From: Chthonomonadales bacterium
GTDB lineage: Bacteria > Armatimonadota > Chthonomonadetes > Chthonomonadales > CAJBBX01
Reading direction: 5' to 3'
DNA length: 64,000 nt
Assembly: GCA_012517255.1 (NCBI GenBank)
Contig: JAAYVH010000313.1
Coordinates: 5,960-69,959 of the forward strand
Part shown: one piece after another, positions 1 to 64,000 of the stretch
Layout: every line of letters begins with the position of its first letter
Numbering within the stretch: the first letter of the stretch is position 1
Translations under genes and position numbers: made by a program
Notes under the pieces: generated by a model
Told to the model about the DNA's origin: nothing
The model's database searches: none
The model's input: only the letters and a program-made list of their open reading frames with translations

Positions 1-2
1 AT

Positions 3-3000
3 GACACGGGGCGCCGTCATAATATCGGCGTGAAGGTGACCTATGCGCTGGATGGGGCCGAGCTGCGCATATGGATGTCGGTCGAGAATCGGACGAAGCA
101 CACGGTGCTCGAGGCCTGGTATCCCACGCTGGGAGGCCTCGAGGCGCTGGGCGGCGAGGTGACCGCGTCCAACACCATCACGCGACGAGCCCTCAAGTTG
201 CCCTTCGGCGACTTCGCGCCCCACTATCCGGGGGCGATGCCCATGGGCTTCCTCGACATAGGCGGCGAGAAGGGGCTCTACTTCGGCGCGCACGAGTCGC
301 TGGCCCGGCTCAAGCTGCTTCGGGTGATGGAGCAGGACGGCGACATCAGCGCTCGCCTGGTCCATCTGCCCTTCACAGTGCCGGGAGCGCGCATGAACGG
401 GTGCGCGGCGGTCTTCCGGTTCCGCGATGGCGGATTCGACGGCTCTGGGCGTATCTACAGCGCATGGTTCCGGCGCGCCTTCGGCGTGAAAGACCCGAAG
501 CAGGACTGGCTTCGGCGGCAGTCGTTCTTCCAGATGACCATGATCATGTTGCCGGAAGGCAACATCCACTATCGCTATCGCGACATACCGCGCCTCGCTG
601 CCGATGCGAAGAAGTACGGACTTGAGGCGATCCAGATCGCCGGATGGCAGAAGGGCGGACACGACAACGGCTATCCCCTCTATGAGCCTGATCCGCGCCT
701 CGGCACATGGGAGGAACTGCGCAAGGCCATCGCGGCGTGCCATCGCATGGGCGTGAGGGTGTTCTTCTTCGTCAACCTCCAGCCGGCCATGCTCGATCTC
801 GACTGGTACAAGCGCGAGCTCCACCGTTACGAGAGCGAGACCGCATCGGGCGATCCCATCTGGATCGCCGGCTGGGGCATGGGCACGCTGGCCTCCCGCA
901 TGGGGCTGACAACGCCGCTCATGGCGTTCCTCGACCCGTCATTCCCGAGGTACGCGGATGCCTTGATGGCCTACTTCCGCAAGCTTGCTTCCGTCGGGGC
1001 CGACGGCGTCCACGTGGACAAGATGTTCCCGCAGGCGCTCAACGTCAACCCGAATCTGACCATGTCGCCCGACACCTGCGGCTGGGAGGGAGCCATTCGC
1101 TTCCTCACGCGCATGGACCGGGAGTGTCGGGCCATCCACCCCGACTGGCGCATCTCCAACGAGTGCGCATGGGATAGAGCGCTTCAGGTCGGTACGGCCA
1201 CGTGGTGGGCCGGCAACATGACCGCCGTCAAGCGCGTCTTCCCTGAGACGGCAGAGACTGTGGGCCTCTATCAGCCGTTCGACTACGCGGGCGTCAACAA
1301 TGCCGTGCGCAACGGGCACGTCGTGATGGTTGCGCCGTACCACTTCCAGCGCTCCATGGATGCGCCGGGCTGGCAAGGCCTGGCTCGCTACATCCGCGAC
1401 GTCAAGCGCCTGCGCGATCGGTTGGCCGATGCGGTGTTTCTCGGCGAGTCGCTCGGTCCCGGTCGCGCAGAAGTGAAGGCCAACTCCGGTGATGTCGCCT
1501 ACAACGTGTTCCGGAATCCGCAGACCGGCCGGCACGTTGCCGTGGTTCAGAACATTGGGGCCTCCCCGATGCTGGTCACGCTCGAACGATTCGTGGGCAC
1601 GGCTGCGAGGATGGTCCAGGTTCACCGGCCCGGCCTTCCCGCAAAGCAGTTCGCGTTGCCTGCGAGCTTCTGCGTGGATGCCGAGAGGATCGCCTTCGTC
1701 GAGGAGCTGTCGCCCGGTGCCGCCATCACAGCGGCGGAATCCGAGACTCTGCCATCGCAGCCCGACAGCGCCGTTCGGCCCTTTGCCAATGCCGACTTCG
1801 AGTCCGGCACGCTCGAAGGCTGGACTGCCGACGGCAACTGGACGGTCGATGACAACTCGGCCGGCGGCTGGTATGCGGGCTGGCAAGGGCGTCGCTTCGC
1901 CTGGAGCGGCAAGGGCGGCGAACCGACCACCGGCAAGCTACGATCGCCCGTCTTTGAGCTCAGCGCCGATGCCGTTCAGGTGAGCGTGGCAGGCTGGTCG
2001 GACATTCAGGGGAGGACGCCCGACCGATGGAACTACGTTACGCTCAACCTTGAGGACGGCACCGAGATCGCCCGATCCTACACCGCGAACACCACGACCT
2101 TCACGCCTGTGCTGCTCGAGGCAGGCAGTCATCGGGGCAAGCGCGCCTACATCGAGGCGGTGGACAACGGCACCGAGACTACCTACTCCATGATCTGCAT
2201 AGACGACGTGCGCCTTGTCAACATCGCGGCTGCGCCGACCCCGGTCTTCCCATCCGATCCGATCGTCCTCGAGGATGAGCGGTACCGAGTGGAGGTAGCG
2301 CGGACGAGCGGGGTGATCAGCCGCATACGGGACAAGCTCTCGGGAACGGAGATCATCACAGAGCCGCGGCTGGCCGACAACTGGCGCATCAGTCTACCGA
2401 TCATACCGGTTCGACGGCGAGAGGGCTGGCGGAACTTTGAAGGCAACTATATCCGCGGACGCGACCAGCGTCTGACCGCTCACACGCTGAGCGCAGCCGG
2501 TCTCGATCTCATATGGAAGGGTCCTCTCAGGGCGGAAGATGGACGGCTGTGGCCCATCCAGGTGCGCATGCGGATCGCGCCGGACCGACAGGGCCTCAGC
2601 TTCTCGCTTACGGTGGAGAATGGAACCAGGCACGAGCTGGGCGAGATCGCCTACCCGATCATCGGGGGCATGACGGGCCTCGGAGCCACCGCTGCCGCGA
2701 GGAAGGGCACGACGCTGATCGTACCGGCAGGAGGCGGCGTCCAGTCGTCGCGGCCCTTCCACACGTTCAACAGCATGTCGTGGCTCGGCATCTTCGGGCC
2801 CGAGCAGCATTACCCATATCCCACAAGCCTGTCCATGGCATGGGGAGCGCTGAGCGGCGGCTCCGGCGGTCCGACGGTGTACTTCGGCTCCCACGACCCG
2901 ATTGCACGGCTCAAGGCGCTCCATCTCGAGATGGTTCCAGGCGTGTCCGGCGTGCGCGCTGACGGCAACTGGCCGCGTTCCGATGAACTCATGGGCCGAC

Positions 3001-3881
3001 CCGCGGGCGTGCGCATGGCCTGGGTGCACTTCGCCTACCAGCCACCGGGCAAGGCCTTCGACGGTCCGCCAGTCTACGTCCGATGCGGCGCCGACGGCAT
3101 CGAAGGGTGCGCCCGGTACTATGGCGAGTGGCTCAAGCGAGGCTCGATCAAGCCGCGGCCTCTGGCGCCTGCGTGGAAGCCCGTTGGCCGGACCCCCTTC
3201 GCCGCATTGCCGGCCCTGGCCCGTGATGCGGCGCGTGACGGTATCCGGGCCCTCCTCCTGACAGATTGGAGAGGCGGCAACATCGACGACGGCGATCCTG
3301 CGCTCGCGCCCGATCCGGCGCTCGGAGGCGACGACGGCCTGCGCAGGGCAGCCGATGAGTGCCGCAGGCTGGGCGTGACGGTGTACCTGGAGTGCCGTAT
3401 CAATCCCGTCGCGCAACACACCGGAGCGTATGGCGGCCTCAAATCCTTCGTCTGCGAGGACCGATGGGGCGTGCCGTATTCACAGATTGGATGGGCTGCG
3501 CCGCGCTGCACGGCCGAGGCCCTCTCCATGGGCGAACGACGAGTCTGGCTCAATCCGGGCCATCCGGGCTATCGCGCGGCTCTTGCCGAGGCGATTGAAC
3601 GCGTGGCCGAACTGGGCATCGCCGGCGTGCGTCTGGTCGGCTTCTTCGGTCAGCCGCTCGACTTCAACGCGGGGCTGGACACGACTCCCGACAGCGCCTC
3701 GTGGGAAGGCGCGCTGCGCACGCTCGAGGCAGTAACCGCAGCGGCGCGACGGCACCGGCCGGACTTCGCGCTGGTGCTCGATGAACCCTATGACTTTCTA
3801 GGCTTCGTACCGGTGCATACGGGACAGCCTCCTCAACCGGGCTCGCCCCTGGCGACGGCTCTGCCAAGCTCCGGACGGTAA
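3..3881 (+). CDS. Large multidomain putative glycoside hydrolase with two DUF6259-like modules and a central beta-sandwich (5'-partial)
   Basis: The frame is open from nt 3 (DTGRRHNIGVKV...), so the start probably lies upstream of the window. Two similar TIM-barrel-like modules: 'QIAGWQKGGHDNGYPLYEPDPRLG...GADGVHVD' and 'LLTDWRGGNIDDGDPALAPDPALG...GIAGVRLV'. Central 'NADFESGTLEGWT' segment resembles a carbohydrate-binding module. Confidence 0.65.
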   Translation, partial: DTGRRHNIGVKVTYALDGAELRIWMSVENRTKHTVLEAWYPTLGGLEALGGEVTASNTITRRALKLPFGDFAPHYPGAMPMGFLDIGGEKGLYFGAHESLARLKLLRVMEQDGDISARLVHLPFTVPGARMNGCAAVFRFRDGGFDGSGRIYSAWFRRAFGVKDPKQDWLRRQSFFQMTMIMLPEGNIHYRYRDIPRLAADAKKYGLEAIQIAGWQKGGHDNGYPLYEPDPRLGTWEELRKAIAACHRMGVRVFFFVNLQPAMLDLDWYKRELHRYESETASGDPIWIAGWGMGTLASRMGLTTPLMAFLDPSFPRYADALMAYFRKLASVGADGVHVDKMFPQALNVNPNLTMSPDTCGWEGAIRFLTRMDRECRAIHPDWRISNECAWDRALQVGTATWWAGNMTAVKRVFPETAETVGLYQPFDYAGVNNAVRNGHVVMVAPYHFQRSMDAPGWQGLARYIRDVKRLRDRLADAVFLGESLGPGRAEVKANSGDVAYNVFRNPQTGRHVAVVQNIGASPMLVTLERFVGTAARMVQVHRPGLPAKQFALPASFCVDAERIAFVEELSPGAAITAAESETLPSQPDSAVRPFANADFESGTLEGWTADGNWTVDDNSAGGWYAGWQGRRFAWSGKGGEPTTGKLRSPVFELSADAVQVSVAGWSDIQGRTPDRWNYVTLNLEDGTEIARSYTANTTTFTPVLLEAGSHRGKRAYIEAVDNGTETTYSMICIDDVRLVNIAAAPTPVFPSDPIVLEDERYRVEVARTSGVISRIRDKLSGTEIITEPRLADNWRISLPIIPVRRREGWRNFEGNYIRGRDQRLTAHTLSAAGLDLIWKGPLRAEDGRLWPIQVRMRIAPDRQGLSFSLTVENGTRHELGEIAYPIIGGMTGLGATAAARKGTTLIVPAGGGVQSSRPFHTFNSMSWLGIFGPEQHYPYPTSLSMAWGALSGGSGGPTVYFGSHDPIARLKALHLEMVPGVSGVRADGNWPRSDELMGRPAGVRMAWVHFAYQPPGKAFDGPPVYVRCGADGIEGCARYYGEWLKRGSIKPRPLAPAWKPVGRTPFAALPALARDAARDGIRALLLTDWRGGNIDDGDPALAPDPALGGDDGLRRAADECRRLGVTVYLECRINPVAQHTGAYGGLKSFVCEDRWGVPYSQIGWAAPRCTAEALSMGERRVWLNPGHPGYRAALAEAIERVAELGIAGVRLVGFFGQPLDFNAGLDTTPDSASWEGALRTLEAVTAAARRHRPDFALVLDEPYDFLGFVPVHTGQPPQPGSPLATALPSSGR

Positions 3882-3935
3882 GCCTGTAGCGGGTTATGTG
3901 GCCGATCCCCGGCCCACTCGGTCCTGCCTGTCGGC

Positions 3936-5243
3936 CTACGCTCCGCGGGGCGGGGCGAAGAGCCGGCCATACAGCGCCGCGACCCTGCCGCTCAGGTCGG
4001 CGAGCCCGCGCGCCGCGTGTTGGTCGCCCGCCGCATGCTGCCGCATGAGGCGGCCTTCCTCCACGCACAGCTCATCATGCAGCGGGAAGACCTCCCGCAT
4101 GAGGAAGAGGGCGTACTTCACCAGCCGGAAAGGTCCGTAGGCACGCGGTTCCTGATTGGGCAGCGCCTCGACTGCGACCGACCACAGCCCTTTGATGGAG
4201 GACTTCAGGTCGGCGAACTCGCACGACGGCGCGAACGCGACGGTGTAGTACCAGCCGAAGAGCTCACCGCGCTCGCACCCGTGCGCGTCGCTCACGCCGA
4301 CAATCGGTATGCGCCGGCCGTGGACCCTCTCCTCGTGGTAACGCGCGACCTGCAGGGTGTTTGAGGCGACTTCGTAGAGATGGTAGCCGCCGATCAGCTC
4401 GTAGGCGTCATAGGGCTGTTTCTCGAAGACATACGATGTGAGCGCGCCCGAAGGAGTGTAGCGGTTGCTCGTGAACCAGTACGGATGGCAGAAGATGCCC
4501 AGACCGTCGGCCTCTCGGATGCGATCCAGCGACCAGACGGTCGAGGCGTACTGGAACCGGTCCACGCCTGCGGGCACCTCGCCCAGTCGCTCCGCCAACT
4601 CATTGACCTTCGCTCGGTACGCGTCTTCGGGGTGGAACAGGGCGTTCACGCTCGCCTTCCCGCCGAAGTTAACCATGTGGACAGGGTTGCCCGGAGGATG
4701 CACCTCTTCACCGGGATACATGCGCAGGTCGCACTGAGCGCCCTCATACGCCCGGATGGCCTCCAACGACGGCTCGTATTGACCGTGGTCGGTGAGCGCC
4801 ATGAAGTCGAGTCCGATGGAGCGGCACGCGGCGGCGACATAGGCAGGGGCTTCGCGACCGTCGGAATAGGACGAATGCATGTGCACATCGCCCTTCCACG
4901 GCAACCGCCCGACGAGGTCCGGTCCCACGGAGTAGATGCGGAACTCCCCGAGTCGTCGCCGGTTGCCGCCCTGCACCGCTTCGAGTACCAGCACGTGCTC
5001 CTGCTCGGCCTCGAAGTACTGGCGCAGCATGAGCTTGTCTCCGACGCGACGGACGGAGGGCTTACTGCGATCCGGCCAGCCGCTCCGCTGCGAAAACTCC
5101 TCACACGGGTAGTACGTGACCTCGTAATCCACGCCGTCCTTGAGGGCCACATGTCCGAAGAGCGGACGGATCGTGATCTCGGTCTCGGCGTCACCCGGCA
5201 CGACAACCGGATGTACCGAAAAGGTGCGATGTTCAGGGCGCAT
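3936..5243 (-). CDS. PHP-family metal-dependent phosphoesterase
   Basis: PHP motifs 'DVHMHSSYSDG', 'ALTDHG', 'PGEEV', 'FCHPYW', 'GVSDAH'. Confidence 0.85.
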   Translation of the reverse strand: MRPEHRTFSVHPVVVPGDAETEITIRPLFGHVALKDGVDYEVTYYPCEEFSQRSGWPDRSKPSVRRVGDKLMLRQYFEAEQEHVLVLEAVQGGNRRRLGEFRIYSVGPDLVGRLPWKGDVHMHSSYSDGREAPAYVAAACRSIGLDFMALTDHGQYEPSLEAIRAYEGAQCDLRMYPGEEVHPPGNPVHMVNFGGKASVNALFHPEDAYRAKVNELAERLGEVPAGVDRFQYASTVWSLDRIREADGLGIFCHPYWFTSNRYTPSGALTSYVFEKQPYDAYELIGGYHLYEVASNTLQVARYHEERVHGRRIPIVGVSDAHGCERGELFGWYYTVAFAPSCEFADLKSSIKGLWSVAVEALPNQEPRAYGPFRLVKYALFLMREVFPLHDELCVEEGRLMRQHAAGDQHAARGLADLSGRVAALYGRLFAPPRGA

Positions 5244-5451
5244 GGCGATCTCCGTGTCAGGCGGCAGGTGCCTGAGCGCGCGCCGCCTATCTTGGATTAT
5301 GGTAGCATGCCTGCGGGTTCCGTCGGTGTGGCCCGGGCTTCGACCGCGCGATGGCGCGGTGATGCCAGGTCTGCGCGGAGCGCATTCTCATGGATGAGGC
5401 TAAGGTGAGCTCCGCCGGGAGCATGGTTGGCCTCAGGTTGGAGTTGCGACT

Positions 5452-7431
5452 ATGGTTACACGGCATCTGGTTGTCTGCGTGACGGTTCTGTCGGTCCTGG
5501 CCGGGCTGCCTGCCGTTGCCGACGATGGCGCCTCGGAGGCCTCGCTCAGGGCTGCACTGCGGCGTCTGACCGCCCACGTACAGCAGCAGATCACGCTTAC
5601 GCCCGATCGGATCAACGGCGAGACCCGCGTAATCGCCGAGAACGTAAGGCTGATCGGAAACTCTCGCGGGACGCTCCGTGATGCTTTCGCGCTGGTGTCG
5701 GCTTACGAAGATCGGGTCGGCCCGCTGTTCCTGACCGATGCGACGCGATCCGGGCTGCCGCGCAAACCGCAGGCGGGCCGTGAACTGGACTACGCGCTGA
5801 TCGCCGTTCAGCAGGGCCTCATAGATCATGCGTACACGCCTTCGAACCTGAGCCGGTTCGCAGACCTTCTGGACGGTGCGTTCTTCAAGACTTCGGCCTA
5901 CTTCCCCGGCGCCGTGGCGTCGCGCGCGGACCCGCGCGTGGTGCACAGGGTACGGATCAATGCCTCGCAACCTCGGCCGTGGGGATCGCCTGTCATGTAC
6001 GACGAGGATCCCGCTCGTCGCCCGACGGGCTGCTATCTCGCCCCGGGGGACATAGCTACCGTGACCGTCCCGCCCGCGATGGTGAGCCGTGGCTTCAGCG
6101 TCCGCGTCGGCGCGCATTCGTGGGACCTTGCGGAGAAGCCGCGGATGCTTCGGCTCGATCGCGTCTCGCTCGTGTACCCCATTGAAGCGGCGGACACGCT
6201 CGTCGCCAATCCCCTCGGCGGCGGCATCTACATCGAAGTCCCGCCCAATGCCGATCTCGGACTGGTGACGGTGACGATTCGACGCGCCGTTCGCTCGCCG
6301 TTCTTCTCTGCAACCCGCTTCCACAAGACGACGCTCCGTGAGTGGCGCGAAGTGGAGCGCAAGCACCCTGGGCCCTGGGCCGACTTCGAAACCGACAAGT
6401 TCATGATGCAGGTTCCGACCGACTGGATCTACGCCTTCGACGACCCTGCGAAACTGATGCGGGACTGGGACAGAGCTCTCGATTGCGTGTCCGATCTGTT
6501 CGGGAGGCCGCGCGTCAGACCCAAGAGCGTGCTCTATCTGCAAGTGGACGTCGTGATACGCGGCAGCGCCTATTTTCCCGGCTACCCGCAGTCGAACTTC
6601 AGCTACTCGCCCCATAAGAAGGAGGGCGGCCACAGCAGCCACTGGCTCCTCAAAGGGCCGCGGTCGGGGGCAGCTACCATTTTCCACGAGCTGGGGCATG
6701 CCCAGTTGTTCACGAAGTTTTCGGGCGAAGTGGAGGCCGTGGTCAATCTGCCCTATGTGGCCGTTCTGAACAAGGGCTTCGGGGTGGATCTCGACACCGC
6801 GTTCGGCATGTCGTTCGACAACGAGAACATCTCGCTCGATCAGGCCGCTATCATGTGGATGGTCACGGAGAACTTCCGTCAGGGCAAGCCGATGGACATC
6901 TCCGACTCGGAGAGGAACGAGGTGCGATACCAGCATCGCGGCTACGCGAAGTACGTCGAGATCGCGAAGCTATTCGGTTGGAAGGCTCTCGAGAGGTTCT
7001 GGCGGTCGGTGCAGCTCGACTACCTGAAGGGGATAGATCCGCCGCGCAACGACGATCCGACCGACAACCGCATCCTTCGCATGTCCAGAGCCGCGGGAGC
7101 CGACCTGACGCCTCTCATCCACTTCTGGGGAGTGCAGCCCGACGATCCGGCGGCGCTGAGACAGGCCATCTCGGCCGCGGGTCTCAAGCCGTCGCGGCTG
7201 ATCTATGATCGCCTCGTGCACTACAAGACGCTCATCCCCATGAGCAACGCCGAGTTCGCGAAGCATGCCCGAACCATCTACCCGCGCGGCCTACGCGAGG
7301 GGCAGAGCCCTCTGTACGGCGAAGGGTGGTATCAGGTGTGGCTCCAGAAGTACGACGCGTCGCACGGCGAGGCGGCGGCAGCCGCGCTGCAGAACATCAT
7401 CACGCGCTACTTCCCGACAGGCCGTCCTTAA
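5452..7431 (+). CDS. Secreted M60-like (enhancin-type) zinc metallopeptidase
   Basis: Signal peptide; M60 N-domain 'PTGCYLAPG...NPLGGGIYIEVP'; 'PWADFETDKF'; zinc motif 'FHELGH' followed by 'GEVEAVVN'. Confidence 0.8.
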   Translation: MVTRHLVVCVTVLSVLAGLPAVADDGASEASLRAALRRLTAHVQQQITLTPDRINGETRVIAENVRLIGNSRGTLRDAFALVSAYEDRVGPLFLTDATRSGLPRKPQAGRELDYALIAVQQGLIDHAYTPSNLSRFADLLDGAFFKTSAYFPGAVASRADPRVVHRVRINASQPRPWGSPVMYDEDPARRPTGCYLAPGDIATVTVPPAMVSRGFSVRVGAHSWDLAEKPRMLRLDRVSLVYPIEAADTLVANPLGGGIYIEVPPNADLGLVTVTIRRAVRSPFFSATRFHKTTLREWREVERKHPGPWADFETDKFMMQVPTDWIYAFDDPAKLMRDWDRALDCVSDLFGRPRVRPKSVLYLQVDVVIRGSAYFPGYPQSNFSYSPHKKEGGHSSHWLLKGPRSGAATIFHELGHAQLFTKFSGEVEAVVNLPYVAVLNKGFGVDLDTAFGMSFDNENISLDQAAIMWMVTENFRQGKPMDISDSERNEVRYQHRGYAKYVEIAKLFGWKALERFWRSVQLDYLKGIDPPRNDDPTDNRILRMSRAAGADLTPLIHFWGVQPDDPAALRQAISAAGLKPSRLIYDRLVHYKTLIPMSNAEFAKHARTIYPRGLREGQSPLYGEGWYQVWLQKYDASHGEAAAAALQNIITRYFPTGRP

Positions 7432-8570
7432 CGGTAACGTCCGTACTGCTGGATCGTGCTCATGATGGCGCGAAGGCCCGATAGGCGGCTGCCCGGGTTG
7501 ATGCTGCCCGCTGTGGCAATGATGAGGCCGCCGTCAGCGCCGACGGCTTGGATATCGCGCCGGACCTCGGCTGCCACCTCTTCGTCGGTTCCGCGCGCGA
7601 AGGTCCATGGGGCGAGTTGGCCGTGGATCACGCATCGGGGCATGTGCTTGCGGATGTCCTCGACCCTCACCGTCGGCCCGAAGTTGCCGTGGTTGACGCC
7701 TGCCTCGTTGAGCAGCGGCAGCAGGTGGGTCATGGCGCTGTCGGAATGCTGGTGGCGTGTGTCGTCGGGCCCGGGCGCGAACTCGGCAAAGACCCGCTTG
7801 AGGATGGGCAGGCCGAAGAATGCATACATGTCGGCGTTGAGCATGGCGCAGTTGTCATCGGCGAAGCCGAAACCGCGCCGATCAGGCGTGCCGCTCGCCT
7901 CATACAGCACGTGCGTCATCTCGATGATCTTGTCGGCGAGGACATCGCGAAATCGGGCGGCCAGCCCGGGTTCATCCCTGATCAGGAAGATCAGATTCTC
8001 CACGCCGTAGATGCTCATAGCGGCCGTCACGGGCCCGCGAACGCCTCCGCCCATGCGGGGTCTCTTGCCGTAGCGCTCGAAGATCCTGCGCGTTTCGGCT
8101 TCCCAGTTGGCCGGGAAGAGGAACTCGCGCAGGTTGCGCCGCTCCACCCGATCAAGGAGTGCCTCGAGTTCCTTCGGCGTCTGCGCCGAGGGCATGACCC
8201 ACCCTGTGCCGCCCGTGTGGACGGTCTTGGCTTCGAAGATGTCCGTGATGCCCTTGACCGGCGGGAAGTGCGAATCAGCCGGAGGCGGATCGTCCTCCGG
8301 CATCATGGGGCGCCCGACGATGGCGATCGCGCGCTCGTTGTAGCGCTTGCGCAGATCGAGCGGCGCGTCGTAGGGGTTCTGAACCTCGGTGTCTGCGTTC
8401 TCTGGCATGGGCAGACCGAGCTCATCCCAGATGCACGTTGCCGGCATGCGAATGCCCAGCGGGACCTGCGGCTTGTCGGTGGAGAACCACTTGCCGTGGC
8501 TGGCAGCGTCGTCGTCCCAGAACCGCTCGAGGTCCACCGGGAAGAGATAGGGGCTGCGCGGATCAGGCAT
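7428..8570 (-). CDS. Uroporphyrinogen decarboxylase family (URO-D/MtaA-like) protein
   Basis: 'RGPVTAAMSIYGVENL', 'FADDNC', 'HQHSDS', 'IHGQLAP', C-terminal 'GGLIIATAGSI'. Confidence 0.8.
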   Translation of the reverse strand: MPDPRSPYLFPVDLERFWDDDAASHGKWFSTDKPQVPLGIRMPATCIWDELGLPMPENADTEVQNPYDAPLDLRKRYNERAIAIVGRPMMPEDDPPPADSHFPPVKGITDIFEAKTVHTGGTGWVMPSAQTPKELEALLDRVERRNLREFLFPANWEAETRRIFERYGKRPRMGGGVRGPVTAAMSIYGVENLIFLIRDEPGLAARFRDVLADKIIEMTHVLYEASGTPDRRGFGFADDNCAMLNADMYAFFGLPILKRVFAEFAPGPDDTRHQHSDSAMTHLLPLLNEAGVNHGNFGPTVRVEDIRKHMPRCVIHGQLAPWTFARGTDEEVAAEVRRDIQAVGADGGLIIATAGSINPGSRLSGLRAIMSTIQQYGRYR

Positions 8571-8654
8571 TGATCGGGCTACCGCGGAGGAACATTGGCT
8601 ACATTGTACCGCATGGTGCGTGTGGCTCCGGAGGCGTGCGTGGGTGCGGAAGAG

Positions 8655-9500
8655 CTACCGGGCCGGTCGGATCCCAGCCCATGGGCCGTGGAGGTGATGC
8701 CGCTGGGCCCAGCGAGAGTGCTCGTGGACGAGGTTCGCACGCAGCAGCAGGTCGCCGTCGGAGAGGATAGCCTCCGCCGGTCCGTCGGCCGCAACCCCGT
8801 GGTCCTCGTTGAGCACAATCACCCTCCGGGCGAGCAGCGGCACGCTCTCGAGGTCATGGGTGGCCGTGACGATGGTCTTGCCCGCCGTGCTGAGCTCGCC
8901 GATCAGGTGGACGAGCCAGTGCTGGCTTCTCGGGTCGAGGCCCATGGTCGGTTCATCGAGGAGCAGCGCCTCTGGGTTCACCGAAAGGACCGCGCCGATG
9001 GCAACGCGCTTCTTCTCGCCGCCGGACAGTCGGAACGGAGGCCTGTCGAGCAGCGCCTGGAGACCCAGCATGGCCGCCAGGTCGGCGACCCGTTGCCGGA
9101 CTTCGGCGACCGGAATGCCCATCTGGAGCGGGCCGAAGGCGAGTTCCTCTTCCACCGTCGGGCAAAACAGCTGGGCATCGGAGTTCTGGAATACGATGCC
9201 CACCCGTCGGCGAAAGGAGCACGCATAGGCCGCGTCCGCCAGATAGGCCCGCGTCAGCTCCGCCCCGAATGCCCTCACCGAACCCGAGGAAGGGTGAGCC
9301 AGTCCCGCAAGCAGCCGCAGGAGGGTGGACTTGCCGCTTCCGTTGGCGCCCAGCAGGGCGACCTGGTCGCCGACAGGGATCTCCAGCGAAACACCGGCCA
9401 CCGCAAGAGTACCGTCGGGATAGGCGAAGACGGTATCGCGCATCTCGAAAGCCGGAGGCATGGGGCTCAGTATCGCGCCGCCGGTCTCCGGGCTCATCAT
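8655..9500 (-). CDS. cbiO: ECF transporter ATPase (CbiO/NikO type)
   Basis: Walker A 'GANGSGKST', Q-loop 'VFQNSDAQLF', signature 'LSGGEKKR', Walker B 'LLLDEPT', His-rich tail. ATG at 9500 overlaps the upstream stop (ATGA). Confidence 0.9.
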   Translation of the reverse strand: MMSPETGGAILSPMPPAFEMRDTVFAYPDGTLAVAGVSLEIPVGDQVALLGANGSGKSTLLRLLAGLAHPSSGSVRAFGAELTRAYLADAAYACSFRRRVGIVFQNSDAQLFCPTVEEELAFGPLQMGIPVAEVRQRVADLAAMLGLQALLDRPPFRLSGGEKKRVAIGAVLSVNPEALLLDEPTMGLDPRSQHWLVHLIGELSTAGKTIVTATHDLESVPLLARRVIVLNEDHGVAADGPAEAILSDGDLLLRANLVHEHSRWAQRHHLHGPWAGIRPAR

Positions 9501-11428
9501 GCCGATAGCCGGTCCAGAACATAGAGAATCGCGAGTCCGCAAAGACCCGCTGTGCCCGCCGCCAGATCCGACCACGAGAGCCGATGCTTCGCAAGGGATC
9601 GCGCACGGCCCGTCCAGCCGCGGGCGACCATCGCGTCGTGCACTTCTTCCGCAAGCGCCATGGCACGACCGAACAGCGCGCCCATCGCGCTCCCGACCAG
9701 TCCGCGTGCCGTGCCTGTCGGTATGCTGCCGACCGTGCGGCTGCGGCGTGCAACGAAGGCCTCATCGGCCGCCCTCACAAGTACGGCAATGTAGCGGTAC
9801 GTCATCGCAAGAACGGCTATCACGACTGCAGGCACCGCAAACGACCGGAGCGCGGCAAGCACTTCGTGCCATGGCGTGCTCAGGGTCAGCATCTGTGCGA
9901 GCATCACGGCGCCGAGCGCTCGCGTGAACAGTGAGACGCATGCCAGCAGTCCGGGTTGCGAGATCTGGAGCCAGCGGCTGTCGCCGAGAGAGAGAATAGT
10001 GGGGCCGTCCGTAACCGCGCGCAGCATCAGCGGCGCCGAAACGGGAAGTGCAAAGAAGGCGCAAAGGCCAAGACCGCGCCGCAGGAACGCCCCGGCACCC
10101 AGCCGGGATCTAGCCGCCAGCACGATTAGCACGAGACACAGCAGCACTGATGAGCCCGCGTGGCGGAGCGATGCGGCGACAACCAGCCCGGCGAGAGTGA
10201 CGCCCAGTTTGACCCTGGCATCCACACTCTGCAGGGCTCCGGGCAGACGGGAGGACTGTTCGGCTCGCATCTGCTCCGACATAAACCGGACGAGTTCGCC
10301 CATGGTTCGGTTCAGGTACGTCATGCGTGGAGGATCCGCGATTCTCTCGGCAGGCGGCGTCGAGTCCTTGAGCCAGTCGGGAAGTTGCCCTTCGCGGACC
10401 GATGACCTCGGAGCCGGGCCGCCGTCCGCTGACCCGGGTCCATCGTCCGAGCGAGCTACCGGCCGGGCGACAATCCAGATAATGCCAACGATCAAAGCAA
10501 CGCCGACAATGCCCGAGAGGATGTAGAACACCGCGCCGCGGTCGCTGAGGTAGTCGGGCAGCAGATGCAGCCCGATGGGGCCTCTCTGTTCGGCCTCGGC
10601 GAATGCCGCCGGCGTATAGCCCGCGCGGGCCGTTAGCTCCTCGGTGCCCCACTCGCCCCATGCCTCACCCTCGGCGATTAGACCCAGGGGAGCCAGGGCG
10701 ACTAGCCCGGCAAGTCCGAGCCAGAGCCATTCCATGCGGGAATGGCGCCCCGATACCCGTGTGTGTTCGGGCGTCACTCCGGCGAACACGGCAAACCTCA
10801 CTGCCGCGACCGAGACTGCAGCCTCGATCAGACCCGCGACGGTCAGGTGAGGCAGCACCATGGCGGGCAGCGTCACCCGCAGGTCAAACGGGAAGTAGAG
10901 TGCGTGGCCTGCCGCGTCATGATGCAGCATCGGTTGGACTCCCAGGACCACCGCGGTCAGCAGAGCCGCGACGTTGACGCCGACATAGGCTCCGGCGGCG
11001 ACCGCGGCCGTATGGCGGGCCGTGCCGGGGAGCGCGTTGCCGGACATCATGCGATAGACTGCGTAGCCGCAGAGGGGCATCGCCGCCGCCATGGACAGAC
11101 AGTTGGCGCCGAGCGCCAGCACGCCGCCGTCGCCAAAGAACACAGCCTGGATGGCCAGAGCCACCGATATGCCGAGAACCGCGGCCCATGGACCGAGGAG
11201 GATGGCGAGGGCGACCGCTCCCACCGCGTGCGCTGTGGTCCCGCCCGCCAGAGGCACATTGAACATCATAATCGTGAAGCTGAACGCGCTACCGAGGGCT
11301 AGGAGCGGAACCTGCCGGGTGGTCAGTCCCTTCGACAGACGCCGCACGGCGCCGTACCAGATGGGAGCCATCGCGCCCGCCGCGACCGCGGACGTAGCTG
11401 GACTGATCATGGAATCGGGAACGTGCAT
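9497..11428 (-). CDS. cbiM: Fused Co/Ni ECF transporter membrane protein: CbiM/NikM + PDGLE(N)-like + CbiQ/NikQ
   Basis: Starts 'MHVPD' after an AGAGGTG RBS. CbiM motifs 'GTTAHAVG' and 'FGDGGVLALGAN'; 'AWGEWG...LPDY' region; CbiQ part 'DARVKL...MTYRYI...SRT...AMVARGW'. Confidence 0.85.
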   Translation of the reverse strand: MHVPDSMISPATSAVAAGAMAPIWYGAVRRLSKGLTTRQVPLLALGSAFSFTIMMFNVPLAGGTTAHAVGAVALAILLGPWAAVLGISVALAIQAVFFGDGGVLALGANCLSMAAAMPLCGYAVYRMMSGNALPGTARHTAAVAAGAYVGVNVAALLTAVVLGVQPMLHHDAAGHALYFPFDLRVTLPAMVLPHLTVAGLIEAAVSVAAVRFAVFAGVTPEHTRVSGRHSRMEWLWLGLAGLVALAPLGLIAEGEAWGEWGTEELTARAGYTPAAFAEAEQRGPIGLHLLPDYLSDRGAVFYILSGIVGVALIVGIIWIVARPVARSDDGPGSADGGPAPRSSVREGQLPDWLKDSTPPAERIADPPRMTYLNRTMGELVRFMSEQMRAEQSSRLPGALQSVDARVKLGVTLAGLVVAASLRHAGSSVLLCLVLIVLAARSRLGAGAFLRRGLGLCAFFALPVSAPLMLRAVTDGPTILSLGDSRWLQISQPGLLACVSLFTRALGAVMLAQMLTLSTPWHEVLAALRSFAVPAVVIAVLAMTYRYIAVLVRAADEAFVARRSRTVGSIPTGTARGLVGSAMGALFGRAMALAEEVHDAMVARGWTGRARSLAKHRLSWSDLAAGTAGLCGLAILYVLDRLSA

Positions 11429-11469
11429 CGCTTCACCTCTAGCACGGCCACGGCGTGCAACGATGCGCC

Positions 11470-11498
11470 ATTGTAACACTCGCCGAATGCACCGTCAA
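11470..11498 (-). promoter_or_regulatory. Sigma70-type promoter for the cbiM-Q/cbiO operon
   Basis: Minus strand TTGACG-N17-TACAAT, about 40 nt upstream of the start codon. Confidence 0.7.
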
Positions 11499-11578
11499 CG
11501 CGCAGCCCGGCTCACCGCGTGTGAAGCAGGGCGTGACGCAATGAGGATGGTGCAAGGGATTGCGGATCGGGATCGGCG

Positions 11579-11597
11579 GTCGGGATCGGATCCCGAC
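11579..11597 (-). terminator. GC-rich hairpin downstream of the oxidoreductase gene
   Basis: Inverted repeat gtcgggatc-g-gatcccgac just 3' of the stop at 11615; no clear U-tract. Confidence 0.35.
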
Positions 11598-11614
11598 CCG
11601 CGCACCGCATGCGG

Positions 11615-12607
11615 CTACAACTTCACGTACCTCTTCTCCCTGTCGGACTGATAGCCGCCCAGGATGACCTTGAGGACCGTCACGCCCTCGTACAGGCCCT
11701 GCTCGGGCTGGGCGCCGGTCTCTATGCAGTCCACGAAGTGCTTGATCTCGCCGACAAAGCCGTTCTCGGGCTGGAGCTCGTGCTTCTCGGTCTCGCCCTG
11801 GAGCGGCTGGAAGTAGAGCGTGTTGCCTCGGCCGTAGATCTGGCCCTTCTCGCCGATGGCATGAATCTGCCAGTGGCCGTTGGGAACGTTGTAGCCCCAG
11901 GAGGTCTGGAGTGTGCCGACGGCGCCGTTGGCGAAGCGGACCATGGTCTGGGCGCTATCGTCGCCCTCGAGGGTGGGCTGGTTGTAGTTGTCCAGCATAC
12001 TCACGACCTCAACGGGCTCTGAGTTGGCCAGCGAGATGAGCATGTACGTCGGATGATAGCCAGTGTCAATGGCGCATCCGCCGCCGCAGGTGTCGAGCTT
12101 GCCGCGCCAGCCCCAGTTCACCGGGGTCCCGCCTCCGGCGAAGAAGCAGTCCACCGTGCGCAGGCTGAACAGTCGGCCGAGTTTGCCCTCGCGGATCCAC
12201 CTGCGGGCGGTGCGTGGCGCCGGCTCGAACATCTGATTGTGGGCGCAGGCGAGGATGACGCCGTTCGCCTTGACGGCCGCCTCGATCTCTTTCGCCTCAT
12301 CTAGCGTGGTACAGAGCGGCTTTTCGGTCAGCACATGCTTGCCGGCGTTCGCGGCATCCACGATGGCCGCGCAATGGAGGTGGTGGGGCAGTGCGCAGTC
12401 CACGGCGTCCACGTTGTTGTCGGCCAGCATGGCTTTCCAGTCCGAGTAGATGGCAGCCTCGGGGTTCGTCTCCGCCGCGCGCCGCTTCGCGTTCTCTTCG
12501 TTCACGTCGCATGCGGCCGTCACGATGGCGCGACCTTCGACGGCCTTGAGACCGGGCACGTGCGCGCCCATGATGCCCCCGCAGCCGACCAGTCCGATAC
12601 GAATCAC
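11615..12607 (-). CDS. Gfo/Idh/MocA family NAD(P)-dependent oxidoreductase
   Basis: GTG start 8 nt after an AGGAG RBS. 'IRIGLVGCGGIM', 'KHVLTEKP', 'GGGCAIDTGYH'. The 907-aa ORF in the track is an artefactual upstream extension. Confidence 0.9.
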   Translation of the reverse strand: MIRIGLVGCGGIMGAHVPGLKAVEGRAIVTAACDVNEENAKRRAAETNPEAAIYSDWKAMLADNNVDAVDCALPHHLHCAAIVDAANAGKHVLTEKPLCTTLDEAKEIEAAVKANGVILACAHNQMFEPAPRTARRWIREGKLGRLFSLRTVDCFFAGGGTPVNWGWRGKLDTCGGGCAIDTGYHPTYMLISLANSEPVEVVSMLDNYNQPTLEGDDSAQTMVRFANGAVGTLQTSWGYNVPNGHWQIHAIGEKGQIYGRGNTLYFQPLQGETEKHELQPENGFVGEIKHFVDCIETGAQPEQGLYEGVTVLKVILGGYQSDREKRYVKL

Positions 12608-12790
12608 TGCATGTTCTCCTGTAAGGTAATGTCCGCCCGCCCCTGTGGGCCTTCGGACCGGACTGTAGTTTGGCATCGTGGAGGCCCTTACCTGCAGCTT
12701 TCCGGTCCGATTTTGCATGAGATTCGGCGTCTGGAACCGCTCGCATGGCACCGCCGACGCAGCCCGCGCGCCACCATTGGCGCCAATCGG

Positions 12791-13216
12791 TTCGAGGGCG
12801 AACCAACCGCGATCAGGTGCAGTCCTTCTCTCGGTGATTCGGTTCGGCGGTTGATTAGCCCCTACGACGACAACTCGCGCGTATGGTAGGGGCGTATCAG
12901 CCGGACGGCGACCGTCACCATGACACGAGCGACGACTGCAACCGGCTGGTACGCCCTTGTCACGAGTCGCTTCGAGGGCGAACCAACCGCGATCAGGTGC
13001 GGTCCTTCTATCGATGGTTCGGTTCGGCGGTTGATTCGCCCCTACGACGACAACTCGCGCGCATGGTAGGGGCGTATCAGCCGGACGGCGACCGTCACCA
13101 TGACCCGGGCGACGACTGCAACCGGCTGGTACGCCCTTGTCACGAGCCGCTTCGAGGGCGAACCAACCGCGATCAGGCGCAGTCCTTCTCTCGTTGATTC
13201 GGTTCGGCGGTTGATT
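12791..13216. repeat. 180-bp tandem repeat (about 2.4 copies) of alternating palindromic GTAG-type REP-like elements
   Basis: Units at 12791-12970, 12971-13150 and a partial at 13151-13216. Each full unit has gggcgaaccaaccgc...gcggttgatt(c/a)gcccctac and gtaggggcgtatcagccgg...ccggctggtacgccc. Confidence 0.9.
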
Positions 13217-13280
13217 GGCCGTTACGAGGACGGTGCGTCGGCGAGGACACGGGTACGTTTCTCGTGACGCGCCGGGGCAC

Positions 13281-13311
13281 TTGACTCCCCTGATGCTCTG
13301 CGGGGTATATT
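13281..13311 (+). promoter_or_regulatory. Possible sigma70 promoter for glnA
   Basis: TTGACT (13281) and TATATT (13306); the 19-nt spacer is suboptimal. Confidence 0.4.
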
Positions 13312-13394
13312 CCCATCCGACGATGGGCGGAACGCCCGCAACGACGCTGTGCATACAACGCGAGCGGTCACGCTGATGTGGCCGACCGAAAGGC

Positions 13395-13440
13395 AACGCT
13401 CCCACGGGGACACGGATGCGGTCCCGCGGAGCGTTTTTTT
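13395..13440 (+). terminator. Intrinsic terminator within the glnA 5' leader (attenuator)
   Basis: AACGCTCC...GGGAC/GTCCC...GGAGCG hairpin followed by 7 T, 85 nt before the glnA ATG. Confidence 0.7.
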
Positions 13441-13525
13441 CATGGAGCGCTCGAACCCGGGGCAGCGGGCGCCCTCGATCCGTCAGCCCCGCCAACGCCA
13501 ATAGCGCAAAGGAGACGCACCAACG

Positions 13526-14941
13526 ATGACGCCGAAGGATGTCATTGACCTGGCCATCGAGCGTGAGGCCAAGATCGTGGACGTTCGTTTCGTGGACTTG
13601 CCAGGCATCTGGCAGCACTTCTCGATGCCGCTCTCGGCTTTCACGGAGGAGACATTCGAAGATGGCATAGGGTTCGACGGCTCCTCTATCCGTGGTTTCC
13701 AGAAGATCAACGAATCCGACATGCTGCTCATGCCCGATCCGGACACGGCCTTCATGGACCCGTTTACCGAGGTCGCGCAGATGAACATCATCTGCGACAT
13801 TGAGGACCCGATCACGCGCGAGCGTTACAGCCGCGATCCGCGACAGGTGGCCAAGAAGGCCGAGGCGTATCTCAAGGCTTCGGGCATCGCCGACACCGCC
13901 TACTTCGGACCGGAAGCTGAGTTCTACATCTTCAGCGACATCCGCTACGACACGACGCCCAACTCGGGCTACTACTTCATCGACAGCGAAGAGGGCATCT
14001 GGAACTCGGGCAAGGACGAGAAGCCGAACCTGGGCTACAAGATCCGCTACAAGGGCGGCTACTTTCCCGTGCCGCCGTCGGACTCGCTGCAGGATCTGCG
14101 CACGGAGATGATGCTGACACTCATCGAGACCGGCGTCGAGAGCGAGATCCAGCATCACGAGGTTGGGACGGCAGGCCAGAGCGAGATAGACATTAAGTAT
14201 GGTCCGCTGCTTCAGACTGCCGACAATCTGATGAAGTTCAAGTACGTCATCAAGAACGTGGCCAATCAGAACGGCTATACGGTCACATTCATGCCCAAGC
14301 CGCTCTTCCAGGACAATGGCTCGGGCATGCACTGCCATCAGTCGCTGTGGCTCGCCGGTCGCAATGTCTTCTTCGATGAGAAGGGCTACGCAGGCCTATC
14401 GGAGACCGCCATCTACTATATTGGCGGACTGCTCAAGCACGCGCCAGCCATTCTGGCATTCGCGGCCCCCTCAACCAACTCGTACCGGCGGCTGGTTCCA
14501 GGCTATGAGGCGCCCATCAACCTGATCTACTCGCAGCGCAACCGGTCGGCGTGCATCCGCATCCCCATGTACTCCAAGTCCCCCAAGGCCAAGCGCATCG
14601 AGTTCCGCGCACCGGATCCGTCAGCCAATCCGTATCTCGCGTTCCCGGCAATGCTCATGGCCGGTCTCGACGGTATAGAGAACAAGATCCTTCCTCCGGA
14701 TCCGATCGATAAGGACCTCTACGAGATGGAACCGGAGGAGCGGCACGGCATCAAGATGACGCCGGGAAGTCTCAGCGAGTCGCTGGATGCGCTGGAGGAG
14801 GATCACGAGTTCCTGTTGAAGGGCGGCGTGTTCACCGCCGACCTTATCAGCGAGTATCTCGCCTACAAGCGCAAGAACGAGGTGGATGCCGTTGCACTGC
14901 GCCCGCATCCGCACGAGTTCTATCTGTACTACGACGTGTGA
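13526..14941 (+). CDS. glnA: Type I glutamine synthetase (GSI-beta type)
   Basis: 'FDGSSIRGF', '[12 protein letters not shown]', 'FMPKP...[11 protein letters not shown]', 'NRSACIRIP', 'RIEFRAPDP', adenylylation-site region 'DLYEM'; AAGGAG RBS. Confidence 0.98.
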
Positions 14942-15182
14942 CACCTGGCGCAGACGCCTGCGCGACGGTTCCAAGAGCCCCTGCGGCCCGCGTCATGCGA
15001 TGCGGGCCGTACGCTTCTGGCGCTCCGTGTATAATGGCTGCGGAGAAGCGCACCGCCATCTCGACTGCCGCCACGATGCTTGCCGGAGAAGCCGCGATGG
15101 ATGGTCTGCGGTCTCAGGCGGAACGATTGCGCCACAGACCGCCGGCGCTTCAGGCACAGCGTGCGTAGAGGATGGATGTCAG

Positions 15183-15258
15183 GTGAAGCGCATTGAATGC
15201 ATCATCAGGCCGTTCAAGCTCGACGAGGTGAAGATCGCGCTCGGCGAGATCGGCGTCA
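15183..15258 (+). pseudogene. glnB: Truncated 5' copy of glnB (first 25 codons), forming the left direct repeat of the insertion
   Basis: [27 protein letters not shown]; 74/76 nt identical to 16914-16989, then diverges abruptly. Confidence 0.85.
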
Positions 15259-15395
15259 ATGGTGCCCCAGGCCGCGTAGAGACGGGAGAAGTGACGACAG
15301 ACAGGCGGTCCGCTTTGGGCGCGACATCCGTGGCTGGCGAAGGTGCACTAACCTCCTCGTGCCCTGACTACCATGCATGCCGTGTCAGGTCCGGA

Positions 15396-15404
15396 TGTTA
15401 TACT
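15396..15404 (+). promoter_or_regulatory. Extended -10 promoter inside the island
   Basis: TGTTATACT about 70 nt upstream of the DUF3467-like gene, preceded by the inverted repeat cctgac(15363)...gtcagg(15389). Confidence 0.5.
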
Positions 15405-15475
15405 ACTTGGTCCAGGCGCGTGGGGCGCACTGTTGCTTGTCGGGTGTGCGCGCACTATGGTGAACGGAGGTTCTG

Positions 15476-15814
15476 ATGGAAGAAGGCAACGACGAGGTAC
15501 GGGTGCCTCTGGATTTCCGCGGTCACGAAGATATGCCCCTCGCCTACGCGACGACGGTCGTCGTTCAACACACTCAAGACGAGTTCGTGCTGAGCTTCTT
15601 CGCTGTTGCACCCCCCATTCTACTGGGTGACCCGGAACACGTGCGGCATAAGCAGGATCAACTCAACGCGATTCCAGCACGTTGTGTGGCACGAATCGTG
15701 ATGTCTCCGTCCAGAATGGCCCAACTCGTGGAGGTCGTGAAGGGCAACCTTGCCATGTACGAAGAGCGTTTCGGCGCCCTATCCGAGGTGAGGCAGGAGG
15801 CGACGCAAGAGTGA
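15476..15814 (+). CDS. DUF3467-like small protein
   Basis: GGAGG RBS; pattern 'YATTVVVQHTQDEFVLSFF...VARIVMSPSRMAQLVEVVKGNL' typical of DUF3467. Confidence 0.75.
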   Translation: MEEGNDEVRVPLDFRGHEDMPLAYATTVVVQHTQDEFVLSFFAVAPPILLGDPEHVRHKQDQLNAIPARCVARIVMSPSRMAQLVEVVKGNLAMYEERFGALSEVRQEATQE

Positions 15815-16464
15815 TGCCACCATCGTTCTCGCAGGCCACCGACGCCATATCGGGAGGCGCAAGCGCCATCGTCTATCCGCCTTCAATCTCGAGCTCTAGC
15901 AGCGTGTCCGCTGAGTCCTTGACACAATGTTCGACTTGGTCGGTTCACTCATTCACCCGTGCACCGCGAGGAAAGCAGACCGTACGGGCAGCTCTTGCGG
16001 ACGCGTCCCGGACCGGTCTCTCCGGGGGCGTCAGCCGAGCACATGTGAGGCTGGCCCTCGACCGAGCCTTGAGCCGTATTGAGTCTCTGGGCCAACTGCC
16101 GGATCCCCTCGGAGAGTGTGAACCAATCGAAGTTGCGACAACGAAGCTGGCCCGCGCCTTGGTCAGGGATGTAGCTAACTGGGCCGAGGCAATGAGCCTC
16201 GGGCTTCAGGTTCCAGACGTGTCCGCCGATCTCGACGGTCGCATCTATCTGTCGTGGGGTACCAGACGTCAGGGCATTGTCAGTGCAATCGTTTCTGGTC
16301 GCGAGGATCGGGTCGTCATCGTCGAGACGCGGGTAGGCGGAGTGCCCAGGCGGACCGAGCATCGGGCGCAGGCAGCTGCGTTGGGGGTCCGCCGCGCGTT
16401 GGCTTCCATGTTCGGCAGCACATCAGCGGCGGGAGAGTGTGTATCCTTTGTGCCGACCGGCTAG
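15811..16464 (+). CDS. Hypothetical protein with Ser-rich N-tail and 'PDVSADLDGRIYLSW' domain
   Basis: AGGAGG RBS; GTG/ATG start overlaps the upstream stop. Resembles uncharacterised 'L..L....PI....A..L...P.V....DG.I.L.W' proteins. Confidence 0.6.
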   Translation: MMPPSFSQATDAISGGASAIVYPPSISSSSSVSAESLTQCSTWSVHSFTRAPRGKQTVRAALADASRTGLSGGVSRAHVRLALDRALSRIESLGQLPDPLGECEPIEVATTKLARALVRDVANWAEAMSLGLQVPDVSADLDGRIYLSWGTRRQGIVSAIVSGREDRVVIVETRVGGVPRRTEHRAQAAALGVRRALASMFGSTSAAGECVSFVPTG

Positions 16465-16476
16465 CGGTGGGAACGT

Positions 16477-17252
<776 letters not shown>

Positions 17253-17287
17253 CGGGGGCCCGGACGCTTGCAGACTCGCGCCGGGGT

Positions 17288-18868
17288 TTAGCCGCGACCC
17301 GAGTTCTTCCTAACGAGCGCGCCGGTGGGGCAGGCATCGGCGCAGGCCAGGGCGACCTCGCGCAAGCCTTCAACCATACCGCTGTGGAAGGGCACTGCCG
17401 TACGAACGCCGAACCCACGCCCCACGAACCCAAGGCCAAGCTCCTCACGCCCTTCGGCGGCGATGCGGACACAGATCCCGCACGCGATGCATTTGCCCGG
17501 CTCGAAGACGATGTCCGGATGGCTATCATCTATCTCGAAGCCGCGCCGTTCGCCTGCAAAGCGAATGGGCTGCGCGCCGTACTGCTCGGCGAACGAGCGC
17601 AACCGGCAGTCGGAGGCCTTGGCACACGCGCACCGCAGGCACCTTCCCGCTTCGGCAATGGCTTGCTCTGGCGTGAAACCCGCCGACGGTTGGGCCGGAG
17701 TCTGCCGTCCCGTGACGCTGCCTAACTGGAGAAACGGCTGGACGCCCTGACTGTCCAGATGGCCAATGTGAACGCTGAACTCCTTGCCGGATCGTCGGTG
17801 ATCCGGCATGCCGGATCCGCCAAGGTACGCGTCCACAGCGTGCGCCGCAGCCCGTCCGTCGCCAACGGCGCGCACTGCATGCCGCAGCGGCATGAGCGAA
17901 CCGCCTGCGGCGAACACGCCTTCGATGCCGGTCATCATGGTCACGCGATCCACCTTCATTCCCTGGGGACCGAAGGTAACGTCCGGCCAGGCCTCGGCGC
18001 TGGAGCGCACGTCGCCGGCGGCGATCAGCACGGCATCATAGTCCGTGCGAAGCTCTCCCAGCGAGACTGCGCTCCCGACCCGAGCGTCCATGACGAACTC
18101 TGCGCCGAGCCTCCGAATGATCTCGATCTCCGCGTCGAGCACGTCCTCGGGCAGCTCGTCGCGCGGAACGCCGTAGCGCAGCATGCCGCCGGGAAGCGGA
18201 TGCTCATCGAACAAGGTGCACGCATGGCCCATCTGCCGGAGATAGTAGGCAGCCGACAGCCCTGCGGGCCCTGAGCCCACGATGGCCACGCGTCGTCCCG
18301 TCGGAGGAGAACATGCGGGCAGATACGGTTCGCCTGAGTTCAGATCGAAGTCGGCCACGAACCGCTTAGTAAGGCACACCGACAGAGCGCCGTCGTGTGC
18401 GGCGCGTCGGCATCCTTTCTCGCAGAGCTCGGGACAGATGCGGCCCAGAACCGCCGGCAACGGTATGCGTTCTTTAACGACGATGAGGGCCTCACGGAAG
18501 CGCCCTTCGGCGGTCAGCCGCATCATCTCGGGGATGTCCATGCACGCGGGACACACGCCCTGGCACGGCCCGATACAGTCTCCGAGGTGGTCACTGAGCA
18601 GCAGCTCGATGGCGGTGCGCCGAGCGTTGCGGACCTCGTCGCTGTCGTTGGCCACCACCATGCCGTCGGCCACGCGCGTGGCGCAGGACGGAACGAGGCG
18701 CGGCATGCCCTCGACGCGGACGACGCACAGCATGCATGACGTCTGCGGGGGCCTGCCCGGCAGATGACACAGCGTGGGTATCTCGATGCCCGCGAGCTCC
18801 GCGGCTTCGAGAATCGTCGCCCCTTCGGGAGCGGTCACGTGCCGCCCGTCAAGACTAATGGACGGCAT
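17288..18868 (-). CDS. Fe-S flavoprotein: NuoG/HydA-like [2Fe-2S] N-terminus + GltD-like FAD module + C-terminal 2x[4Fe-4S]
   Basis: 'IPTLCH...SCMLCVV...PSC', 'DCIGPCQGVCP', 'GRICPELCEKGC', FAD motif 'VAIVGSGPAGLSAA', 'GVFAAG', 'RCLRCAC', 'CIACGIC...CADACP'. Confidence 0.85.
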   Translation of the reverse strand: MPSISLDGRHVTAPEGATILEAAELAGIEIPTLCHLPGRPPQTSCMLCVVRVEGMPRLVPSCATRVADGMVVANDSDEVRNARRTAIELLLSDHLGDCIGPCQGVCPACMDIPEMMRLTAEGRFREALIVVKERIPLPAVLGRICPELCEKGCRRAAHDGALSVCLTKRFVADFDLNSGEPYLPACSPPTGRRVAIVGSGPAGLSAAYYLRQMGHACTLFDEHPLPGGMLRYGVPRDELPEDVLDAEIEIIRRLGAEFVMDARVGSAVSLGELRTDYDAVLIAAGDVRSSAEAWPDVTFGPQGMKVDRVTMMTGIEGVFAAGGSLMPLRHAVRAVGDGRAAAHAVDAYLGGSGMPDHRRSGKEFSVHIGHLDSQGVQPFLQLGSVTGRQTPAQPSAGFTPEQAIAEAGRCLRCACAKASDCRLRSFAEQYGAQPIRFAGERRGFEIDDSHPDIVFEPGKCIACGICVRIAAEGREELGLGFVGRGFGVRTAVPFHSGMVEGLREVALACADACPTGALVRKNSGRG

Positions 18869-21314
18869 GCTCATCCCTCCCTTTGCGCACCACGGTATCG
18901 CCCGTCCGAATGGCGATGGCGTCTTCGGGACATCCGCGACGGCAGGCGTCGCAACGGGTACACAGCTCGTCATTGATGACGTGTTTGGCGAACGGCTTCA
19001 TCGGGATCGCCTCGACGGGGCATTGCTGGGCGCAGATCGTGCAGCCGATGCACTCGTCCCCTATCTCGTAGCGGATCAGAGCCTTGCACACCCCCGCCGG
19101 ACAGCGCCCTTCAATGTGGGCCTCATACTCGTCTCGGAAGTAGCGCAGACCGGTCATAACCGGATTGGGCGCCGTCTGCCCGAGGCCGCAGAGACTGCCT
19201 TGCTTCACCTGTCCGGAGAGCTCCTCCAGCGTGGCGATGTCGGTCTTCCGGCCCTTGCCTTCGCACAGACGCTCCAGTATCTCCAGCAGCCGTTTGGTGC
19301 CGAGACGGCAGAACGTGCACTTTCCGCACGATTCGTGCTGCGTGAAGGCAAGGAAGTACCGGGCGATGTCCACCATGCATGTGTGCTCATCGAGGACAAC
19401 CATGCCGCCGGAGCCCATGATCGCGCCGACGGACGCCAGCGCACTGTAATCCACCGGCGTGTCGGCCAGCGATGCCGGAATGCAGCCGCCCGATGGGCCG
19501 CCGATCTGCACGGCTTTGAATGACGAGCCCTCGGGGACGCCGCCGCCGATCTCCTCGACGATCTGGCGAATCGTGACCCCCATCGGGACCTCGATGAGCC
19601 CGCCCCGGTTGACCTTGCCTGCGAGGGCGAAAACCTTGGTGCCCTTGCTGCTCTCCGTGCCGATGGCTGCGAACGCATCGGCGCCATGGCGGAGTATCCA
19701 TGGAACAAGGGCATAGGTCTCCACGTTGTTGATGCTTGTCGGCTTGCCCCAGAGTCCGCTCTCCGACGGATAGGGCGGGCGCAACGTGGGCACTCCGCGA
19801 CGCCCCTCGATCGAGGCAATGAGGGCCGTCTCCTCGCCGCACACGAAGGCTCCCGCGCCCTCCAGCAGACGCAGGTGCAGCCGCCGACCGGTGCCCAGCA
19901 TGTCGTCGCCGAGGTAGCCCCGCTCCTCACAGACGCGAATGGCATCGCGGATGCGACGGACGGCATAGGGATACTCGGCGCGAACGTACAGGACGCCCTC
20001 TTCAGCTCCCACGGCGTAGGCCGCAATGGCGATTCCCTCGAGAACCCGGAAGGGGAAGGACTCCAGCAGCATGCGGTCCATGAAGGCGCCCGGGTCGCCT
20101 TCGTCGCCGTTGCAGATGACGTACTTGGGTGTGCCTCCGGCAGCGCGCACCTTGGCCCACTTGATGCCGGTCGGGAACCCTGCGCCGCCCCGACCTCGCA
20201 AGCCGCTCCGCTGAACCTCGTCTACCACTTCGTCCGGGCTCAACTCAGTCAGGCACCGCCGCAGGGCCTCGAAACCGCTCCGCGCGATGTACGCTTCCAC
20301 ATCCAGCGGCTCAGCCTCGCCTGCGTGCTCCATGGCAATCCGTTTCTGCGGGCCCAGATAGGCGCAGATGGGCGGATCGCGCATGTCCACAGCGTAGCGC
20401 GTCACCGGTTCCCATGTCTCGTCGCTGGCGAGCCGATCGAGGAGACCCGTGGCAGCCTTTCGTATCCGGGCGCCGAGGCCCATCGGCTCGAAATGGCGCC
20501 GCAACAGCGCTTCGGCATCCCTGGGATCGAACTTCGCATACGTCACCGTCGGTCGGCCTTCGGTCGCTACCTCGACCAGCGGAATCTGGTGGCAGAGGCC
20601 GCTGCACGAGATGCCTCGAACCGTCACCGGCAGGTGCAGATCCCGGGCCGCCTGAACGACTGCATCGCGAACATGCATCGTGCCGCCGGCGATGCAGCAC
20701 GAGTCGAGAGCGAGCCGGACCTCTCCCATGGCGGGGCGGGATGGCTTGCCGTTGTCCGATGCGTCGAGCGCTCCCCGTCGTTTGAGCGCGAGGAAGTCCT
20801 CGAGAGCCCCTTCGACGTTGTCGGCATTCATGTAGCCGTAGGTGAGGCCGTCTATCTGGATGACCGGCGCAAGGGTGCAGCACCCGACACACGCGACGCG
20901 CGCCACGGTAAACACGCCGTCTCGATCGGTGTCCTCTTCCGCGGTCAGCCGCAGATGACGCCGGAGCGCCTCATCAACAATCCCCGAGCCCTTGACATGG
21001 CAGGCCGTGCCGTGGCAAACGCTCACCACATGCATACCGACCGGCTTGAGCCGGAACTGCGAATAGAACGTTGCGGCTCCCATCAGGTCCGCCGGCGTGA
21101 TGGATGTCTCGCGGCACACCTGCTTGAGAGCGGGCTCGGGCAGATAGCGGTACTCGCGCTGGATGGCCTGCAAGATCGAGATCAGCGCCTCCTGGCCGCG
21201 ACCCGTCTGCTCGACGAGCGCGGAGACGAAGGCTTCCATCTCGTCGGCCGAGGGGCGACGCGCGGCAGACTGCGCCACCGGGGCGGGCTTCTTGCGCTCG
21301 AACAGCCGAACCAT
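18855..21314 (-). CDS. Fused NuoE-NuoF (HydC-HydB-like) NADH-binding FMN/Fe-S subunit
   Basis: NuoE 'VCHGTACHVKG...ACVGCCTLAP'; thioredoxin-like [2Fe-2S] 'SCCIAGG...CSGLC'; 'GRGGAGFPTG', 'CNGDEGDPGAFMDR', 'GEETAL', 'SCGKCTFC', 'SLCGLG'; two C-terminal ferredoxin motifs. Confidence 0.9.
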   Translation of the reverse strand: MVRLFERKKPAPVAQSAARRPSADEMEAFVSALVEQTGRGQEALISILQAIQREYRYLPEPALKQVCRETSITPADLMGAATFYSQFRLKPVGMHVVSVCHGTACHVKGSGIVDEALRRHLRLTAEEDTDRDGVFTVARVACVGCCTLAPVIQIDGLTYGYMNADNVEGALEDFLALKRRGALDASDNGKPSRPAMGEVRLALDSCCIAGGTMHVRDAVVQAARDLHLPVTVRGISCSGLCHQIPLVEVATEGRPTVTYAKFDPRDAEALLRRHFEPMGLGARIRKAATGLLDRLASDETWEPVTRYAVDMRDPPICAYLGPQKRIAMEHAGEAEPLDVEAYIARSGFEALRRCLTELSPDEVVDEVQRSGLRGRGGAGFPTGIKWAKVRAAGGTPKYVICNGDEGDPGAFMDRMLLESFPFRVLEGIAIAAYAVGAEEGVLYVRAEYPYAVRRIRDAIRVCEERGYLGDDMLGTGRRLHLRLLEGAGAFVCGEETALIASIEGRRGVPTLRPPYPSESGLWGKPTSINNVETYALVPWILRHGADAFAAIGTESSKGTKVFALAGKVNRGGLIEVPMGVTIRQIVEEIGGGVPEGSSFKAVQIGGPSGGCIPASLADTPVDYSALASVGAIMGSGGMVVLDEHTCMVDIARYFLAFTQHESCGKCTFCRLGTKRLLEILERLCEGKGRKTDIATLEELSGQVKQGSLCGLGQTAPNPVMTGLRYFRDEYEAHIEGRCPAGVCKALIRYEIGDECIGCTICAQQCPVEAIPMKPFAKHVINDELCTRCDACRRGCPEDAIAIRTGDTVVRKGRDEHAVH

Positions 21315-23302
21315 CACTTGGCCCCGATGCAGTAGAGGTGCTGCTTGCCTCTGATGATGATCCTGGAACCGACGAACGCAGGCGAGGCGTTCACCTCTTC
21401 GCCGAGCGGGCATTTGGCCAGCAGCTTGAACGCGTTGCCGGCCTCCATGATGTGCGTGACGCCATCGGAAGCTGTCAGGTAGATGCGGCCGTCGGCAAGC
21501 ACCGGCGAGGAGCGGACGGTGGTGGCAATGTCGGCATCCCAGGCCGGCTTGCCCGTGGTGATATCCACGCACGTCAGCCAGCCCTCGGTCATCACAAGCA
21601 GCATGCGATTGCCGAACACGACAGGGCTGGCAATGTCGGGCAGTCCGTCCCCTCCGGTCCACAGCACCGCGGTCTTGGTGACATCGCCGGCGCTGTCGGG
21701 CCGGATGGCTGCCGAGTTCGACCCCTGATTGGCAACCAGCACATAACCCGGCCCAAAAACGGGCGAGATGGCAACCTCGCCGCCGAGCACGTCTGCGCGC
21801 CAGATCTCCTTGCCGTTGTGCGGGTCGTAGGCGATGACGCGCGGCGACGCCGTTGTGATCAGCTGCTCGGAGCCGTTGACGGTGATGACAATCGGGGTGC
21901 TCCATGAGGCGCCGACGTCGCGCTTGATCTGCCAGACTGTCTTGCCCGACACGAGGTCAAGCGCCATCAAGACGGACTTGGCGTCGTCGCCGTGTCCCTG
22001 ATCCAGTTGGAGGATGAGCCCGGAGCCGAAGATCACCAGGGAAGTGGCGTGGCCGTAGGGATTCTCAAGCGGCCCGAAGCTCCGCGTCCACAGCAGCTTG
22101 CCGTTCATATCGAGGCAGGCAACATCGCCCGTCACGAACATGGCGCATATGCGCGCGCCGTCGGTCGCGAGCGTGGACGGTGCGTAGCCGGTGTCGGCCT
22201 GAACCTTCGGCACGGGCACGCCGGCAGGAAGCGGTATGGCAGTCCGCCAGACGATGGCGCCGGTATCTAGGTTCACCGCGTAGACCTCGCGGCTCTCGGC
22301 AGTGGCTCCGCTCAAAAAGATGCGGTTGCCCCAGACGATGGGCGAGTTCCAGCCGGGCAGCGGAATGGCTGTCTTCCACAGCACGTTCTCGCCCTTCGCT
22401 CCATCCCACTTGATGGGCGGCTTCCGGTTCAGCGCGACGCCGGTGCCTTCAGGACCGCGGAACCTGGGCCAGTTCTCTGCCCAACCAGGCGCCAGGGAGG
22501 CACTTACGGTCGGTGCCGGCTTCTTGGCCAGTTCAGGGGCAGCGGCAGGCTTGGGGGGAGCGCCTCTATCTGTCGGCATGGGAACCAGCAGCGTGCCAGG
22601 GCCAGATAGCGTGCCGCCCTCGGGTTGAGCCACCGAGCCTGAGCCGGCTGCCTGTGGCGAGGCGGAGGCGATCGGAAGGCCGGGCGCGGTCGGCGCTGGC
22701 GCATTGGACGCATCACGGGCAGATTGTGCCGAGGCAACGGTCCTGGCTGGCGACCTGTCGGCCGCGCGGGCATACTCGGCCAGAGAATCGTGGCGCGCAA
22801 GGACCGACAGGGTTGCCAGCGTGCCCGCCAGGATGCCGCCGACGGTAACCACTGACCGGAATGTCGCTTCAGCGGCCATACGCGCCCGCGTGGCGGCATC
22901 TGGCCGAGGGGCAGGAAGCTGCGGCTGTCGCCTCCGTACGACTTCAGAGGCGAGCAGATAGACCACGGTGGCCGCCAGCATGAGCCATGCGCCGCGCAGG
23001 GCGAAGTCCCGGTGACGGAGATAGTCCTGACGCACCCGCTTGTCTTCGTTGCGCACGCGAGCGCGCAGCGCCTCGTCGCCGGGATGCAGCGTGAGCTGAT
23101 GCTGGAGCTCGATCAGCCTCGTGGCCTTTGCCGGGTCTTCACTGCGACTGGCGACAGCGTTGGCGACCATGAGCGCCAGCACAATCCCTGCGAAGACCAC
23201 GGCTACGCGCGCCGTGCGCTGCGCCGCGGCCATGACCACGTCTTCGCTGGAGGCGGCGTTCAACGAGCCGGAGGAAAGAGTTGAGGATGGTGCGGTGTTC
23301 AT
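21314..23302 (-). CDS. Membrane-anchored PQQ-like (BamB-type) beta-propeller protein
   Basis: N-terminal hydrophobic helices, Pro/Ala linker, 'WPRFRGP', 'NVLWKT', 'WNSPIVW', repeated 'G..VW' blades; ATGA coupling to the upstream gene. Confidence 0.8.
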   Translation of the reverse strand: MNTAPSSTLSSGSLNAASSEDVVMAAAQRTARVAVVFAGIVLALMVANAVASRSEDPAKATRLIELQHQLTLHPGDEALRARVRNEDKRVRQDYLRHRDFALRGAWLMLAATVVYLLASEVVRRRQPQLPAPRPDAATRARMAAEATFRSVVTVGGILAGTLATLSVLARHDSLAEYARAADRSPARTVASAQSARDASNAPAPTAPGLPIASASPQAAGSGSVAQPEGGTLSGPGTLLVPMPTDRGAPPKPAAAPELAKKPAPTVSASLAPGWAENWPRFRGPEGTGVALNRKPPIKWDGAKGENVLWKTAIPLPGWNSPIVWGNRIFLSGATAESREVYAVNLDTGAIVWRTAIPLPAGVPVPKVQADTGYAPSTLATDGARICAMFVTGDVACLDMNGKLLWTRSFGPLENPYGHATSLVIFGSGLILQLDQGHGDDAKSVLMALDLVSGKTVWQIKRDVGASWSTPIVITVNGSEQLITTASPRVIAYDPHNGKEIWRADVLGGEVAISPVFGPGYVLVANQGSNSAAIRPDSAGDVTKTAVLWTGGDGLPDIASPVVFGNRMLLVMTEGWLTCVDITTGKPAWDADIATTVRSSPVLADGRIYLTASDGVTHIMEAGNAFKLLAKCPLGEEVNASPAFVGSRIIIRGKQHLYCIGAK

Positions 23303-24657
23303 TCCAGTGTGATCAGTCCCAGCCGTTCGTGCTCTACGGGACACGACATGTAGCAACGTGCGCACGATAGACACGATGCTCGGTCCGCCTCGTAGTCCTC
23401 GCGCCTTCGCCGGACATGAAGCAGAATCAGCTTCCCGCCAATGACCAGACCGGCCCACGCACCGAGCAACGCCGAACCGACATCAAAGCGCCTGCGAACC
23501 TCCACGGCGCGCGCGTAGGCGATGCCGAACGGCTGCGCCAGTTGCCGGTACGCGTCGGTTTCGTCGGTGGTTCCCCTGACGCGGCCACGCTCCTCGGCCC
23601 AGAGCCGTTCCGCGAGGCGCACATCCCTGTGCGTGCGCGATATGGTTGGCGAGGCCGCGTAGCCCAGGGCCGCGAGCAATGGGACGAGCGCCGCTGTGAT
23701 CATGAGCGCCCGTATCAGACCCTTGCGGGCCTGCTGACGCCCGCCTGCCTGTTCGGCGGGCGTGGGCGGATGGATGGCGCCGAACGGACACTCATCGGCG
23801 CAGAGGTGACAGTGCAGGCACTCACCCGGCGTGATTCGCACACGCCATCGAGAGAGCGCCGATGCCCAGCGCAACAGCACGCCATATGGGCATAGATAGC
23901 GGCAATAGGGACGCCCGACACGCGTTCCCAGCGCCAGTAACGCGGCTCCGAACGCGATCACCCCCCACGCTCCGCCCATGCGATAGAAGGGGATGAACGG
24001 GTCGTACATGCAGATGAGGAAGCTCGCTCCCGTCCATGCCAGCAGCGCCGACAGACCGAGGTACAGATACGGGACGAGCCCGAGCGTATGATCCACCGCA
24101 GGATGGGTCTGCACCGGTCGAAGCACCACGAGATCCTGAATCGCCCCGAGCGGGCAGGCCGTACCGCAGAAGATCCTGCCCACAAACAGCGCGAACACAA
24201 GCGGCAGGACGAAGAACGCTCCCACGGTCACCGGAAGGCGATAGGATGGATCGCCAAGCGCAAGAGCGACGTTCTGGATCGAGCCGATGGAGCAGACGCA
24301 TCCCATCCGGTAGAACCCGAAGTACAGCGCAGAAAAGACGACCAGAACGCGCACGCCTGTGCGTGAACGCATTTTGAACACGAACCACGTGCCGAGGACG
24401 AGCACTGCCGCCAGCAGGGCCACATCGATGTAGGCGAACGTGTCGGCTCGAGGCGATGGCTCCGTGGGAGTCGGCGGGAAGTAGCCCGACGTGAACTCGG
24501 GAGGCGGCTGCTTCTTCTGCTCCTGAGCCCAGGCGACCGAGGGCACGATGCCCGAGACGAGCAGCACGGACCATAGGGCACTCGCGGCGAGCAGGGATCG
24601 GCATGTCCCGCTGCCCCGCTCGGTCCATCGCGCGAGCCTGAGGACCGTCCGACTCAT
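23299..24657 (-). CDS. Membrane 4Fe-4S binding protein (NapH/MauN/NosR-like polyferredoxin)
   Basis: Multiple TM helices, 'GRIFCGTACPLG', 'YCRYLCPYG', 'CLHCHLCADECP', 'CLSCARCYMSCP'. Confidence 0.85.
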   Translation of the reverse strand: MSRTVLRLARWTERGSGTCRSLLAASALWSVLLVSGIVPSVAWAQEQKKQPPPEFTSGYFPPTPTEPSPRADTFAYIDVALLAAVLVLGTWFVFKMRSRTGVRVLVVFSALYFGFYRMGCVCSIGSIQNVALALGDPSYRLPVTVGAFFVLPLVFALFVGRIFCGTACPLGAIQDLVVLRPVQTHPAVDHTLGLVPYLYLGLSALLAWTGASFLICMYDPFIPFYRMGGAWGVIAFGAALLALGTRVGRPYCRYLCPYGVLLRWASALSRWRVRITPGECLHCHLCADECPFGAIHPPTPAEQAGGRQQARKGLIRALMITAALVPLLAALGYAASPTISRTHRDVRLAERLWAEERGRVRGTTDETDAYRQLAQPFGIAYARAVEVRRRFDVGSALLGAWAGLVIGGKLILLHVRRRREDYEADRASCLSCARCYMSCPVEHERLGLITLE

Positions 24658-25259
24658 CACGACTTGCGCAGGGTCCGAATGAGATAGGGCTTCGAGGCTG
24701 GCACACGCACGAAAGCCTGCGAGGGACAAGCCTTCGCAATCGCGCACTGATTGCAGTTCACGCAGCGGTCGTGGCGCACCTGAAGGTGCAGCGATCCGTT
24801 GCCGAACCGATTGCAGCCCTTGACGCAGATGCCGCAGCCGATGCATGCAGGCTCGTCGATGAACATCTCGTAGAACGGGTCTTCGACGAATCGGCGCTTG
24901 ATGGCATCGACCGGGCAGCGGTTGTCCTCGGCTGCCAGCGTGTTACCTGTCCGCTTGTCTTTGAAGAGACCAAAGCAGAGCTTGCAATAGCCGCACAGCG
25001 CGTAGGCATGCACGCACTTCACCGCTGACGGCGTGATGACACATTCCGTCGCGCACTTGCCGCACTGGATGCATTTGGCCGGATCGATCTGCCAGACCGT
25101 CGGTTCCGAACGCGAGCCGCGAGCGAGCGACGCCAGGGCGCCTCCGGCTATCACGAGGCCGCCGAAACGAGCCGCTCCTGCCACGAAATCGCGGCGCGAT
25201 GCCTTCGGCTTGTCGGCGGAAGCGACCGACCTATTCGTCGTATCGGATATGTCAGACAT
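24657..25259 (-). CDS. Tat-exported multi-cluster ferredoxin (NapG/MauM-like)
   Basis: Tat motif 'SRRDFV'; 'CIQCGKCATEC', 'CGYCKLC', 'CIGCGICVKGC', 'CVNCNQC...CP'. Confidence 0.85.
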   Translation of the reverse strand: MSDISDTTNRSVASADKPKASRRDFVAGAARFGGLVIAGGALASLARGSRSEPTVWQIDPAKCIQCGKCATECVITPSAVKCVHAYALCGYCKLCFGLFKDKRTGNTLAAEDNRCPVDAIKRRFVEDPFYEMFIDEPACIGCGICVKGCNRFGNGSLHLQVRHDRCVNCNQCAIAKACPSQAFVRVPASKPYLIRTLRKS

Positions 25260-25527
25260 CGGGTTTCCGTTCGCTTGGTGGTTGGGCCTTGCGGCCGTCA
25301 CGATAATAGACGGCTTCCGGCTTGCCGCAGATACGCACCGCGCCGCATCCTGAGCATAGAGGCTGGCCCGAAGGACCGTACAGGCAGGCCGGCGCACGAT
25401 CGTCTGTGCCCCGTCTCATCAGGTGCGCGATGCCTCCCAGGAAGCCTGTCAGCGCCGCAGTGCGAGCGAGCGTGCGGAACAACTCGCGACGCGATGAAGC
25501 GTGCCCCCCGTCACTTCGGCTATGCAC
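25252..25527 (-). CDS. Small Tat-signal, four-cysteine hypothetical protein
   Basis: GTG start overlaps the upstream gene; 'SRRELF' plus hydrophobic stretch; C-x9-C-x2-C-x5-C; overlaps both neighbours. Confidence 0.6.
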   Translation of the reverse strand: MHSRSDGGHASSRRELFRTLARTAALTGFLGGIAHLMRRGTDDRAPACLYGPSGQPLCSGCGAVRICGKPEAVYYRDGRKAQPPSERKPDV

Positions 25528-26530
25528 TGTCCTGTCCCTTGGGCTCGTATACGCGCACCGCGTTGATCCCCTTGTCCAGCACCGCAATGCGGCCGTCGCT
25601 CATGACAGCCACGTCGAGACCCACGACGCCTGGCGAGAGGTCCTCGTGACCGGCCACAACGCACTCGAAGTGACCTTGCTTACTGTATATCTTGACCCGG
25701 GGGATGCCCTTTTCTGATGTAACGTACCGGCCGTCGGGCAGCAGCGCGATGTCGGTAGGATTGCAGCAGCCGCAGAACCCCTGTACCTGCTGTCCATCCT
25801 CGCCCCAGCTCCATCGCGGAGAACCGTCGGGCTCGTAGATCTCGATCTTGTGGGCGCCGGGGTTCACGACGTGAACGGCTCCTTCCTCATCCACAACTAC
25901 ATCGAGGTGCGGACTGGGCACGATGAGGCCGCTGTAACCCCGTTTCGGATCCTTCTCGCACATGTACCCGATCACTTTGCCGGTCGGATCGCAGCGGACG
26001 ATTCGGCGGCCGACCGAGTCCCCGAGGTAGATCGTATCCGGTCCGAGCGCGATGCACGTGATAAGGCCCTCGGGAGCGAACGGCTCCCACGCTTCGGCGC
26101 GTTCCGCATTGGGCCGCACGATCTCGACGTGGTTGCCCACGCCGATGAACAGAGCGCCGAGACCTGCGGCCATGCAGGTCGCCTCGCCGCTGATGACGGC
26201 GCTCGAGGGCAGCGCGCCGCGAGAAGAGCGGTCGACCCCCTCTCCTCCGGCAAGCCGCACAACCTGACGGTCACCCGCGACCCAGAGGCTGCCGTCATGT
26301 GATGTGGCGATGCCCGCAGGGGACGGTACCTGAACCGCAACTTGCTCGGCCTCGTGGTACTTGACTAAGGCCTTATCGGTCTCTTCAATGACGTCGTCGG
26401 TCGAGACGATCGGGCGTTCGCGTTTGCAGCCTGTAACGATGCTGGTTAGCGCCACCACGCCAGCGCCGCCAAGCAACGCTTCCCGGCGCGACACGACGCG
26501 CCCCAATGACCCGGATGTGGGCTTGCTCAT
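25520..26530 (-). CDS. NHL-repeat beta-propeller, Tat lipoprotein
   Basis: 'SRREALL...IVTGC' (Tat motif plus lipobox); NHL-like repeats; motif 'FCGCCNPTDIA'. Confidence 0.75.
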   Translation of the reverse strand: MSKPTSGSLGRVVSRREALLGGAGVVALTSIVTGCKRERPIVSTDDVIEETDKALVKYHEAEQVAVQVPSPAGIATSHDGSLWVAGDRQVVRLAGGEGVDRSSRGALPSSAVISGEATCMAAGLGALFIGVGNHVEIVRPNAERAEAWEPFAPEGLITCIALGPDTIYLGDSVGRRIVRCDPTGKVIGYMCEKDPKRGYSGLIVPSPHLDVVVDEEGAVHVVNPGAHKIEIYEPDGSPRWSWGEDGQQVQGFCGCCNPTDIALLPDGRYVTSEKGIPRVKIYSKQGHFECVVAGHEDLSPGVVGLDVAVMSDGRIAVLDKGINAVRVYEPKGQDSA

Positions 26531-26580
26531 CGTTCAGGCCTCCTCTGACTATACGCTCCGGCCATTGCTGCGCGATCCAA

Positions 26581-28008
26581 CTACGGCTTGGCCATCTCCA
26601 AACAGACCATGCGATGCACGTCACGGACAAGCAAGCGGGTTCCTGCCAGCGCCATGGGACCCCACGCTTCCGGTCCCTCGAGCACCTTGATCTGCGCCAG
26701 ACGCTTGTACCCCGCAGGGGTCGCCTCGATCGCGCTCAGGTTGCCGCTGTCGCTCAGCGCAAGCAGCACGCCGTCCGCCAGCATGTATGCGCCGAGGCCG
26801 AAGCGGTCGGTGCCGCTGGTCCACAGGCTCTTGCCTGTTGTGTCGAGACAGGTCATCTGGCCGCCTGGCTTGACGCCGTAGACGTGGTTCTTGTAGAAGA
26901 CGGGGGTCTGCTGATCGGAACCGAACACCTGGGGTCTCAGGCGGGTGACCACTCGCGCCGACAGGCTGGCGCCAGAGCCCTCGATCTTCAGGAACATAGC
27001 GCCAGATTCATAGCCGCCGGTCAGCAACAGCATCCCGTTGCCGAGGGCCACTGGGGTGGGCACCGTGGCGGTGTTGATCACCCAGTCCGTGTTCTCCCAC
27101 AGCAGCTTGCCGTCGGATGCCGAGACTCCCGCCACGCCGCCGCTTCCGCACCAGACGTACTGCGCCACGCCGCCGATGGTAGTGGGCAGGGGCGTAGAGT
27201 GCGTCATCAGCCACTTGCGCGGGTTGGGAGTCTGCCACATCACCTTGCCGGTGCCGATCTCGAATGCCATCATGAGCGCCTGGCCGCCCGTCCCGATTAC
27301 GACGCGGGTGCTGTCCACGATGGGGCACTGGCCAGCGTACCACTCGGGCACGGTCACGCCATACTCGGCGACGAGATCGTGCTGCCAGATGATCGCGCCC
27401 GTGTCGGCATCCATGCATGTGAGATGGCACTTGGGTCCGAGCGTGACCACGTACTTGTCGGTGACGCTCGGTATGGTCCTCGACATGCCATGGTTGCGCT
27501 TCACGACGACGGGATAGCTCCTCCGCCAGATCTCCTCGCCATTCGCAAGCGCGAAGCACCGGACGGAATCGGCCTGGCCCGCCTGATCGTAGTCAATGAG
27601 GTAGACCCGTCCGCGCCGCACGGCAGGGGCCGCATAGCCCTCACCAAGCTGAACGCTCCAGAGGGCGCGCGGCGGGCTGGCAGACCACTCGAATCCTAGC
27701 TTGCTGCCGGTCTCGCCGATGTTGTCTCGCTCGGGTCCCCGGAACCACGGCCAGAGCCCGGGCAGATCCTCGACCTTGGCTGCCGCATTGGAGAAGCTGG
27801 TACCGCCTCCACCGGCGGCAGGAGCCGGCTGTTGCGCGCGGGTTGACGGCGCCTCGTCAATGCCGAGAGGACGCTCATGCACGGGTGTCGGACGAACATA
27901 GCCGTGTACCCACCAACCGATGGCAACGGCGCCCAGAACGGCCGCCACGGACGGTGCGGCGTTGACGATCCACCATCGGGATCGTGCGCGGTCGTCTGAG
28001 TTGCTCAC
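26581..28008 (-). CDS. PQQ-like (BamB-type) beta-propeller protein
   Basis: N-terminal TM; 'WPWFRGPERD', 'GEGYAAPAV', repeated 'G..IW' blades. Confidence 0.82.
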   Translation of the reverse strand: MSNSDDRARSRWWIVNAAPSVAAVLGAVAIGWWVHGYVRPTPVHERPLGIDEAPSTRAQQPAPAAGGGGTSFSNAAAKVEDLPGLWPWFRGPERDNIGETGSKLGFEWSASPPRALWSVQLGEGYAAPAVRRGRVYLIDYDQAGQADSVRCFALANGEEIWRRSYPVVVKRNHGMSRTIPSVTDKYVVTLGPKCHLTCMDADTGAIIWQHDLVAEYGVTVPEWYAGQCPIVDSTRVVIGTGGQALMMAFEIGTGKVMWQTPNPRKWLMTHSTPLPTTIGGVAQYVWCGSGGVAGVSASDGKLLWENTDWVINTATVPTPVALGNGMLLLTGGYESGAMFLKIEGSGASLSARVVTRLRPQVFGSDQQTPVFYKNHVYGVKPGGQMTCLDTTGKSLWTSGTDRFGLGAYMLADGVLLALSDSGNLSAIEATPAGYKRLAQIKVLEGPEAWGPMALAGTRLLVRDVHRMVCLEMAKP

Positions 28009-28119
28009 AGGAGGAATGATACCTGACCCGACGATCCGGAACCGACCGAGCCCTTACGGGGTATGATTCGTGTCAGGCTCCGCAGACGGCGGGCGCGACT
28101 GATCAGGAGGACCGGATCC

Positions 28120-28938
28120 GTGGGGTATCGAGACCGTCGAGCATTCACGCTCATCGAATTGCTTGTCGTCATCGCCATCATTGCCATCCTTGCAGCCATT
28201 CTCTTTCCCGTCTTTGCACAGGCCCGCGAGAAGGCGCGCCAGACTTCGTGCCTCAACAACCATCGTCAGCTAGGCACGGGTCTCATGCTGTATGTCCAGG
28301 ACTACGATGAGACCTACCCGATCACGTTCTACATGGGCGCGGAGGCCTCGGGCATGCCCTGCATCCTTACGTCCTTCCAGGCGCTTCAGCCCTATCAGAA
28401 GAACTCTCAGATCGTGCAGTGCCCATCGGATCCTGCCAAGCTCGATTTTGCCCGCGGCACCGCGATCATGGGCTTCCCTCCGCCCTGCTCGGCCGCTCCG
28501 CCCGTAACGATCCTGAGCTACCAACCCAACATGCGCCTCATCGACGTGGGCGATCCCAACTACCTCGTGAACCCGTACACGGGATTCACGGGGAGACCTG
28601 TCCGGCGCATGGCCGAGGTGGAGTTTCCTGCGGAAACGGGAGCCTACTCCGACTCCACCATCGCGCTGCAGGGTGGCACTGCCAACTACACGACCTATGA
28701 TCTGCCGGTGCAGGCGCGGCACGGCCTGAGCATCAACGTATGCTTCGCGGATGGCCACGCCAAGCTGATGAAGGTCAGGCCCGAGCTTGGCAGCGATGGC
28801 GCGCAACTGGGGGGACTGCAACTCGACGGGCAGGCGATTCGATCGTGGCTCATTGCCGACGACGGCCCCTATGCCGGCAAGCGGCAAGTGTGGGGCATTC
28901 CGTTCCGGCTTCCCGATGGGTCATGGGGAATACGGTAG
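28120..28938 (+). CDS. Prepilin-type N-terminal cleavage/methylation protein, DUF1559 with H-X9-DG motif
   Basis: AGGAGG RBS then GTG at 28120; '[33 protein letters not shown]', 'CPSD', '[14 protein letters not shown]'. Confidence 0.9.
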
Positions 28939-29033
28939 GCCGTCAGGACGGGCCGCGAAGCGACCGAGGTGCGTAGCGCCAGCGTCTCGCGGGCATTCCC
29001 CGCCGCGGATGCGAAGGATCTAGCGACCCGCCC

Positions 29034-30320
29034 ATGCGCATAGCCCATCTTGCGGCCGGAGCCGGCGGTATGTATTGCGGGGCATGTGCCCGCGATACGA
29101 TGCTTGCGCGCGGGCTAATGGCCCGCGGCCACGACGTGCAGATCATCCCTCTCTACACGCCTCTCCGCTTCGACGGCTCGGAGCCGCTGCCGACCAGTCG
29201 CATCTTCCTGGGCGGGGTCAACGCCTATCTGGAGCAGTATGTGCCCGTCTGGCGCTATCTGCCCCGCAGCATTCGGCGTGCGCTCGATCATCCGCGGCTG
29301 CTGGAATGGGTGTCGAGATTCGCCGTCTCGACGCGCGCTGGCGATCTTGGACCCATGATCGTGTCCGTGCTCCGCGGTATGGGGGGCAATCATGCCGGCG
29401 TGTTTGGCGAGCTCATGGATTACCTCCACGCCATGGCCCGGCCCGATCTGGTGAGTATCACCAACTCGTTGCTCACAGGGGTCGCGCCGGAGATCAAGCG
29501 CAGGATGGGGACCCCCATCGTCTGCGGGTTGCAGGGCGAGGACACCTTCGTTAACTCCGCTCCGGAGCCTTTTCGTTCGCAAGCGATCGAGCAGATGCGC
29601 AAGAATGCGCAGGCCGTCGATATGTTCCTCTCGCCCGGCGAGGCCTATGCGGCCACCATGGCCGACTTCCTCGGCGTTCCGAGGGAAAGGGTGCGCGTTA
29701 CGCGTGTCGGCGTGGATGCTCAGGCGTTCCGCGCCGATGCACGCACGCGGCCCTTCCCCTTCACCGTCGGCTTTCTTTCGGTGATCACGCCGCTCAAGGG
29801 TCTCGACATCCTGGTGGATGCACTCCTCAGACTGCACCAGCGCGGGAGAGAACTCGAACTGGCCATAGCGGGCAAGGTTCTCGACCGTTCCTATTGGCTC
29901 AGCCTGGTGCGCCGTCTTGACGATGCCGGCCTCGCCGATCGGATGCGGTACGCCGGCGAAGTCACATTCGCCCAGAAGGTTCGCTTCCTGCACGGATGCT
30001 CGGCCTTCTGCATGCCGAGCAGGCAGCCTGAGACCAGAGCCGTGGCCGCGCTCGAGGCGCAAGCAGCGGGACTGCCTGTAGTGGTTCCAAACGCGGGAAT
30101 CTTCCCCGAGATGCTGGCCCTGACGCAAGGAGGCGTCCTGTTCGAGCCCGGAAACAGCGAATCGCTTGCTGACGCCATTGAGCGGCTCATGGAAGACCCC
30201 GAAGCCACCCTGCGTATCGGGGAGGCCGCTGCGGCCGGGGTGTCGCTGCACTTCCGACCAGAAAGGCTCACCGAAGAGACGCTGGAAGCCATTCGGGACG
30301 TGCTGGGGAGCCGGGTGTAG
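29034..30320 (+). CDS. Glycosyltransferase family 4 protein
   Basis: GT-B pattern 'RGHDV', 'KGLDIL', 'MPSRQPET...LEAQAAGLPVV'. Confidence 0.88.
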   Translation: MRIAHLAAGAGGMYCGACARDTMLARGLMARGHDVQIIPLYTPLRFDGSEPLPTSRIFLGGVNAYLEQYVPVWRYLPRSIRRALDHPRLLEWVSRFAVSTRAGDLGPMIVSVLRGMGGNHAGVFGELMDYLHAMARPDLVSITNSLLTGVAPEIKRRMGTPIVCGLQGEDTFVNSAPEPFRSQAIEQMRKNAQAVDMFLSPGEAYAATMADFLGVPRERVRVTRVGVDAQAFRADARTRPFPFTVGFLSVITPLKGLDILVDALLRLHQRGRELELAIAGKVLDRSYWLSLVRRLDDAGLADRMRYAGEVTFAQKVRFLHGCSAFCMPSRQPETRAVAALEAQAAGLPVVVPNAGIFPEMLALTQGGVLFEPGNSESLADAIERLMEDPEATLRIGEAAAAGVSLHFRPERLTEETLEAIRDVLGSRV

Positions 30321-30379
30321 CCGCAGGTACACTCTGCCGTCGGCGTCCTTGCCGATCATCCTGATTCGGAGACTCAACT

Positions 30380-31561
30380 ATGAACACCGCGCTGATCGCC
30401 CTTGCGTTGGGCGTCGGACTGACCCAGGGTCCTGCATGGAAGTCGTTGCCCGTGGTTGAACCTGTGGGCGAGAAGCAGATGCAGGGCTGCTACACCGTCG
30501 CCAATCGCCGGGAGATCCAGTGGCGACGTCCGAAGTTCGTCTACAACGCCAGGGCCGCCACCGGTAGGAAGCTTGCCAAGGTGATCGTCCTGATCTACAA
30601 CCCGATCCTCAAGGGTCAGGGCGGCAAGAGCCTCATCGAGCACTTCCAGTGGAATGACCCTGTCCAGTATTCGCACATTCTGGCCGATGTGATTCGGCAG
30701 GCCTCGTGGGGATACATCAACTACGAGATCGTGGACATCATCGAAGTGGACGGCTTCCCGAAGCGGCTCGATGGTACGCGCTATGATGAGACGACGTACC
30801 TCGAAGCCCACAGGACCCAGCAATGGCATCCCGTCACATCCTCCTACCGCGGCTTCTTCGAAGATAACCGCATTCTCGAGCGCTGTAAGAAGGAGAACAT
30901 CACGGAGCTCTGGGTCTGGGGTGCACCGGGGTTCCACTTCGACGAGTTCGCGGGATACATCCCCAATCGATACGCTCGCTTCGGCCCGACCGACAATCCG
31001 TGGCTCTACCTGCCCTACGACATCCCGCCCGAGATCGGTCACACCATGTGGGTCATGGGCTTCAACTACGAGGTCGGCCCAGACAACATGATCCACAGCT
31101 ACGCCCACCGTGTAGAGAGCATGGCGGCGCTCGCCATGGCGGATGGGGTCTGGGACCCGAAGACGCTGCGCGACCCCTGGAATGTCTACTCATGGCTCGA
31201 AATGGACACTCCCGGGACCCCTTCCATGGTAGGCAACTGCCACGTGCCGCCGAACGGCCAGGGCGGCTACGACTACAACAATAGGCGCCGCGTTCAGTCG
31301 TGGGCCGACTCGTGGCGCAACTACCCAGACCTTCGGGGGCCAACACGCGAGGTGGGCTCCGCCGAGTGGGGCAACAGCCACTTCGGCTACATGAAGTGGT
31401 GGCTTGAGCGCATCCCCAAGTTCCCGGGCCATACCAAGTACGGCTACAACAACTGGTGGGTCTACATCGCCAACACCGACGAGGATCTGCCCGAGTATCG
31501 TATGCCCGACCCGGGCAAGTTCGTGCTCCCCGCCGATATGCCAGAGGCGGCGGCTCCTTAG
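30380..31561 (+). CDS. Secreted conserved hypothetical protein
   Basis: GGAG RBS, signal-like N-terminus, strong coding bias; aromatic-rich; 'HSYAHRVE'. Confidence 0.75.
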   Translation: MNTALIALALGVGLTQGPAWKSLPVVEPVGEKQMQGCYTVANRREIQWRRPKFVYNARAATGRKLAKVIVLIYNPILKGQGGKSLIEHFQWNDPVQYSHILADVIRQASWGYINYEIVDIIEVDGFPKRLDGTRYDETTYLEAHRTQQWHPVTSSYRGFFEDNRILERCKKENITELWVWGAPGFHFDEFAGYIPNRYARFGPTDNPWLYLPYDIPPEIGHTMWVMGFNYEVGPDNMIHSYAHRVESMAALAMADGVWDPKTLRDPWNVYSWLEMDTPGTPSMVGNCHVPPNGQGGYDYNNRRRVQSWADSWRNYPDLRGPTREVGSAEWGNSHFGYMKWWLERIPKFPGHTKYGYNNWWVYIANTDEDLPEYRMPDPGKFVLPADMPEAAAP

Positions 31562-31660
31562 CGTCGGCCATGGCTGGCTCTGTTAAGTCCTCGTAAGAAG
31601 CGAGCAACTGCCGCCCTCGCGCTCGTAGATGACGCTGAATAGCGCGTTGGGAGGCAATCC

Positions 31661-33598
31661 GTGAAAGCTCGCCATTGGGAGGATGACCCTGCCGTTCGCT
31701 CGGATCAGGGGATCGGAGACACGTTTGGGGACGTCATAGCTCGTCGACTCAGCCGCAGAGACCTGCTCCGCGCCGGACTGGTGGCAGGCTTCGGCGTCGC
31801 TCTGACGGGCATCGGAGACTCGCCTGCGCATGCAGACGGCCAGGTCAGGCCGAGCCCGACCGGTCTCGACTTCGCGCCGCTCACACCCTCGAAAGGGCCC
31901 GATGTACTGGTGCCCGCAGGGTACCGCTCGCAGATCGTCGTTCGGTGGGGCGACCCGCTTGGGCCGGGCGCTTCCGATGCGTTCGATCCAGCGGCGCTGA
32001 CGCCGCGCGATCAGGCCGTTCGATTCGGCTACAACTGCGACTTCGTCGGCTTCATGCCGCTGCCTCGCGGCTCGCGGACCTCCGATCACGGACTGCTGGT
32101 CGTGAACCACGAGTATGTCAATCCCGAGCTCATGTTTCCGGTGGAAAGCCCCGGCGATCTGACACGCGAACAGGTGGATGCCTGTATGGAGGCCATGGGT
32201 CTGTCGGTGGTTGAAGTCCGCCGCGCGGCCGGTCGATGGTCGGTGGTGGTGGATGGAGCCCGCAACCGCCGTGTCACCGCGACCACATCCGTCATCATCA
32301 CAGGCCCGGCACGGGGCGACGAGCGCATGAAGACCTCCGACCATCCAGATGGAACGAGCTGCACCGGGACGATGCACAACTGCTCCGCAGGCACGACACC
32401 GTGGGGCACGGTCCTCAGCGCCGAAGAGAACTTTCAGGACATGTTCGGCAATGCCTCGGCGCTGATGGACGCGCGCGACCGCCGGTCCGCCCAAAGGTAC
32501 GGGCTCGGCGAAAATGAGAGCGTCTACAGGTTCGAGCGGCATCTGGACCGGCTGGACTGCGGCAAGGAGCCCCACGAACCCTACCACTTTGGATGGGTCG
32601 TCGAAGTAGACCCCTACGATCGCGACTGGACGCCGCGCAAGCGGACCGCACTGGGCCGATTTCGCCACGAAGCGGCTACTACCCATGTGACCAGGGGCGG
32701 CAAGGTGGTCCTCTACTCCGGCGACGATGCGCGCTTCGAGTATGTCTACAAGTTCGTGTGCGCTCGGCCCTACGATCCGCGCAACCGTGCCGTTAACCGC
32801 GATCTGCTCGATGACGGCATCCTGTATGTGGCCCGGTTCAACGAGGACGGCTCGGGAGATTGGCTGCCTCTGGTCCATGGTCGTGGGCCGCTGACGGAAG
32901 ACAACGGCTTTCGCTCGCAGGCCGACGTGGCGATTGATGCGCGGATCGCTGCGCATCTCGTGGGCGCGACGAAAATGGATCGGCCAGAAGACATCGAGGT
33001 GAATCCTGCCAACCGCAAAGTCTACGTGGTATGCACCAACAATGTTGATAGGGGCGCCGACGGCAAAGCGAAGCCCGATAGGCCGAACCCTCGCGTACGG
33101 AACGCGCATGGGCACATCATTGAGATCGCCGAAGCAGGCGACGACCACGCGGCGACGTCGTTCCGATGGGAGCTCTTCATGGTATGCGGCGAGCCAGATG
33201 ATCCCGCCACCTACTTCGCGGGCTTCGACAGGTCGCAGGTGAGTCCGATCTCGTGTCCCGACAATATCTGCTTCGATCGCCGGGGCAACCTCTGGATTGC
33301 CACGGACGGTCAGGAGAAGGCGCTGGATCGCCGCGACGGATTCTATGCCGTGCCGGTTGCGGGGCCTGAGCGAGGCAGGCTGAGGCAGTTCATGGAGAGC
33401 GTTGAAGGCAGCGAGGTGTGCGGGCCGGAGTTCACGCCGGACGGCAAGACCGTCTTCCTCGCGATCCAGCATCCGGGGGAGGGCTCAACCTTCTCGAATC
33501 CGACGACCCGATGGCCTGACGGATCCGGTCCACCCCGTCCGTCGGTCATAGCCATTCAGGCGGAAAACGGCGGCGTCATAGGCGGGCGCGGCACCTGA
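31661..33598 (+). CDS. phoX: PhoX-family alkaline phosphatase (Tat-exported)
   Basis: 'SRRDLL' Tat motif; 'FGYNCDF', 'NHEY', 'NCSAGTTPWGTVLSAEENF', 'GRFRHE', 'MDRPED', 'PDN', 'EVCG', 'IQHPGE'. Confidence 0.92.
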   Translation: MKARHWEDDPAVRSDQGIGDTFGDVIARRLSRRDLLRAGLVAGFGVALTGIGDSPAHADGQVRPSPTGLDFAPLTPSKGPDVLVPAGYRSQIVVRWGDPLGPGASDAFDPAALTPRDQAVRFGYNCDFVGFMPLPRGSRTSDHGLLVVNHEYVNPELMFPVESPGDLTREQVDACMEAMGLSVVEVRRAAGRWSVVVDGARNRRVTATTSVIITGPARGDERMKTSDHPDGTSCTGTMHNCSAGTTPWGTVLSAEENFQDMFGNASALMDARDRRSAQRYGLGENESVYRFERHLDRLDCGKEPHEPYHFGWVVEVDPYDRDWTPRKRTALGRFRHEAATTHVTRGGKVVLYSGDDARFEYVYKFVCARPYDPRNRAVNRDLLDDGILYVARFNEDGSGDWLPLVHGRGPLTEDNGFRSQADVAIDARIAAHLVGATKMDRPEDIEVNPANRKVYVVCTNNVDRGADGKAKPDRPNPRVRNAHGHIIEIAEAGDDHAATSFRWELFMVCGEPDDPATYFAGFDRSQVSPISCPDNICFDRRGNLWIATDGQEKALDRRDGFYAVPVAGPERGRLRQFMESVEGSEVCGPEFTPDGKTVFLAIQHPGEGSTFSNPTTRWPDGSGPPRPSVIAIQAENGGVIGGRGT

Positions 33599-33708
33599 CG
33601 TCGGCCCTATGCCGCCGATCGCCCGGGTACGGGCAGCTCCGTTCGCATGGCTGTTCGGCGCTCATGGGGCCTGCAGGACTCCCCGTTGGCTGAGGCGAAA
33701 CGGGCGCT

Positions 33709-35184
33709 ATGGCAACGCAACCGTCGTTCAGCCGGCCGCTGTCGCGGCGAACCTTGGTGAAGGGAGGGGGCGCTATGGCACTGGCATCCGCAGGCGCCGC
33801 TGAATCGGGGTTGATCGGCCAACGCCGGCCAACCGGCCAGCGACCGAACATCCTGATCTTTCACGCGCACGACCTGGGTCAGCATCTGGGCTGCTATGGG
33901 GTACCGACTGTCAGAACGCCCTCCATCGACGGATTCGCAGCGCAGGGCGTGCGCTTCGAGCGATCCTACTGCACCGCGCCGTCGTGCAGCCCATCGCGCG
34001 CCTCGCTGTTGACAGGACGCTACCCGCATTGCAACGGCGTGCTTGGACTGTGTCACTTCCGATTCGAGTGGGATCTGCATCCGAATGAGAGACACCTCGC
34101 GCAGTTGCTGCGCGATGCCGGCTACGCGACCTGTGCCGTCGGCGTGATCCATGAGACCCATCAGAAGGCTGAGCGGTGGGGATACGAGAAGCACATCCCC
34201 AATGCTCGCGCCGCACAGGCAGCCGAGGCGGCGATCGCGGAGCTCGAGCGGCTTCGAGAGGCCGAGAAGCCGTTCTACCTGTGGATCGGGACCATTGAGC
34301 CGCATCGTCTCGCGATACCGCAGGAGCCTGGACAACCGCCGGGCGATCAAGGGTTCCCGGGACCTGGGATGGAGCCGGACGACGGCCTCGGCGTCTATGT
34401 GCCGCCCTATCTCGTGGATACGCCGCCCTGTCGCAAGGAGCTTGCCGGACTGCAGGGAGCCGTGCGTCACGTGGATGCGCAGTTCGGTCGAATCCTGACG
34501 GCGCTTGATCGTATGGGACTTGCCGACGACACGCTTGTCATCTTCACGACTGACCATGGCATCGCGATGCCACGGGCCAAGTGCAATCTCTACGAGCCCG
34601 GGGTTAGCATCGCATGCATACTGAGACTCCCGTCTCGAGCTGGCTGGCACGGCGGCATTGTGCGTCGAGAGATGATATCCAACATAGACATGCTACCGAC
34701 CCTCGCCGAGGTAGCCGGGTTCAGCGTTCCGTCTTCGGTCCAGGGCCTGTCGTTCGCGTCGCTGCTGGACGGACGGGAGTACCGCGGCCACGATGCCATA
34801 TACACGGAGCTGACGTACCACGACTACTATGACCCCAAGCGGGCCATCCGAACCGAGACCCACAAGCTCATCGCCAACTTCTCGACGGCTCCGGCGTTCA
34901 TGGACCCGTCGCAGCAATGGCGGCCACGCTCGGATACGGTCACGCCGCCTAACCATGCTACGGCGTACCATCCCTATCTCGAGCTGTACGACCTGGTTGC
35001 CGATCCATGGGAACAGAAGGACCTTGCGGAGGATCCGGGCCACGCCGGGCTGCTGAAGGATCTGGCTGGCAGGCTGTACAAGCACATGGTGGCGACACGA
35101 GACCCGATCCTGCGCGGCGCAGTCACGTCGCCGCACCATCGGCGCACGGCCGAGGCTCTGCGGATGGCCGGCCGAAAGACGTGA
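33709..35184 (+). CDS. Formylglycine-dependent sulfatase (Tat-exported)
   Basis: 'SRRTLV' Tat motif, 'RPNIL', 'CSPSRASLLTGRYPH', 'TDHG', 'ELYDLVADPWE'. Confidence 0.92.
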   Translation: MATQPSFSRPLSRRTLVKGGGAMALASAGAAESGLIGQRRPTGQRPNILIFHAHDLGQHLGCYGVPTVRTPSIDGFAAQGVRFERSYCTAPSCSPSRASLLTGRYPHCNGVLGLCHFRFEWDLHPNERHLAQLLRDAGYATCAVGVIHETHQKAERWGYEKHIPNARAAQAAEAAIAELERLREAEKPFYLWIGTIEPHRLAIPQEPGQPPGDQGFPGPGMEPDDGLGVYVPPYLVDTPPCRKELAGLQGAVRHVDAQFGRILTALDRMGLADDTLVIFTTDHGIAMPRAKCNLYEPGVSIACILRLPSRAGWHGGIVRREMISNIDMLPTLAEVAGFSVPSSVQGLSFASLLDGREYRGHDAIYTELTYHDYYDPKRAIRTETHKLIANFSTAPAFMDPSQQWRPRSDTVTPPNHATAYHPYLELYDLVADPWEQKDLAEDPGHAGLLKDLAGRLYKHMVATRDPILRGAVTSPHHRRTAEALRMAGRKT

Positions 35185-36692
35185 CGGGGCTTGTGCGGCA
35201 AGCGGCGGTCGTCGCGTGGGCGCTGGGGCTGTCGCTCCAGGCGCTCGGTCAGTCGGCTGCTGACCCTCCCATGGTGATCCGCGACCGGTTCGGTCGCGAT
35301 CTCGCGCAGCGCGGAATCACGCTGGTGGACTGGCAGGGCCATATCGCCAATCCGGCAATCCCTCTCAAGGTAGAGCTGAGCGGACGGGTCAATCTACCGG
35401 CGAGAGTGGTGATGAAGGCGAACGGGCAGCGCCTCATGTTCAACCTGTTCAGCGACGTCGGCTCCCAGGGACCCGAGAAAACCATCTTCCTGGACGGACC
35501 GTCGCGAACGGCCTCCTTCTTCATGTCCGTTTTCCCCGACAGAGACGCGCACGACGAAACGTACAGGCTTAGTCTCGAGCTTACAACGGGCGTCGGGGAG
35601 AGGCGAACAGCATCGTGGCCGATCCGGGTGATCGATCAGGACCGAGACATGCCCGATGCCTATCCGATGCACCTCGATTTCACCCATGACGCCCTCGGAT
35701 TCTTCGGTGACCCGGCTATCCGTCGCACGATCGAGCAGGCTGCTCGTGACTGGGCCTACTTCTTTGATGATCAGGGCTTTGCCCCCGTCGCTGCAGGCGC
35801 CGAGACAGCGTGGATCCACGAGCCGGATACGTTCGAGCGGGGCAGGACCGTAACGAATGCGACCGACTACAGGGGCTTCCTGCTCTTCGCTCAGAGCATC
35901 AGGGGTCCGGAAAGACGATCCGGGGGACGGTGCTCCGATCAGGGCGGATTGCAGGTGCGAGACGGCAGGAAGACGGGACTCCGGCGCTCGGGCACGGTCA
36001 TCTCAGAGGTGACAGGCAACTGGAACGGCCTCGGATGGTCGGTCGAGGAGAGCGACGATCGGTGGTGGACATCATCGAACCACGCTCGCGAGCCCCATGA
36101 CTACTACTCAGTCGTTCGTCAGGAGATCGGCCATGCGCTTCTCTATCATCGGCCCATACCGGGCTTCGGCAAGCTCATCCGGTCGGGTCGCGTGCGCGAC
36201 CGTGAACTGGAGCGATACCTCGGCGGCGCTCCCGCGATCAACGCTTCGGAGCATCTCTTCCAGACGGTCGATCCCGTCAGTCGGGTCGGGGCATTCGGCA
36301 ATGAGTACGGCGGGGATATGCCGCGCAAGCGTTGGCTCATCACGAAGGTTGATCTACTGGTCGCGAGGGCTGCCGGCTACCGCCTGAGGGAGACGACGCC
36401 TTTGATGCCCCTTGAGGCAAATGCCAGGCTCGCGATCGCGGTGCGTGTGGGCGAGCCGGTGCAGTCGTCGTTGCAGATTCGCGGCGGCATACCCGCATAT
36501 GACTGTCAGATAGTGCGGGGGTCCTTGCCCGACGGCGTTGCGCTGGACCCTTTCACCGGAGCGATCACCGGGTCACCGAGGCGCCCCGGGCGGTATCGCG
36601 CGACCGTGGAGGTTCGCGATAACGATCCTGCCGACCCGAAAACACGTGTGGAAGTGACCGTTGGCGTGATGGGTAGAGAGAGCGGCTCCTGA
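35181..36692 (+). CDS. Secreted protein with degenerate zincin motif and C-terminal putative Ig domain
   Basis: GTGA overlap with the sulfatase stop; signal peptide; 'QEIGHAL'; 'GSLPDGVALDPFTGAITGSP'. Confidence 0.7.
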   Translation: MTGLVRQAAVVAWALGLSLQALGQSAADPPMVIRDRFGRDLAQRGITLVDWQGHIANPAIPLKVELSGRVNLPARVVMKANGQRLMFNLFSDVGSQGPEKTIFLDGPSRTASFFMSVFPDRDAHDETYRLSLELTTGVGERRTASWPIRVIDQDRDMPDAYPMHLDFTHDALGFFGDPAIRRTIEQAARDWAYFFDDQGFAPVAAGAETAWIHEPDTFERGRTVTNATDYRGFLLFAQSIRGPERRSGGRCSDQGGLQVRDGRKTGLRRSGTVISEVTGNWNGLGWSVEESDDRWWTSSNHAREPHDYYSVVRQEIGHALLYHRPIPGFGKLIRSGRVRDRELERYLGGAPAINASEHLFQTVDPVSRVGAFGNEYGGDMPRKRWLITKVDLLVARAAGYRLRETTPLMPLEANARLAIAVRVGEPVQSSLQIRGGIPAYDCQIVRGSLPDGVALDPFTGAITGSPRRPGRYRATVEVRDNDPADPKTRVEVTVGVMGRESGS

Positions 36693-36763
36693 ACGCCAGC
36701 GGCGGAGACGCGCCCCCCCGCGCTGCTCGTGGCGGAGGCGGTTCGCCGTAGCGGATGCGCCGG

Positions 36764-37402
36764 CTAGCCGAGCTCCATCTCTCGCCTGAACTCCGGCCCA
36801 GGATCGAGGAACCCGCGACTGACTGCATCGGCGATCATGGCACGGGCGTAGGACCACAGTTCGGGAGCGCCGTCGGCGATGATGCGGTTGCGCCGCAAGA
36901 CGCGATCAGCGGTCACGCCATGCTCGCGCCATGCGCCGCCAGAGGTGGCATAGTTTTGGAGCATAGGCTGGAGACGATCGAGGGCATTGGCATACCGCGC
37001 TTCGGGTGTCTCACGAGCCTCGAACTCGTCCCACAGGTCCCGCAGATAGGCCGCCTGATCGTGCGGAAGGATGCCGAAGATGCGGTCGGCAGCCACGCTC
37101 TCGCGTTCGTGCTTGCCCACCATGCCCTCGGTGTCGTAGCAGAACGTGTCGCCGCAGTCAATCTCGACCAGGTCATGCACGAGAAGCATGGTCACGGTGC
37201 GCAGAACGTCGAGCTCGGGCGGCGCGTGCTCAGAGAGGGTGACGGCCATGATGGCGATGTGCCACGAATGCTCCGCGTCGTTCTCCCTGCGCGCGCCGTC
37301 CATCAGGACGGTCTGCCGATAGATGCTCTTCACGCGATCAATCTCGCGAATGAACGCCAACTGAGCCGACAGACGCCGTGATTGCTCGCTTGATGTTTCC
37401 AC
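36764..37402 (-). CDS. HD-domain phosphohydrolase (YfbR/HDDC2-like)
   Basis: 'RENDAEHSWH', 'LVHDLVEI', 'ALDRLQP'; AGGAGG RBS. Confidence 0.9.
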   Translation of the reverse strand: METSSEQSRRLSAQLAFIREIDRVKSIYRQTVLMDGARRENDAEHSWHIAIMAVTLSEHAPPELDVLRTVTMLLVHDLVEIDCGDTFCYDTEGMVGKHERESVAADRIFGILPHDQAAYLRDLWDEFEARETPEARYANALDRLQPMLQNYATSGGAWREHGVTADRVLRRNRIIADGAPELWSYARAMIADAVSRGFLDPGPEFRREMELG

Positions 37403-37541
37403 TGTCCTTGAACCTCCTGCCGGTCCTTCCAGCTCCCATGGGAGAGTACCTGAGCGAGGTCATCGGAGGACAGGTGTGGTGGCACACGGGCTCGGGTCAC
37501 GCGAAGGACGTTGCACATCCGGTACCGAAATACGCGCAACT

Positions 37542-38474
37542 ATGGTTGTGGACATCCATGCGCATTGCTGCGATCTTCGAACGCCCACGAGTATGGATCG
37601 GACGCCGCTGTCCGTCTTGGCGTTACTCGAACGCCTCGACGATGAAGGGATCGCAATGGCGGTCCTATTGCCGTGGCCAGCATGCCCTGAGGCAGTAACG
37701 TTCCCTGGCCTGTTCGGTCCCATTCCGGACGTCGTGTCGCAGATACGGGCGGCCGGCGCACATCGGGACCGACTGATACCGTTCGGTAATGTCGATCCTC
37801 GTTGGGGCGGCAACAGCCCGCGGGCCGACTTCCGCTGGTTGCTCGAACGTTTCATAGAGATGGGCTGCAAGGGGATCGGCGAACTCGGCGGCAACCTGTG
37901 GTTCGACGATCCGCGGGTAGTGAACGTCGTGCGCCAGTGCGGCGAGATGGGGCTTCCCGTGCTGTTCGAAAGCTGCGGCCCGGGCGAAGGCCGGTACGGC
38001 CTGATAGACGAGCCTGGCTCAGCCCATCTCGAACGGCTGCTTCAACTGGCCCCTGAGACCGTGCTGATCGGCCACGGGCCGGGCTTCTGGGCGGAGATCG
38101 GGGAAGGCCTGACACCCGAAGAGAAGTCCGGCTATCCATCGGGTCCGGTCAGGTCCGGCGGCAGCCTGCAGCGGCTGTTGCGCACGTACCCCAACCTGTA
38201 CGCGGACCTCTCCGCCCACAGCGGCTACAACGCGCTGACGCGGGATCGAGACTACGGAGCGCCGTTTCTCCGCGAGTTCCAGGACCGGCTGATGTTCGGC
38301 ACCGACACGTGCTTCGCCGATGAAGCGGGCAGGATGCCGACTCTCGCGTATCTGCGCAGTCTCCTGGCCAAAGGGGAGCTGGATACCGCTGCGTTCAGCG
38401 CCATCGGCGGGGGCAATGCCCTGCGCCTGCTGGGGATTGCGGAGCCGTCGGGCGGGCCGCTTGCCGGCACGTAG
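37542..38474 (+). CDS. Amidohydrolase family (Amidohydro_2) protein
   Basis: 'VDIHAH', 'KGIGE', 'IGHG', 'NLYADLSA', 'RLMFGTD'. Confidence 0.88.
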   Translation: MVVDIHAHCCDLRTPTSMDRTPLSVLALLERLDDEGIAMAVLLPWPACPEAVTFPGLFGPIPDVVSQIRAAGAHRDRLIPFGNVDPRWGGNSPRADFRWLLERFIEMGCKGIGELGGNLWFDDPRVVNVVRQCGEMGLPVLFESCGPGEGRYGLIDEPGSAHLERLLQLAPETVLIGHGPGFWAEIGEGLTPEEKSGYPSGPVRSGGSLQRLLRTYPNLYADLSAHSGYNALTRDRDYGAPFLREFQDRLMFGTDTCFADEAGRMPTLAYLRSLLAKGELDTAAFSAIGGGNALRLLGIAEPSGGPLAGT

Positions 38475-38484
38475 GAGGAAGCAA

Positions 38485-40218
38485 ATGAGCGAGAGCATCG
38501 TGTGTCCGATCGGCGTGTGCATTCTGCCGCAACCGCCCCCCAACATGGCCCGCACGTTGACGTACCCCCGAGTCGCCCTCGATACGCTGGTCCATTACGG
38601 CATTCCTCACGCCGAGGTGCCGCCGGACAGCCTGAGCGATGCCCTTCCGTTTCTCAAGGTGTTGGTGACGCTGGGCAACGATGCTCTGCCCAAAGCGGTC
38701 GGCAAGACCCTCTGCGACTGGGTGGAGGCCGGAGGCGTATGGATCGGCGTCGGGGGCGTGGCGGCCATGCCTGCGATGTTCGGCGTCGAGGTGGAGGGGC
38801 CGACGTACTCTTCGTGGGGTGGCGGCGTCGGCACGCTCGGAGAGGGGTACCTGACGGCGAGCGGCAGCCACCCCGTGATCGGGCACCTGCGAGCGGCCTT
38901 GCATCACTTCAACGGCTTGCCGGCGCGCGTCGCCGGCGACTCGCACGTGATAGCCCGAGCGCTCGACCGCCACCAACGGCCTGCGGACCGGGTGGCCGTG
39001 GCGGAGTCCCGTCACGGCCCCGGGCGTTGTCTGCTCATCGCGCCCGATCTGACCGGCGCGATTGTACGCATCCGGCAGGGGATCGGCATTACGCGCGACG
39101 GCGTGCCATCCTCCGACGGCACGGCGCCCATCTGCGACGAGGTGCTGAAGAGCGGCGACGGATTCGCGCTCGATTGGGACTTCGATCGGCAGGATGTGCC
39201 TGGAGCTCCGGGCCTGCGAGCGTTTCTGGAGCCGCAGGCCGACCTGTGGTCTGAGCTGCTGGTCCGCTCGGCGCTCTATGGGGCGCAGTCTGCCGGGCTG
39301 ACGATGCCAATGCTCTGGCTCTATCCGCGCGGCCTGCCGGCTGTGGGTGCGCTCTCGCACGACAGCGACGGCAACGATGCGGATCTGGCCGGCGCGATGC
39401 TTGCCGAGGTCGCGCGGGCGGGGGTTCGGTCTACGTGGTGCGTGCAGGCGCCCGGTTATGCGGCCGACGTGATAGACGACATACGCCGTGCGGGTCATGA
39501 GCTCGCCATGCACTTCGATGCTATGTCCGGGCACACGCAATGGAGCGCAGAGGATTTCGCCGGTCAGCACGCGGCGTTGCGCGATCTCTTCCGAGACGAC
39601 ATCGTGTCCAACAAGAACCACTATCTTCGCTGGGAAGGTGACGTTGAGTTCTTCGAATGGTGCGCGGCACATGGCGTTCGCCTCGATCAGTCCAAGGGCG
39701 CTTCCAAGACCGGCGAAGCAGGCTACAACTTCGGCACATGCCATCCCTATCTGCCGGTGCGGCGAGACGGCAGCGTGATACCGGTCTATGAACTGGCCAC
39801 TCCCACGCAGGATCTTGTGGTGTTCGCTCCGCAGGCGCTGGCAGATGCGCTGACCCATACGGTGTTGCGCGCGCACGGCGTATTGCACCTGCTGTTCCAC
39901 CCCGCCCATATCCGGACGGCGGGCGTGGCCGACGCAATGCACGAGGCGATCGGTCGGGCGCGCGAGCATGGCGTCGAGTGGTGGACGGCGCGTGACCTCG
40001 TGGCTTGGGAAGACGCCCGAAGATCCGCGGCGTGGAACGTGCACAGCCGAGCGGGAGCTATAACGGGCGCGACTCTGCGCAGCGAGCAACCGCTCGCCGA
40101 TGCCACGGTCCTGTGGCTGCATCCCGAAGGCGACGTCGAGCGCTTTGGCTTCAGCTTCGTTCCAACGGCTTGCACGATCTCTCCCAAGAAGACCATCGAA
40201 CTGGAGGTCCCTGTATGA
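38485..40218 (+). CDS. Polysaccharide deacetylase-like protein with N-terminal GATase-like domain
   Basis: AGGAGG RBS; 'DWVEAGGVWI'; C-half 'LSHDSDG', 'GHELAMH', 'NHYLRW', 'LLFHP'. Confidence 0.6.
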   Translation: MSESIVCPIGVCILPQPPPNMARTLTYPRVALDTLVHYGIPHAEVPPDSLSDALPFLKVLVTLGNDALPKAVGKTLCDWVEAGGVWIGVGGVAAMPAMFGVEVEGPTYSSWGGGVGTLGEGYLTASGSHPVIGHLRAALHHFNGLPARVAGDSHVIARALDRHQRPADRVAVAESRHGPGRCLLIAPDLTGAIVRIRQGIGITRDGVPSSDGTAPICDEVLKSGDGFALDWDFDRQDVPGAPGLRAFLEPQADLWSELLVRSALYGAQSAGLTMPMLWLYPRGLPAVGALSHDSDGNDADLAGAMLAEVARAGVRSTWCVQAPGYAADVIDDIRRAGHELAMHFDAMSGHTQWSAEDFAGQHAALRDLFRDDIVSNKNHYLRWEGDVEFFEWCAAHGVRLDQSKGASKTGEAGYNFGTCHPYLPVRRDGSVIPVYELATPTQDLVVFAPQALADALTHTVLRAHGVLHLLFHPAHIRTAGVADAMHEAIGRAREHGVEWWTARDLVAWEDARRSAAWNVHSRAGAITGATLRSEQPLADATVLWLHPEGDVERFGFSFVPTACTISPKKTIELEVPV

Positions 40219-41420
40219 GCCAGACACACGCAAAGGCGAAGACGGTACCGTATGGGCGGGCCGCCCGCTATAGCGAAGAAGAGCTCAACGAGCTGCGCGA
40301 GGCCATCGAGCAGGGCACGCTCTTCTACGCCCAGGGAAAGAAGGTCCGGTGCCTCGAGGAGACCTACGCCGGCATGGTCGGGGCCCGTTTCGGTGTTGCC
40401 TGCACGAGCGGCACGGCGGCGATCCATAGCGCCCTCATTGCACTCGGCATCTCGCCGGGCGACGAGGTGATCACGTCGCCGATTACCGACATGGGCTCGG
40501 TGATCCCGATAATGTATCAGGGTGCGGCCCCCGTCTTTGCCGATCTGGACCCGCGCACGTACAACCTGCTGCCCGAGTCGGTTGAGGAGCGCATCACGCC
40601 GCGTACCCGCGCCGTTCTGGCGGTGCATCTGGCGGGGAATGCCTGCGATCTTGCCGGGCTGCTGGCTGTGTGCGAGCGCCATGGCGTGCCCCTCGTGGAG
40701 GACTGCGCGCAGGCGTTCGGATGCGTCTATCGGGGCAGGCCCGTGGGCACATGGGGCAAGCTGGGATGCTTCAGCTTCAACGAGTTCAAGCATATCTCAT
40801 GCGGCGATGGCGGCATGGTGGTCACCGACGATGAGGAGCTCGCCGCGCGGCTGCGTCTCGCTACCGACAAGTGCTACGACCGACGGCCCGGAATCGCGGT
40901 GCGCAACCCCACGTTCCTTGCCAACAACTATCGGATGACCGAGCTTCAGGGGGCTGTGGCGCTCGCGCAATGCCGCAAGCTCGACGAGATCGTGCGCCGC
41001 CGACGTGCCTGGTGCGGGCGCCTCACCGTAATGCTTGCCGGCGTGCCGGGGATCATGCTGCCGCAAATCACAGAGGGATGCGATCCATCCTGGTGGTTCT
41101 ACATGATGCGCGCCGAAGGCGCCGCTGACCGGGCGGACGCGCTCGCAAAGGCCATGGGCGAGGAGGGCATTCCCGTCGGCGCGCACTACATCGGCGCTCC
41201 TGTGTACGATTACCCTCTCTTCCGCAACGGTTCGGCCTTCACGCGTGGACGTCATGCGTACCTCGACTACACCTATGGCCCGGGTCTCTGCCCGAACGCC
41301 GAGGCGATCCTTGCGACGTGCCTGATCCTCGGAATCAATGAGGGTTACACCGAGCAGGACCTCGAGGAAACGGCGCTGGGCATCCGACGCGCAGCCGAAG
41401 CCAGGTGTCGAGAGGCGTGA
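40215..41420 (+). CDS. DegT/DnrJ/EryC1/StrS family PLP aminotransferase
   Basis: 'TSGTAAIH', 'GDEVIT', 'VEDCAQAFG', 'FSFNEFKHISCGDGG', 'NYRMTELQGA'; ATGA coupling. Confidence 0.93.
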   Translation: MSQTHAKAKTVPYGRAARYSEEELNELREAIEQGTLFYAQGKKVRCLEETYAGMVGARFGVACTSGTAAIHSALIALGISPGDEVITSPITDMGSVIPIMYQGAAPVFADLDPRTYNLLPESVEERITPRTRAVLAVHLAGNACDLAGLLAVCERHGVPLVEDCAQAFGCVYRGRPVGTWGKLGCFSFNEFKHISCGDGGMVVTDDEELAARLRLATDKCYDRRPGIAVRNPTFLANNYRMTELQGAVALAQCRKLDEIVRRRRAWCGRLTVMLAGVPGIMLPQITEGCDPSWWFYMMRAEGAADRADALAKAMGEEGIPVGAHYIGAPVYDYPLFRNGSAFTRGRHAYLDYTYGPGLCPNAEAILATCLILGINEGYTEQDLEETALGIRRAAEARCREA

Positions 41421-41558
41421 GCGGAAATCTGGACAGCACGCACCTTTTCGTGTCACGCTGCTGGCCGAGAGGCGTACCTTAGAAACAGGGAGACGACCAC
41501 CACGGGGCCGCGAGTCGGTGTAGCGTGCCGGCTGGACGGCGGAAAAGGAGAGACATAC

Positions 41559-41954
41559 ATGAGAAGTTTCCGATGGCTGCTAGGTTCGGCGATCGCTCTG
41601 CTGTGCGTTGCCGCATTCGGGTCGGCGGCGATACAGATCGAGTTCACGAAGCTAGCCAAGCCGCCGAAGGACTCTGCGCTCGCCAAGGCGGCGTGCGTGA
41701 CATGCCACAAGCAGATGGGAAAGACGGATCTCAACGCGTACGGCAAGGATCTGGCCGCGGCTATGAAGGCGCTCAAGACCAAGCAGGTTAACGCGGCCGT
41801 CTTGACCCGGGTCGCCAAGCTGGACTCCGACAAGGACGGCGTGACCAATGCCGATGAGGTCAAGGCGGGCACGCTGCCAGGCGATGCCAAGAGCAAGCCG
41901 ACGGCCAAGCCCGGCGAGAAGTCGGCTCCGCCCAAGGGCAAGTCCGGCAAATAG
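41559..41954 (+). CDS. Small secreted monoheme cytochrome c-like protein with DxDxDG motif
   Basis: AGGAG RBS, signal peptide, 'CVTCH', 'LNAYGKD', 'DSDKDGVTNADE'. Confidence 0.75.
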   Translation: MRSFRWLLGSAIALLCVAAFGSAAIQIEFTKLAKPPKDSALAKAACVTCHKQMGKTDLNAYGKDLAAAMKALKTKQVNAAVLTRVAKLDSDKDGVTNADEVKAGTLPGDAKSKPTAKPGEKSAPPKGKSGK

Positions 41955-41973
41955 CCGCAGATAGCAGTCCATC

Positions 41974-42011
41974 ATGGGCGTCTCATCGGCTTCGACCGCC
42001 GGGACGCCCAT
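41974..42011 (+). terminator. Hairpin downstream of the cytochrome gene
   Basis: atgggcgtc...gacgcccat inverted repeat 20 nt after the stop; weak U-tract. Confidence 0.4.
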
Positions 42012-42073
42012 CGTGTCATTCGGGCACAGCCAAACGGGCAGGACAATGGCGCTATGCGCAGAACCTCTGGAGC

Positions 42074-43231
42074 ATGATATGCCTACTTGCCCTATCGGCG
42101 GGCGTCAGCGTGCCCGGCTCTGGTCAGGCTGACTTCTCCCGCGTGCCGGGGGTGATCATAGATCACAGCCCGGCCGTCACTCGCCAGTACATCGGTTCGC
42201 CATCGCTTGCCGTGCTGCCGAACGGGGAGTATGTGGCGTCGCATGACCTGTTCGGACCCGGCAGTACGGGCGACAGAACGCATATTCTCGTGTCGCAAGA
42301 TCGCGGGAAGACGTGGTCTCGTCGCGCCGAGATCATCGGCCAGTGGTGGTCGACGCTGTTCTTTCATCGCGGCGCTCTCTACATCATGGGAACGAGCAGG
42401 GAGAACGGCTTCACCGTCATTCGGCGCTCGCGGGACGCCGGAGTGACGTGGACGGAGCCCAGGGATGCGCGGAGCGGCCTGCTCATCGGGGACGGGCCGT
42501 ACCACTGTGCGCCGGTTCCGGTGGTGGTACACAGGGGGCGCATCTGGCGCGCCATGGAGGACCAGCAGGGGCCAAGAGGATGGGGACGGTGCTTTGGGGC
42601 GTTTGTCATGTCCGCACCCGAGCGGAGCGATCTGCTGGATGCCGCCAACTGGACCCGCACGAACCGCATCGGCCGCGATGCCCGCTGGCTCGACGGCCGT
42701 TTCGGCGGCTGGCTCGAAGGGAACGTAGTTGTCACTCCCCAGGGGCGGCTTGTCAACATGCTGCGGGTCGCCTGCGACGACGACGAGGAACGGGCCGCCA
42801 TCATCGAGATCAGCGACGACGGCATGGTTGCGTCGTTCGATCCGTCGGCTGGCTTCGTGCCTTTTCCTGGGGGCGCCAAGAAGTTCACCATCCGCTACGA
42901 TCGGGAGAGCGCGCACTACTGGTCGCTGGCCAACTGGGTACCCCTCGCGCGCCGCACAGGCAAGCCTGCGGCGACCCGGAACACGCTGGCGTTGATACGT
43001 TCGAGGGACCTGCGATCATGGGAGGTGCGCGCCGTGTTGCTGGAGCACCCTGACCCGATCAAGCACGGCTTCCAGTATGTGGACTGGCTGTTTGAGGGCG
43101 ACGACATCATCGCCGTGTGCCGCACGGCGTATGACGACGGGATGGGCGGAGCGAACAACTACCACGACGCCAACTTCATGACCTTTCACAGGATCGAGGG
43201 CTTCAGGACCCTGACCACGAAGCTGCCGTAG
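42074..43231 (+). CDS. BNR/Asp-box sialidase-like glycoside hydrolase
   Basis: Asp boxes 'SQDRGKTW', 'SRDAGVTW', 'SRDLRSW'; signal-like N-terminus. Confidence 0.82.
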   Translation: MICLLALSAGVSVPGSGQADFSRVPGVIIDHSPAVTRQYIGSPSLAVLPNGEYVASHDLFGPGSTGDRTHILVSQDRGKTWSRRAEIIGQWWSTLFFHRGALYIMGTSRENGFTVIRRSRDAGVTWTEPRDARSGLLIGDGPYHCAPVPVVVHRGRIWRAMEDQQGPRGWGRCFGAFVMSAPERSDLLDAANWTRTNRIGRDARWLDGRFGGWLEGNVVVTPQGRLVNMLRVACDDDEERAAIIEISDDGMVASFDPSAGFVPFPGGAKKFTIRYDRESAHYWSLANWVPLARRTGKPAATRNTLALIRSRDLRSWEVRAVLLEHPDPIKHGFQYVDWLFEGDDIIAVCRTAYDDGMGGANNYHDANFMTFHRIEGFRTLTTKLP

Positions 43232-43305
43232 GCGATCAGCGACGTCGCCGCCGTGCCGACTGAGCGCGCCCTGCGGCAGCGGGATCTCCTATCCAGGGAT
43301 GCGGG

Positions 43306-44961
43306 CTATGGCTCGCGCCGGCAGCGTATGGACAGCCTGTGCTCGACCGGCGTCTCGAACGTGATCAGTATCCGTGCGTGACCCGGAGCCGTTTCAGCGT
43401 CGCGCATGGCCCACATGCGGTGGGAGTCAGCCCCCGGGCCTATCTCGATTACGTCGTGCCCGTAACGCATCCTGCCGCGCCCACGCTTGAGAAAGAGCGT
43501 CTGCCCGGCGACCGGCATGACGCATGTATCATCCGTCTCCCAGACGCCGCCGGGAGCGAAGTCGAGCGCGATCTGGGCCGTCACGCCCGCGATTCCGTCG
43601 AGCGTGCGGTAGAGAAGATCGAAGCCGTCAGGCGCTTCCTCGATGACGAGCTCGCTTACGCACCGGGGCAGTGGCCGCCAATCGCGCTCGGGCCGGGTCT
43701 CGAACCACCGGTCGGGAGCAACAGGTCTACCCAGCGGCAGATCGTAGCCGGGCCGATGCACCTCGGAGCGTCCTTCCGAACGAAGCGCGCATCCGGTCGG
43801 GGTCTCCTTGAGATCGTCGCCGATGAATCGCCCCGTGCCAAAGTAGCTCTGGCTGATCTTTATCGAGGCGATCTCTGCACGGCCATACGTCAGAGTGAAC
43901 AGCCGGGCGCTGTGGGCGAATGCCGTCGCGCTCATGGCCGCACGTCTAGAGCGCCAGATGCCGATCGTTGGGAAGGCCCTTGCAAAATCGAACGGAAAGG
44001 CAGACGGCACAGGTCGCGGTTCGCCATGCTGCAAAAGGTGCGCGGCGAGACCCGCTGCATCTCCGCGACCGCGAGTCCATATGAGATCGGCTGCTGCGAC
44101 GAAGCGATCATCGGCTCGCGCGAGGTCGGCCATCAGATAGGGCAGCGCCAGCGATCCCGGGATGGGCTTCGTCCCGAGGTCCTGACGGCGCGAGGCTCCC
44201 GTCTCGATGGTGCCGTCAGCGTTGAGCATGTGCAGGTTCAGGACGAGGTTGGCGTATGCCGCCTCGAGCGCCGACCGATCATCCCTGAACCTCGAAAGGT
44301 GGAGCAGCGACCGATCGCAGATGGCGTCATAGACCCCGGCGCTTCTCTCGATGTAGGCGCCGTCGGCGTTTGCATCGTATCCTTCGGCGACATAGGCGTC
44401 TATGACGGGACCGACAGGGATGTCGGAGAAGAGGCGGCCTGCGTAGGCAAGCGCTGCCGCGATCACCCAGCGGTGGTTCGGCGTGTGGAAGCCCCCGTCG
44501 AGCATTCCGATCGTCAACCGACGGACGAACGTTTCGACCTCGGCGAGGACACCGTCCCATGTGGCGCTGCGACCTCGGAGCGGTCGGCCCAGCTCGATGA
44601 GAGGGCAAAGGGACTGGACTGCGAATCCCGCATCCGGACTCGAATCGTAGTTGCAGTCGCGCAGGTCAATAAGGCCTGACGGGCGCTGGATGGATCGCAG
44701 GTAACCCATGGCGAGAGCCATGCGGAACAAGAGATCATCGTCAACGGGGCGGGTCGGCGCAGCATCCGGCCGCATGGCGCGCGCAACATAGAGCATCCCG
44801 CAGACGGCGACGAGACCGTAGGTGCCCGTCGGCTCGGCAATGCCCCAGTCGGGCCGCACGACTCCACCTCTGTTCGGGCCGGGCTCCGTGATCTGCCGAT
44901 CCATGACGGCTTGAGCGCTCTCGGCAAGCGCGCGCAGAACATTATCAAGTGTGATGGGCAT
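43306..44961 (-). CDS. Conserved hypothetical protein, probably heparinase II/III-like fold
   Basis: 'GGFHTPNHRWV', 'YIERSAGVYD'; helical N-half and beta-rich C-half. The fold call is inference. Confidence 0.6.
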   Translation of the reverse strand: MPITLDNVLRALAESAQAVMDRQITEPGPNRGGVVRPDWGIAEPTGTYGLVAVCGMLYVARAMRPDAAPTRPVDDDLLFRMALAMGYLRSIQRPSGLIDLRDCNYDSSPDAGFAVQSLCPLIELGRPLRGRSATWDGVLAEVETFVRRLTIGMLDGGFHTPNHRWVIAAALAYAGRLFSDIPVGPVIDAYVAEGYDANADGAYIERSAGVYDAICDRSLLHLSRFRDDRSALEAAYANLVLNLHMLNADGTIETGASRRQDLGTKPIPGSLALPYLMADLARADDRFVAAADLIWTRGRGDAAGLAAHLLQHGEPRPVPSAFPFDFARAFPTIGIWRSRRAAMSATAFAHSARLFTLTYGRAEIASIKISQSYFGTGRFIGDDLKETPTGCALRSEGRSEVHRPGYDLPLGRPVAPDRWFETRPERDWRPLPRCVSELVIEEAPDGFDLLYRTLDGIAGVTAQIALDFAPGGVWETDDTCVMPVAGQTLFLKRGRGRMRYGHDVIEIGPGADSHRMWAMRDAETAPGHARILITFETPVEHRLSIRCRREP

Positions 44962-45034
44962 GTTGTTGACCAGGAGGTGTGTGGGATCGGGGGCTCAGGC
45001 ATCTATGTACGGGATTTCATGATAGGACCGCTGC

Positions 45035-46090
45035 CTATTTCCCGCGCAACGCTTCGCCCATTCGGCGGATGCGGGCGTCGCCCTCGACGAGCGTGGGAAC
45101 GAGCCAGCCGCCTTCGTCGGTCTCGTTCCACGCGTAGATCAACGCCGTCTGGGCAGGCGCAGCGGTCGGATTGGCTCTAACCCAATCCCGCAGTTCGCGG
45201 GCGGCCTCGGCGAGCTCGTCGGGGGCCGGCTGAGCATACCAAGGGCCATTCGCGTAGAAGCCATAGTTCTGCATGCCGAGGCGCGGGCGGCCATCCCAGC
45301 CCGTGTTAAGCAACGGCACGATCGGTCTGCCGGTGGCAGCGATGCGCTCGCGAAAGGCGCGGTTGGCCGTGACAAGATCGGTATACGGACGTTCGCGATG
45401 CTCCCCCCAGTCTGGGGCGCTGTAGGCGCCGATGGCGTCGAAACCATAGGCGTCGAGCCACTGCACGCCTGCTTCGGCCGAGAACACCTGTGCGACAATG
45501 TACGGATCGCCCGTCTTCTGCCGCCGGCACTCCTCACGGAGCTTCTCGAACGCTGCGCGGCCTGCCTCCCGCGATCCGAACGTGGTTTCGATGGCCTCGC
45601 ACGTGAACACGTAGAGCAGCGGCCGATTGCGCAAGACGCGGTGATAGTCCCGATGGCGGAGCATCTCGGCGAGCTGGCGAGCGGTCTCTGGCCAGGACTC
45701 CTTCTTGCCGAGATGGCCGCCCTGAAGAATGAACGCGTGCTTGAGGCCTCGCTTGTTGCGCGCTGAGCGATACAGGCGGATGCCGTAGTTGTAGCTGTCT
45801 GCCCCAGGCCATGACTGCGGGTGATACCAGCAAAACGCCCAGTAGGTGAGGCCTGCCTGAACGGCGAAGGCGATCTCCCGGTCCATGACTTCCTGTCGGT
45901 CTGATCGGACCTCCACCCTGCCATCCTTCTCCTCGGCATAGAAGGGCAGGCGATTCCTCCAGGTCTGGTCCTGAAGGTTGCGCTCCCAGACGTTGTCAGC
46001 GAACCAGCCATCCCAGCGGATCGCGCCGACAGACGGTCGCGACGGGAGCGGCATCACGCAGAGCGCTGCCGCCATACAGAGGGTGAGCAT
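45035..46090 (-). CDS. GH99/WbsX-like glycoside hydrolase
   Basis: Signal peptide; 'EIAFAVQAGLTYWAFCWY', 'RPLLYVF', 'GWDGRPR', 'YAWNETDEGGWLVPT'. Confidence 0.72.
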   Translation of the reverse strand: MLTLCMAAALCVMPLPSRPSVGAIRWDGWFADNVWERNLQDQTWRNRLPFYAEEKDGRVEVRSDRQEVMDREIAFAVQAGLTYWAFCWYHPQSWPGADSYNYGIRLYRSARNKRGLKHAFILQGGHLGKKESWPETARQLAEMLRHRDYHRVLRNRPLLYVFTCEAIETTFGSREAGRAAFEKLREECRRQKTGDPYIVAQVFSAEAGVQWLDAYGFDAIGAYSAPDWGEHRERPYTDLVTANRAFRERIAATGRPIVPLLNTGWDGRPRLGMQNYGFYANGPWYAQPAPDELAEAARELRDWVRANPTAAPAQTALIYAWNETDEGGWLVPTLVEGDARIRRMGEALRGK

Positions 46091-46264
46091 GGGATGGATA
46101 GTACCATTCCATGCGACTGATGTCGGCGCTCGAGATCGGCGCCGTTGCCCTGCCCAGGGCCGCCGAACGACTCCGTTGTACGGAGGGGGCGCCGGTGCGC
46201 GCACGAACGACACGTTGCGCCGAGCCGGCTTCGAGCTGGCTGTCAGAGCGTCGGAGAGTGGGCG

Positions 46265-47134
46265 CTAGCGGCGAGCTCCCGCATACATGCGAGCATACAT
46301 GGGCTCGTCCAAGCGGCTCACCGCCACGCCTTTGCGGCTGCTTGAGGCGTGAATGAAGTAGCCGTCGCCAATGTATATGCCGGTGTGGCTGATGCGCCCA
46401 TCCTTGCTCTGGAAGTAGACGCGGTCGGCAGGCTGGAGTTGCGCGACGGCCACGGGCATGCCACACTGGATCTGCTCTCTGGCCGTGCGCGGAAGCCTGA
46501 TGCCGACCGATAGGAAGCACCGCTGAACGTACGCGGAGCAGTCCATCCCGGTGGTCGAGGTCCCGCCATAGCGGTAGGGAACGCCCAGATACTGATACGC
46601 CGTCTGCAGGATCGTGCGCTGTCCCGCTGTCAGAAGCGGATTGTTCAGGTTCGGCCCTGACGGACGCGATGGGCCGTTGGGCCCCACGACCTCATAGTCG
46701 AGAAGCTTGACGGCATGGGCCGGAATCCACCCCAGCGACCGGTCGGCCATGAGCACCGCCAGCCATCCCGGACGGGAGTCGCAGATCGCCAGATAGGTGC
46801 CCGGCTCGACGCGCGCCAGCAGGCGGCCCTGAGTGTTAGGCCGGACATAGATGGGGCCGGCGACCGAGGTTACCCCGAGGCGACCTACCACTCGCTCCGT
46901 GCGGACCGCATCGCTCCGGGCGACGGCTCCGCGGCTCGGCAGCGATTCGGTTCGGCGCGATGTGGAGGGTGCGGAGCGTGCCGCTTCGGCAGCTCGGTAC
47001 TCCTCGGGCGTCGGGAGGTCTAGAACCAGGATCTCATCGGATCGGACGCTGGCAGGCCACAGGACAAACGCCATCGCCCCAAGGACGGGCAGCAGCATTG
47101 ACGCAGCGGCCTTCCGTAGATATGTGAACGGCAT
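46265..47134 (-). CDS. NlpC/P60 (C40) peptidoglycan endopeptidase with SH3-like domain
   Basis: 'YLGVPYRYGG...GMDCSAYV', 'LPRTAREQ', 'SHTGIYIG...FIHASS'. Confidence 0.93.
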   Translation of the reverse strand: MPFTYLRKAAASMLLPVLGAMAFVLWPASVRSDEILVLDLPTPEEYRAAEAARSAPSTSRRTESLPSRGAVARSDAVRTERVVGRLGVTSVAGPIYVRPNTQGRLLARVEPGTYLAICDSRPGWLAVLMADRSLGWIPAHAVKLLDYEVVGPNGPSRPSGPNLNNPLLTAGQRTILQTAYQYLGVPYRYGGTSTTGMDCSAYVQRCFLSVGIRLPRTAREQIQCGMPVAVAQLQPADRVYFQSKDGRISHTGIYIGDGYFIHASSSRKGVAVSRLDEPMYARMYAGARR

Positions 47135-47282
47135 GGGCTGATCTTTACCTCAGTGTCGGTATACCATAGGACGTGCCAGGACTGTATCGGTGACAGCCCC
47201 GACACGCGATTCGTATGTTTGGCGAGGCATTCTACCCTGCCATCTGGGGCCAATGACGGCGCCCTAACCAAGGGATTTCTCG

Positions 47283-49136
47283 ATGCGCATTCGATACCCG
47301 GCGCTGCGCGAAAAGCTGGCCGATCTGCCAACTAAACCCGGCTGCTATCTCTTCAAGAACGCGGCCGGAACGGTCATCTACGTGGGCAAGGCTGTCAATC
47401 TGCGTAGTCGCGTGCGCTCCTACTTTCAGACGAGCTCGCGGCTGGCGCCGAAGACCCGTCGTCTGGTGGCGGAGGTGCGCGACCTCGACACGGTGCTGAC
47501 CAACGGCGAGCTTGAGGCTCTGGTGCTGGAATGCAATCTTATCAAGCGCTATCGACCCCGCTTCAACGTTCGTCTTCGAGACGATAAGCACTATCCCTAC
47601 CTCTGCCTGACAACATCGGAGCCATTTCCGCGGCTTCTGATGACGCGGCGCATCCGCGCAGACTGCAACCGCTACTTTGGCCCCTATACGAGCAATCGGG
47701 CTCTGTTCGCGATGATGGACCTCGTGAAGCGCATCTTCCCAATCGTGACATGTGGGCGAAAGTACGACGGCCGGCCTGTTCGCAAACCTTGCCTCTACCA
47801 TCACATGGGACGGTGCCCGGCGCCGTGCGCAGGCGCGTCGGACGACATGCGCCGCGAATATCAGCAGTCGGTTAACGGAGTCATCGGCTTTCTCAGCGGT
47901 AAGCAGGAGCGCATTCTCACCGACCTGCGCCGCGAAATGGCGGAGGCCGCCGAGGCGCTCCGTTTCGAGCGGGCAGCGCGGCTGCGCGACCAGATCATGG
48001 CGGTCGAGCAGGTGCTGGAGCGGCAGAAGGTGATCAGCTCGCGCATGGTGGATCAGGACGTGATCGCCTTCGTGGGCAAGGACGGCGAAGCAGCCGTGCA
48101 GATGTTCTACATTCGGGGCGGCAAGCTCATCGGTCAGAACCACTTCGTGCTTGAGGGAACCGAATCGGCCACCGAGCCATGCGAAGCCGTGCAGGAGTTC
48201 GTGAAGCAGTACTACCAGAGCGCGGCGGAGGTGCCGCAGGAAGTGCTCCTGCCGTGCGACATTGACGAGGCTTCGATCGTCGAATCGTGGCTGCGAACGC
48301 GCCGTGGCAGCAAGGTGGAGATCACCGTGCCTGTCCGGGGCGACAAGCGGCGGCTGGTCGAGATGGCGCAGGAGAACGCGGCGCACGCGCTCGAGCAGAT
48401 ACGGGCGGAGCTGCGGGCGCGGCTGAGCAATGCGGAGCGAGCCCTGCGCGAGCTCGGTGACGCTCTCCGACTTCCTGAGCCGCCGATGAGGATCGAGTGC
48501 TTCGACATATCAAACTTCCAGTCGGATGCGTTCGTCGGTTCCATGGTGGTCTGCGAGCGCGGCGACATGGCCAAGGCGGAGTATCGGCGGTTTCGCATTC
48601 GGATGGATCTGGATCATCCCGACGATCCCCGAATGATCCGCGAGGTAGTGAGCCGGCGTCTGTCTGCGGCCCTGGAGGGCGATGCCAAGTTCGCCACGAT
48701 GCCCGATCTCATCATGGTGGACGGCGGCAAGACCCAGGTGGACGCCGCTATGCAGGCAATGGAAGAGTTGGGGCTGACCGTGCCCGTGTGCGGTCTGGCC
48801 AAGCGTCTGGAAGTGCTGGTCGTTCCCGATGAGCCCGAGCCGGTTGCTCTGCCGCGCGACTCTCAAGCCCTCTATTTGGTGCAGCGCATCCGCGACGAGG
48901 CGCACAGGTTCGCCAACGCCTATAGGGCCATCGTGCAAGGCAAGAAGCACACGAGAAGCGCTCTGCACGAGGTCCCGGGAATCGGCCCAAAGCGCGCCCG
49001 CGCCCTGATCAAGAGATTCGGCAGCGTCGCGCGCATGCGTGAAGCAGGGGTGGATGAGCTGGCCGCAACCGAAGGTATGACGAGACCCGCCGCTGAAGCT
49101 CTGAAGGCGTTCCTGCAGCAGGCTACCGGCTCCTAG
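47283..49136 (+). CDS. uvrC: Excinuclease ABC subunit C
   Basis: GIY-YIG 'PGCYLF...IYVGKAVNLRSR', UVR domain 'FERAARLRD', 'ECFDIS', 'VDGGKTQ', 'RDEAHRFA', HhH. Confidence 0.97.
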   Translation: MRIRYPALREKLADLPTKPGCYLFKNAAGTVIYVGKAVNLRSRVRSYFQTSSRLAPKTRRLVAEVRDLDTVLTNGELEALVLECNLIKRYRPRFNVRLRDDKHYPYLCLTTSEPFPRLLMTRRIRADCNRYFGPYTSNRALFAMMDLVKRIFPIVTCGRKYDGRPVRKPCLYHHMGRCPAPCAGASDDMRREYQQSVNGVIGFLSGKQERILTDLRREMAEAAEALRFERAARLRDQIMAVEQVLERQKVISSRMVDQDVIAFVGKDGEAAVQMFYIRGGKLIGQNHFVLEGTESATEPCEAVQEFVKQYYQSAAEVPQEVLLPCDIDEASIVESWLRTRRGSKVEITVPVRGDKRRLVEMAQENAAHALEQIRAELRARLSNAERALRELGDALRLPEPPMRIECFDISNFQSDAFVGSMVVCERGDMAKAEYRRFRIRMDLDHPDDPRMIREVVSRRLSAALEGDAKFATMPDLIMVDGGKTQVDAAMQAMEELGLTVPVCGLAKRLEVLVVPDEPEPVALPRDSQALYLVQRIRDEAHRFANAYRAIVQGKKHTRSALHEVPGIGPKRARALIKRFGSVARMREAGVDELAATEGMTRPAAEALKAFLQQATGS

Positions 49137-49218
49137 CCGATCCATGCTTGAGGTGGTACCATGGTGAACGCGGCGTACAGCAGACAGGCTATACCAGGAA
49201 CGGGTGTGTGACATTGCA

Positions 49219-50226
49219 ATGATGGCGCATGCGGCGGTGGCCGTTGAACCCTGGCGGGTGGAGTGGCGCGAGATCGCCGTGCCGGATCCGGGCCCCGATG
49301 ACGTCGTGGTGGCCGTGACGCATTCGTGGATAAGCAACGGAACCGAGGGATCTTTCGTTCGTGGCGAGCGTATCGCGGGCGACACGCCCCGGAGCGAGAC
49401 AGATCCGTTGCCCTTCCCGCACGTGCCGGGCTATCAGAAGGTCGGTGTCGTCCAATGGGTGGGCGGCAACGTGCGGCATGTGTCGGTGGGCGATGTGGTG
49501 TTCGCGACGGTGTCGCGCGTCAGCGGCATGTTCTACGACCATGGCGGCCACGTCTCGCCGGCGGTCACGCATGAATCCCAGGTGTGGAATCTGCCCGACG
49601 GAGCGGAGCCGGTTGCCTTTGCCGGGCTTGTCCTGACGCAGGTTGGCTACAACGTCGGCGTGAGGCCATCCGTATCGGCTGGCGATGCCGCCGTGGTCAT
49701 CGGCGACGGCATGGTTGGCCACTGGTCGGCGCAGACGCTCCAGAGCCGCGGCGCCCGCGTCATGATGCTGGGCAGGCATGATGAGAGACTATCGCTCTTC
49801 GCGCTCAGGGCCGGCGACGCCGTGCTGAACATTTCGGAGGATCCGGACTGGCCTGATCACGTTCGGCGCTGGGCTGCCGACGGCGTTCAGGTGGTTGCCG
49901 ACACGGTTGGGAGCATCGCAACGATCGAATCCCTGTTGCCGATGATGCGCCACGAAGGTCACATCTCGTCGGCTGGCTTCTATGGCCATGGCGGACGCAT
50001 TGACATTCAGATGCTGCGGAACCGTGAGATCACGCTGCACGCCCCGGCGGGATGGTCCAAAGAGCGCATGGATGCGACGCTCGCCATGGTCAACGATGGA
50101 ACGCTGCAGACAACGCACTTGATCTCGCACAGGCTTCCGGCTCAGGAAGCGGCGCATGCCTTCGATCTCATCCTTCATCGGCGTGAGCCGGTGCTCGGCG
50201 TGGTGCTGGATTGGGTTGCACGATGA
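49219..50226 (+). CDS. Medium-chain (zinc-binding family) dehydrogenase
   Basis: 'ISNGTE', 'FPHVPGY', 'VGDVV', Rossmann 'VIGDGMVG'. Confidence 0.85.
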   Translation: MMAHAAVAVEPWRVEWREIAVPDPGPDDVVVAVTHSWISNGTEGSFVRGERIAGDTPRSETDPLPFPHVPGYQKVGVVQWVGGNVRHVSVGDVVFATVSRVSGMFYDHGGHVSPAVTHESQVWNLPDGAEPVAFAGLVLTQVGYNVGVRPSVSAGDAAVVIGDGMVGHWSAQTLQSRGARVMMLGRHDERLSLFALRAGDAVLNISEDPDWPDHVRRWAADGVQVVADTVGSIATIESLLPMMRHEGHISSAGFYGHGGRIDIQMLRNREITLHAPAGWSKERMDATLAMVNDGTLQTTHLISHRLPAQEAAHAFDLILHRREPVLGVVLDWVAR

Positions 50227-50263
50227 GGCGGCGCGGTCCAGATGTGAAGGATGGGAGCGACGA

Positions 50264-51229
50264 ATGAAGATCCTTCAGATCGGTCGGTATCCTGATGTCA
50301 CGTTGCTCGATGTTCCGGCGCCTGAAGCAGGTCCCGGGCAGGTGGTGATGCGCGTTCTCGGCGTGGCAACGTGTCCCCAGTGGGACCTGCACCTGCGACA
50401 CGATCAGCCGATGTTCGCCGGTCACAGCTTCGTCTATCCCTACACGCCGGGCCAGCCGGGACACGAGGCGACGGGCACGGTCGCAGCCGTCGGAGAAGGG
50501 GTGACGGATCTGAAGGTCGGCGACAGGGTCAGCGCCTGGCGGGATGCCGGACACGACCGATGGGGCTGCTACGCCGAGTATGTCCTCATGGATGCGGCCA
50601 ACGTGATTCGTGTTCCCGACGGGCTGCCGGTCGAGGCGACCGCATCGGTGGAGCTTGCCATGTGCGTCGGCGCGACTATGCTGCTCCTGCGGACCATGGG
50701 GGGCCTCGGGGGGGCGCGCGTCGGCATCAACGGCTTGGGTCCGGCCGGTCTCGTTGCGGCACAGATGGCTCGCGCCGAGGGAGCCTCGCGCGTCGTGGGT
50801 TTTGATCCGCATGCGGGGCGGCGTCGCCTTGCGGCGGAGCGCTGGCTGGACGAAGTCTACGATCCCACGAGCGACCTGGACGATATCATTCCCCTGCGGC
50901 ACGTCCGCCCTGCGCTCGATGTCATCGTGGACTGCGTCGGCGCGAAGCGTTCGGTAGAGTGGGCCATGGATCACGCCGCTTCCCGGGTAGCCCTCTTTGG
51001 CGTTCAGCGCGAGGACTACACCTATGCGCCGCGCCACTACGGCGGGCTGTCGCTCATCGGCTATCCCGGTCACTCGCGCGATGCCGCCGCGTACGCTGTT
51101 TCTCTGATCGCCGACGGCAGGCTCGATCTCGTGCCCCTTATCACCCATACGATGCCCCTCGCTGATTATCAGAGGGGAATAGACCTCCTCGAGGAACAGC
51201 AGGCGATCAAGGTGCTGTTCGTACCATAG
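50264..51229 (+). CDS. Zinc-binding alcohol dehydrogenase family protein
   Basis: 'TCPQWD', 'PGHEATG', 'VGDRV', 'GLGPAG', 'IKVLF'. Confidence 0.88.
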   Translation: MKILQIGRYPDVTLLDVPAPEAGPGQVVMRVLGVATCPQWDLHLRHDQPMFAGHSFVYPYTPGQPGHEATGTVAAVGEGVTDLKVGDRVSAWRDAGHDRWGCYAEYVLMDAANVIRVPDGLPVEATASVELAMCVGATMLLLRTMGGLGGARVGINGLGPAGLVAAQMARAEGASRVVGFDPHAGRRRLAAERWLDEVYDPTSDLDDIIPLRHVRPALDVIVDCVGAKRSVEWAMDHAASRVALFGVQREDYTYAPRHYGGLSLIGYPGHSRDAAAYAVSLIADGRLDLVPLITHTMPLADYQRGIDLLEEQQAIKVLFVP

Positions 51230-51318
51230 GTCGGTACCGAGGTTCCGAGCGCAGGTATACTGCCCACATCATCTAGCCGCGCGCCATCCTCGGGTTGGGC
51301 GCTGCGCAGGACGCTCAC

Positions 51319-53355
51319 GTGGCCGGGTTTCAGCTTCGCTCCGATTACACTCTCCAGGGTGATCAGCCGCAGGCGGTCGAGCGCCTGGTGGAGGGGCTCA
51401 ACGCCGGCCATCGGTTCCAGACGCTGCTCGGCGCAACGGGCACGGGCAAAACGTTCACCGTGGCGCATGTCATTCAGCGCGTGCAGCGGCCTGCCCTGGT
51501 GATCGCCCACAACAAGACGCTGGCAGCCCAGCTTTGCGGTGAGTTTCGCGAGTTCTTCCCCGACAATGCCGTCGAGTACTTCGTGTCGTATTACGACTAC
51601 TATCAGCCCGAAGCCTATATCCCTCAGACGGACACGTACATCGAGAAGGACGCTCAGATCAACGACGAGATTGATCGTCTCCGCCACTCCGCCACGCAGG
51701 CTGTTCTGGAGAGGCGCGATGTGATCGTGGTTGCCTCGGTGTCGTGCATCTACGGTCTCGGCTCGCCGGAGGAGTATGCGCGGATCATCTGCAACCTGCG
51801 CGTCGGCCAGACCATACGGCGCGAGGATGTGCTCCGCCGTCTCGTGGACATGCAGTTCACGCGGAATAACCTGGAGCTGCAGCGCGGCACTTTCCGTGTG
51901 CGAGGCGATGTGCTCGAGATCCAGCCCATTGACGAGGAGATCATCGTTCGCGCCGAGTTCTTCGGCGACGAGATCGAGCGCATCACGATCGTGAATCCCG
52001 TCACCGGCGAGATCGTGGGCCGCCGGGACGAGGTGACCGTGTTTCCGGCCAGCCATTTTGTGACCTCGGCGGAGCGTATGGAGCGCGCGTTGGCTCAGAT
52101 CGAAGAGGAAATGCGCGAGCAAGTCGACCGCTTTAACGCCGAAGGCAAGCTGCTGGAGGCGCAGAGGATCGAACAAAGGACCCGGTACGACCTGGAGATG
52201 ATGCGAGAGCTGGGCTACTGCTCCGGAATCGAAAACTACAGCCGGTACATGGATGGGCGCGAGCCGGGGACGCCTCCCTATACGCTCCTCGATTTCTTCC
52301 CCGAGGACTTCGTGGTCTTCGTGGATGAGTCCCATCAGACGATCCCGCAGCTCCGGGGCATGTATGCGGGCGACATGGCCCGCAAAGAGACGCTGGTCGA
52401 GTTTGGCTTTCGGCTGCCGTCCGCCAAGGACAACAGACCGCTGAAGTTCCCAGAGTGGCTCGACCGCGTGAAACAGGTCGTGTTCGTCTCGGCAACGCCA
52501 GCCGACTTCGAGCGCCAGAACAGCGCCCAGATCGTGGAGCAGATCATCCGACCTACGGGGCTTGTGGACCCCGAAGTGATCGTGCGACCCACGAAGGGCC
52601 AGATAGACGACCTGATCCACGAAATCAGGCTCAGGGCCGAACGCAAAGAGCGCGTGCTGGTCACGACGCTCACGCGGCGAATGGCCGAGGATCTGTCTGC
52701 CTATCTCGAGGAGCTTGGGATCAAGGTGAACTACCTCCACTTCGGCGTCAAGACCCTCGATCGTGCAGAGGTGCTTCGCGACCTGCGCGTCGGCGTGCAT
52801 GACGTGGTGGTGGGCGTCAATCTCCTGCGCGAGGGGCTGGACCTGCCTGAAGTGACCCTCGTAGCCATCCTTGATGCCGACAAGGAGGGCTTTCTGCGCT
52901 CGGAGACGTCGCTGGTTCAGACGATCGGGCGCGCGGCGCGGAATGTCAGCGGTCAGGTGATCATGTACGCCGACAACATCACGGGGTCCATGCAGCGGGC
53001 CATCGACGAGACCAATCGCCGCCGGGCCATCCAGATGCGCTACAACGAGGAACACGGAATCACGCCGCAGACCGTTCAGAAGGCCGTGCGCGACCTGATC
53101 GCGGCCGATCGCATTGGCGAGGAGCGCACGGCCTATCGCGCGCATCGCAACCTTGCCGATGTCGAGCGTATGCCGCTGGACCAGATCCATGAGCTTATCG
53201 CCCAACTGGAGCGACAGATGAAGGACGCTGCGCGCGCGCTGGAGTTCGAGCGAGCCGCTGAGCTGCGCGACGAGATATCGGAGCTTCGGAAGTTCGCGCC
53301 GTCCGAGAGCATCCTGGCCGCTGACAGGCCGTCCCGCCGAAAGGGTCGCCCATGA
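51319..53355 (+). CDS. uvrB: Excinuclease ABC subunit B
   Basis: 'GDQPQA', 'LGATGTGKT', '[10 protein letters not shown]', 'DESH', '[12 protein letters not shown]', 'QTIGRAARN', C-terminal UVR domain. Confidence 0.98.
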
Positions 53356-53789
53356 GCGCTAGAGGACGAGTGCTCGCGCTGGATCCCGGCAGCAAGCGGA
53401 TCGGCATGGCAGTGTCTGATGAGACGCGCACCATTGCCAGCCCTCTGAGGGTGTTCACGCGCCGGACGGGCGGTCTGCGCGAGGCCGTCGCCGCCGTGCA
53501 GCGGGCCATAGCCGATACAGACGCCGTCGAGGTCGTGGTGGGGTACCCGCTGACGCTCGACGGCGAAGTGGGCACGCAGGCGCGCAATGCAGCCGCCTTC
53601 GCCGAGGCGTTGCGCGCCCATGTACAGGTGCCCGTCGTGCTCCACGATGAGCGTCTGTCGAGCTTCGAAGCCGAACAGATGATGGACGAGGCGCGCGTGC
53701 GCAAGGCTGATCGCGAGAGCCGGCTCGATGCTGTTGCCGCGAGCCTCATCCTGCGCAGCTACCTTGACGCCGGGGAGGCGGCAGGCTGA
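53352..53789 (+). CDS. ruvX: RuvX/YqgF pre-16S rRNA nuclease
   Basis: '[16 protein letters not shown]', 'VVGYP', 'DERLSS', 'DAVAASLIL'. Confidence 0.95.
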
Positions 53790-54832
53790 TGGCATCGCGG
53801 CGCAGGATTCGCCGGTGGGTGATCTGGTACGCGCTGGTGGAGGCGCTGGTCATCGTCGCTGGTCTCATTGCATGGTTCTGGTTTCAGAAGCAACTGACGC
53901 CCGTGGGGCAGGGGCCCGCGAGGGTCGTCTGGATCGCCCGAGGATCCGAGATACGCGGCGTTTCCAGACGGCTCCGGGCTATGGGACTGATCCGCCATGC
54001 CGATGCCTTTCGCTGGTACGCGCGCTGGCGGGGCGACACCGAACGAATCAAAGCCGGACGTTACCGACTGTCGCCGACCATGACGGCCGGTCAGATACTG
54101 GACAGGCTGACATCTGGCAAGCAGGACACCGAAGGGCTGGTGGTGATCCCCGAGGGCTTCACGCTCCGTAGGATCGCCGAACGGCTCGTCGCGCGGGGCA
54201 TCCTCAGGGACGGCAAGGCCTTCCTCGACCTTGCCCGAAACCCGCAAGGGCGCATTCGCACGGGGTTTGCGGCGCCGGCCTCCGGCCTGGAGGGCTATCT
54301 GTTCCCGTCATCCTACGACATCGAACCCGGCACAAAGCCGGAGCGGATCATCCAGATGATGGTGGACCAGTTTGAGGAGCAGTTCGCCAGGCCCTACGCC
54401 GACGAGATCGCACGAAGGGGCCGGAACCTGCACGAGATCGTGACCATCGCCTCGATGATCGAGCGCGAGGCCGAGGTGGAGAAGGACAGACCGCTCATTG
54501 CCGGCGTGATCGAGAATCGCCTTCGCAAGGGCATGCGCCTGCAGATAGATGCCACGGTCCTGTATGCTCTGGGACAGCACAAGAGCCGGGTGCTCTACCG
54601 GGATCTGCAAGTGGCCTCGCCCTATAACACGTATCGCAATGCCGGACTGCCGCCCGGCCCCATCGCCAGCCCCGGGCTCCCGTCGCTGCTTGCGGCGCTC
54701 CGGCCCGCGACGCATGACTATCTGTTCTATGTCGCGCTCGGTGACGGGTCGCACGTGTTCACCCGGACCGAGGCGGAGCACAACCGCGAAGTGGCGCGCT
54801 ACCGAGCCCGGCAGCGGTCAGGCGGCAACTGA
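53789..54832 (+). CDS. mltG: Endolytic transglycosylase MltG (YceG)
   Basis: N-terminal TM, 'IPEGFT', 'LEGYLFP', 'IASMIERE', 'LQIDATV', 'SPYNTY...GLPPGPI'. Confidence 0.96.
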   Translation: MASRRRIRRWVIWYALVEALVIVAGLIAWFWFQKQLTPVGQGPARVVWIARGSEIRGVSRRLRAMGLIRHADAFRWYARWRGDTERIKAGRYRLSPTMTAGQILDRLTSGKQDTEGLVVIPEGFTLRRIAERLVARGILRDGKAFLDLARNPQGRIRTGFAAPASGLEGYLFPSSYDIEPGTKPERIIQMMVDQFEEQFARPYADEIARRGRNLHEIVTIASMIEREAEVEKDRPLIAGVIENRLRKGMRLQIDATVLYALGQHKSRVLYRDLQVASPYNTYRNAGLPPGPIASPGLPSLLAALRPATHDYLFYVALGDGSHVFTRTEAEHNREVARYRARQRSGGN

Positions 54833-54836
54833 CGCA

Positions 54837-55376
54837 GTGATCAGGCATACCGGACTGCCCAAGCGCGGGCTGCGGCTGTTCTGTCCCGACGTCTACTGCT
54901 CCACCGACGTCACCGCCATCTCGCCAGCGGAACTGCGCGAGGCCGGCATCAGAGCCGCGCTGCTCGACCTCGACAACACGCTGGTGGGCTGGCAGCGGAG
55001 CGATCTGTCCGATCGTGTGCTGGGCTGGCTCGATGCGCTGCGCGCCGCCGACATCCGGCTCTATCTCGTCAGCAACACCCGGTTCGGCCGTCGGCTTCAG
55101 AGGCTCTCCGAAGAGCTCGGGATGCCCTTCGTGCGTCGGGCGTGGAAGCCCCGACGGCGCGGTTTCCGGGCCGCGATGGAAGCCATGGAGGTTGGACCGG
55201 CCGAGACCGCCATGATTGGCGATCAGATGTTCACCGACGTGCTCGGCGGAAACCGGCTCGGTCTGTTGACCATCATGGTCCGGCCGATGGCGCGGCGGGA
55301 ATTCCTGGGAACCAAGATCAGCAGGGCTGCCGAAGCGGTTCTACTGGCGTGGTTTCGGCGCAGGGGATGGATTTGA
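54837..55376 (+). CDS. yqeG: YqeG family HAD IIIA phosphatase
   Basis: 'DLDNTL', 'VSN', 'AWKP', 'IGDQMFTDVLGGNR'. Confidence 0.92.
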   Translation: MIRHTGLPKRGLRLFCPDVYCSTDVTAISPAELREAGIRAALLDLDNTLVGWQRSDLSDRVLGWLDALRAADIRLYLVSNTRFGRRLQRLSEELGMPFVRRAWKPRRRGFRAAMEAMEVGPAETAMIGDQMFTDVLGGNRLGLLTIMVRPMARREFLGTKISRAAEAVLLAWFRRRGWI

Positions 55377-55427
55377 TTCGCAGCGCCCTGGCTGCGCACG
55401 GAACAAACGCCGGGCTGCCGTCGTCGC

Positions 55428-56315
55428 GTGTATAAGGTGGATTCTGTCTCGGTCACGATCTCGGCCCGCACACGGGCCCTATGCGTCCTCGGCTATCCGG
55501 TCGAGCACTCCGTCTCGCCTGAGATGCAGAATGCCGCGCTGCAAGGTGCCAGGTTGCCCTATGTCTACACTGCATACTCCGTCCCGCCCGATCGCCTCGA
55601 GCCGGCGTTGATGGGCCTGCAGGCTCTGGGCTTTGCTGGAGCCAACCTCACGATCCCCCACAAGGAACCGGCTGCGAAGCTGGTGGATGAGGTTTCCGAA
55701 GAGGCGCGAGCTCTCGGCGCCATCAACACCGTTCGGTTTCGGGACGACGTGATGGAAGGCCACAACACGGACGTGCATGGGTTTCTCGAACCGCTCCGGG
55801 GTCTGAAGACGGTCATCCAGGGGGCGCAGGCTACGGTCGTGGGAGCCGGAGGAGCGGCACGAGCGGTCGTATATGGCCTGCTTCGGTCCGGGGCTTCGGT
55901 TACGATTATCAATCGTACCGAGCAGCGCGCCCGGACGCTCGCGGAGCACATGATGCGAGCGACCGGCAGATCGGCGGTTGCGGCAGTGGCGGTCGGTTCG
56001 GATAGGGCCGAGGCCGCCGTGCGTGAATCGTCGATTCTGGTGAACGCCACGTCGGCGGGCATGCATCCCAGGGAAGATGAGTTGCCGGGCATTGAGCCGG
56101 AATGGCTCCACTCCGGAATGCTGGTCTACGACCTGATCTACAGGCCGCGACAGACGAAGCTTCTGGCACTCGCGGAACGCGCCGGCTGCCAGACGCTGAA
56201 CGGACTGCCGATGCTGGTGCATCAGGGCGCCCAATCGTTGCGACTCTGGTTGGGCATAGAGCCCGACGTTGAGCGCATGGCGGAAGCTGCGCGTCGCGCG
56301 CTGGAAGATTCTTAG
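55428..56315 (+). CDS. aroE: Shikimate dehydrogenase
   Basis: 'GYPVEHSVSP', 'GANLTIPHK', 'GAINT', 'NTD', 'GAGGAAR', 'DLIYRP', 'GLPMLVHQG'. Confidence 0.96.
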   Translation: MYKVDSVSVTISARTRALCVLGYPVEHSVSPEMQNAALQGARLPYVYTAYSVPPDRLEPALMGLQALGFAGANLTIPHKEPAAKLVDEVSEEARALGAINTVRFRDDVMEGHNTDVHGFLEPLRGLKTVIQGAQATVVGAGGAARAVVYGLLRSGASVTIINRTEQRARTLAEHMMRATGRSAVAAVAVGSDRAEAAVRESSILVNATSAGMHPREDELPGIEPEWLHSGMLVYDLIYRPRQTKLLALAERAGCQTLNGLPMLVHQGAQSLRLWLGIEPDVERMAEAARRALEDS

Positions 56316-56347
56316 CCGTGGCCGCTCTCGGCGTCGCATCCGGTCAG

Positions 56348-56376
56348 TTGCGGGGCGGCGGCTGGTGTGTTATAAT
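56348..56376 (+). promoter_or_regulatory. Sigma70 promoter of the type IV pilus operon
   Basis: TTGCGG-N17-TATAAT with extended -10 TG (TGTTATAAT). Confidence 0.65.
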
Positions 56377-56487
56377 CCGGGCAAGCCATGTCTCGGGCAT
56401 GGTACCGAACTGCCTGCATGCCGTATGCAGTAAGGACAACAGCCCTGTGCGGGCTGAATGAACTCCATAGGTCAGGGGGCGTCGCAA

Positions 56488-58284
56488 ATGGCCATAGCAC
56501 GGAAGAGTATGGGCGACTACCTTGTCGAGAAGGGGCTTATCACCCCAGAGCAGCTCCAGCAGGCTCGCGAGGCCCAGAAGCAGTCCCGGGCCGACCTGGG
56601 CAAGATACTCATCGAACAAGGGATCGCCTCGGAGCGGGACGTCACGGAAGCGCGTGCTCAGGAACTGAACATCCCGTTTGTTGACCTCAACAAGTTCGCC
56701 CCCGAACCCAGCGCTGTGAACGTGGTTCCCGAGCATGTCGCGCGACGCCACAACGTCATCCCCGTCAAGAAGGACCCGGCCACGAACACGCTGATCGTCG
56801 CGATGGCCGATGTGAATAACCCCTATGCCGCCGATGACCTCCGGCTTGTCTCGCGATGCACGATCCGTGCGGCGCTGGCTTCGCCGACCGCCATCGAAGA
56901 CGCCATCGCCCGGTCGTATGGGACAGGCGCCGCGGCTATCGCCCAGGCAGCCTCGGCCCCCAGCGATACGGCCTCGAAGACCCGGTCGCCGGCTCCTGTG
57001 AGCGGAATGGCGGATCTGTACGCCGAGATCCGAGAGAACATAGCCAAGAGCGGCTCGGTCGGAGAGACGGCAACCGAAGACGATGAAGATGCCGCTGTGG
57101 CCATGGCCGAGGAGGCGCCGGTCATTCGCGTCGCCAATGCTCTCATTCAGCAGGCCATCAAGGAAGACGCATCGGACATTCACATCGAGCCGCAGCGGCG
57201 CGGGGTACGGATCCGCTACCGGGTGGACGGCGTGCTGCACGAGACCATGACGATGCCGAAGTACATCCAGCCGCCGCTGATTTCCCGCTTCAAGATCATG
57301 GCTGAGATGAACATCGCCGAGCGGCGCATACCGCAGGACGGCCGCATTCCCATAACCTACGAGAAGAAGGACTACGACCTCCGCGTATCGTGTCTGCCCA
57401 ATGCCCACGGCGAGAAGATCGTCTGCAGAATCCTCGACAAGAGCAGCGTCCTCCTTGGGCTCAACAAGCTGGGGTTCTCGGCGGAGACGCAGGCTCAGCT
57501 CGAAGAGCTCGTCGGTCAGCCGCAGGGAATGGTGCTGTCGACGGGGCCGACCGGTTCCGGAAAGACGACGACGCAGTACTCGGTGCTGCACAAACTGAAC
57601 TCGGTTGAGGTGAACATCCTCACCATCGAGGACCCGATCGAATACCAGCTCTCGGGGATCACGCAGGTCCAGGTGAACAAGAAGGCCGGCCTGACATTCG
57701 GCAGCGCGCTGCGGTCGTTCCTCCGGCAAGACCCTGACATCATCATGGTCGGCGAGATGCGCGACCTCGAGACTGCCGAAATCGCCATTGAATCGGCCCT
57801 TACAGGCCACCTCGTGCTTTCGACGCTGCACACGAATGACGCTCCGTCCGCCGTCATCCGAATGGTGGACATGGGCGTGGAGCCCTACCTGATCTCGGCG
57901 ACGGTCATCGGCGTGCTCGCCCAGCGCCTGAGCCGAAAGATCTGCCAGCACTGCAAGGAGCCGTACGAGGAGAACGCAGGCTACCTGCGCAGATTCGGCT
58001 TCAAGCCGGAAAGCCCCGACCAGAAGGTTACGCTGTGGCGCGGTCGCGGTTGCGAAGCCTGCCGACAGACGGGGTTCCGCGGCCGACTGGGCATCTATTC
58101 GTTGCTCCGGATGAACGACGAGATCGCCGAACTGGTCGTCCGCCGGGCTCCCCTCGCCGACATCCGTGACGCAGCGAAGGCAAACGGAATGCTGGAACTG
58201 CGTGAAGACGGCCTCGTCAAAGTCCTTGAGGGGGTCACCACACCTGAAGAAGTCATGCGCGTCGTGTTCACGGCGGGCCACTAA
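56488..58284 (+). CDS. pilB: Type IV pilus assembly ATPase PilB (GspE family) with MshEN-like N-terminus
   Basis: 'ASDIHIEP', 'PQDGR', 'GPTGSGKTTT', 'LRQDPD', 'TGHLVLSTLHTN', CxxC...CxxC zinc site. Confidence 0.93.
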   Translation: MAIARKSMGDYLVEKGLITPEQLQQAREAQKQSRADLGKILIEQGIASERDVTEARAQELNIPFVDLNKFAPEPSAVNVVPEHVARRHNVIPVKKDPATNTLIVAMADVNNPYAADDLRLVSRCTIRAALASPTAIEDAIARSYGTGAAAIAQAASAPSDTASKTRSPAPVSGMADLYAEIRENIAKSGSVGETATEDDEDAAVAMAEEAPVIRVANALIQQAIKEDASDIHIEPQRRGVRIRYRVDGVLHETMTMPKYIQPPLISRFKIMAEMNIAERRIPQDGRIPITYEKKDYDLRVSCLPNAHGEKIVCRILDKSSVLLGLNKLGFSAETQAQLEELVGQPQGMVLSTGPTGSGKTTTQYSVLHKLNSVEVNILTIEDPIEYQLSGITQVQVNKKAGLTFGSALRSFLRQDPDIIMVGEMRDLETAEIAIESALTGHLVLSTLHTNDAPSAVIRMVDMGVEPYLISATVIGVLAQRLSRKICQHCKEPYEENAGYLRRFGFKPESPDQKVTLWRGRGCEACRQTGFRGRLGIYSLLRMNDEIAELVVRRAPLADIRDAAKANGMLELREDGLVKVLEGVTTPEEVMRVVFTAGH

Positions 58285-58298
58285 AGAGGAAGTTCGCA

Positions 58299-59501
58299 TT
58301 GTCTGAACAAACAATCCCTGTGCCCCAGGCCGGCACTGCAACCGTTGCCGCGCCGGTGCCGCAACCGGCCGCCCAGGCGCGCCCGAAGCCGCTCGAAGAG
58401 GCTCACGTTGATGACCTTCTGCGGATCGTTGTCGAGAAAGGCGGCTCGGACCTCCATCTGTCCGTGGGCGTGCCTCCGATCATCCGCGTGGACGGTCAGC
58501 TTCTGCCCACCAACTATGAGAAGGTAACGCCGCAGGAGTCGCAGCGCCTGGTGTACGACATCCTGACCGACGATCAGATCCAGCGATTTGAGACCACGTT
58601 CGAGCTCGACTTCTCGTACTCGCTGCAGAGACTGTCGCGCTTCCGCGTCAACATCTACCGGGATCGCGGCAACGTGGCCAGCGCATTCCGCGTCATCCCC
58701 TCGCGCATCCCGACGCTCCGCGATCTGAGCCTGCCGCCGGTGCTGGAGGAGCTCACGCGATTGCCGCGCGGTCTGATCCTCGTAACAGGTCCGACCGGTT
58801 CGGGTAAGTCCACCACGCTCGCTGCCATGATTAACCAGATCAACAACGAGCGGAGCGTGCATATCCTGACGATCGAGGACCCGATCGAGTATCTGCACTC
58901 GCATCGGTTCAGCATTATCAACCAGCGCGAGGTTGGGGGCGATACTCTCGCGTTCGCCAATGCGCTGCGAGCCGCTCTTCGCGAAGACCCCGACGTGATC
59001 CTCGTGGGTGAAATGCGAGACCTCGAGACGATGCAGATGGCGGTGTCGGCGGCTGAGACCGGCCACCTCGTGTTCGCCACGTTGCACACCAACAGCGCGG
59101 CCACCTCGGTCGAGCGCATCGTGGACTCGTTCCCTCCCGGTCAGCAAGAGCAGGTCCGCTTGCAGCTCTCGAACAACCTGCAGGCGATCCTCTGCCAGCA
59201 GCTGCTGCCAAGGGCTAACGGGCCCGGTCGAATCTGCGCCATGGAGATCATGACCGCCAGTCCGGCCATACGCAACCTGATCCGCGAGAACAAGGCGCAC
59301 CAGATTACGTCGATGATCCAGACGAGCGCCAACCTCGGCATGCAGACGATGGACCAGAGCCTGCGCGACCTGTATGTGCGCGGCTTGATTACGTACGAGC
59401 TGGCCATGGAGCGGGCCATGAACCCGCCGGAACTGGAGAAGATGATTCGCACGGCGACGATGGTGCCGCCGGGCACGCCCGGCGCATCGCGAGCGGTCTG
59501 A
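58299..59501 (+). CDS. pilT: Twitching motility retraction ATPase PilT
   Basis: 'SDLHL', 'GPTGSGKSTT', 'LREDPD', 'AETGHLV', 'AIRNLIRE', 'GMQTMD'. Confidence 0.96.
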   Translation: MSEQTIPVPQAGTATVAAPVPQPAAQARPKPLEEAHVDDLLRIVVEKGGSDLHLSVGVPPIIRVDGQLLPTNYEKVTPQESQRLVYDILTDDQIQRFETTFELDFSYSLQRLSRFRVNIYRDRGNVASAFRVIPSRIPTLRDLSLPPVLEELTRLPRGLILVTGPTGSGKSTTLAAMINQINNERSVHILTIEDPIEYLHSHRFSIINQREVGGDTLAFANALRAALREDPDVILVGEMRDLETMQMAVSAAETGHLVFATLHTNSAATSVERIVDSFPPGQQEQVRLQLSNNLQAILCQQLLPRANGPGRICAMEIMTASPAIRNLIRENKAHQITSMIQTSANLGMQTMDQSLRDLYVRGLITYELAMERAMNPPELEKMIRTATMVPPGTPGASRAV

Positions 59502-59579
59502 CGCTCGTATCGTCGGTGACGGTTTTGCAGCGCTGAGGAAGCGCGTAGCAGGCGGGAAGCCTGCCGGAGGGTTGAGATA

Positions 59580-60830
59580 ATGGCGACGTTCAGCTACACA
59601 GTGCGCGATGCTGCCGGGCAGACACGCTCGGGAACATCTGAGGCCGAGAACGCCGAGATCCTGCGCCGCAGACTGCAGGAGCAGGGCTTCACGGTTGCCG
59701 AGATCACTCAGACCGCTGCAGGCAAGAAGAGAGCTGCCGGCGGAGGATGGGGGCGCGTCAAACTCGGCGACCTCTCGATCTTCTGTCGCCAGTTCTCCAC
59801 GATGATTGACGCAGGCGTCTCGCTCGTCCGGGCGCTGGACGTTCTGGGCGAGCAGACGCAGAACCCCAAACTGCGACGCATTCTGCTGGATATCCAGCAA
59901 GAGGTCGAATCCGGCCAGACGCTGTCGAAGGCCATGTCCAAGTATCCCAAGACCTTCAACAACCTGTTCATCGGTTTGATCCGGGCAGGCGAGGTCGGAG
60001 GCGTCCTCGAGGAAGCTCTCCAGAGGCTGTCGGGCTTCCTCGAGAAGGACATGGAGCTGCGGCGCAAGGTCAAAGCGGCCATGACCTACCCGGTCATCGT
60101 CGTTGTGGTTGCCGTCGGCATCGTGGTCGGTCTGACCACGTTCATCGTGCCGAAGTTCATCGAGCTGTTCCGCGACCTTGGCGTCAAAGAGCTGCCGTGG
60201 ATGACGCAGATCCTCGTGGACTTCAGCGACTTCCTGAAGAGCCGGTGGTGGATGGGGCTCATCATCATCGTTGTGACCTACATGGCCCTCAAGTACTTCG
60301 GCACGACGAGGGTAGGCCGCAGGGTGATTGACCGGGTCAAGCTCAAAGTGCCGGTGTTCGGCAAGCTGCATCACAAGATCGCGCTGGCCCGCTTCTCACG
60401 AACGCTGGGAACGCTGCTCGTCTCGGGCGTGCCGATCCTCCAGGCGCTGGAGACGGTGGCCGGCACGGTAGGCAACGGCATCATCGCCGAGGCGGTCATG
60501 CAGGCGCGCGCCCGCATCCGTGAGGGCGACCGGATCAACGATCCTCTCGAGAAGAGCCGGATGTTCCCGCCGATGGTCGTGCACATGATCTCCATCGGCG
60601 AGGAGTCTGGAGCTCTGGACTCGATGCTGGGCAAGATCGCCGAGTTCTATGAGCAGGAAGTCGAAGCGACGCTCCAGAGCCTCACGTCGGCCATCGAGCC
60701 GGTGCTGATCGTGATCCTGGGGTTCTGCGTGGGCTTCATCGTGATCGCCATGTTCATGCCGTTGATTCAGGTCATCCAGAACCTGACCTCGGGAGCAGGC
60801 GACTCCGACAGAGGTGCCGGGCTGGAGTGA
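59580..60830 (+). CDS. pilC: Type IV pilus platform protein PilC (GspF family)
   Basis: 'FCRQFSTMIDAGV', 'AGEVGG', 'AMTYP', 'GEESGALD', 'IEP', three TM helices. Confidence 0.94.
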   Translation: MATFSYTVRDAAGQTRSGTSEAENAEILRRRLQEQGFTVAEITQTAAGKKRAAGGGWGRVKLGDLSIFCRQFSTMIDAGVSLVRALDVLGEQTQNPKLRRILLDIQQEVESGQTLSKAMSKYPKTFNNLFIGLIRAGEVGGVLEEALQRLSGFLEKDMELRRKVKAAMTYPVIVVVVAVGIVVGLTTFIVPKFIELFRDLGVKELPWMTQILVDFSDFLKSRWWMGLIIIVVTYMALKYFGTTRVGRRVIDRVKLKVPVFGKLHHKIALARFSRTLGTLLVSGVPILQALETVAGTVGNGIIAEAVMQARARIREGDRINDPLEKSRMFPPMVVHMISIGEESGALDSMLGKIAEFYEQEVEATLQSLTSAIEPVLIVILGFCVGFIVIAMFMPLIQVIQNLTSGAGDSDRGAGLE

Positions 60831-60912
60831 CCAGCGCCTGGCAAGGGGTGTTCGACAGGGTTCGGCGCTCGGGTGACCGAGCGCCGAACGTCGTGCGTTA
60901 GGACGGAAGCGT

Positions 60913-61956
60913 ATGCCGGGACCGCAGGACGGCATCTGGCTGGTGATCGCCTTTGCCGTCGGAGCTGTAGTCGGCAGCTTCCTAAATGTCGTGATCTGGC
61001 GGGTGCCGCGGGGCGAATCCGTGGTCTCGCCGGGGTCGCATTGCCCGCACTGCAACAGGGCGCTCGTCTGGTGGGAGAACATCCCGCTGGTCAGCTTCCT
61101 TGCGTTGCGGGCGCGATGCAGGACGTGCCGCGGCAAGATACGCTGGCGCTATTTCTGGGTTGAGCTCGCCACGGCGGTCGTTTTCGTCGTGATCATCCGG
61201 CGCTTTGGGGCCACGGCGGACGGCATCGCATACAGCCTGTTCGCGGCGGCACTCATGGCCGCGCTGTTCATTGATCTTGAGCATTACATCATCCCGGATG
61301 GGGTGAACACGTTTGCGCTGGCGGTGGGCATCGGGCGCGACATCTGGGGTCTGGCTGCCGGCGAGCCCGGGCATGCTCTGGTGTTAGGTCTGCCTCGATC
61401 GGTGGTGGGCGCCGTCGTCTGCGCCGCAGTGTTCATCGCGATCCAGGCGATGGGGCTGGCGCTGTTTCGGAAGGATGCCATGGGAGACGGCGACGTCAAG
61501 CTGGCGCGGGCGATTGGAGCCATGTTGCCGCTCTCGCTGGCGCTGGTGTCGTTTCTGTTTGCCGTGGGTGTCGGTGCCGTGGTTGGCGGAGCCGTCGTCC
61601 TCGTGCGCGGGATGCGCGAGAGACGCTCCGAGGCGGCGCACGAGCAGGTCGAGGCCGATGACACGTTGCCCGCGGCGACGCCGTGGTCGCTCTTCGCCGT
61701 CAGCGCGGCGCTGTATGTGACGTTCGGCGATCTGCTCGTGGACGCTGCGGCGCGTCTTAAGGCAGGATGGGCCATTGCCTTCAACCGTTGGTGGAATGCC
61801 CAGCTTCCGCCGGAAGAAGACGAGGAGTTCGTGCCTGCTCCGACGCAGGTGCCGTTCGGACCGTTTATGGTTGTTGGTGCATTCATGGCGCTGTTTCTGG
61901 GACAGGCAGCGATGGACTGGTATCTGGCCTGGGCCGGTTTCGGGGCCGCGTTGTAA
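60913..61956 (+). CDS. pilD: Prepilin peptidase/N-methyltransferase PilD (A24)
   Basis: 'GSFLNVVIWRVP', 'SHCPHC...RCRTC', 'FIDL', 'MGDGDVKL', 'PFGPF'. Confidence 0.93.
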   Translation: MPGPQDGIWLVIAFAVGAVVGSFLNVVIWRVPRGESVVSPGSHCPHCNRALVWWENIPLVSFLALRARCRTCRGKIRWRYFWVELATAVVFVVIIRRFGATADGIAYSLFAAALMAALFIDLEHYIIPDGVNTFALAVGIGRDIWGLAAGEPGHALVLGLPRSVVGAVVCAAVFIAIQAMGLALFRKDAMGDGDVKLARAIGAMLPLSLALVSFLFAVGVGAVVGGAVVLVRGMRERRSEAAHEQVEADDTLPAATPWSLFAVSAALYVTFGDLLVDAAARLKAGWAIAFNRWWNAQLPPEEDEEFVPAPTQVPFGPFMVVGAFMALFLGQAAMDWYLAWAGFGAAL

Positions 61957-62123
61957 GCAGGTGCTGCTTGGGCGGCCGAAACTGGCCAACAGGCAGCGAT
62001 GGAACATAGGTCGGCTGCAGATCGTCGTACCGTGCAGCAGTGTCCGGGTCGGCGGATCGTGTGTCCGCCGGCCACCAGTGTGCACGCTCGGGAAAAGCCG
62101 GCGCGAGGAGTGGGTGAACAGCG

Positions 62124-63029
62124 ATGCAAAAACGTGAAGTCGGTTTCACGCTCATCGAGTTGCTGACCGTGATCGCCATCATTGCGGTGCTGGCCGCGAT
62201 ACTGTTCCCTCTGGCCGGCACGGTCAGGGAACAGGCCCGCGCATCGGACTGTATGACGAAGATGCACCAGCTTTACGTGGCGGCGCGCGTCTACAAGGAA
62301 GATGAAGGAGCCTTTCCGCCAGCCCTGTTCGGGTACGTCGAAACGCTCTCAACGGCGCCTGGCTGCACCAGCGACCCGGAGGTTCCCAGGGCGATACCCT
62401 ATGCGGGCGCAGGGTCGTATGTGGCTCCTGACAAGATCATCAGCGGCTTCCTTTACCGCGAGCAGGTGAAGTCGGCATCGGTGTTCCGCTGTCCCGATGC
62501 GCCGGCATCGAGCGCCAACGCCGTTACGGTTGCCCGCTATCCCAACACTCAACCCGGCGACCCGAATGCGCCCGGCTACTGGCCGGCATCCTGGATCGGA
62601 GCGATGCTGCAGGCCAATGGGTGTCCATCGGATGAGTATGGAACCGTGGATTGCCACTGGGAGGTCAACCCGGCGGATCCGTGCGTCGGACACCTGTATC
62701 TGCAGCCGAAGTACTTCTACGTGGCCGACGCGTATGACATCGGCCCGCGTATCGGTCCCGATGGCCGTGTGGTCACCGGCGCGAGCGGCGAGATCATCTA
62801 TGATCGGCACTACAGCACGGACTGGACCGGCGTCAAAGGACTCGACGACCTGCCCAACCAGTTGAAGTACGCCGATCCGCCCGCGGACACGACGCTCTTG
62901 ACGTACTGTACGTGGCACCAGGCCTCGTACAACACAGGCACGGCGATTGCGATTTCCCTGGCCGGCACCGCGCGCAAGATAGACATGAGGCGCATACAGC
63001 GGGATGGCCCGAATGTTTTTGCGCGCTGA
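62124..63029 (+). CDS. Prepilin-type (pilin/pseudopilin-like) protein
   Basis: 'KREVG|FTLIELLTVIAIIAVLAAILFP' class III signal with E5. Confidence 0.88.
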   Translation: MQKREVGFTLIELLTVIAIIAVLAAILFPLAGTVREQARASDCMTKMHQLYVAARVYKEDEGAFPPALFGYVETLSTAPGCTSDPEVPRAIPYAGAGSYVAPDKIISGFLYREQVKSASVFRCPDAPASSANAVTVARYPNTQPGDPNAPGYWPASWIGAMLQANGCPSDEYGTVDCHWEVNPADPCVGHLYLQPKYFYVADAYDIGPRIGPDGRVVTGASGEIIYDRHYSTDWTGVKGLDDLPNQLKYADPPADTTLLTYCTWHQASYNTGTAIAISLAGTARKIDMRRIQRDGPNVFAR

Positions 63030-63075
63030 TGTGCGAGGTCCGCTGATTGCGGCGGACCGACGAGGGGGTTGGCAA

Positions 63076-64000
63076 GTGGGAGCAAGAGAACGAGGCATCT
63101 CGCTGATCGAGGTACTGGTCGTGATGGTCATCCTCACGATCGGCATCTTCTCGGTCGTGCGTCTGTTCCCGGCTGGGTTCTACGTCAACAAACAGACTGA
63201 GGCGCGCACGCTGGCTTCGCGGCTCGCGGCCCAGGAGACCAACCGCTACACGCAGACCGCCGGCAACCTGATGGACGCGATCCTGCCAACCGTTATCGTC
63301 GCGGACTCCAACTCGCCGACCGGCTACTACATCCGTGTGGACCTCGACACGACCCCGGACGACCTGTCGGAGCCCAGAACGGTGGCCGCAGGCCTGGATC
63401 CCTACTACGTTTCGGGCATCAACCGGATCCGGTGGATACGCGGCGAGACCGTGCCCATACCGAACCCTTCGCCCATCGGCGGCGGACTCCGCGGCTCGAT
63501 TCACGTCCTCAGCTCGGGACCGGCCTACGACTATCCGGGATTGGATGCCGACAATGTGCCCGTGGACAGCATCGTGATCAGCGGCTCGCCCATGATCCGG
63601 CGCGTCCAGCAGGCCGAGGATCCGACGTCGCCCTACCTGAGAAGTCCCGCCGAGTATGCGATTGACTACGACTCCGGGATGATCGCGTTCTATCCGGCTC
63701 CGTATGACCGGATGTTCAAGATCAGCTACAGTTACTATGGGCCGGGCGGTGACATCATCTCGATCGCCGCCCAGCAGCTCGGCGTGCCGGCTGGCGCCTT
63801 CCCCGTTTGGCAGAACGTGTATGCCCCGGGAGGACGCGACATCGTGCCCGGCAGCGACACAGTCTCGCGGCAGTTCCGCCGCATCGCCTTCCCGCCCAGC
63901 TTCTCAGCCGATCCGTATGAATATGCGCTCATGCCCAAGACGGCCAATGTGGCCGACTTCGCGAGCATCGGCGTGATCGTTTTCAATCCGCTGGGCGCAG
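63076..64000 (+). CDS. Large prepilin-type protein (3'-partial, absent from the ORF track)
   Basis: GAGGGG RBS, GTG start, 'RERG|ISLIEVLVVMVILTIGIFSVV'; the frame stays open to the window end. Confidence 0.85.
   Translation, partial: MGARERGISLIEVLVVMVILTIGIFSVVRLFPAGFYVNKQTEARTLASRLAAQETNRYTQTAGNLMDAILPTVIVADSNSPTGYYIRVDLDTTPDDLSEPRTVAAGLDPYYVSGINRIRWIRGETVPIPNPSPIGGGLRGSIHVLSSGPAYDYPGLDADNVPVDSIVISGSPMIRRVQQAEDPTSPYLRSPAEYAIDYDSGMIAFYPAPYDRMFKISYSYYGPGGDIISIAAQQLGVPAGAFPVWQNVYAPGGRDIVPGSDTVSRQFRRIAFPPSFSADPYEYALMPKTANVADFASIGVIVFNPLGA

Follow-up and report, generated by a model that had tools for sequence, protein, structure and literature searches.

What does a redox operon do when none of its genes encodes a recognisable catalytic subunit? 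Eight ORFs (G1 to G8, Table 1) raise this question; they span 17288-28008, all on the minus strand of the window, by which we mean the whole 64,000-nucleotide stretch of DNA that was analysed. The source organism is an Armatimonadota (Chthonomonadales) bacterium, and the samples were sludge and digester. A gap of 50 nt separates G1 from G2, and the last seven genes overlap by 1-20 nt (G2/G3 and G3/G4 by 8 nt each, G4/G5 by 1 nt, G5/G6 by 4 nt, G6/G7 by 1-4 nt with a GTG or an ATG start, and G7/G8 by about 20 nt). The ORF coordinates therefore confirmed the layout given in an earlier sequence-only reading (eight minus-strand genes, the last seven overlapping), and Pfam/NCBIfam confirmed the domain content that it gave for the eight genes. 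Its statement that an H-cluster, NiFe or molybdopterin subunit is absent was upheld as well, since a Pfam scan of all eight proteins found no hydrogenase, NiFe or molybdopterin domain in any of them; the same scan found no cytochrome gene in the operon. The RNA signal for the operon consisted of seven short contigs from one RNA-library run in which DNA carry-over is possible.

Table 1. The eight genes of the operon and the divergent glycosyltransferase gene in the window
Feature	Coordinates	Strand	Evidence
G1, BamB/PQQ_2-like beta-propeller, 475 aa	26581-28008	-	Pfam PQQ_2
G2, Tat-signal lipobox NHL propeller, 336 aa	25520-26530	-	Pfam NHL
G3, Tat four-cysteine mini-protein, ~91 aa	25252-25527	-	no Pfam family
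G4, Tat-exported polyferredoxin, 200 aa	24657-25259	-	Pfam Fer4 families
G5, polytopic membrane Fe-S protein, NapH/NosR superfamily, 452 aa	23299-24657	-	Pfam Fer4_5
G6, membrane-anchored BamB/PQQ_2-like propeller, 662 aa	21314-23302	-	Pfam PQQ_2
G7, NuoE/NfnC-like + NfnB/HydB-type fusion, 820 aa	18855-21317	-	Pfam, PDB phmmer
G8, truncated NfnA/StnC-like Fe-S flavoprotein, 528 aa	17288-18874	-	Pfam, PDB phmmer
GT4 glycosyltransferase, 428 aa	29034-30320	+	Pfam Glycos_transf_1 / Glyco_transf_4; divergent to operon

The eight-gene set is real and widely conserved. In all 13 loci examined in relatives, the genes follow the order G1-G2-(G3)-G4-G5-G6-G7-G8 up to where the contigs end. When one genome of each species was scanned for relatives of G5, the membrane Fe-S protein, 399 loci were found. 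Partner genes were counted in the best 80 of the 399, with the loci that had room as denominators, and they were present in nearly all cases (G1 67/71, G2 73/75, G4 77/78, G6 73/73, G7 58/60, G8 49/53). The loci are labelled Armatimonadota, Planctomycetota, Verrucomicrobiota, Bacteroidota, KSB1, WS1, Aegiribacteria and Zipacnadia, which by label are at least seven phylum-level groups. G7 was not adjacent to the membrane/periplasmic half in L069 and L099, and G8 was not adjacent in L035, L037 and L099, nor in L092, which has masked stretches. Because the order is kept in many genomes, the gene set is more than chance, and the claim that the eight genes are kept together was thus supported by synteny. 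So was the claim that the set is unlike any characterised complex: none matching the whole set was found in the searches made, and the literature searched gave no published description of it.

The cytoplasmic part of the operon consists of G7 and G8. G7 fuses a NuoE/NfnC-like [2Fe-2S] part to a full-length NfnB/HydB-type flavoprotein with a thioredoxin-like N-domain, an FMN/NADH site, a [4Fe-4S] cluster and a C-terminal 2x[4Fe-4S] domain. The Pfam matches were 2Fe-2S_thioredx at the N-terminus (1e-41), Complex1_51K, NADH_4Fe-4S and Fer4_21 for the C-terminal dicluster. With PDB phmmer, residues 200-804 aligned to residues 7-595 of 602 of NfnB 9n5u_B (2e-213); Csac NfnB 9bov_B gave 1e-211 and Thermus Nqo1 only 1e-113. 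C101, C106, C143 and C147, as expected for the NuoE-like [2Fe-2S] cluster C1 of BfuC, were 100% conserved in 48 sequences; conservation was 98-100% at C664/667/670/710 and the Cys in 756-766 and 786-796, and 88-100% at positions 207/208/238/242. The characters of BfuB (a NuoF-like FMN/NADH site, the [4Fe-4S] cluster B1, the thioredoxin-like N-domain and the C-terminal 2x[4Fe-4S]) are all present, and GDEGDPGAFMDR occurs in G7. A role as the housekeeping NuoEF was rejected, since two other NuoE/F pairs are found elsewhere in the genome. The sequence makes G7 an NADH/FMN module of the NfnB+NfnC (Bfu) type, with a dicluster domain on the ferredoxin side, and the earlier comparison with a HydBC-type bifurcating module was borne out by Pfam and PDB phmmer, in which G7 carried the full Bfu-type (HydB/NfnB + NuoE) make-up. 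In the host genome a pyruvate:ferredoxin oxidoreductase scored above its model cut-off, and therefore reduced ferredoxin is available.

G8 contains a [2Fe-2S] cluster A1, a GltD-type 2x[4Fe-4S] part, an FAD Rossmann domain and NuoG-type clusters (Pfam Fer2_4, Fer4_20, FAD Rossmann and the Nqo3-type ferredoxin Fer4_Nqo3), and it aligned to NfnA, HydA1 and HoxU with PDB phmmer. The alignment to Csac NfnA 9bov_A (1e-114) fell into two pieces, 3-297 to 3-296 and 305-523 to 452-674. A segment equivalent to NfnA 297-451, the NAD(P)H Rossmann subdomain, is missing from G8, and so is the FDH-like C-terminal domain. The subdomain region has 50-77 residues in 48 of 49 G8 sequences versus 222 in L097, whose orthologue retains the ~146 aa missing elsewhere, including GGGNTAMD...YRR, and therefore the loss of this site is not obligatory. 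Passages of PMC10482914 describe NADPH in StnC as held between two Rossmann folds; the GltD-like domain with both FAD and NADPH folds that characterises the A subunit of NfnABC/StnABC was not found in G8. The FAD motif GxGxxG is retained. In this G8 and in most non-Planctomycetota forms, however, another residue takes the place of the Asp in the FAD 'GD' motif, which makes FAD binding uncertain. The Cys/His cluster ligands are 88-100% conserved, and C36/47/50/64, C412/415/417/423 and C462/465/468/515 match the A1 and NuoG/HydA-type clusters of BfuA. In NfnA, according to passages of PMC11829005, electrons take the path FAD-A7-A6-A3-A2-A1 to the flavobicluster.

G7 and G8 are thus, by alignment, clear homologues of NfnABC/StnABC (Bfu; C. 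saccharolyticus 9bov, Sporomusa ovata 8oh5, archaeal 9n5u) with the NADPH site and the FDH-like domain deleted. G7 corresponds to NfnB plus NfnC with all domains and ligands, and G8 to the N-terminal part of NfnA/StnC, including the clusters that form the functional FAD-to-A1 path. Unlike in these enzymes, G8 is without the NADPH Rossmann subdomain and the FDH-like domain of ~500 aa, B and C are fused, and the operon adds membrane and Tat-exported proteins. Since the two parts are absent from G8, the usual third-substrate site of the module is gone, and G7/G8 cannot be an NADPH transhydrogenase. The description 'no recognisable catalytic subunit' in the sequence-only reading therefore holds in that there is no classical one, but a lost site describes the case better.

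We then asked what the cytoplasmic module might be connected to. G5 matched Pfam Fer4_5 (3e-14) plus ferredoxin motifs. Two CX3CP motifs (C164-x3-C168-P and C252-x3-C256-P), two CxxCxxCxxxCP motifs separated by a two-helix hairpin, and a G-C-x-C are all invariant in 13 orthologues, and an N-terminal QPPPEF stretch is conserved. Rough hydropathy gave seven to eight helices with both ferredoxin motifs on the same side. G4 has a Tat motif (SRRDFV) and several 4Fe-4S motifs (Pfam Fer4 families); among 31 sequences its RR does not vary, nor do the 16 Cys that make up four cluster motifs. By sequence, G5 is a membrane protein of the NapH/NosR superfamily and G4 a Tat-exported four-cluster ferredoxin. 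The earlier reading had compared them with NapGH-type pairs. The architecture agrees, since a Tat four-cluster ferredoxin stands beside a polytopic Fer4_5 protein with two CX3CP and two [4Fe-4S] motifs that are predicted to be cytoplasmic, as in NapGH/NosGH/MauMN and NosR/PceC-type systems. The equivalog models do not: G5 scored far below the cut-offs of the NapH models (TIGR02163, 35.3 bits against 213; NF007013, 28.2 against 234) and of the NosR model NF046105 (41.9 against 1000), and a NapG model was absent among the 12 NCBIfam matches of G4. Further differences from NapGH/NosR are the absence of an FMN_bind domain, a NosR/PceC-type feature, from the Pfam scan of the operon proteins, the absence of a Nap (napA/napB/napC), Nos or Mau enzyme from the operon, and in G5 the split ferredoxin domain, the GCxC and the QPPPEF stretch. 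NapH-like proteins have been proposed to be modular trans-membrane electron carriers, and the pairs to transfer electrons across or at the membrane (passages of PMC8238504). At least 2581 clusters of G5-like proteins were found at E<=1e-30, all under generic names.

The top PDB profile match of G4, and its nearest solved relative, was 9mqx_E (E 1.6e-6), the WorS-type Fe-S subunit of the Bfu complex WorABCSL from Acetomicrobium mobile; G7 and G8 matched 9mqx_B and 9mqx_A. Bfu modules plug into extra Fe-S subunits, and WorABCSL is an example (passages of PMC12318220). As proposed for G4, G7 and G8, a short BfuA in this complex passes electrons between the BC core and extra four-cluster ferredoxins. 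WorABCSL is soluble, with a tungstopterin enzyme at the end, whereas the wire proposed here would run through the membrane to propellers that have no known cofactor. In the Hmc/Tmc/Qrc complexes of sulfate reducers, cytoplasmic Fe-S, membrane and periplasmic Fe-S subunits are co-encoded and link redox reactions across the membrane. The logic is the same as that of this operon, but the families are unrelated; Hmc/Tmc/Qrc use haems and NrfD/HdrD-type subunits, which are not in the operon.

On the periplasmic side, G1, G2 and G6 are propellers. G1 (Pfam PQQ_2, 8.6e-27) gave an AF2 model with a pLDDT of 88.8, an eight-bladed propeller with one N-terminal helix (4-38). Its best Foldseek PDB matches were BamB (20-21% identity); tetrathionate hydrolase followed at ranks 35-36, and the matches listed (ranks up to 50) contained no PQQ dehydrogenase. 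With PDB phmmer, tetrathionate hydrolase alone matched (E 3e-5). G6 consists of a three-helix membrane domain, a Pro/Ala-rich linker and a BamB/PQQ_2-like propeller (Pfam PQQ_2 5e-23, hydropathy); look-alikes of its N-terminal part are all unnamed, and in some phyla it is split into two genes (split tblastn matches, e.g. L042, L066, L071). G1 and G6 as PQQ-dependent dehydrogenases were not supported, since they scored far below the cut-off of the quinoprotein model TIGR03075 (18.8 and 33 bits against 480). No stretch of the propellers passed PF01011 alone. In the 100%-complete genome no pqqC was found and no pqqE was above the cut-off, a weak result for pqqC as 0 of 14 control genomes matched. 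G1 shares with E. coli BamB and tetrathionate hydrolase (7cqy/6l8a) an eight-bladed PQQ_2-type fold, for which evidence of PQQ is absent. G1 and G6 as BamB proper were also rejected, since they scored far below the cut-off of TIGR03300 (53.8 and 76.4 bits against 285), have trans-membrane helices instead of a lipobox, and share the fold alone with BamB. Unlike BamB, they are predicted to be anchored by inner-membrane helices and lie in a redox operon.

G2 carries a Tat motif (SRREAL) followed by a VTGC lipobox, and it matched Pfam NHL PF01436 with 25.8 bits (cut-off 20). Its AF2 model (pLDDT 88.2) is a six-bladed NHL propeller, with Foldseek E values of ~1e-14 to the NHL domains of TRIM2/Thin. 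The named NHL folds matched were only TRIM2/3/71, Thin and Brat, with no enzyme among them. In 50 sequences F252, G254, C255, C256, N257, P258, T271 and E273 are invariant (motif F-x-G-C-C-N-P). G3 consists of a twin-arginine motif (SRRELF), a hydrophobic helix and four cysteines, spaced C-x5-C-x2-C-x5-C in the family and 11-2-5 in this G3. A pattern search found a small ORF of this type between G2 and G4 in 60 of 73 loci, with the 5-2-5 spacing in 54 of the 60 sequences; nine more loci had KR/RK or a single R for RR, or a position upstream of G2. R13, R14, C58, C61 and C67 were invariant in the alignment. G3 matched no Pfam family, and its profile retrieved 2729 representative proteins at E<=0.001, the best 150 all of 66-132 aa. 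A 5-2-5 Cys spacing is ascribed to RseC, and PF04246 (RseC/MucC/RnfF N-terminal Cys motif) gave matches in 2 of 41 G3 sequences, with a best E of 0.15. As G3 has no family match, an Fe-S character is conjectural. The G1 and G2 propellers are scaffold-like as modelled (BamB and NHL, respectively). Of the two roles suggested earlier for the propellers, catalytic or scaffold, the model of G1, nearest to BamB, favours the second; as the terminal site, the invariant Cys-Cys of G2 and the four-Cys G3 are more promising than the 'PQQ-like' propellers.

The neighbouring genes suggest where the electrons might go. A DUF1559 prepilin-type gene lies between the operon and the GT4 gene. The GT4 protein is 36% identical over its full length (E 3e-88) to one inside the cluster of a Pirellulales MAG, and the same family is beside the cluster in 17 of the best 80 loci. 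An ABC ATPase (34 loci) and an FtsX/MacB_PCD permease of ~1100 aa (32 loci of the best 80) are on the same strand, directly after G8 or before G1. A divergent set made up of an Fe-S protein, a radical SAM enzyme, a squalene-hopene cyclase and a polyprenyl synthase was found in 17-21 Armatimonadota-type loci, and this terpenoid set is limited to that one group of loci.

Putting these parts together, we think it somewhat short of an even chance that the eight genes encode one trans-membrane conduit, from NADH (probably with reduced ferredoxin) to an assembly of propellers in the periplasm. If NADH and ferredoxin were confurcated as in Bfu enzymes, the electrons would leave at a potential lower than that of NADH. 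The two ferredoxin motifs of G5 would face the cytoplasm, and the exposed FAD end of G8 may dock on this Fe-S domain, which would replace NADPH. Electrons would pass from G5 to G4, to G3 (likely a small Fe-S or dithiol centre) and to the Cys-Cys of G2, with G1 and G6 as scaffolds or substrate holders. The membrane potential would favour this outward flow. On the acceptor side, the GT4, the MacB-type ABC exporter and the Armatimonadota terpenoid genes suggest an envelope lipid or glycan.

The same chain could run inward: a periplasmic donor would be oxidised at the NHL/propeller assembly, electrons would pass through G4 and G5 to G8, and G7 would bifurcate them to NAD+ and ferredoxin, much as NfnABC bifurcates NADPH-derived electrons. 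The BfuA side usually gives the BC core mid-potential electrons in characterised enzymes (passages of PMC11829005 and PMC12318220), NapH-like systems also occur with extracytosolic oxidases such as ExaA (passages of PMC8238504), and the weak match of G1 is to a sulfur-compound enzyme, tetrathionate hydrolase. We nevertheless regard inward flow as quite improbable. Inward electron movement opposes the membrane potential, a recognisable oxidase cofactor site was not found, the G1 model most resembles BamB, which is not an enzyme, and the labelled relatives come from groups that are not known as lithotrophs. Another arrangement would leave G7/G8 out of the chain. E. coli NapH is viewed as a quinol-oxidising subunit (cited in passages of PMC8238504), and therefore G5 could use quinol, not G8. 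G5/G4 would then be a quinol-linked NapGH-type pair for periplasmic proteins, and G7/G8 a separate enzyme (e.g. a ferredoxin:NAD oxidoreductase) or one that feeds quinone via G5. The loci with room in which G7 (2/60) or G8 (4/53) is missing beside the cluster would fit this arrangement, but in the others both are adjacent, in kept order, in many phyla and overlapping their neighbours. Moreover, G8 has lost the soluble substrate site, so stand-alone G7/G8 would be left without a third substrate, and G5 is far from the NapH cut-off (35 bits against 213). We give this arrangement little credence.

An envelope-biogenesis machine seems unlikely as well; in it, BamB-like scaffolds would work with GT4 and the MacB-type exporter in the synthesis or export of a lipid or glycan, and the redox chain would serve a maturation step only. 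It would account for the recurring ABC/permease genes, the GT4 (which is also in the window), the terpenoid set and the resemblance of G1 to BamB. However, the ABC pair of the window's own genome is on a different contig with unrelated neighbours, the terpenoid set belongs to one locus group, and no step in such lipid/glycan pathways is known to require periplasmic low-potential electrons. This explanation overlaps with the outward conduit and differs mainly in the main product; the maturation could be, for example, a thiol/disulfide or lipid reduction.

A more specific form of the outward conduit, which we consider rather doubtful, is that a trans-membrane wire has replaced the third-substrate site of the Bfu module, and that NADH, ferredoxin and the membrane potential drive the very low-potential reduction of an envelope lipid or glycan at a periplasmic active site of a new kind, formed by the G2 Cys-Cys and G3. 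If true, periplasmic reductases would gain a new class of system, under the labels of at least seven phylum-level groups. Bfu enzymes so far are soluble, or predicted parts of proton-pumping Nuo/Mbh-type complexes (PMC9304861). The gene set would show a Bfu module acting across a membrane, and it would name NADH/ferredoxin as the donor to a NapH-type trans-membrane carrier. The natural deletion of the NADPH site is a direct handle on how Bfu modules get re-wired. The system is widespread, judging from the 399 species genomes of those scanned, the G5-like clusters and the G3-like representatives. Its carriers are abundant environmental heterotrophs (Planctomycetota, Verrucomicrobiota, Bacteroidota, Armatimonadota) in which all the parts are generically named, and the identity of the substrate could uncover new periplasmic or envelope redox chemistry.

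Eight long ORFs (G1-G8) occupy the minus strand of the window from 17288 to 28008, in DNA of about 65% G+C. Gene starts were picked from the agreement among orthologues and from Tat or signal motifs. G1 and G2 are separated by 50 nt, and the coordinates give overlaps of 8, 8, 1, 4, 1-4, and about 20 nt, in order, at the six junctions from G2 through G8. Searches against Pfam and NCBIfam recovered every domain that the sequence-only reading had named in these genes, and found no hydrogenase, NiFe, or molybdopterin domain. A consensus scan returned no promoter (1.5 expected by chance) and four terminators (4.7 expected by chance).

Operon genes and neighboring features of the window. The last column gives the loci with the gene over the loci with room for it on that side, by tblastn over the best 80 of 399 loci (for G3, loci with the gene between G2 and G4, by pattern search)
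Feature	Window position	Strand	Description	Loci
G1	26581-28008	minus	long ORF; BamB/PQQ_2-like propeller	67/71
G2	25520-26530	minus	long ORF; Tat NHL lipoprotein	73/75
G3	25252-25527	minus	long ORF; Tat four-Cys mini-protein	60/73
G4	24657-25259	minus	long ORF; Tat polyferredoxin	77/78
G5	23299-24657	minus	long ORF; membrane Fe-S Fer4_5 protein	
G6	21314-23302	minus	long ORF; membrane-anchored propeller	73/73
G7	18855-21317	minus	long ORF; NuoE/NfnC+NfnB fusion	58/60
G8	17288-18874	minus	long ORF; truncated NfnA/StnC-like flavoprotein	49/53
GT4 orthologue	29034-30320	plus	GT4 glycosyltransferase	
DUF1559-type gene	28063-28938	plus	prepilin-like protein	
P-II gene	16863-17252	plus		
Glutamine synthetase	13526-14941	plus		
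GFO/IDH/MocA ORF	11615-14338	minus	907-aa ORF	
CbiM-PDGLE-CbiQ ORF	9497-11479	minus	single 660-aa ORF	
URO-D-family gene	7428-8570	minus	about 9 kb downstream of G8	

With an orthologue-level match of G5 defined as E below 1e-100, 16 of the 41 genomes of the window's order, including the source genome itself, were positive, and 15 of these belonged to the window's family (24 genomes); thus the distribution is patchy. In 13 relatives' loci that we fetched, the order G1-G8 was colinear as far as the contigs extend. A wider scan with a profile of the 13 G5 orthologues, one genome per species, found 399 loci encoding a G5 relative, and the best 80 were retained (numbered here with the prefix L). 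The nearest relatives came from Chthonomonadales (Armatimonadota), and other carriers were labeled Planctomycetota (Pirellulales, Phycisphaerae), Verrucomicrobiota (including Pontiella), Bacteroidota (Prolixibacteraceae, Draconibacterium), KSB1, WS1, Aegiribacteria, or Zipacnadia.

The partner genes accompanied G5 in nearly every locus with room for them (table). G1 was missing from L083, L089, L092, and L099, G2 from L089 and L092, G4 from L092, G7 from L069 and L099, and G8 from L035, L037, L092, and L099; L092 contains masked stretches. G3 falls below the tblastn length limit and was sought by a pattern search, and in 9 of the 13 loci where it was not found in place, a copy has KR, RK, or a single R instead of RR, or is located upstream of G2. 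These counts and the shared order reject the possibility that the genes are not conserved together. Some loci have inserts between G5 and G6, G6 and G7, or G7 and G8 that, from translations read by eye, look unrelated and lineage-specific. They resemble a large secreted glycosidase-like protein (L035:11319-14381), a tryptophanase-like enzyme (L044:15772-17193), an ArsB/NhaD-type permease (L073:13318-14652), and an FAD protein (L052:13217-14734). All are single genes present in some lineages, and the conserved set keeps its order despite them. An apparent insert between G6 and G7 in L038 was actually an intact G6 gene.

Among solved structures, residues 200-804 of G7 match NfnB (9n5u_B, E 2e-213; 9bov_B, 1e-211), followed by other HydB/HoxF chains of the electron-bifurcating Bfu type, with Nqo1 of complex I reaching only 1e-113; the first 200 residues or so are NuoE-like in Pfam. 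G7 is not the housekeeping NuoEF, since the genome has two further NuoE/F pairs elsewhere. On another contig (C176:17815-19916), the NuoF part of a second NuoE and NuoF-like pair is 58% identical to G7, and this pair is possibly another Bfu-type enzyme of the organism. The genome also encodes a pyruvate:ferredoxin oxidoreductase that scores above the model cut-off.

G8 matches NfnA/StnC (9bov_A, E 1e-114; 8oh5_C, 4e-105; 9n5u_A, 5e-102). Its alignment with NfnA (1178 residues) is in two pieces, residues 3-297 with 3-296 and 305-523 with 452-674, so that G8 lacks about 155 residues from the middle of NfnA and about 500 from its C-terminus. G8 keeps GSGPAGL, the first Rossmann motif, directly followed by the C-terminal FAD motif, of which the GD is altered. 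In StnC, residues 102-565 are GltD-like, NADPH lies between two Rossmann folds, and an FdhF-like domain is inactive (PMC10482914). In our alignment, the NADPH Rossmann segment has 50-77 residues in 48 of 49 G8 sequences, including the one in the window, and 222 in L097, from a Verrucomicrobia MAG, whose G8 (L097:6448-8520) still carries this stretch, including GGGNTAMD and YRR. It is the sole cluster-linked G8 of the 49 with this subdomain and may represent an ancestor of the truncated flavoprotein or an intermediate on the way to it. The G8 ligands of A1, of two GltD-type clusters, of the NuoG-type cluster, and of one ferredoxin-type cluster are 88-100% conserved, and the same holds for the cluster cysteines of G7. 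The functional path in NfnA has been described as FAD-A7-A6-A3-A2-A1 to the B1-FMN-C1 flavobicluster, with A4/A5 as a dead end (PMC11829005). The Nfn match, the segment loss, and the kept ligands indicate, at the level of sequence, that G7/G8 is an Nfn-type Bfu module that has lost its nicotinamide "third substrate" site, and this is our main new point. The loss fits a predicted hand-over of electrons to a protein partner and not to NADP. In one solved complex, WorABCSL (9mqx; PMC12318220), a Bfu core is already seen plugged into additional polyferredoxin subunits, and the Fe-S subunit of that complex is the best solved relative of G4.

In L085, from a Bacteroidaceae MAG, G8 continues stop-free and in frame through a linker and a trans-membrane helix to a PQQ_2-like propeller (L085:15390-18194). 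The propeller is a separate signal-peptide gene directly after G8 in six of seven sister loci (L042, L051, L053, L076, L084, and L086), and in the seventh, L089, the propeller frame and the end of G8 overlap. The L085 arrangement may reflect a true fusion or a misassembly and is a lead only.

G5 belongs to the Fer4_5 (NapH/NosR) superfamily and scores far under the cut-offs of the NapH and NosR models. Common to its orthologues are two CX3CP motifs, a G-C-x-C that is invariant, a QPPPEF stretch conserved behind a signal-like helix, and two CxxCxxCxxxCP motifs with two helices between them. Rough hydropathy would place both ferredoxin motifs on the same side of the membrane, presumably the cytoplasmic one. 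The G5 profile matched only generic ferredoxin motifs in the PDB and no solved membrane domain of the NapH/NosR type, and the source names of its relatives are all generic ("4Fe-4S binding protein," "polyferredoxin," "NosR/NirI family"). In G4, the twin arginine is invariant, as are the 16 cysteines that make up four cluster motifs.

The invariant RR of G3 is followed by a hydrophobic helix and then four cysteines, which are spaced 5-2-5 in 54 of 60 loci and 11-2-5 in the window. It matches no Pfam family. At E ≤ 0.001, its profile detected 2729 representative proteins. Lengths among the best 150 stay within 66-132 residues, so none of those is a gene fusion. G2 is confidently modeled as a six-bladed NHL propeller (pLDDT 88), in which F252, G254, C255, C256, N257, P258, T271, and E273 are invariant in an alignment of 50 sequences whose columns average 35% identity. 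There was no enzyme among its solved NHL-type matches, and the other matches listed were G-protein beta propellers; the atlas clusters similar to G2 or to the N-terminal region of G6 were all unnamed or generic NHL ones. For the predicted end of the chain, the strongest candidates are the Cys-Cys of the NHL protein and the mini-protein with four cysteines.

The model of G1 is a helix-anchored eight-bladed propeller (pLDDT 88.8). Among the matches listed, BamB provides the nearest solved folds (E about 1e-18, 20-21% identity). Tetrathionate hydrolase follows at ranks 35-36, and the rows up to rank 50 include no PQQ dehydrogenase. Tetrathionate hydrolase is also the only sequence match of G1 in the PDB (E 3e-5). 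Neither pqqC nor a pqqE above the cut-off was found in the 100%-complete genome, a weak negative since the pqqC control was found in no control genome. The earlier label "PQQ-like" therefore denotes a likeness in fold only.

We clustered all flanking ORFs of the best 80 of the 399 loci into families. An ABC ATPase (34 loci) and an FtsX/MacB_PCD permease of about 1100 residues (32 loci) are encoded on the same strand, immediately downstream of G8 or ahead of G1; the ABC pair of the window's genome is on another contig among unrelated genes. A GT4 glycosyltransferase flanks 17 loci, and its orthologue in the window is 36% identical to a Pirellulales cluster gene (E 3e-88). Armatimonadota-type loci (17-21) have a divergent set of genes for an Fe-S protein, a radical SAM enzyme, a squalene-hopene cyclase, and a polyprenyl synthase-DUF116 protein, and extra G1-like propeller genes are beside the conserved operon genes in Planctomycetota, Bacteroidota, and KSB1.

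DUF1559-type prepilin-like proteins are often regarded as a hallmark of Planctomycetota. One such gene lies between the operon and its GT4 gene in this Armatimonadota host, and another is in L103 (5136-5948, minus strand), both with an N-terminal methylation motif. On the other side of the operon, a glutamine synthetase gene is followed by a P-II gene. The upstream part of the 907-aa ORF, which has GFO/IDH/MocA domains only in residues 579-907, overlaps this glutamine synthetase on the opposite strand; thus its length is probably a high-GC ORF artefact and the real gene much shorter. The 660-aa ORF with CbiM, PDGLE (CbiN-like), and CbiQ domains looks from its sequence like a fused ECF-type membrane module for cobalt/nickel uptake. 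A URO-D-family (uroporphyrinogen decarboxylase/methyltransferase-like) gene is directly after G8 in L055 (about 17700-18997; Armatimonadia), and its presence near G8 both there and in the window may be a coincidence.

Metagenomes from sludge, anaerobic digesters, and bioreactors contain near-identical DNA; all or part of the stretch is in 20 metagenome rows from 11 studies, two of them possibly the source sample. One metatranscriptome run gave seven short contigs with 95-99% likeness to parts of G8/G7, G7, the G7/G6 junction, G6, G4, and the G3/G2 junction, two of which bridge junctions; the run may contain DNA, and the contigs are not proof of a transcript or of transcription. Three runs labeled "METAGENOMIC RNA-Seq" are probably DNA.

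The analysis shows which domains the eight proteins contain, that the gene order is conserved and the genes overlap, what G8 has lost, which motifs are invariant, and how G1 and G2 are modeled to fold. Beyond this, we propose the following path. NADH would be oxidized by G7 at FMN, the C-terminal diclusters of G7 would trade electrons with ferredoxin, and electrons would pass through G8 to its FAD end, docked on the cytoplasmic clusters of G5. From G5 they would move to G4 and then to G3 and the Cys-Cys of G2, and G1 and G6 may hold the assembly or a substrate. We prefer this outward flow because the membrane potential favors that direction and because a module without a soluble mid-potential substrate is most simply a donor. 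Inward flow with bifurcation, along the same chain in reverse, seems rather improbable. We also consider a quinol-fed module of the NapGH type, with G7/G8 acting independently, quite improbable. An envelope-biogenesis machine with a redox auxiliary is unlikely.

A description of the G1-G8 set was not found in full-text literature searches; the supplementary cluster tables of PMC9304861 and PMC8238504 may contain one. The search turned up work on Bfu, Stn, Wor, and NapH-like proteins. In the Bfu survey, 17 BfuB clades have no assignment, and the words periplasm, Armatimonadetes, and Verrucomicrobia are absent from the main text (PMC9304861); the NapH-like survey, as described there, was limited to flavinylation-linked clusters (PMC8238504). 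A Bfu module and a NapH-type carrier are both of known kinds, and what appears to be new here, as predicted from sequence, is that the two are joined.
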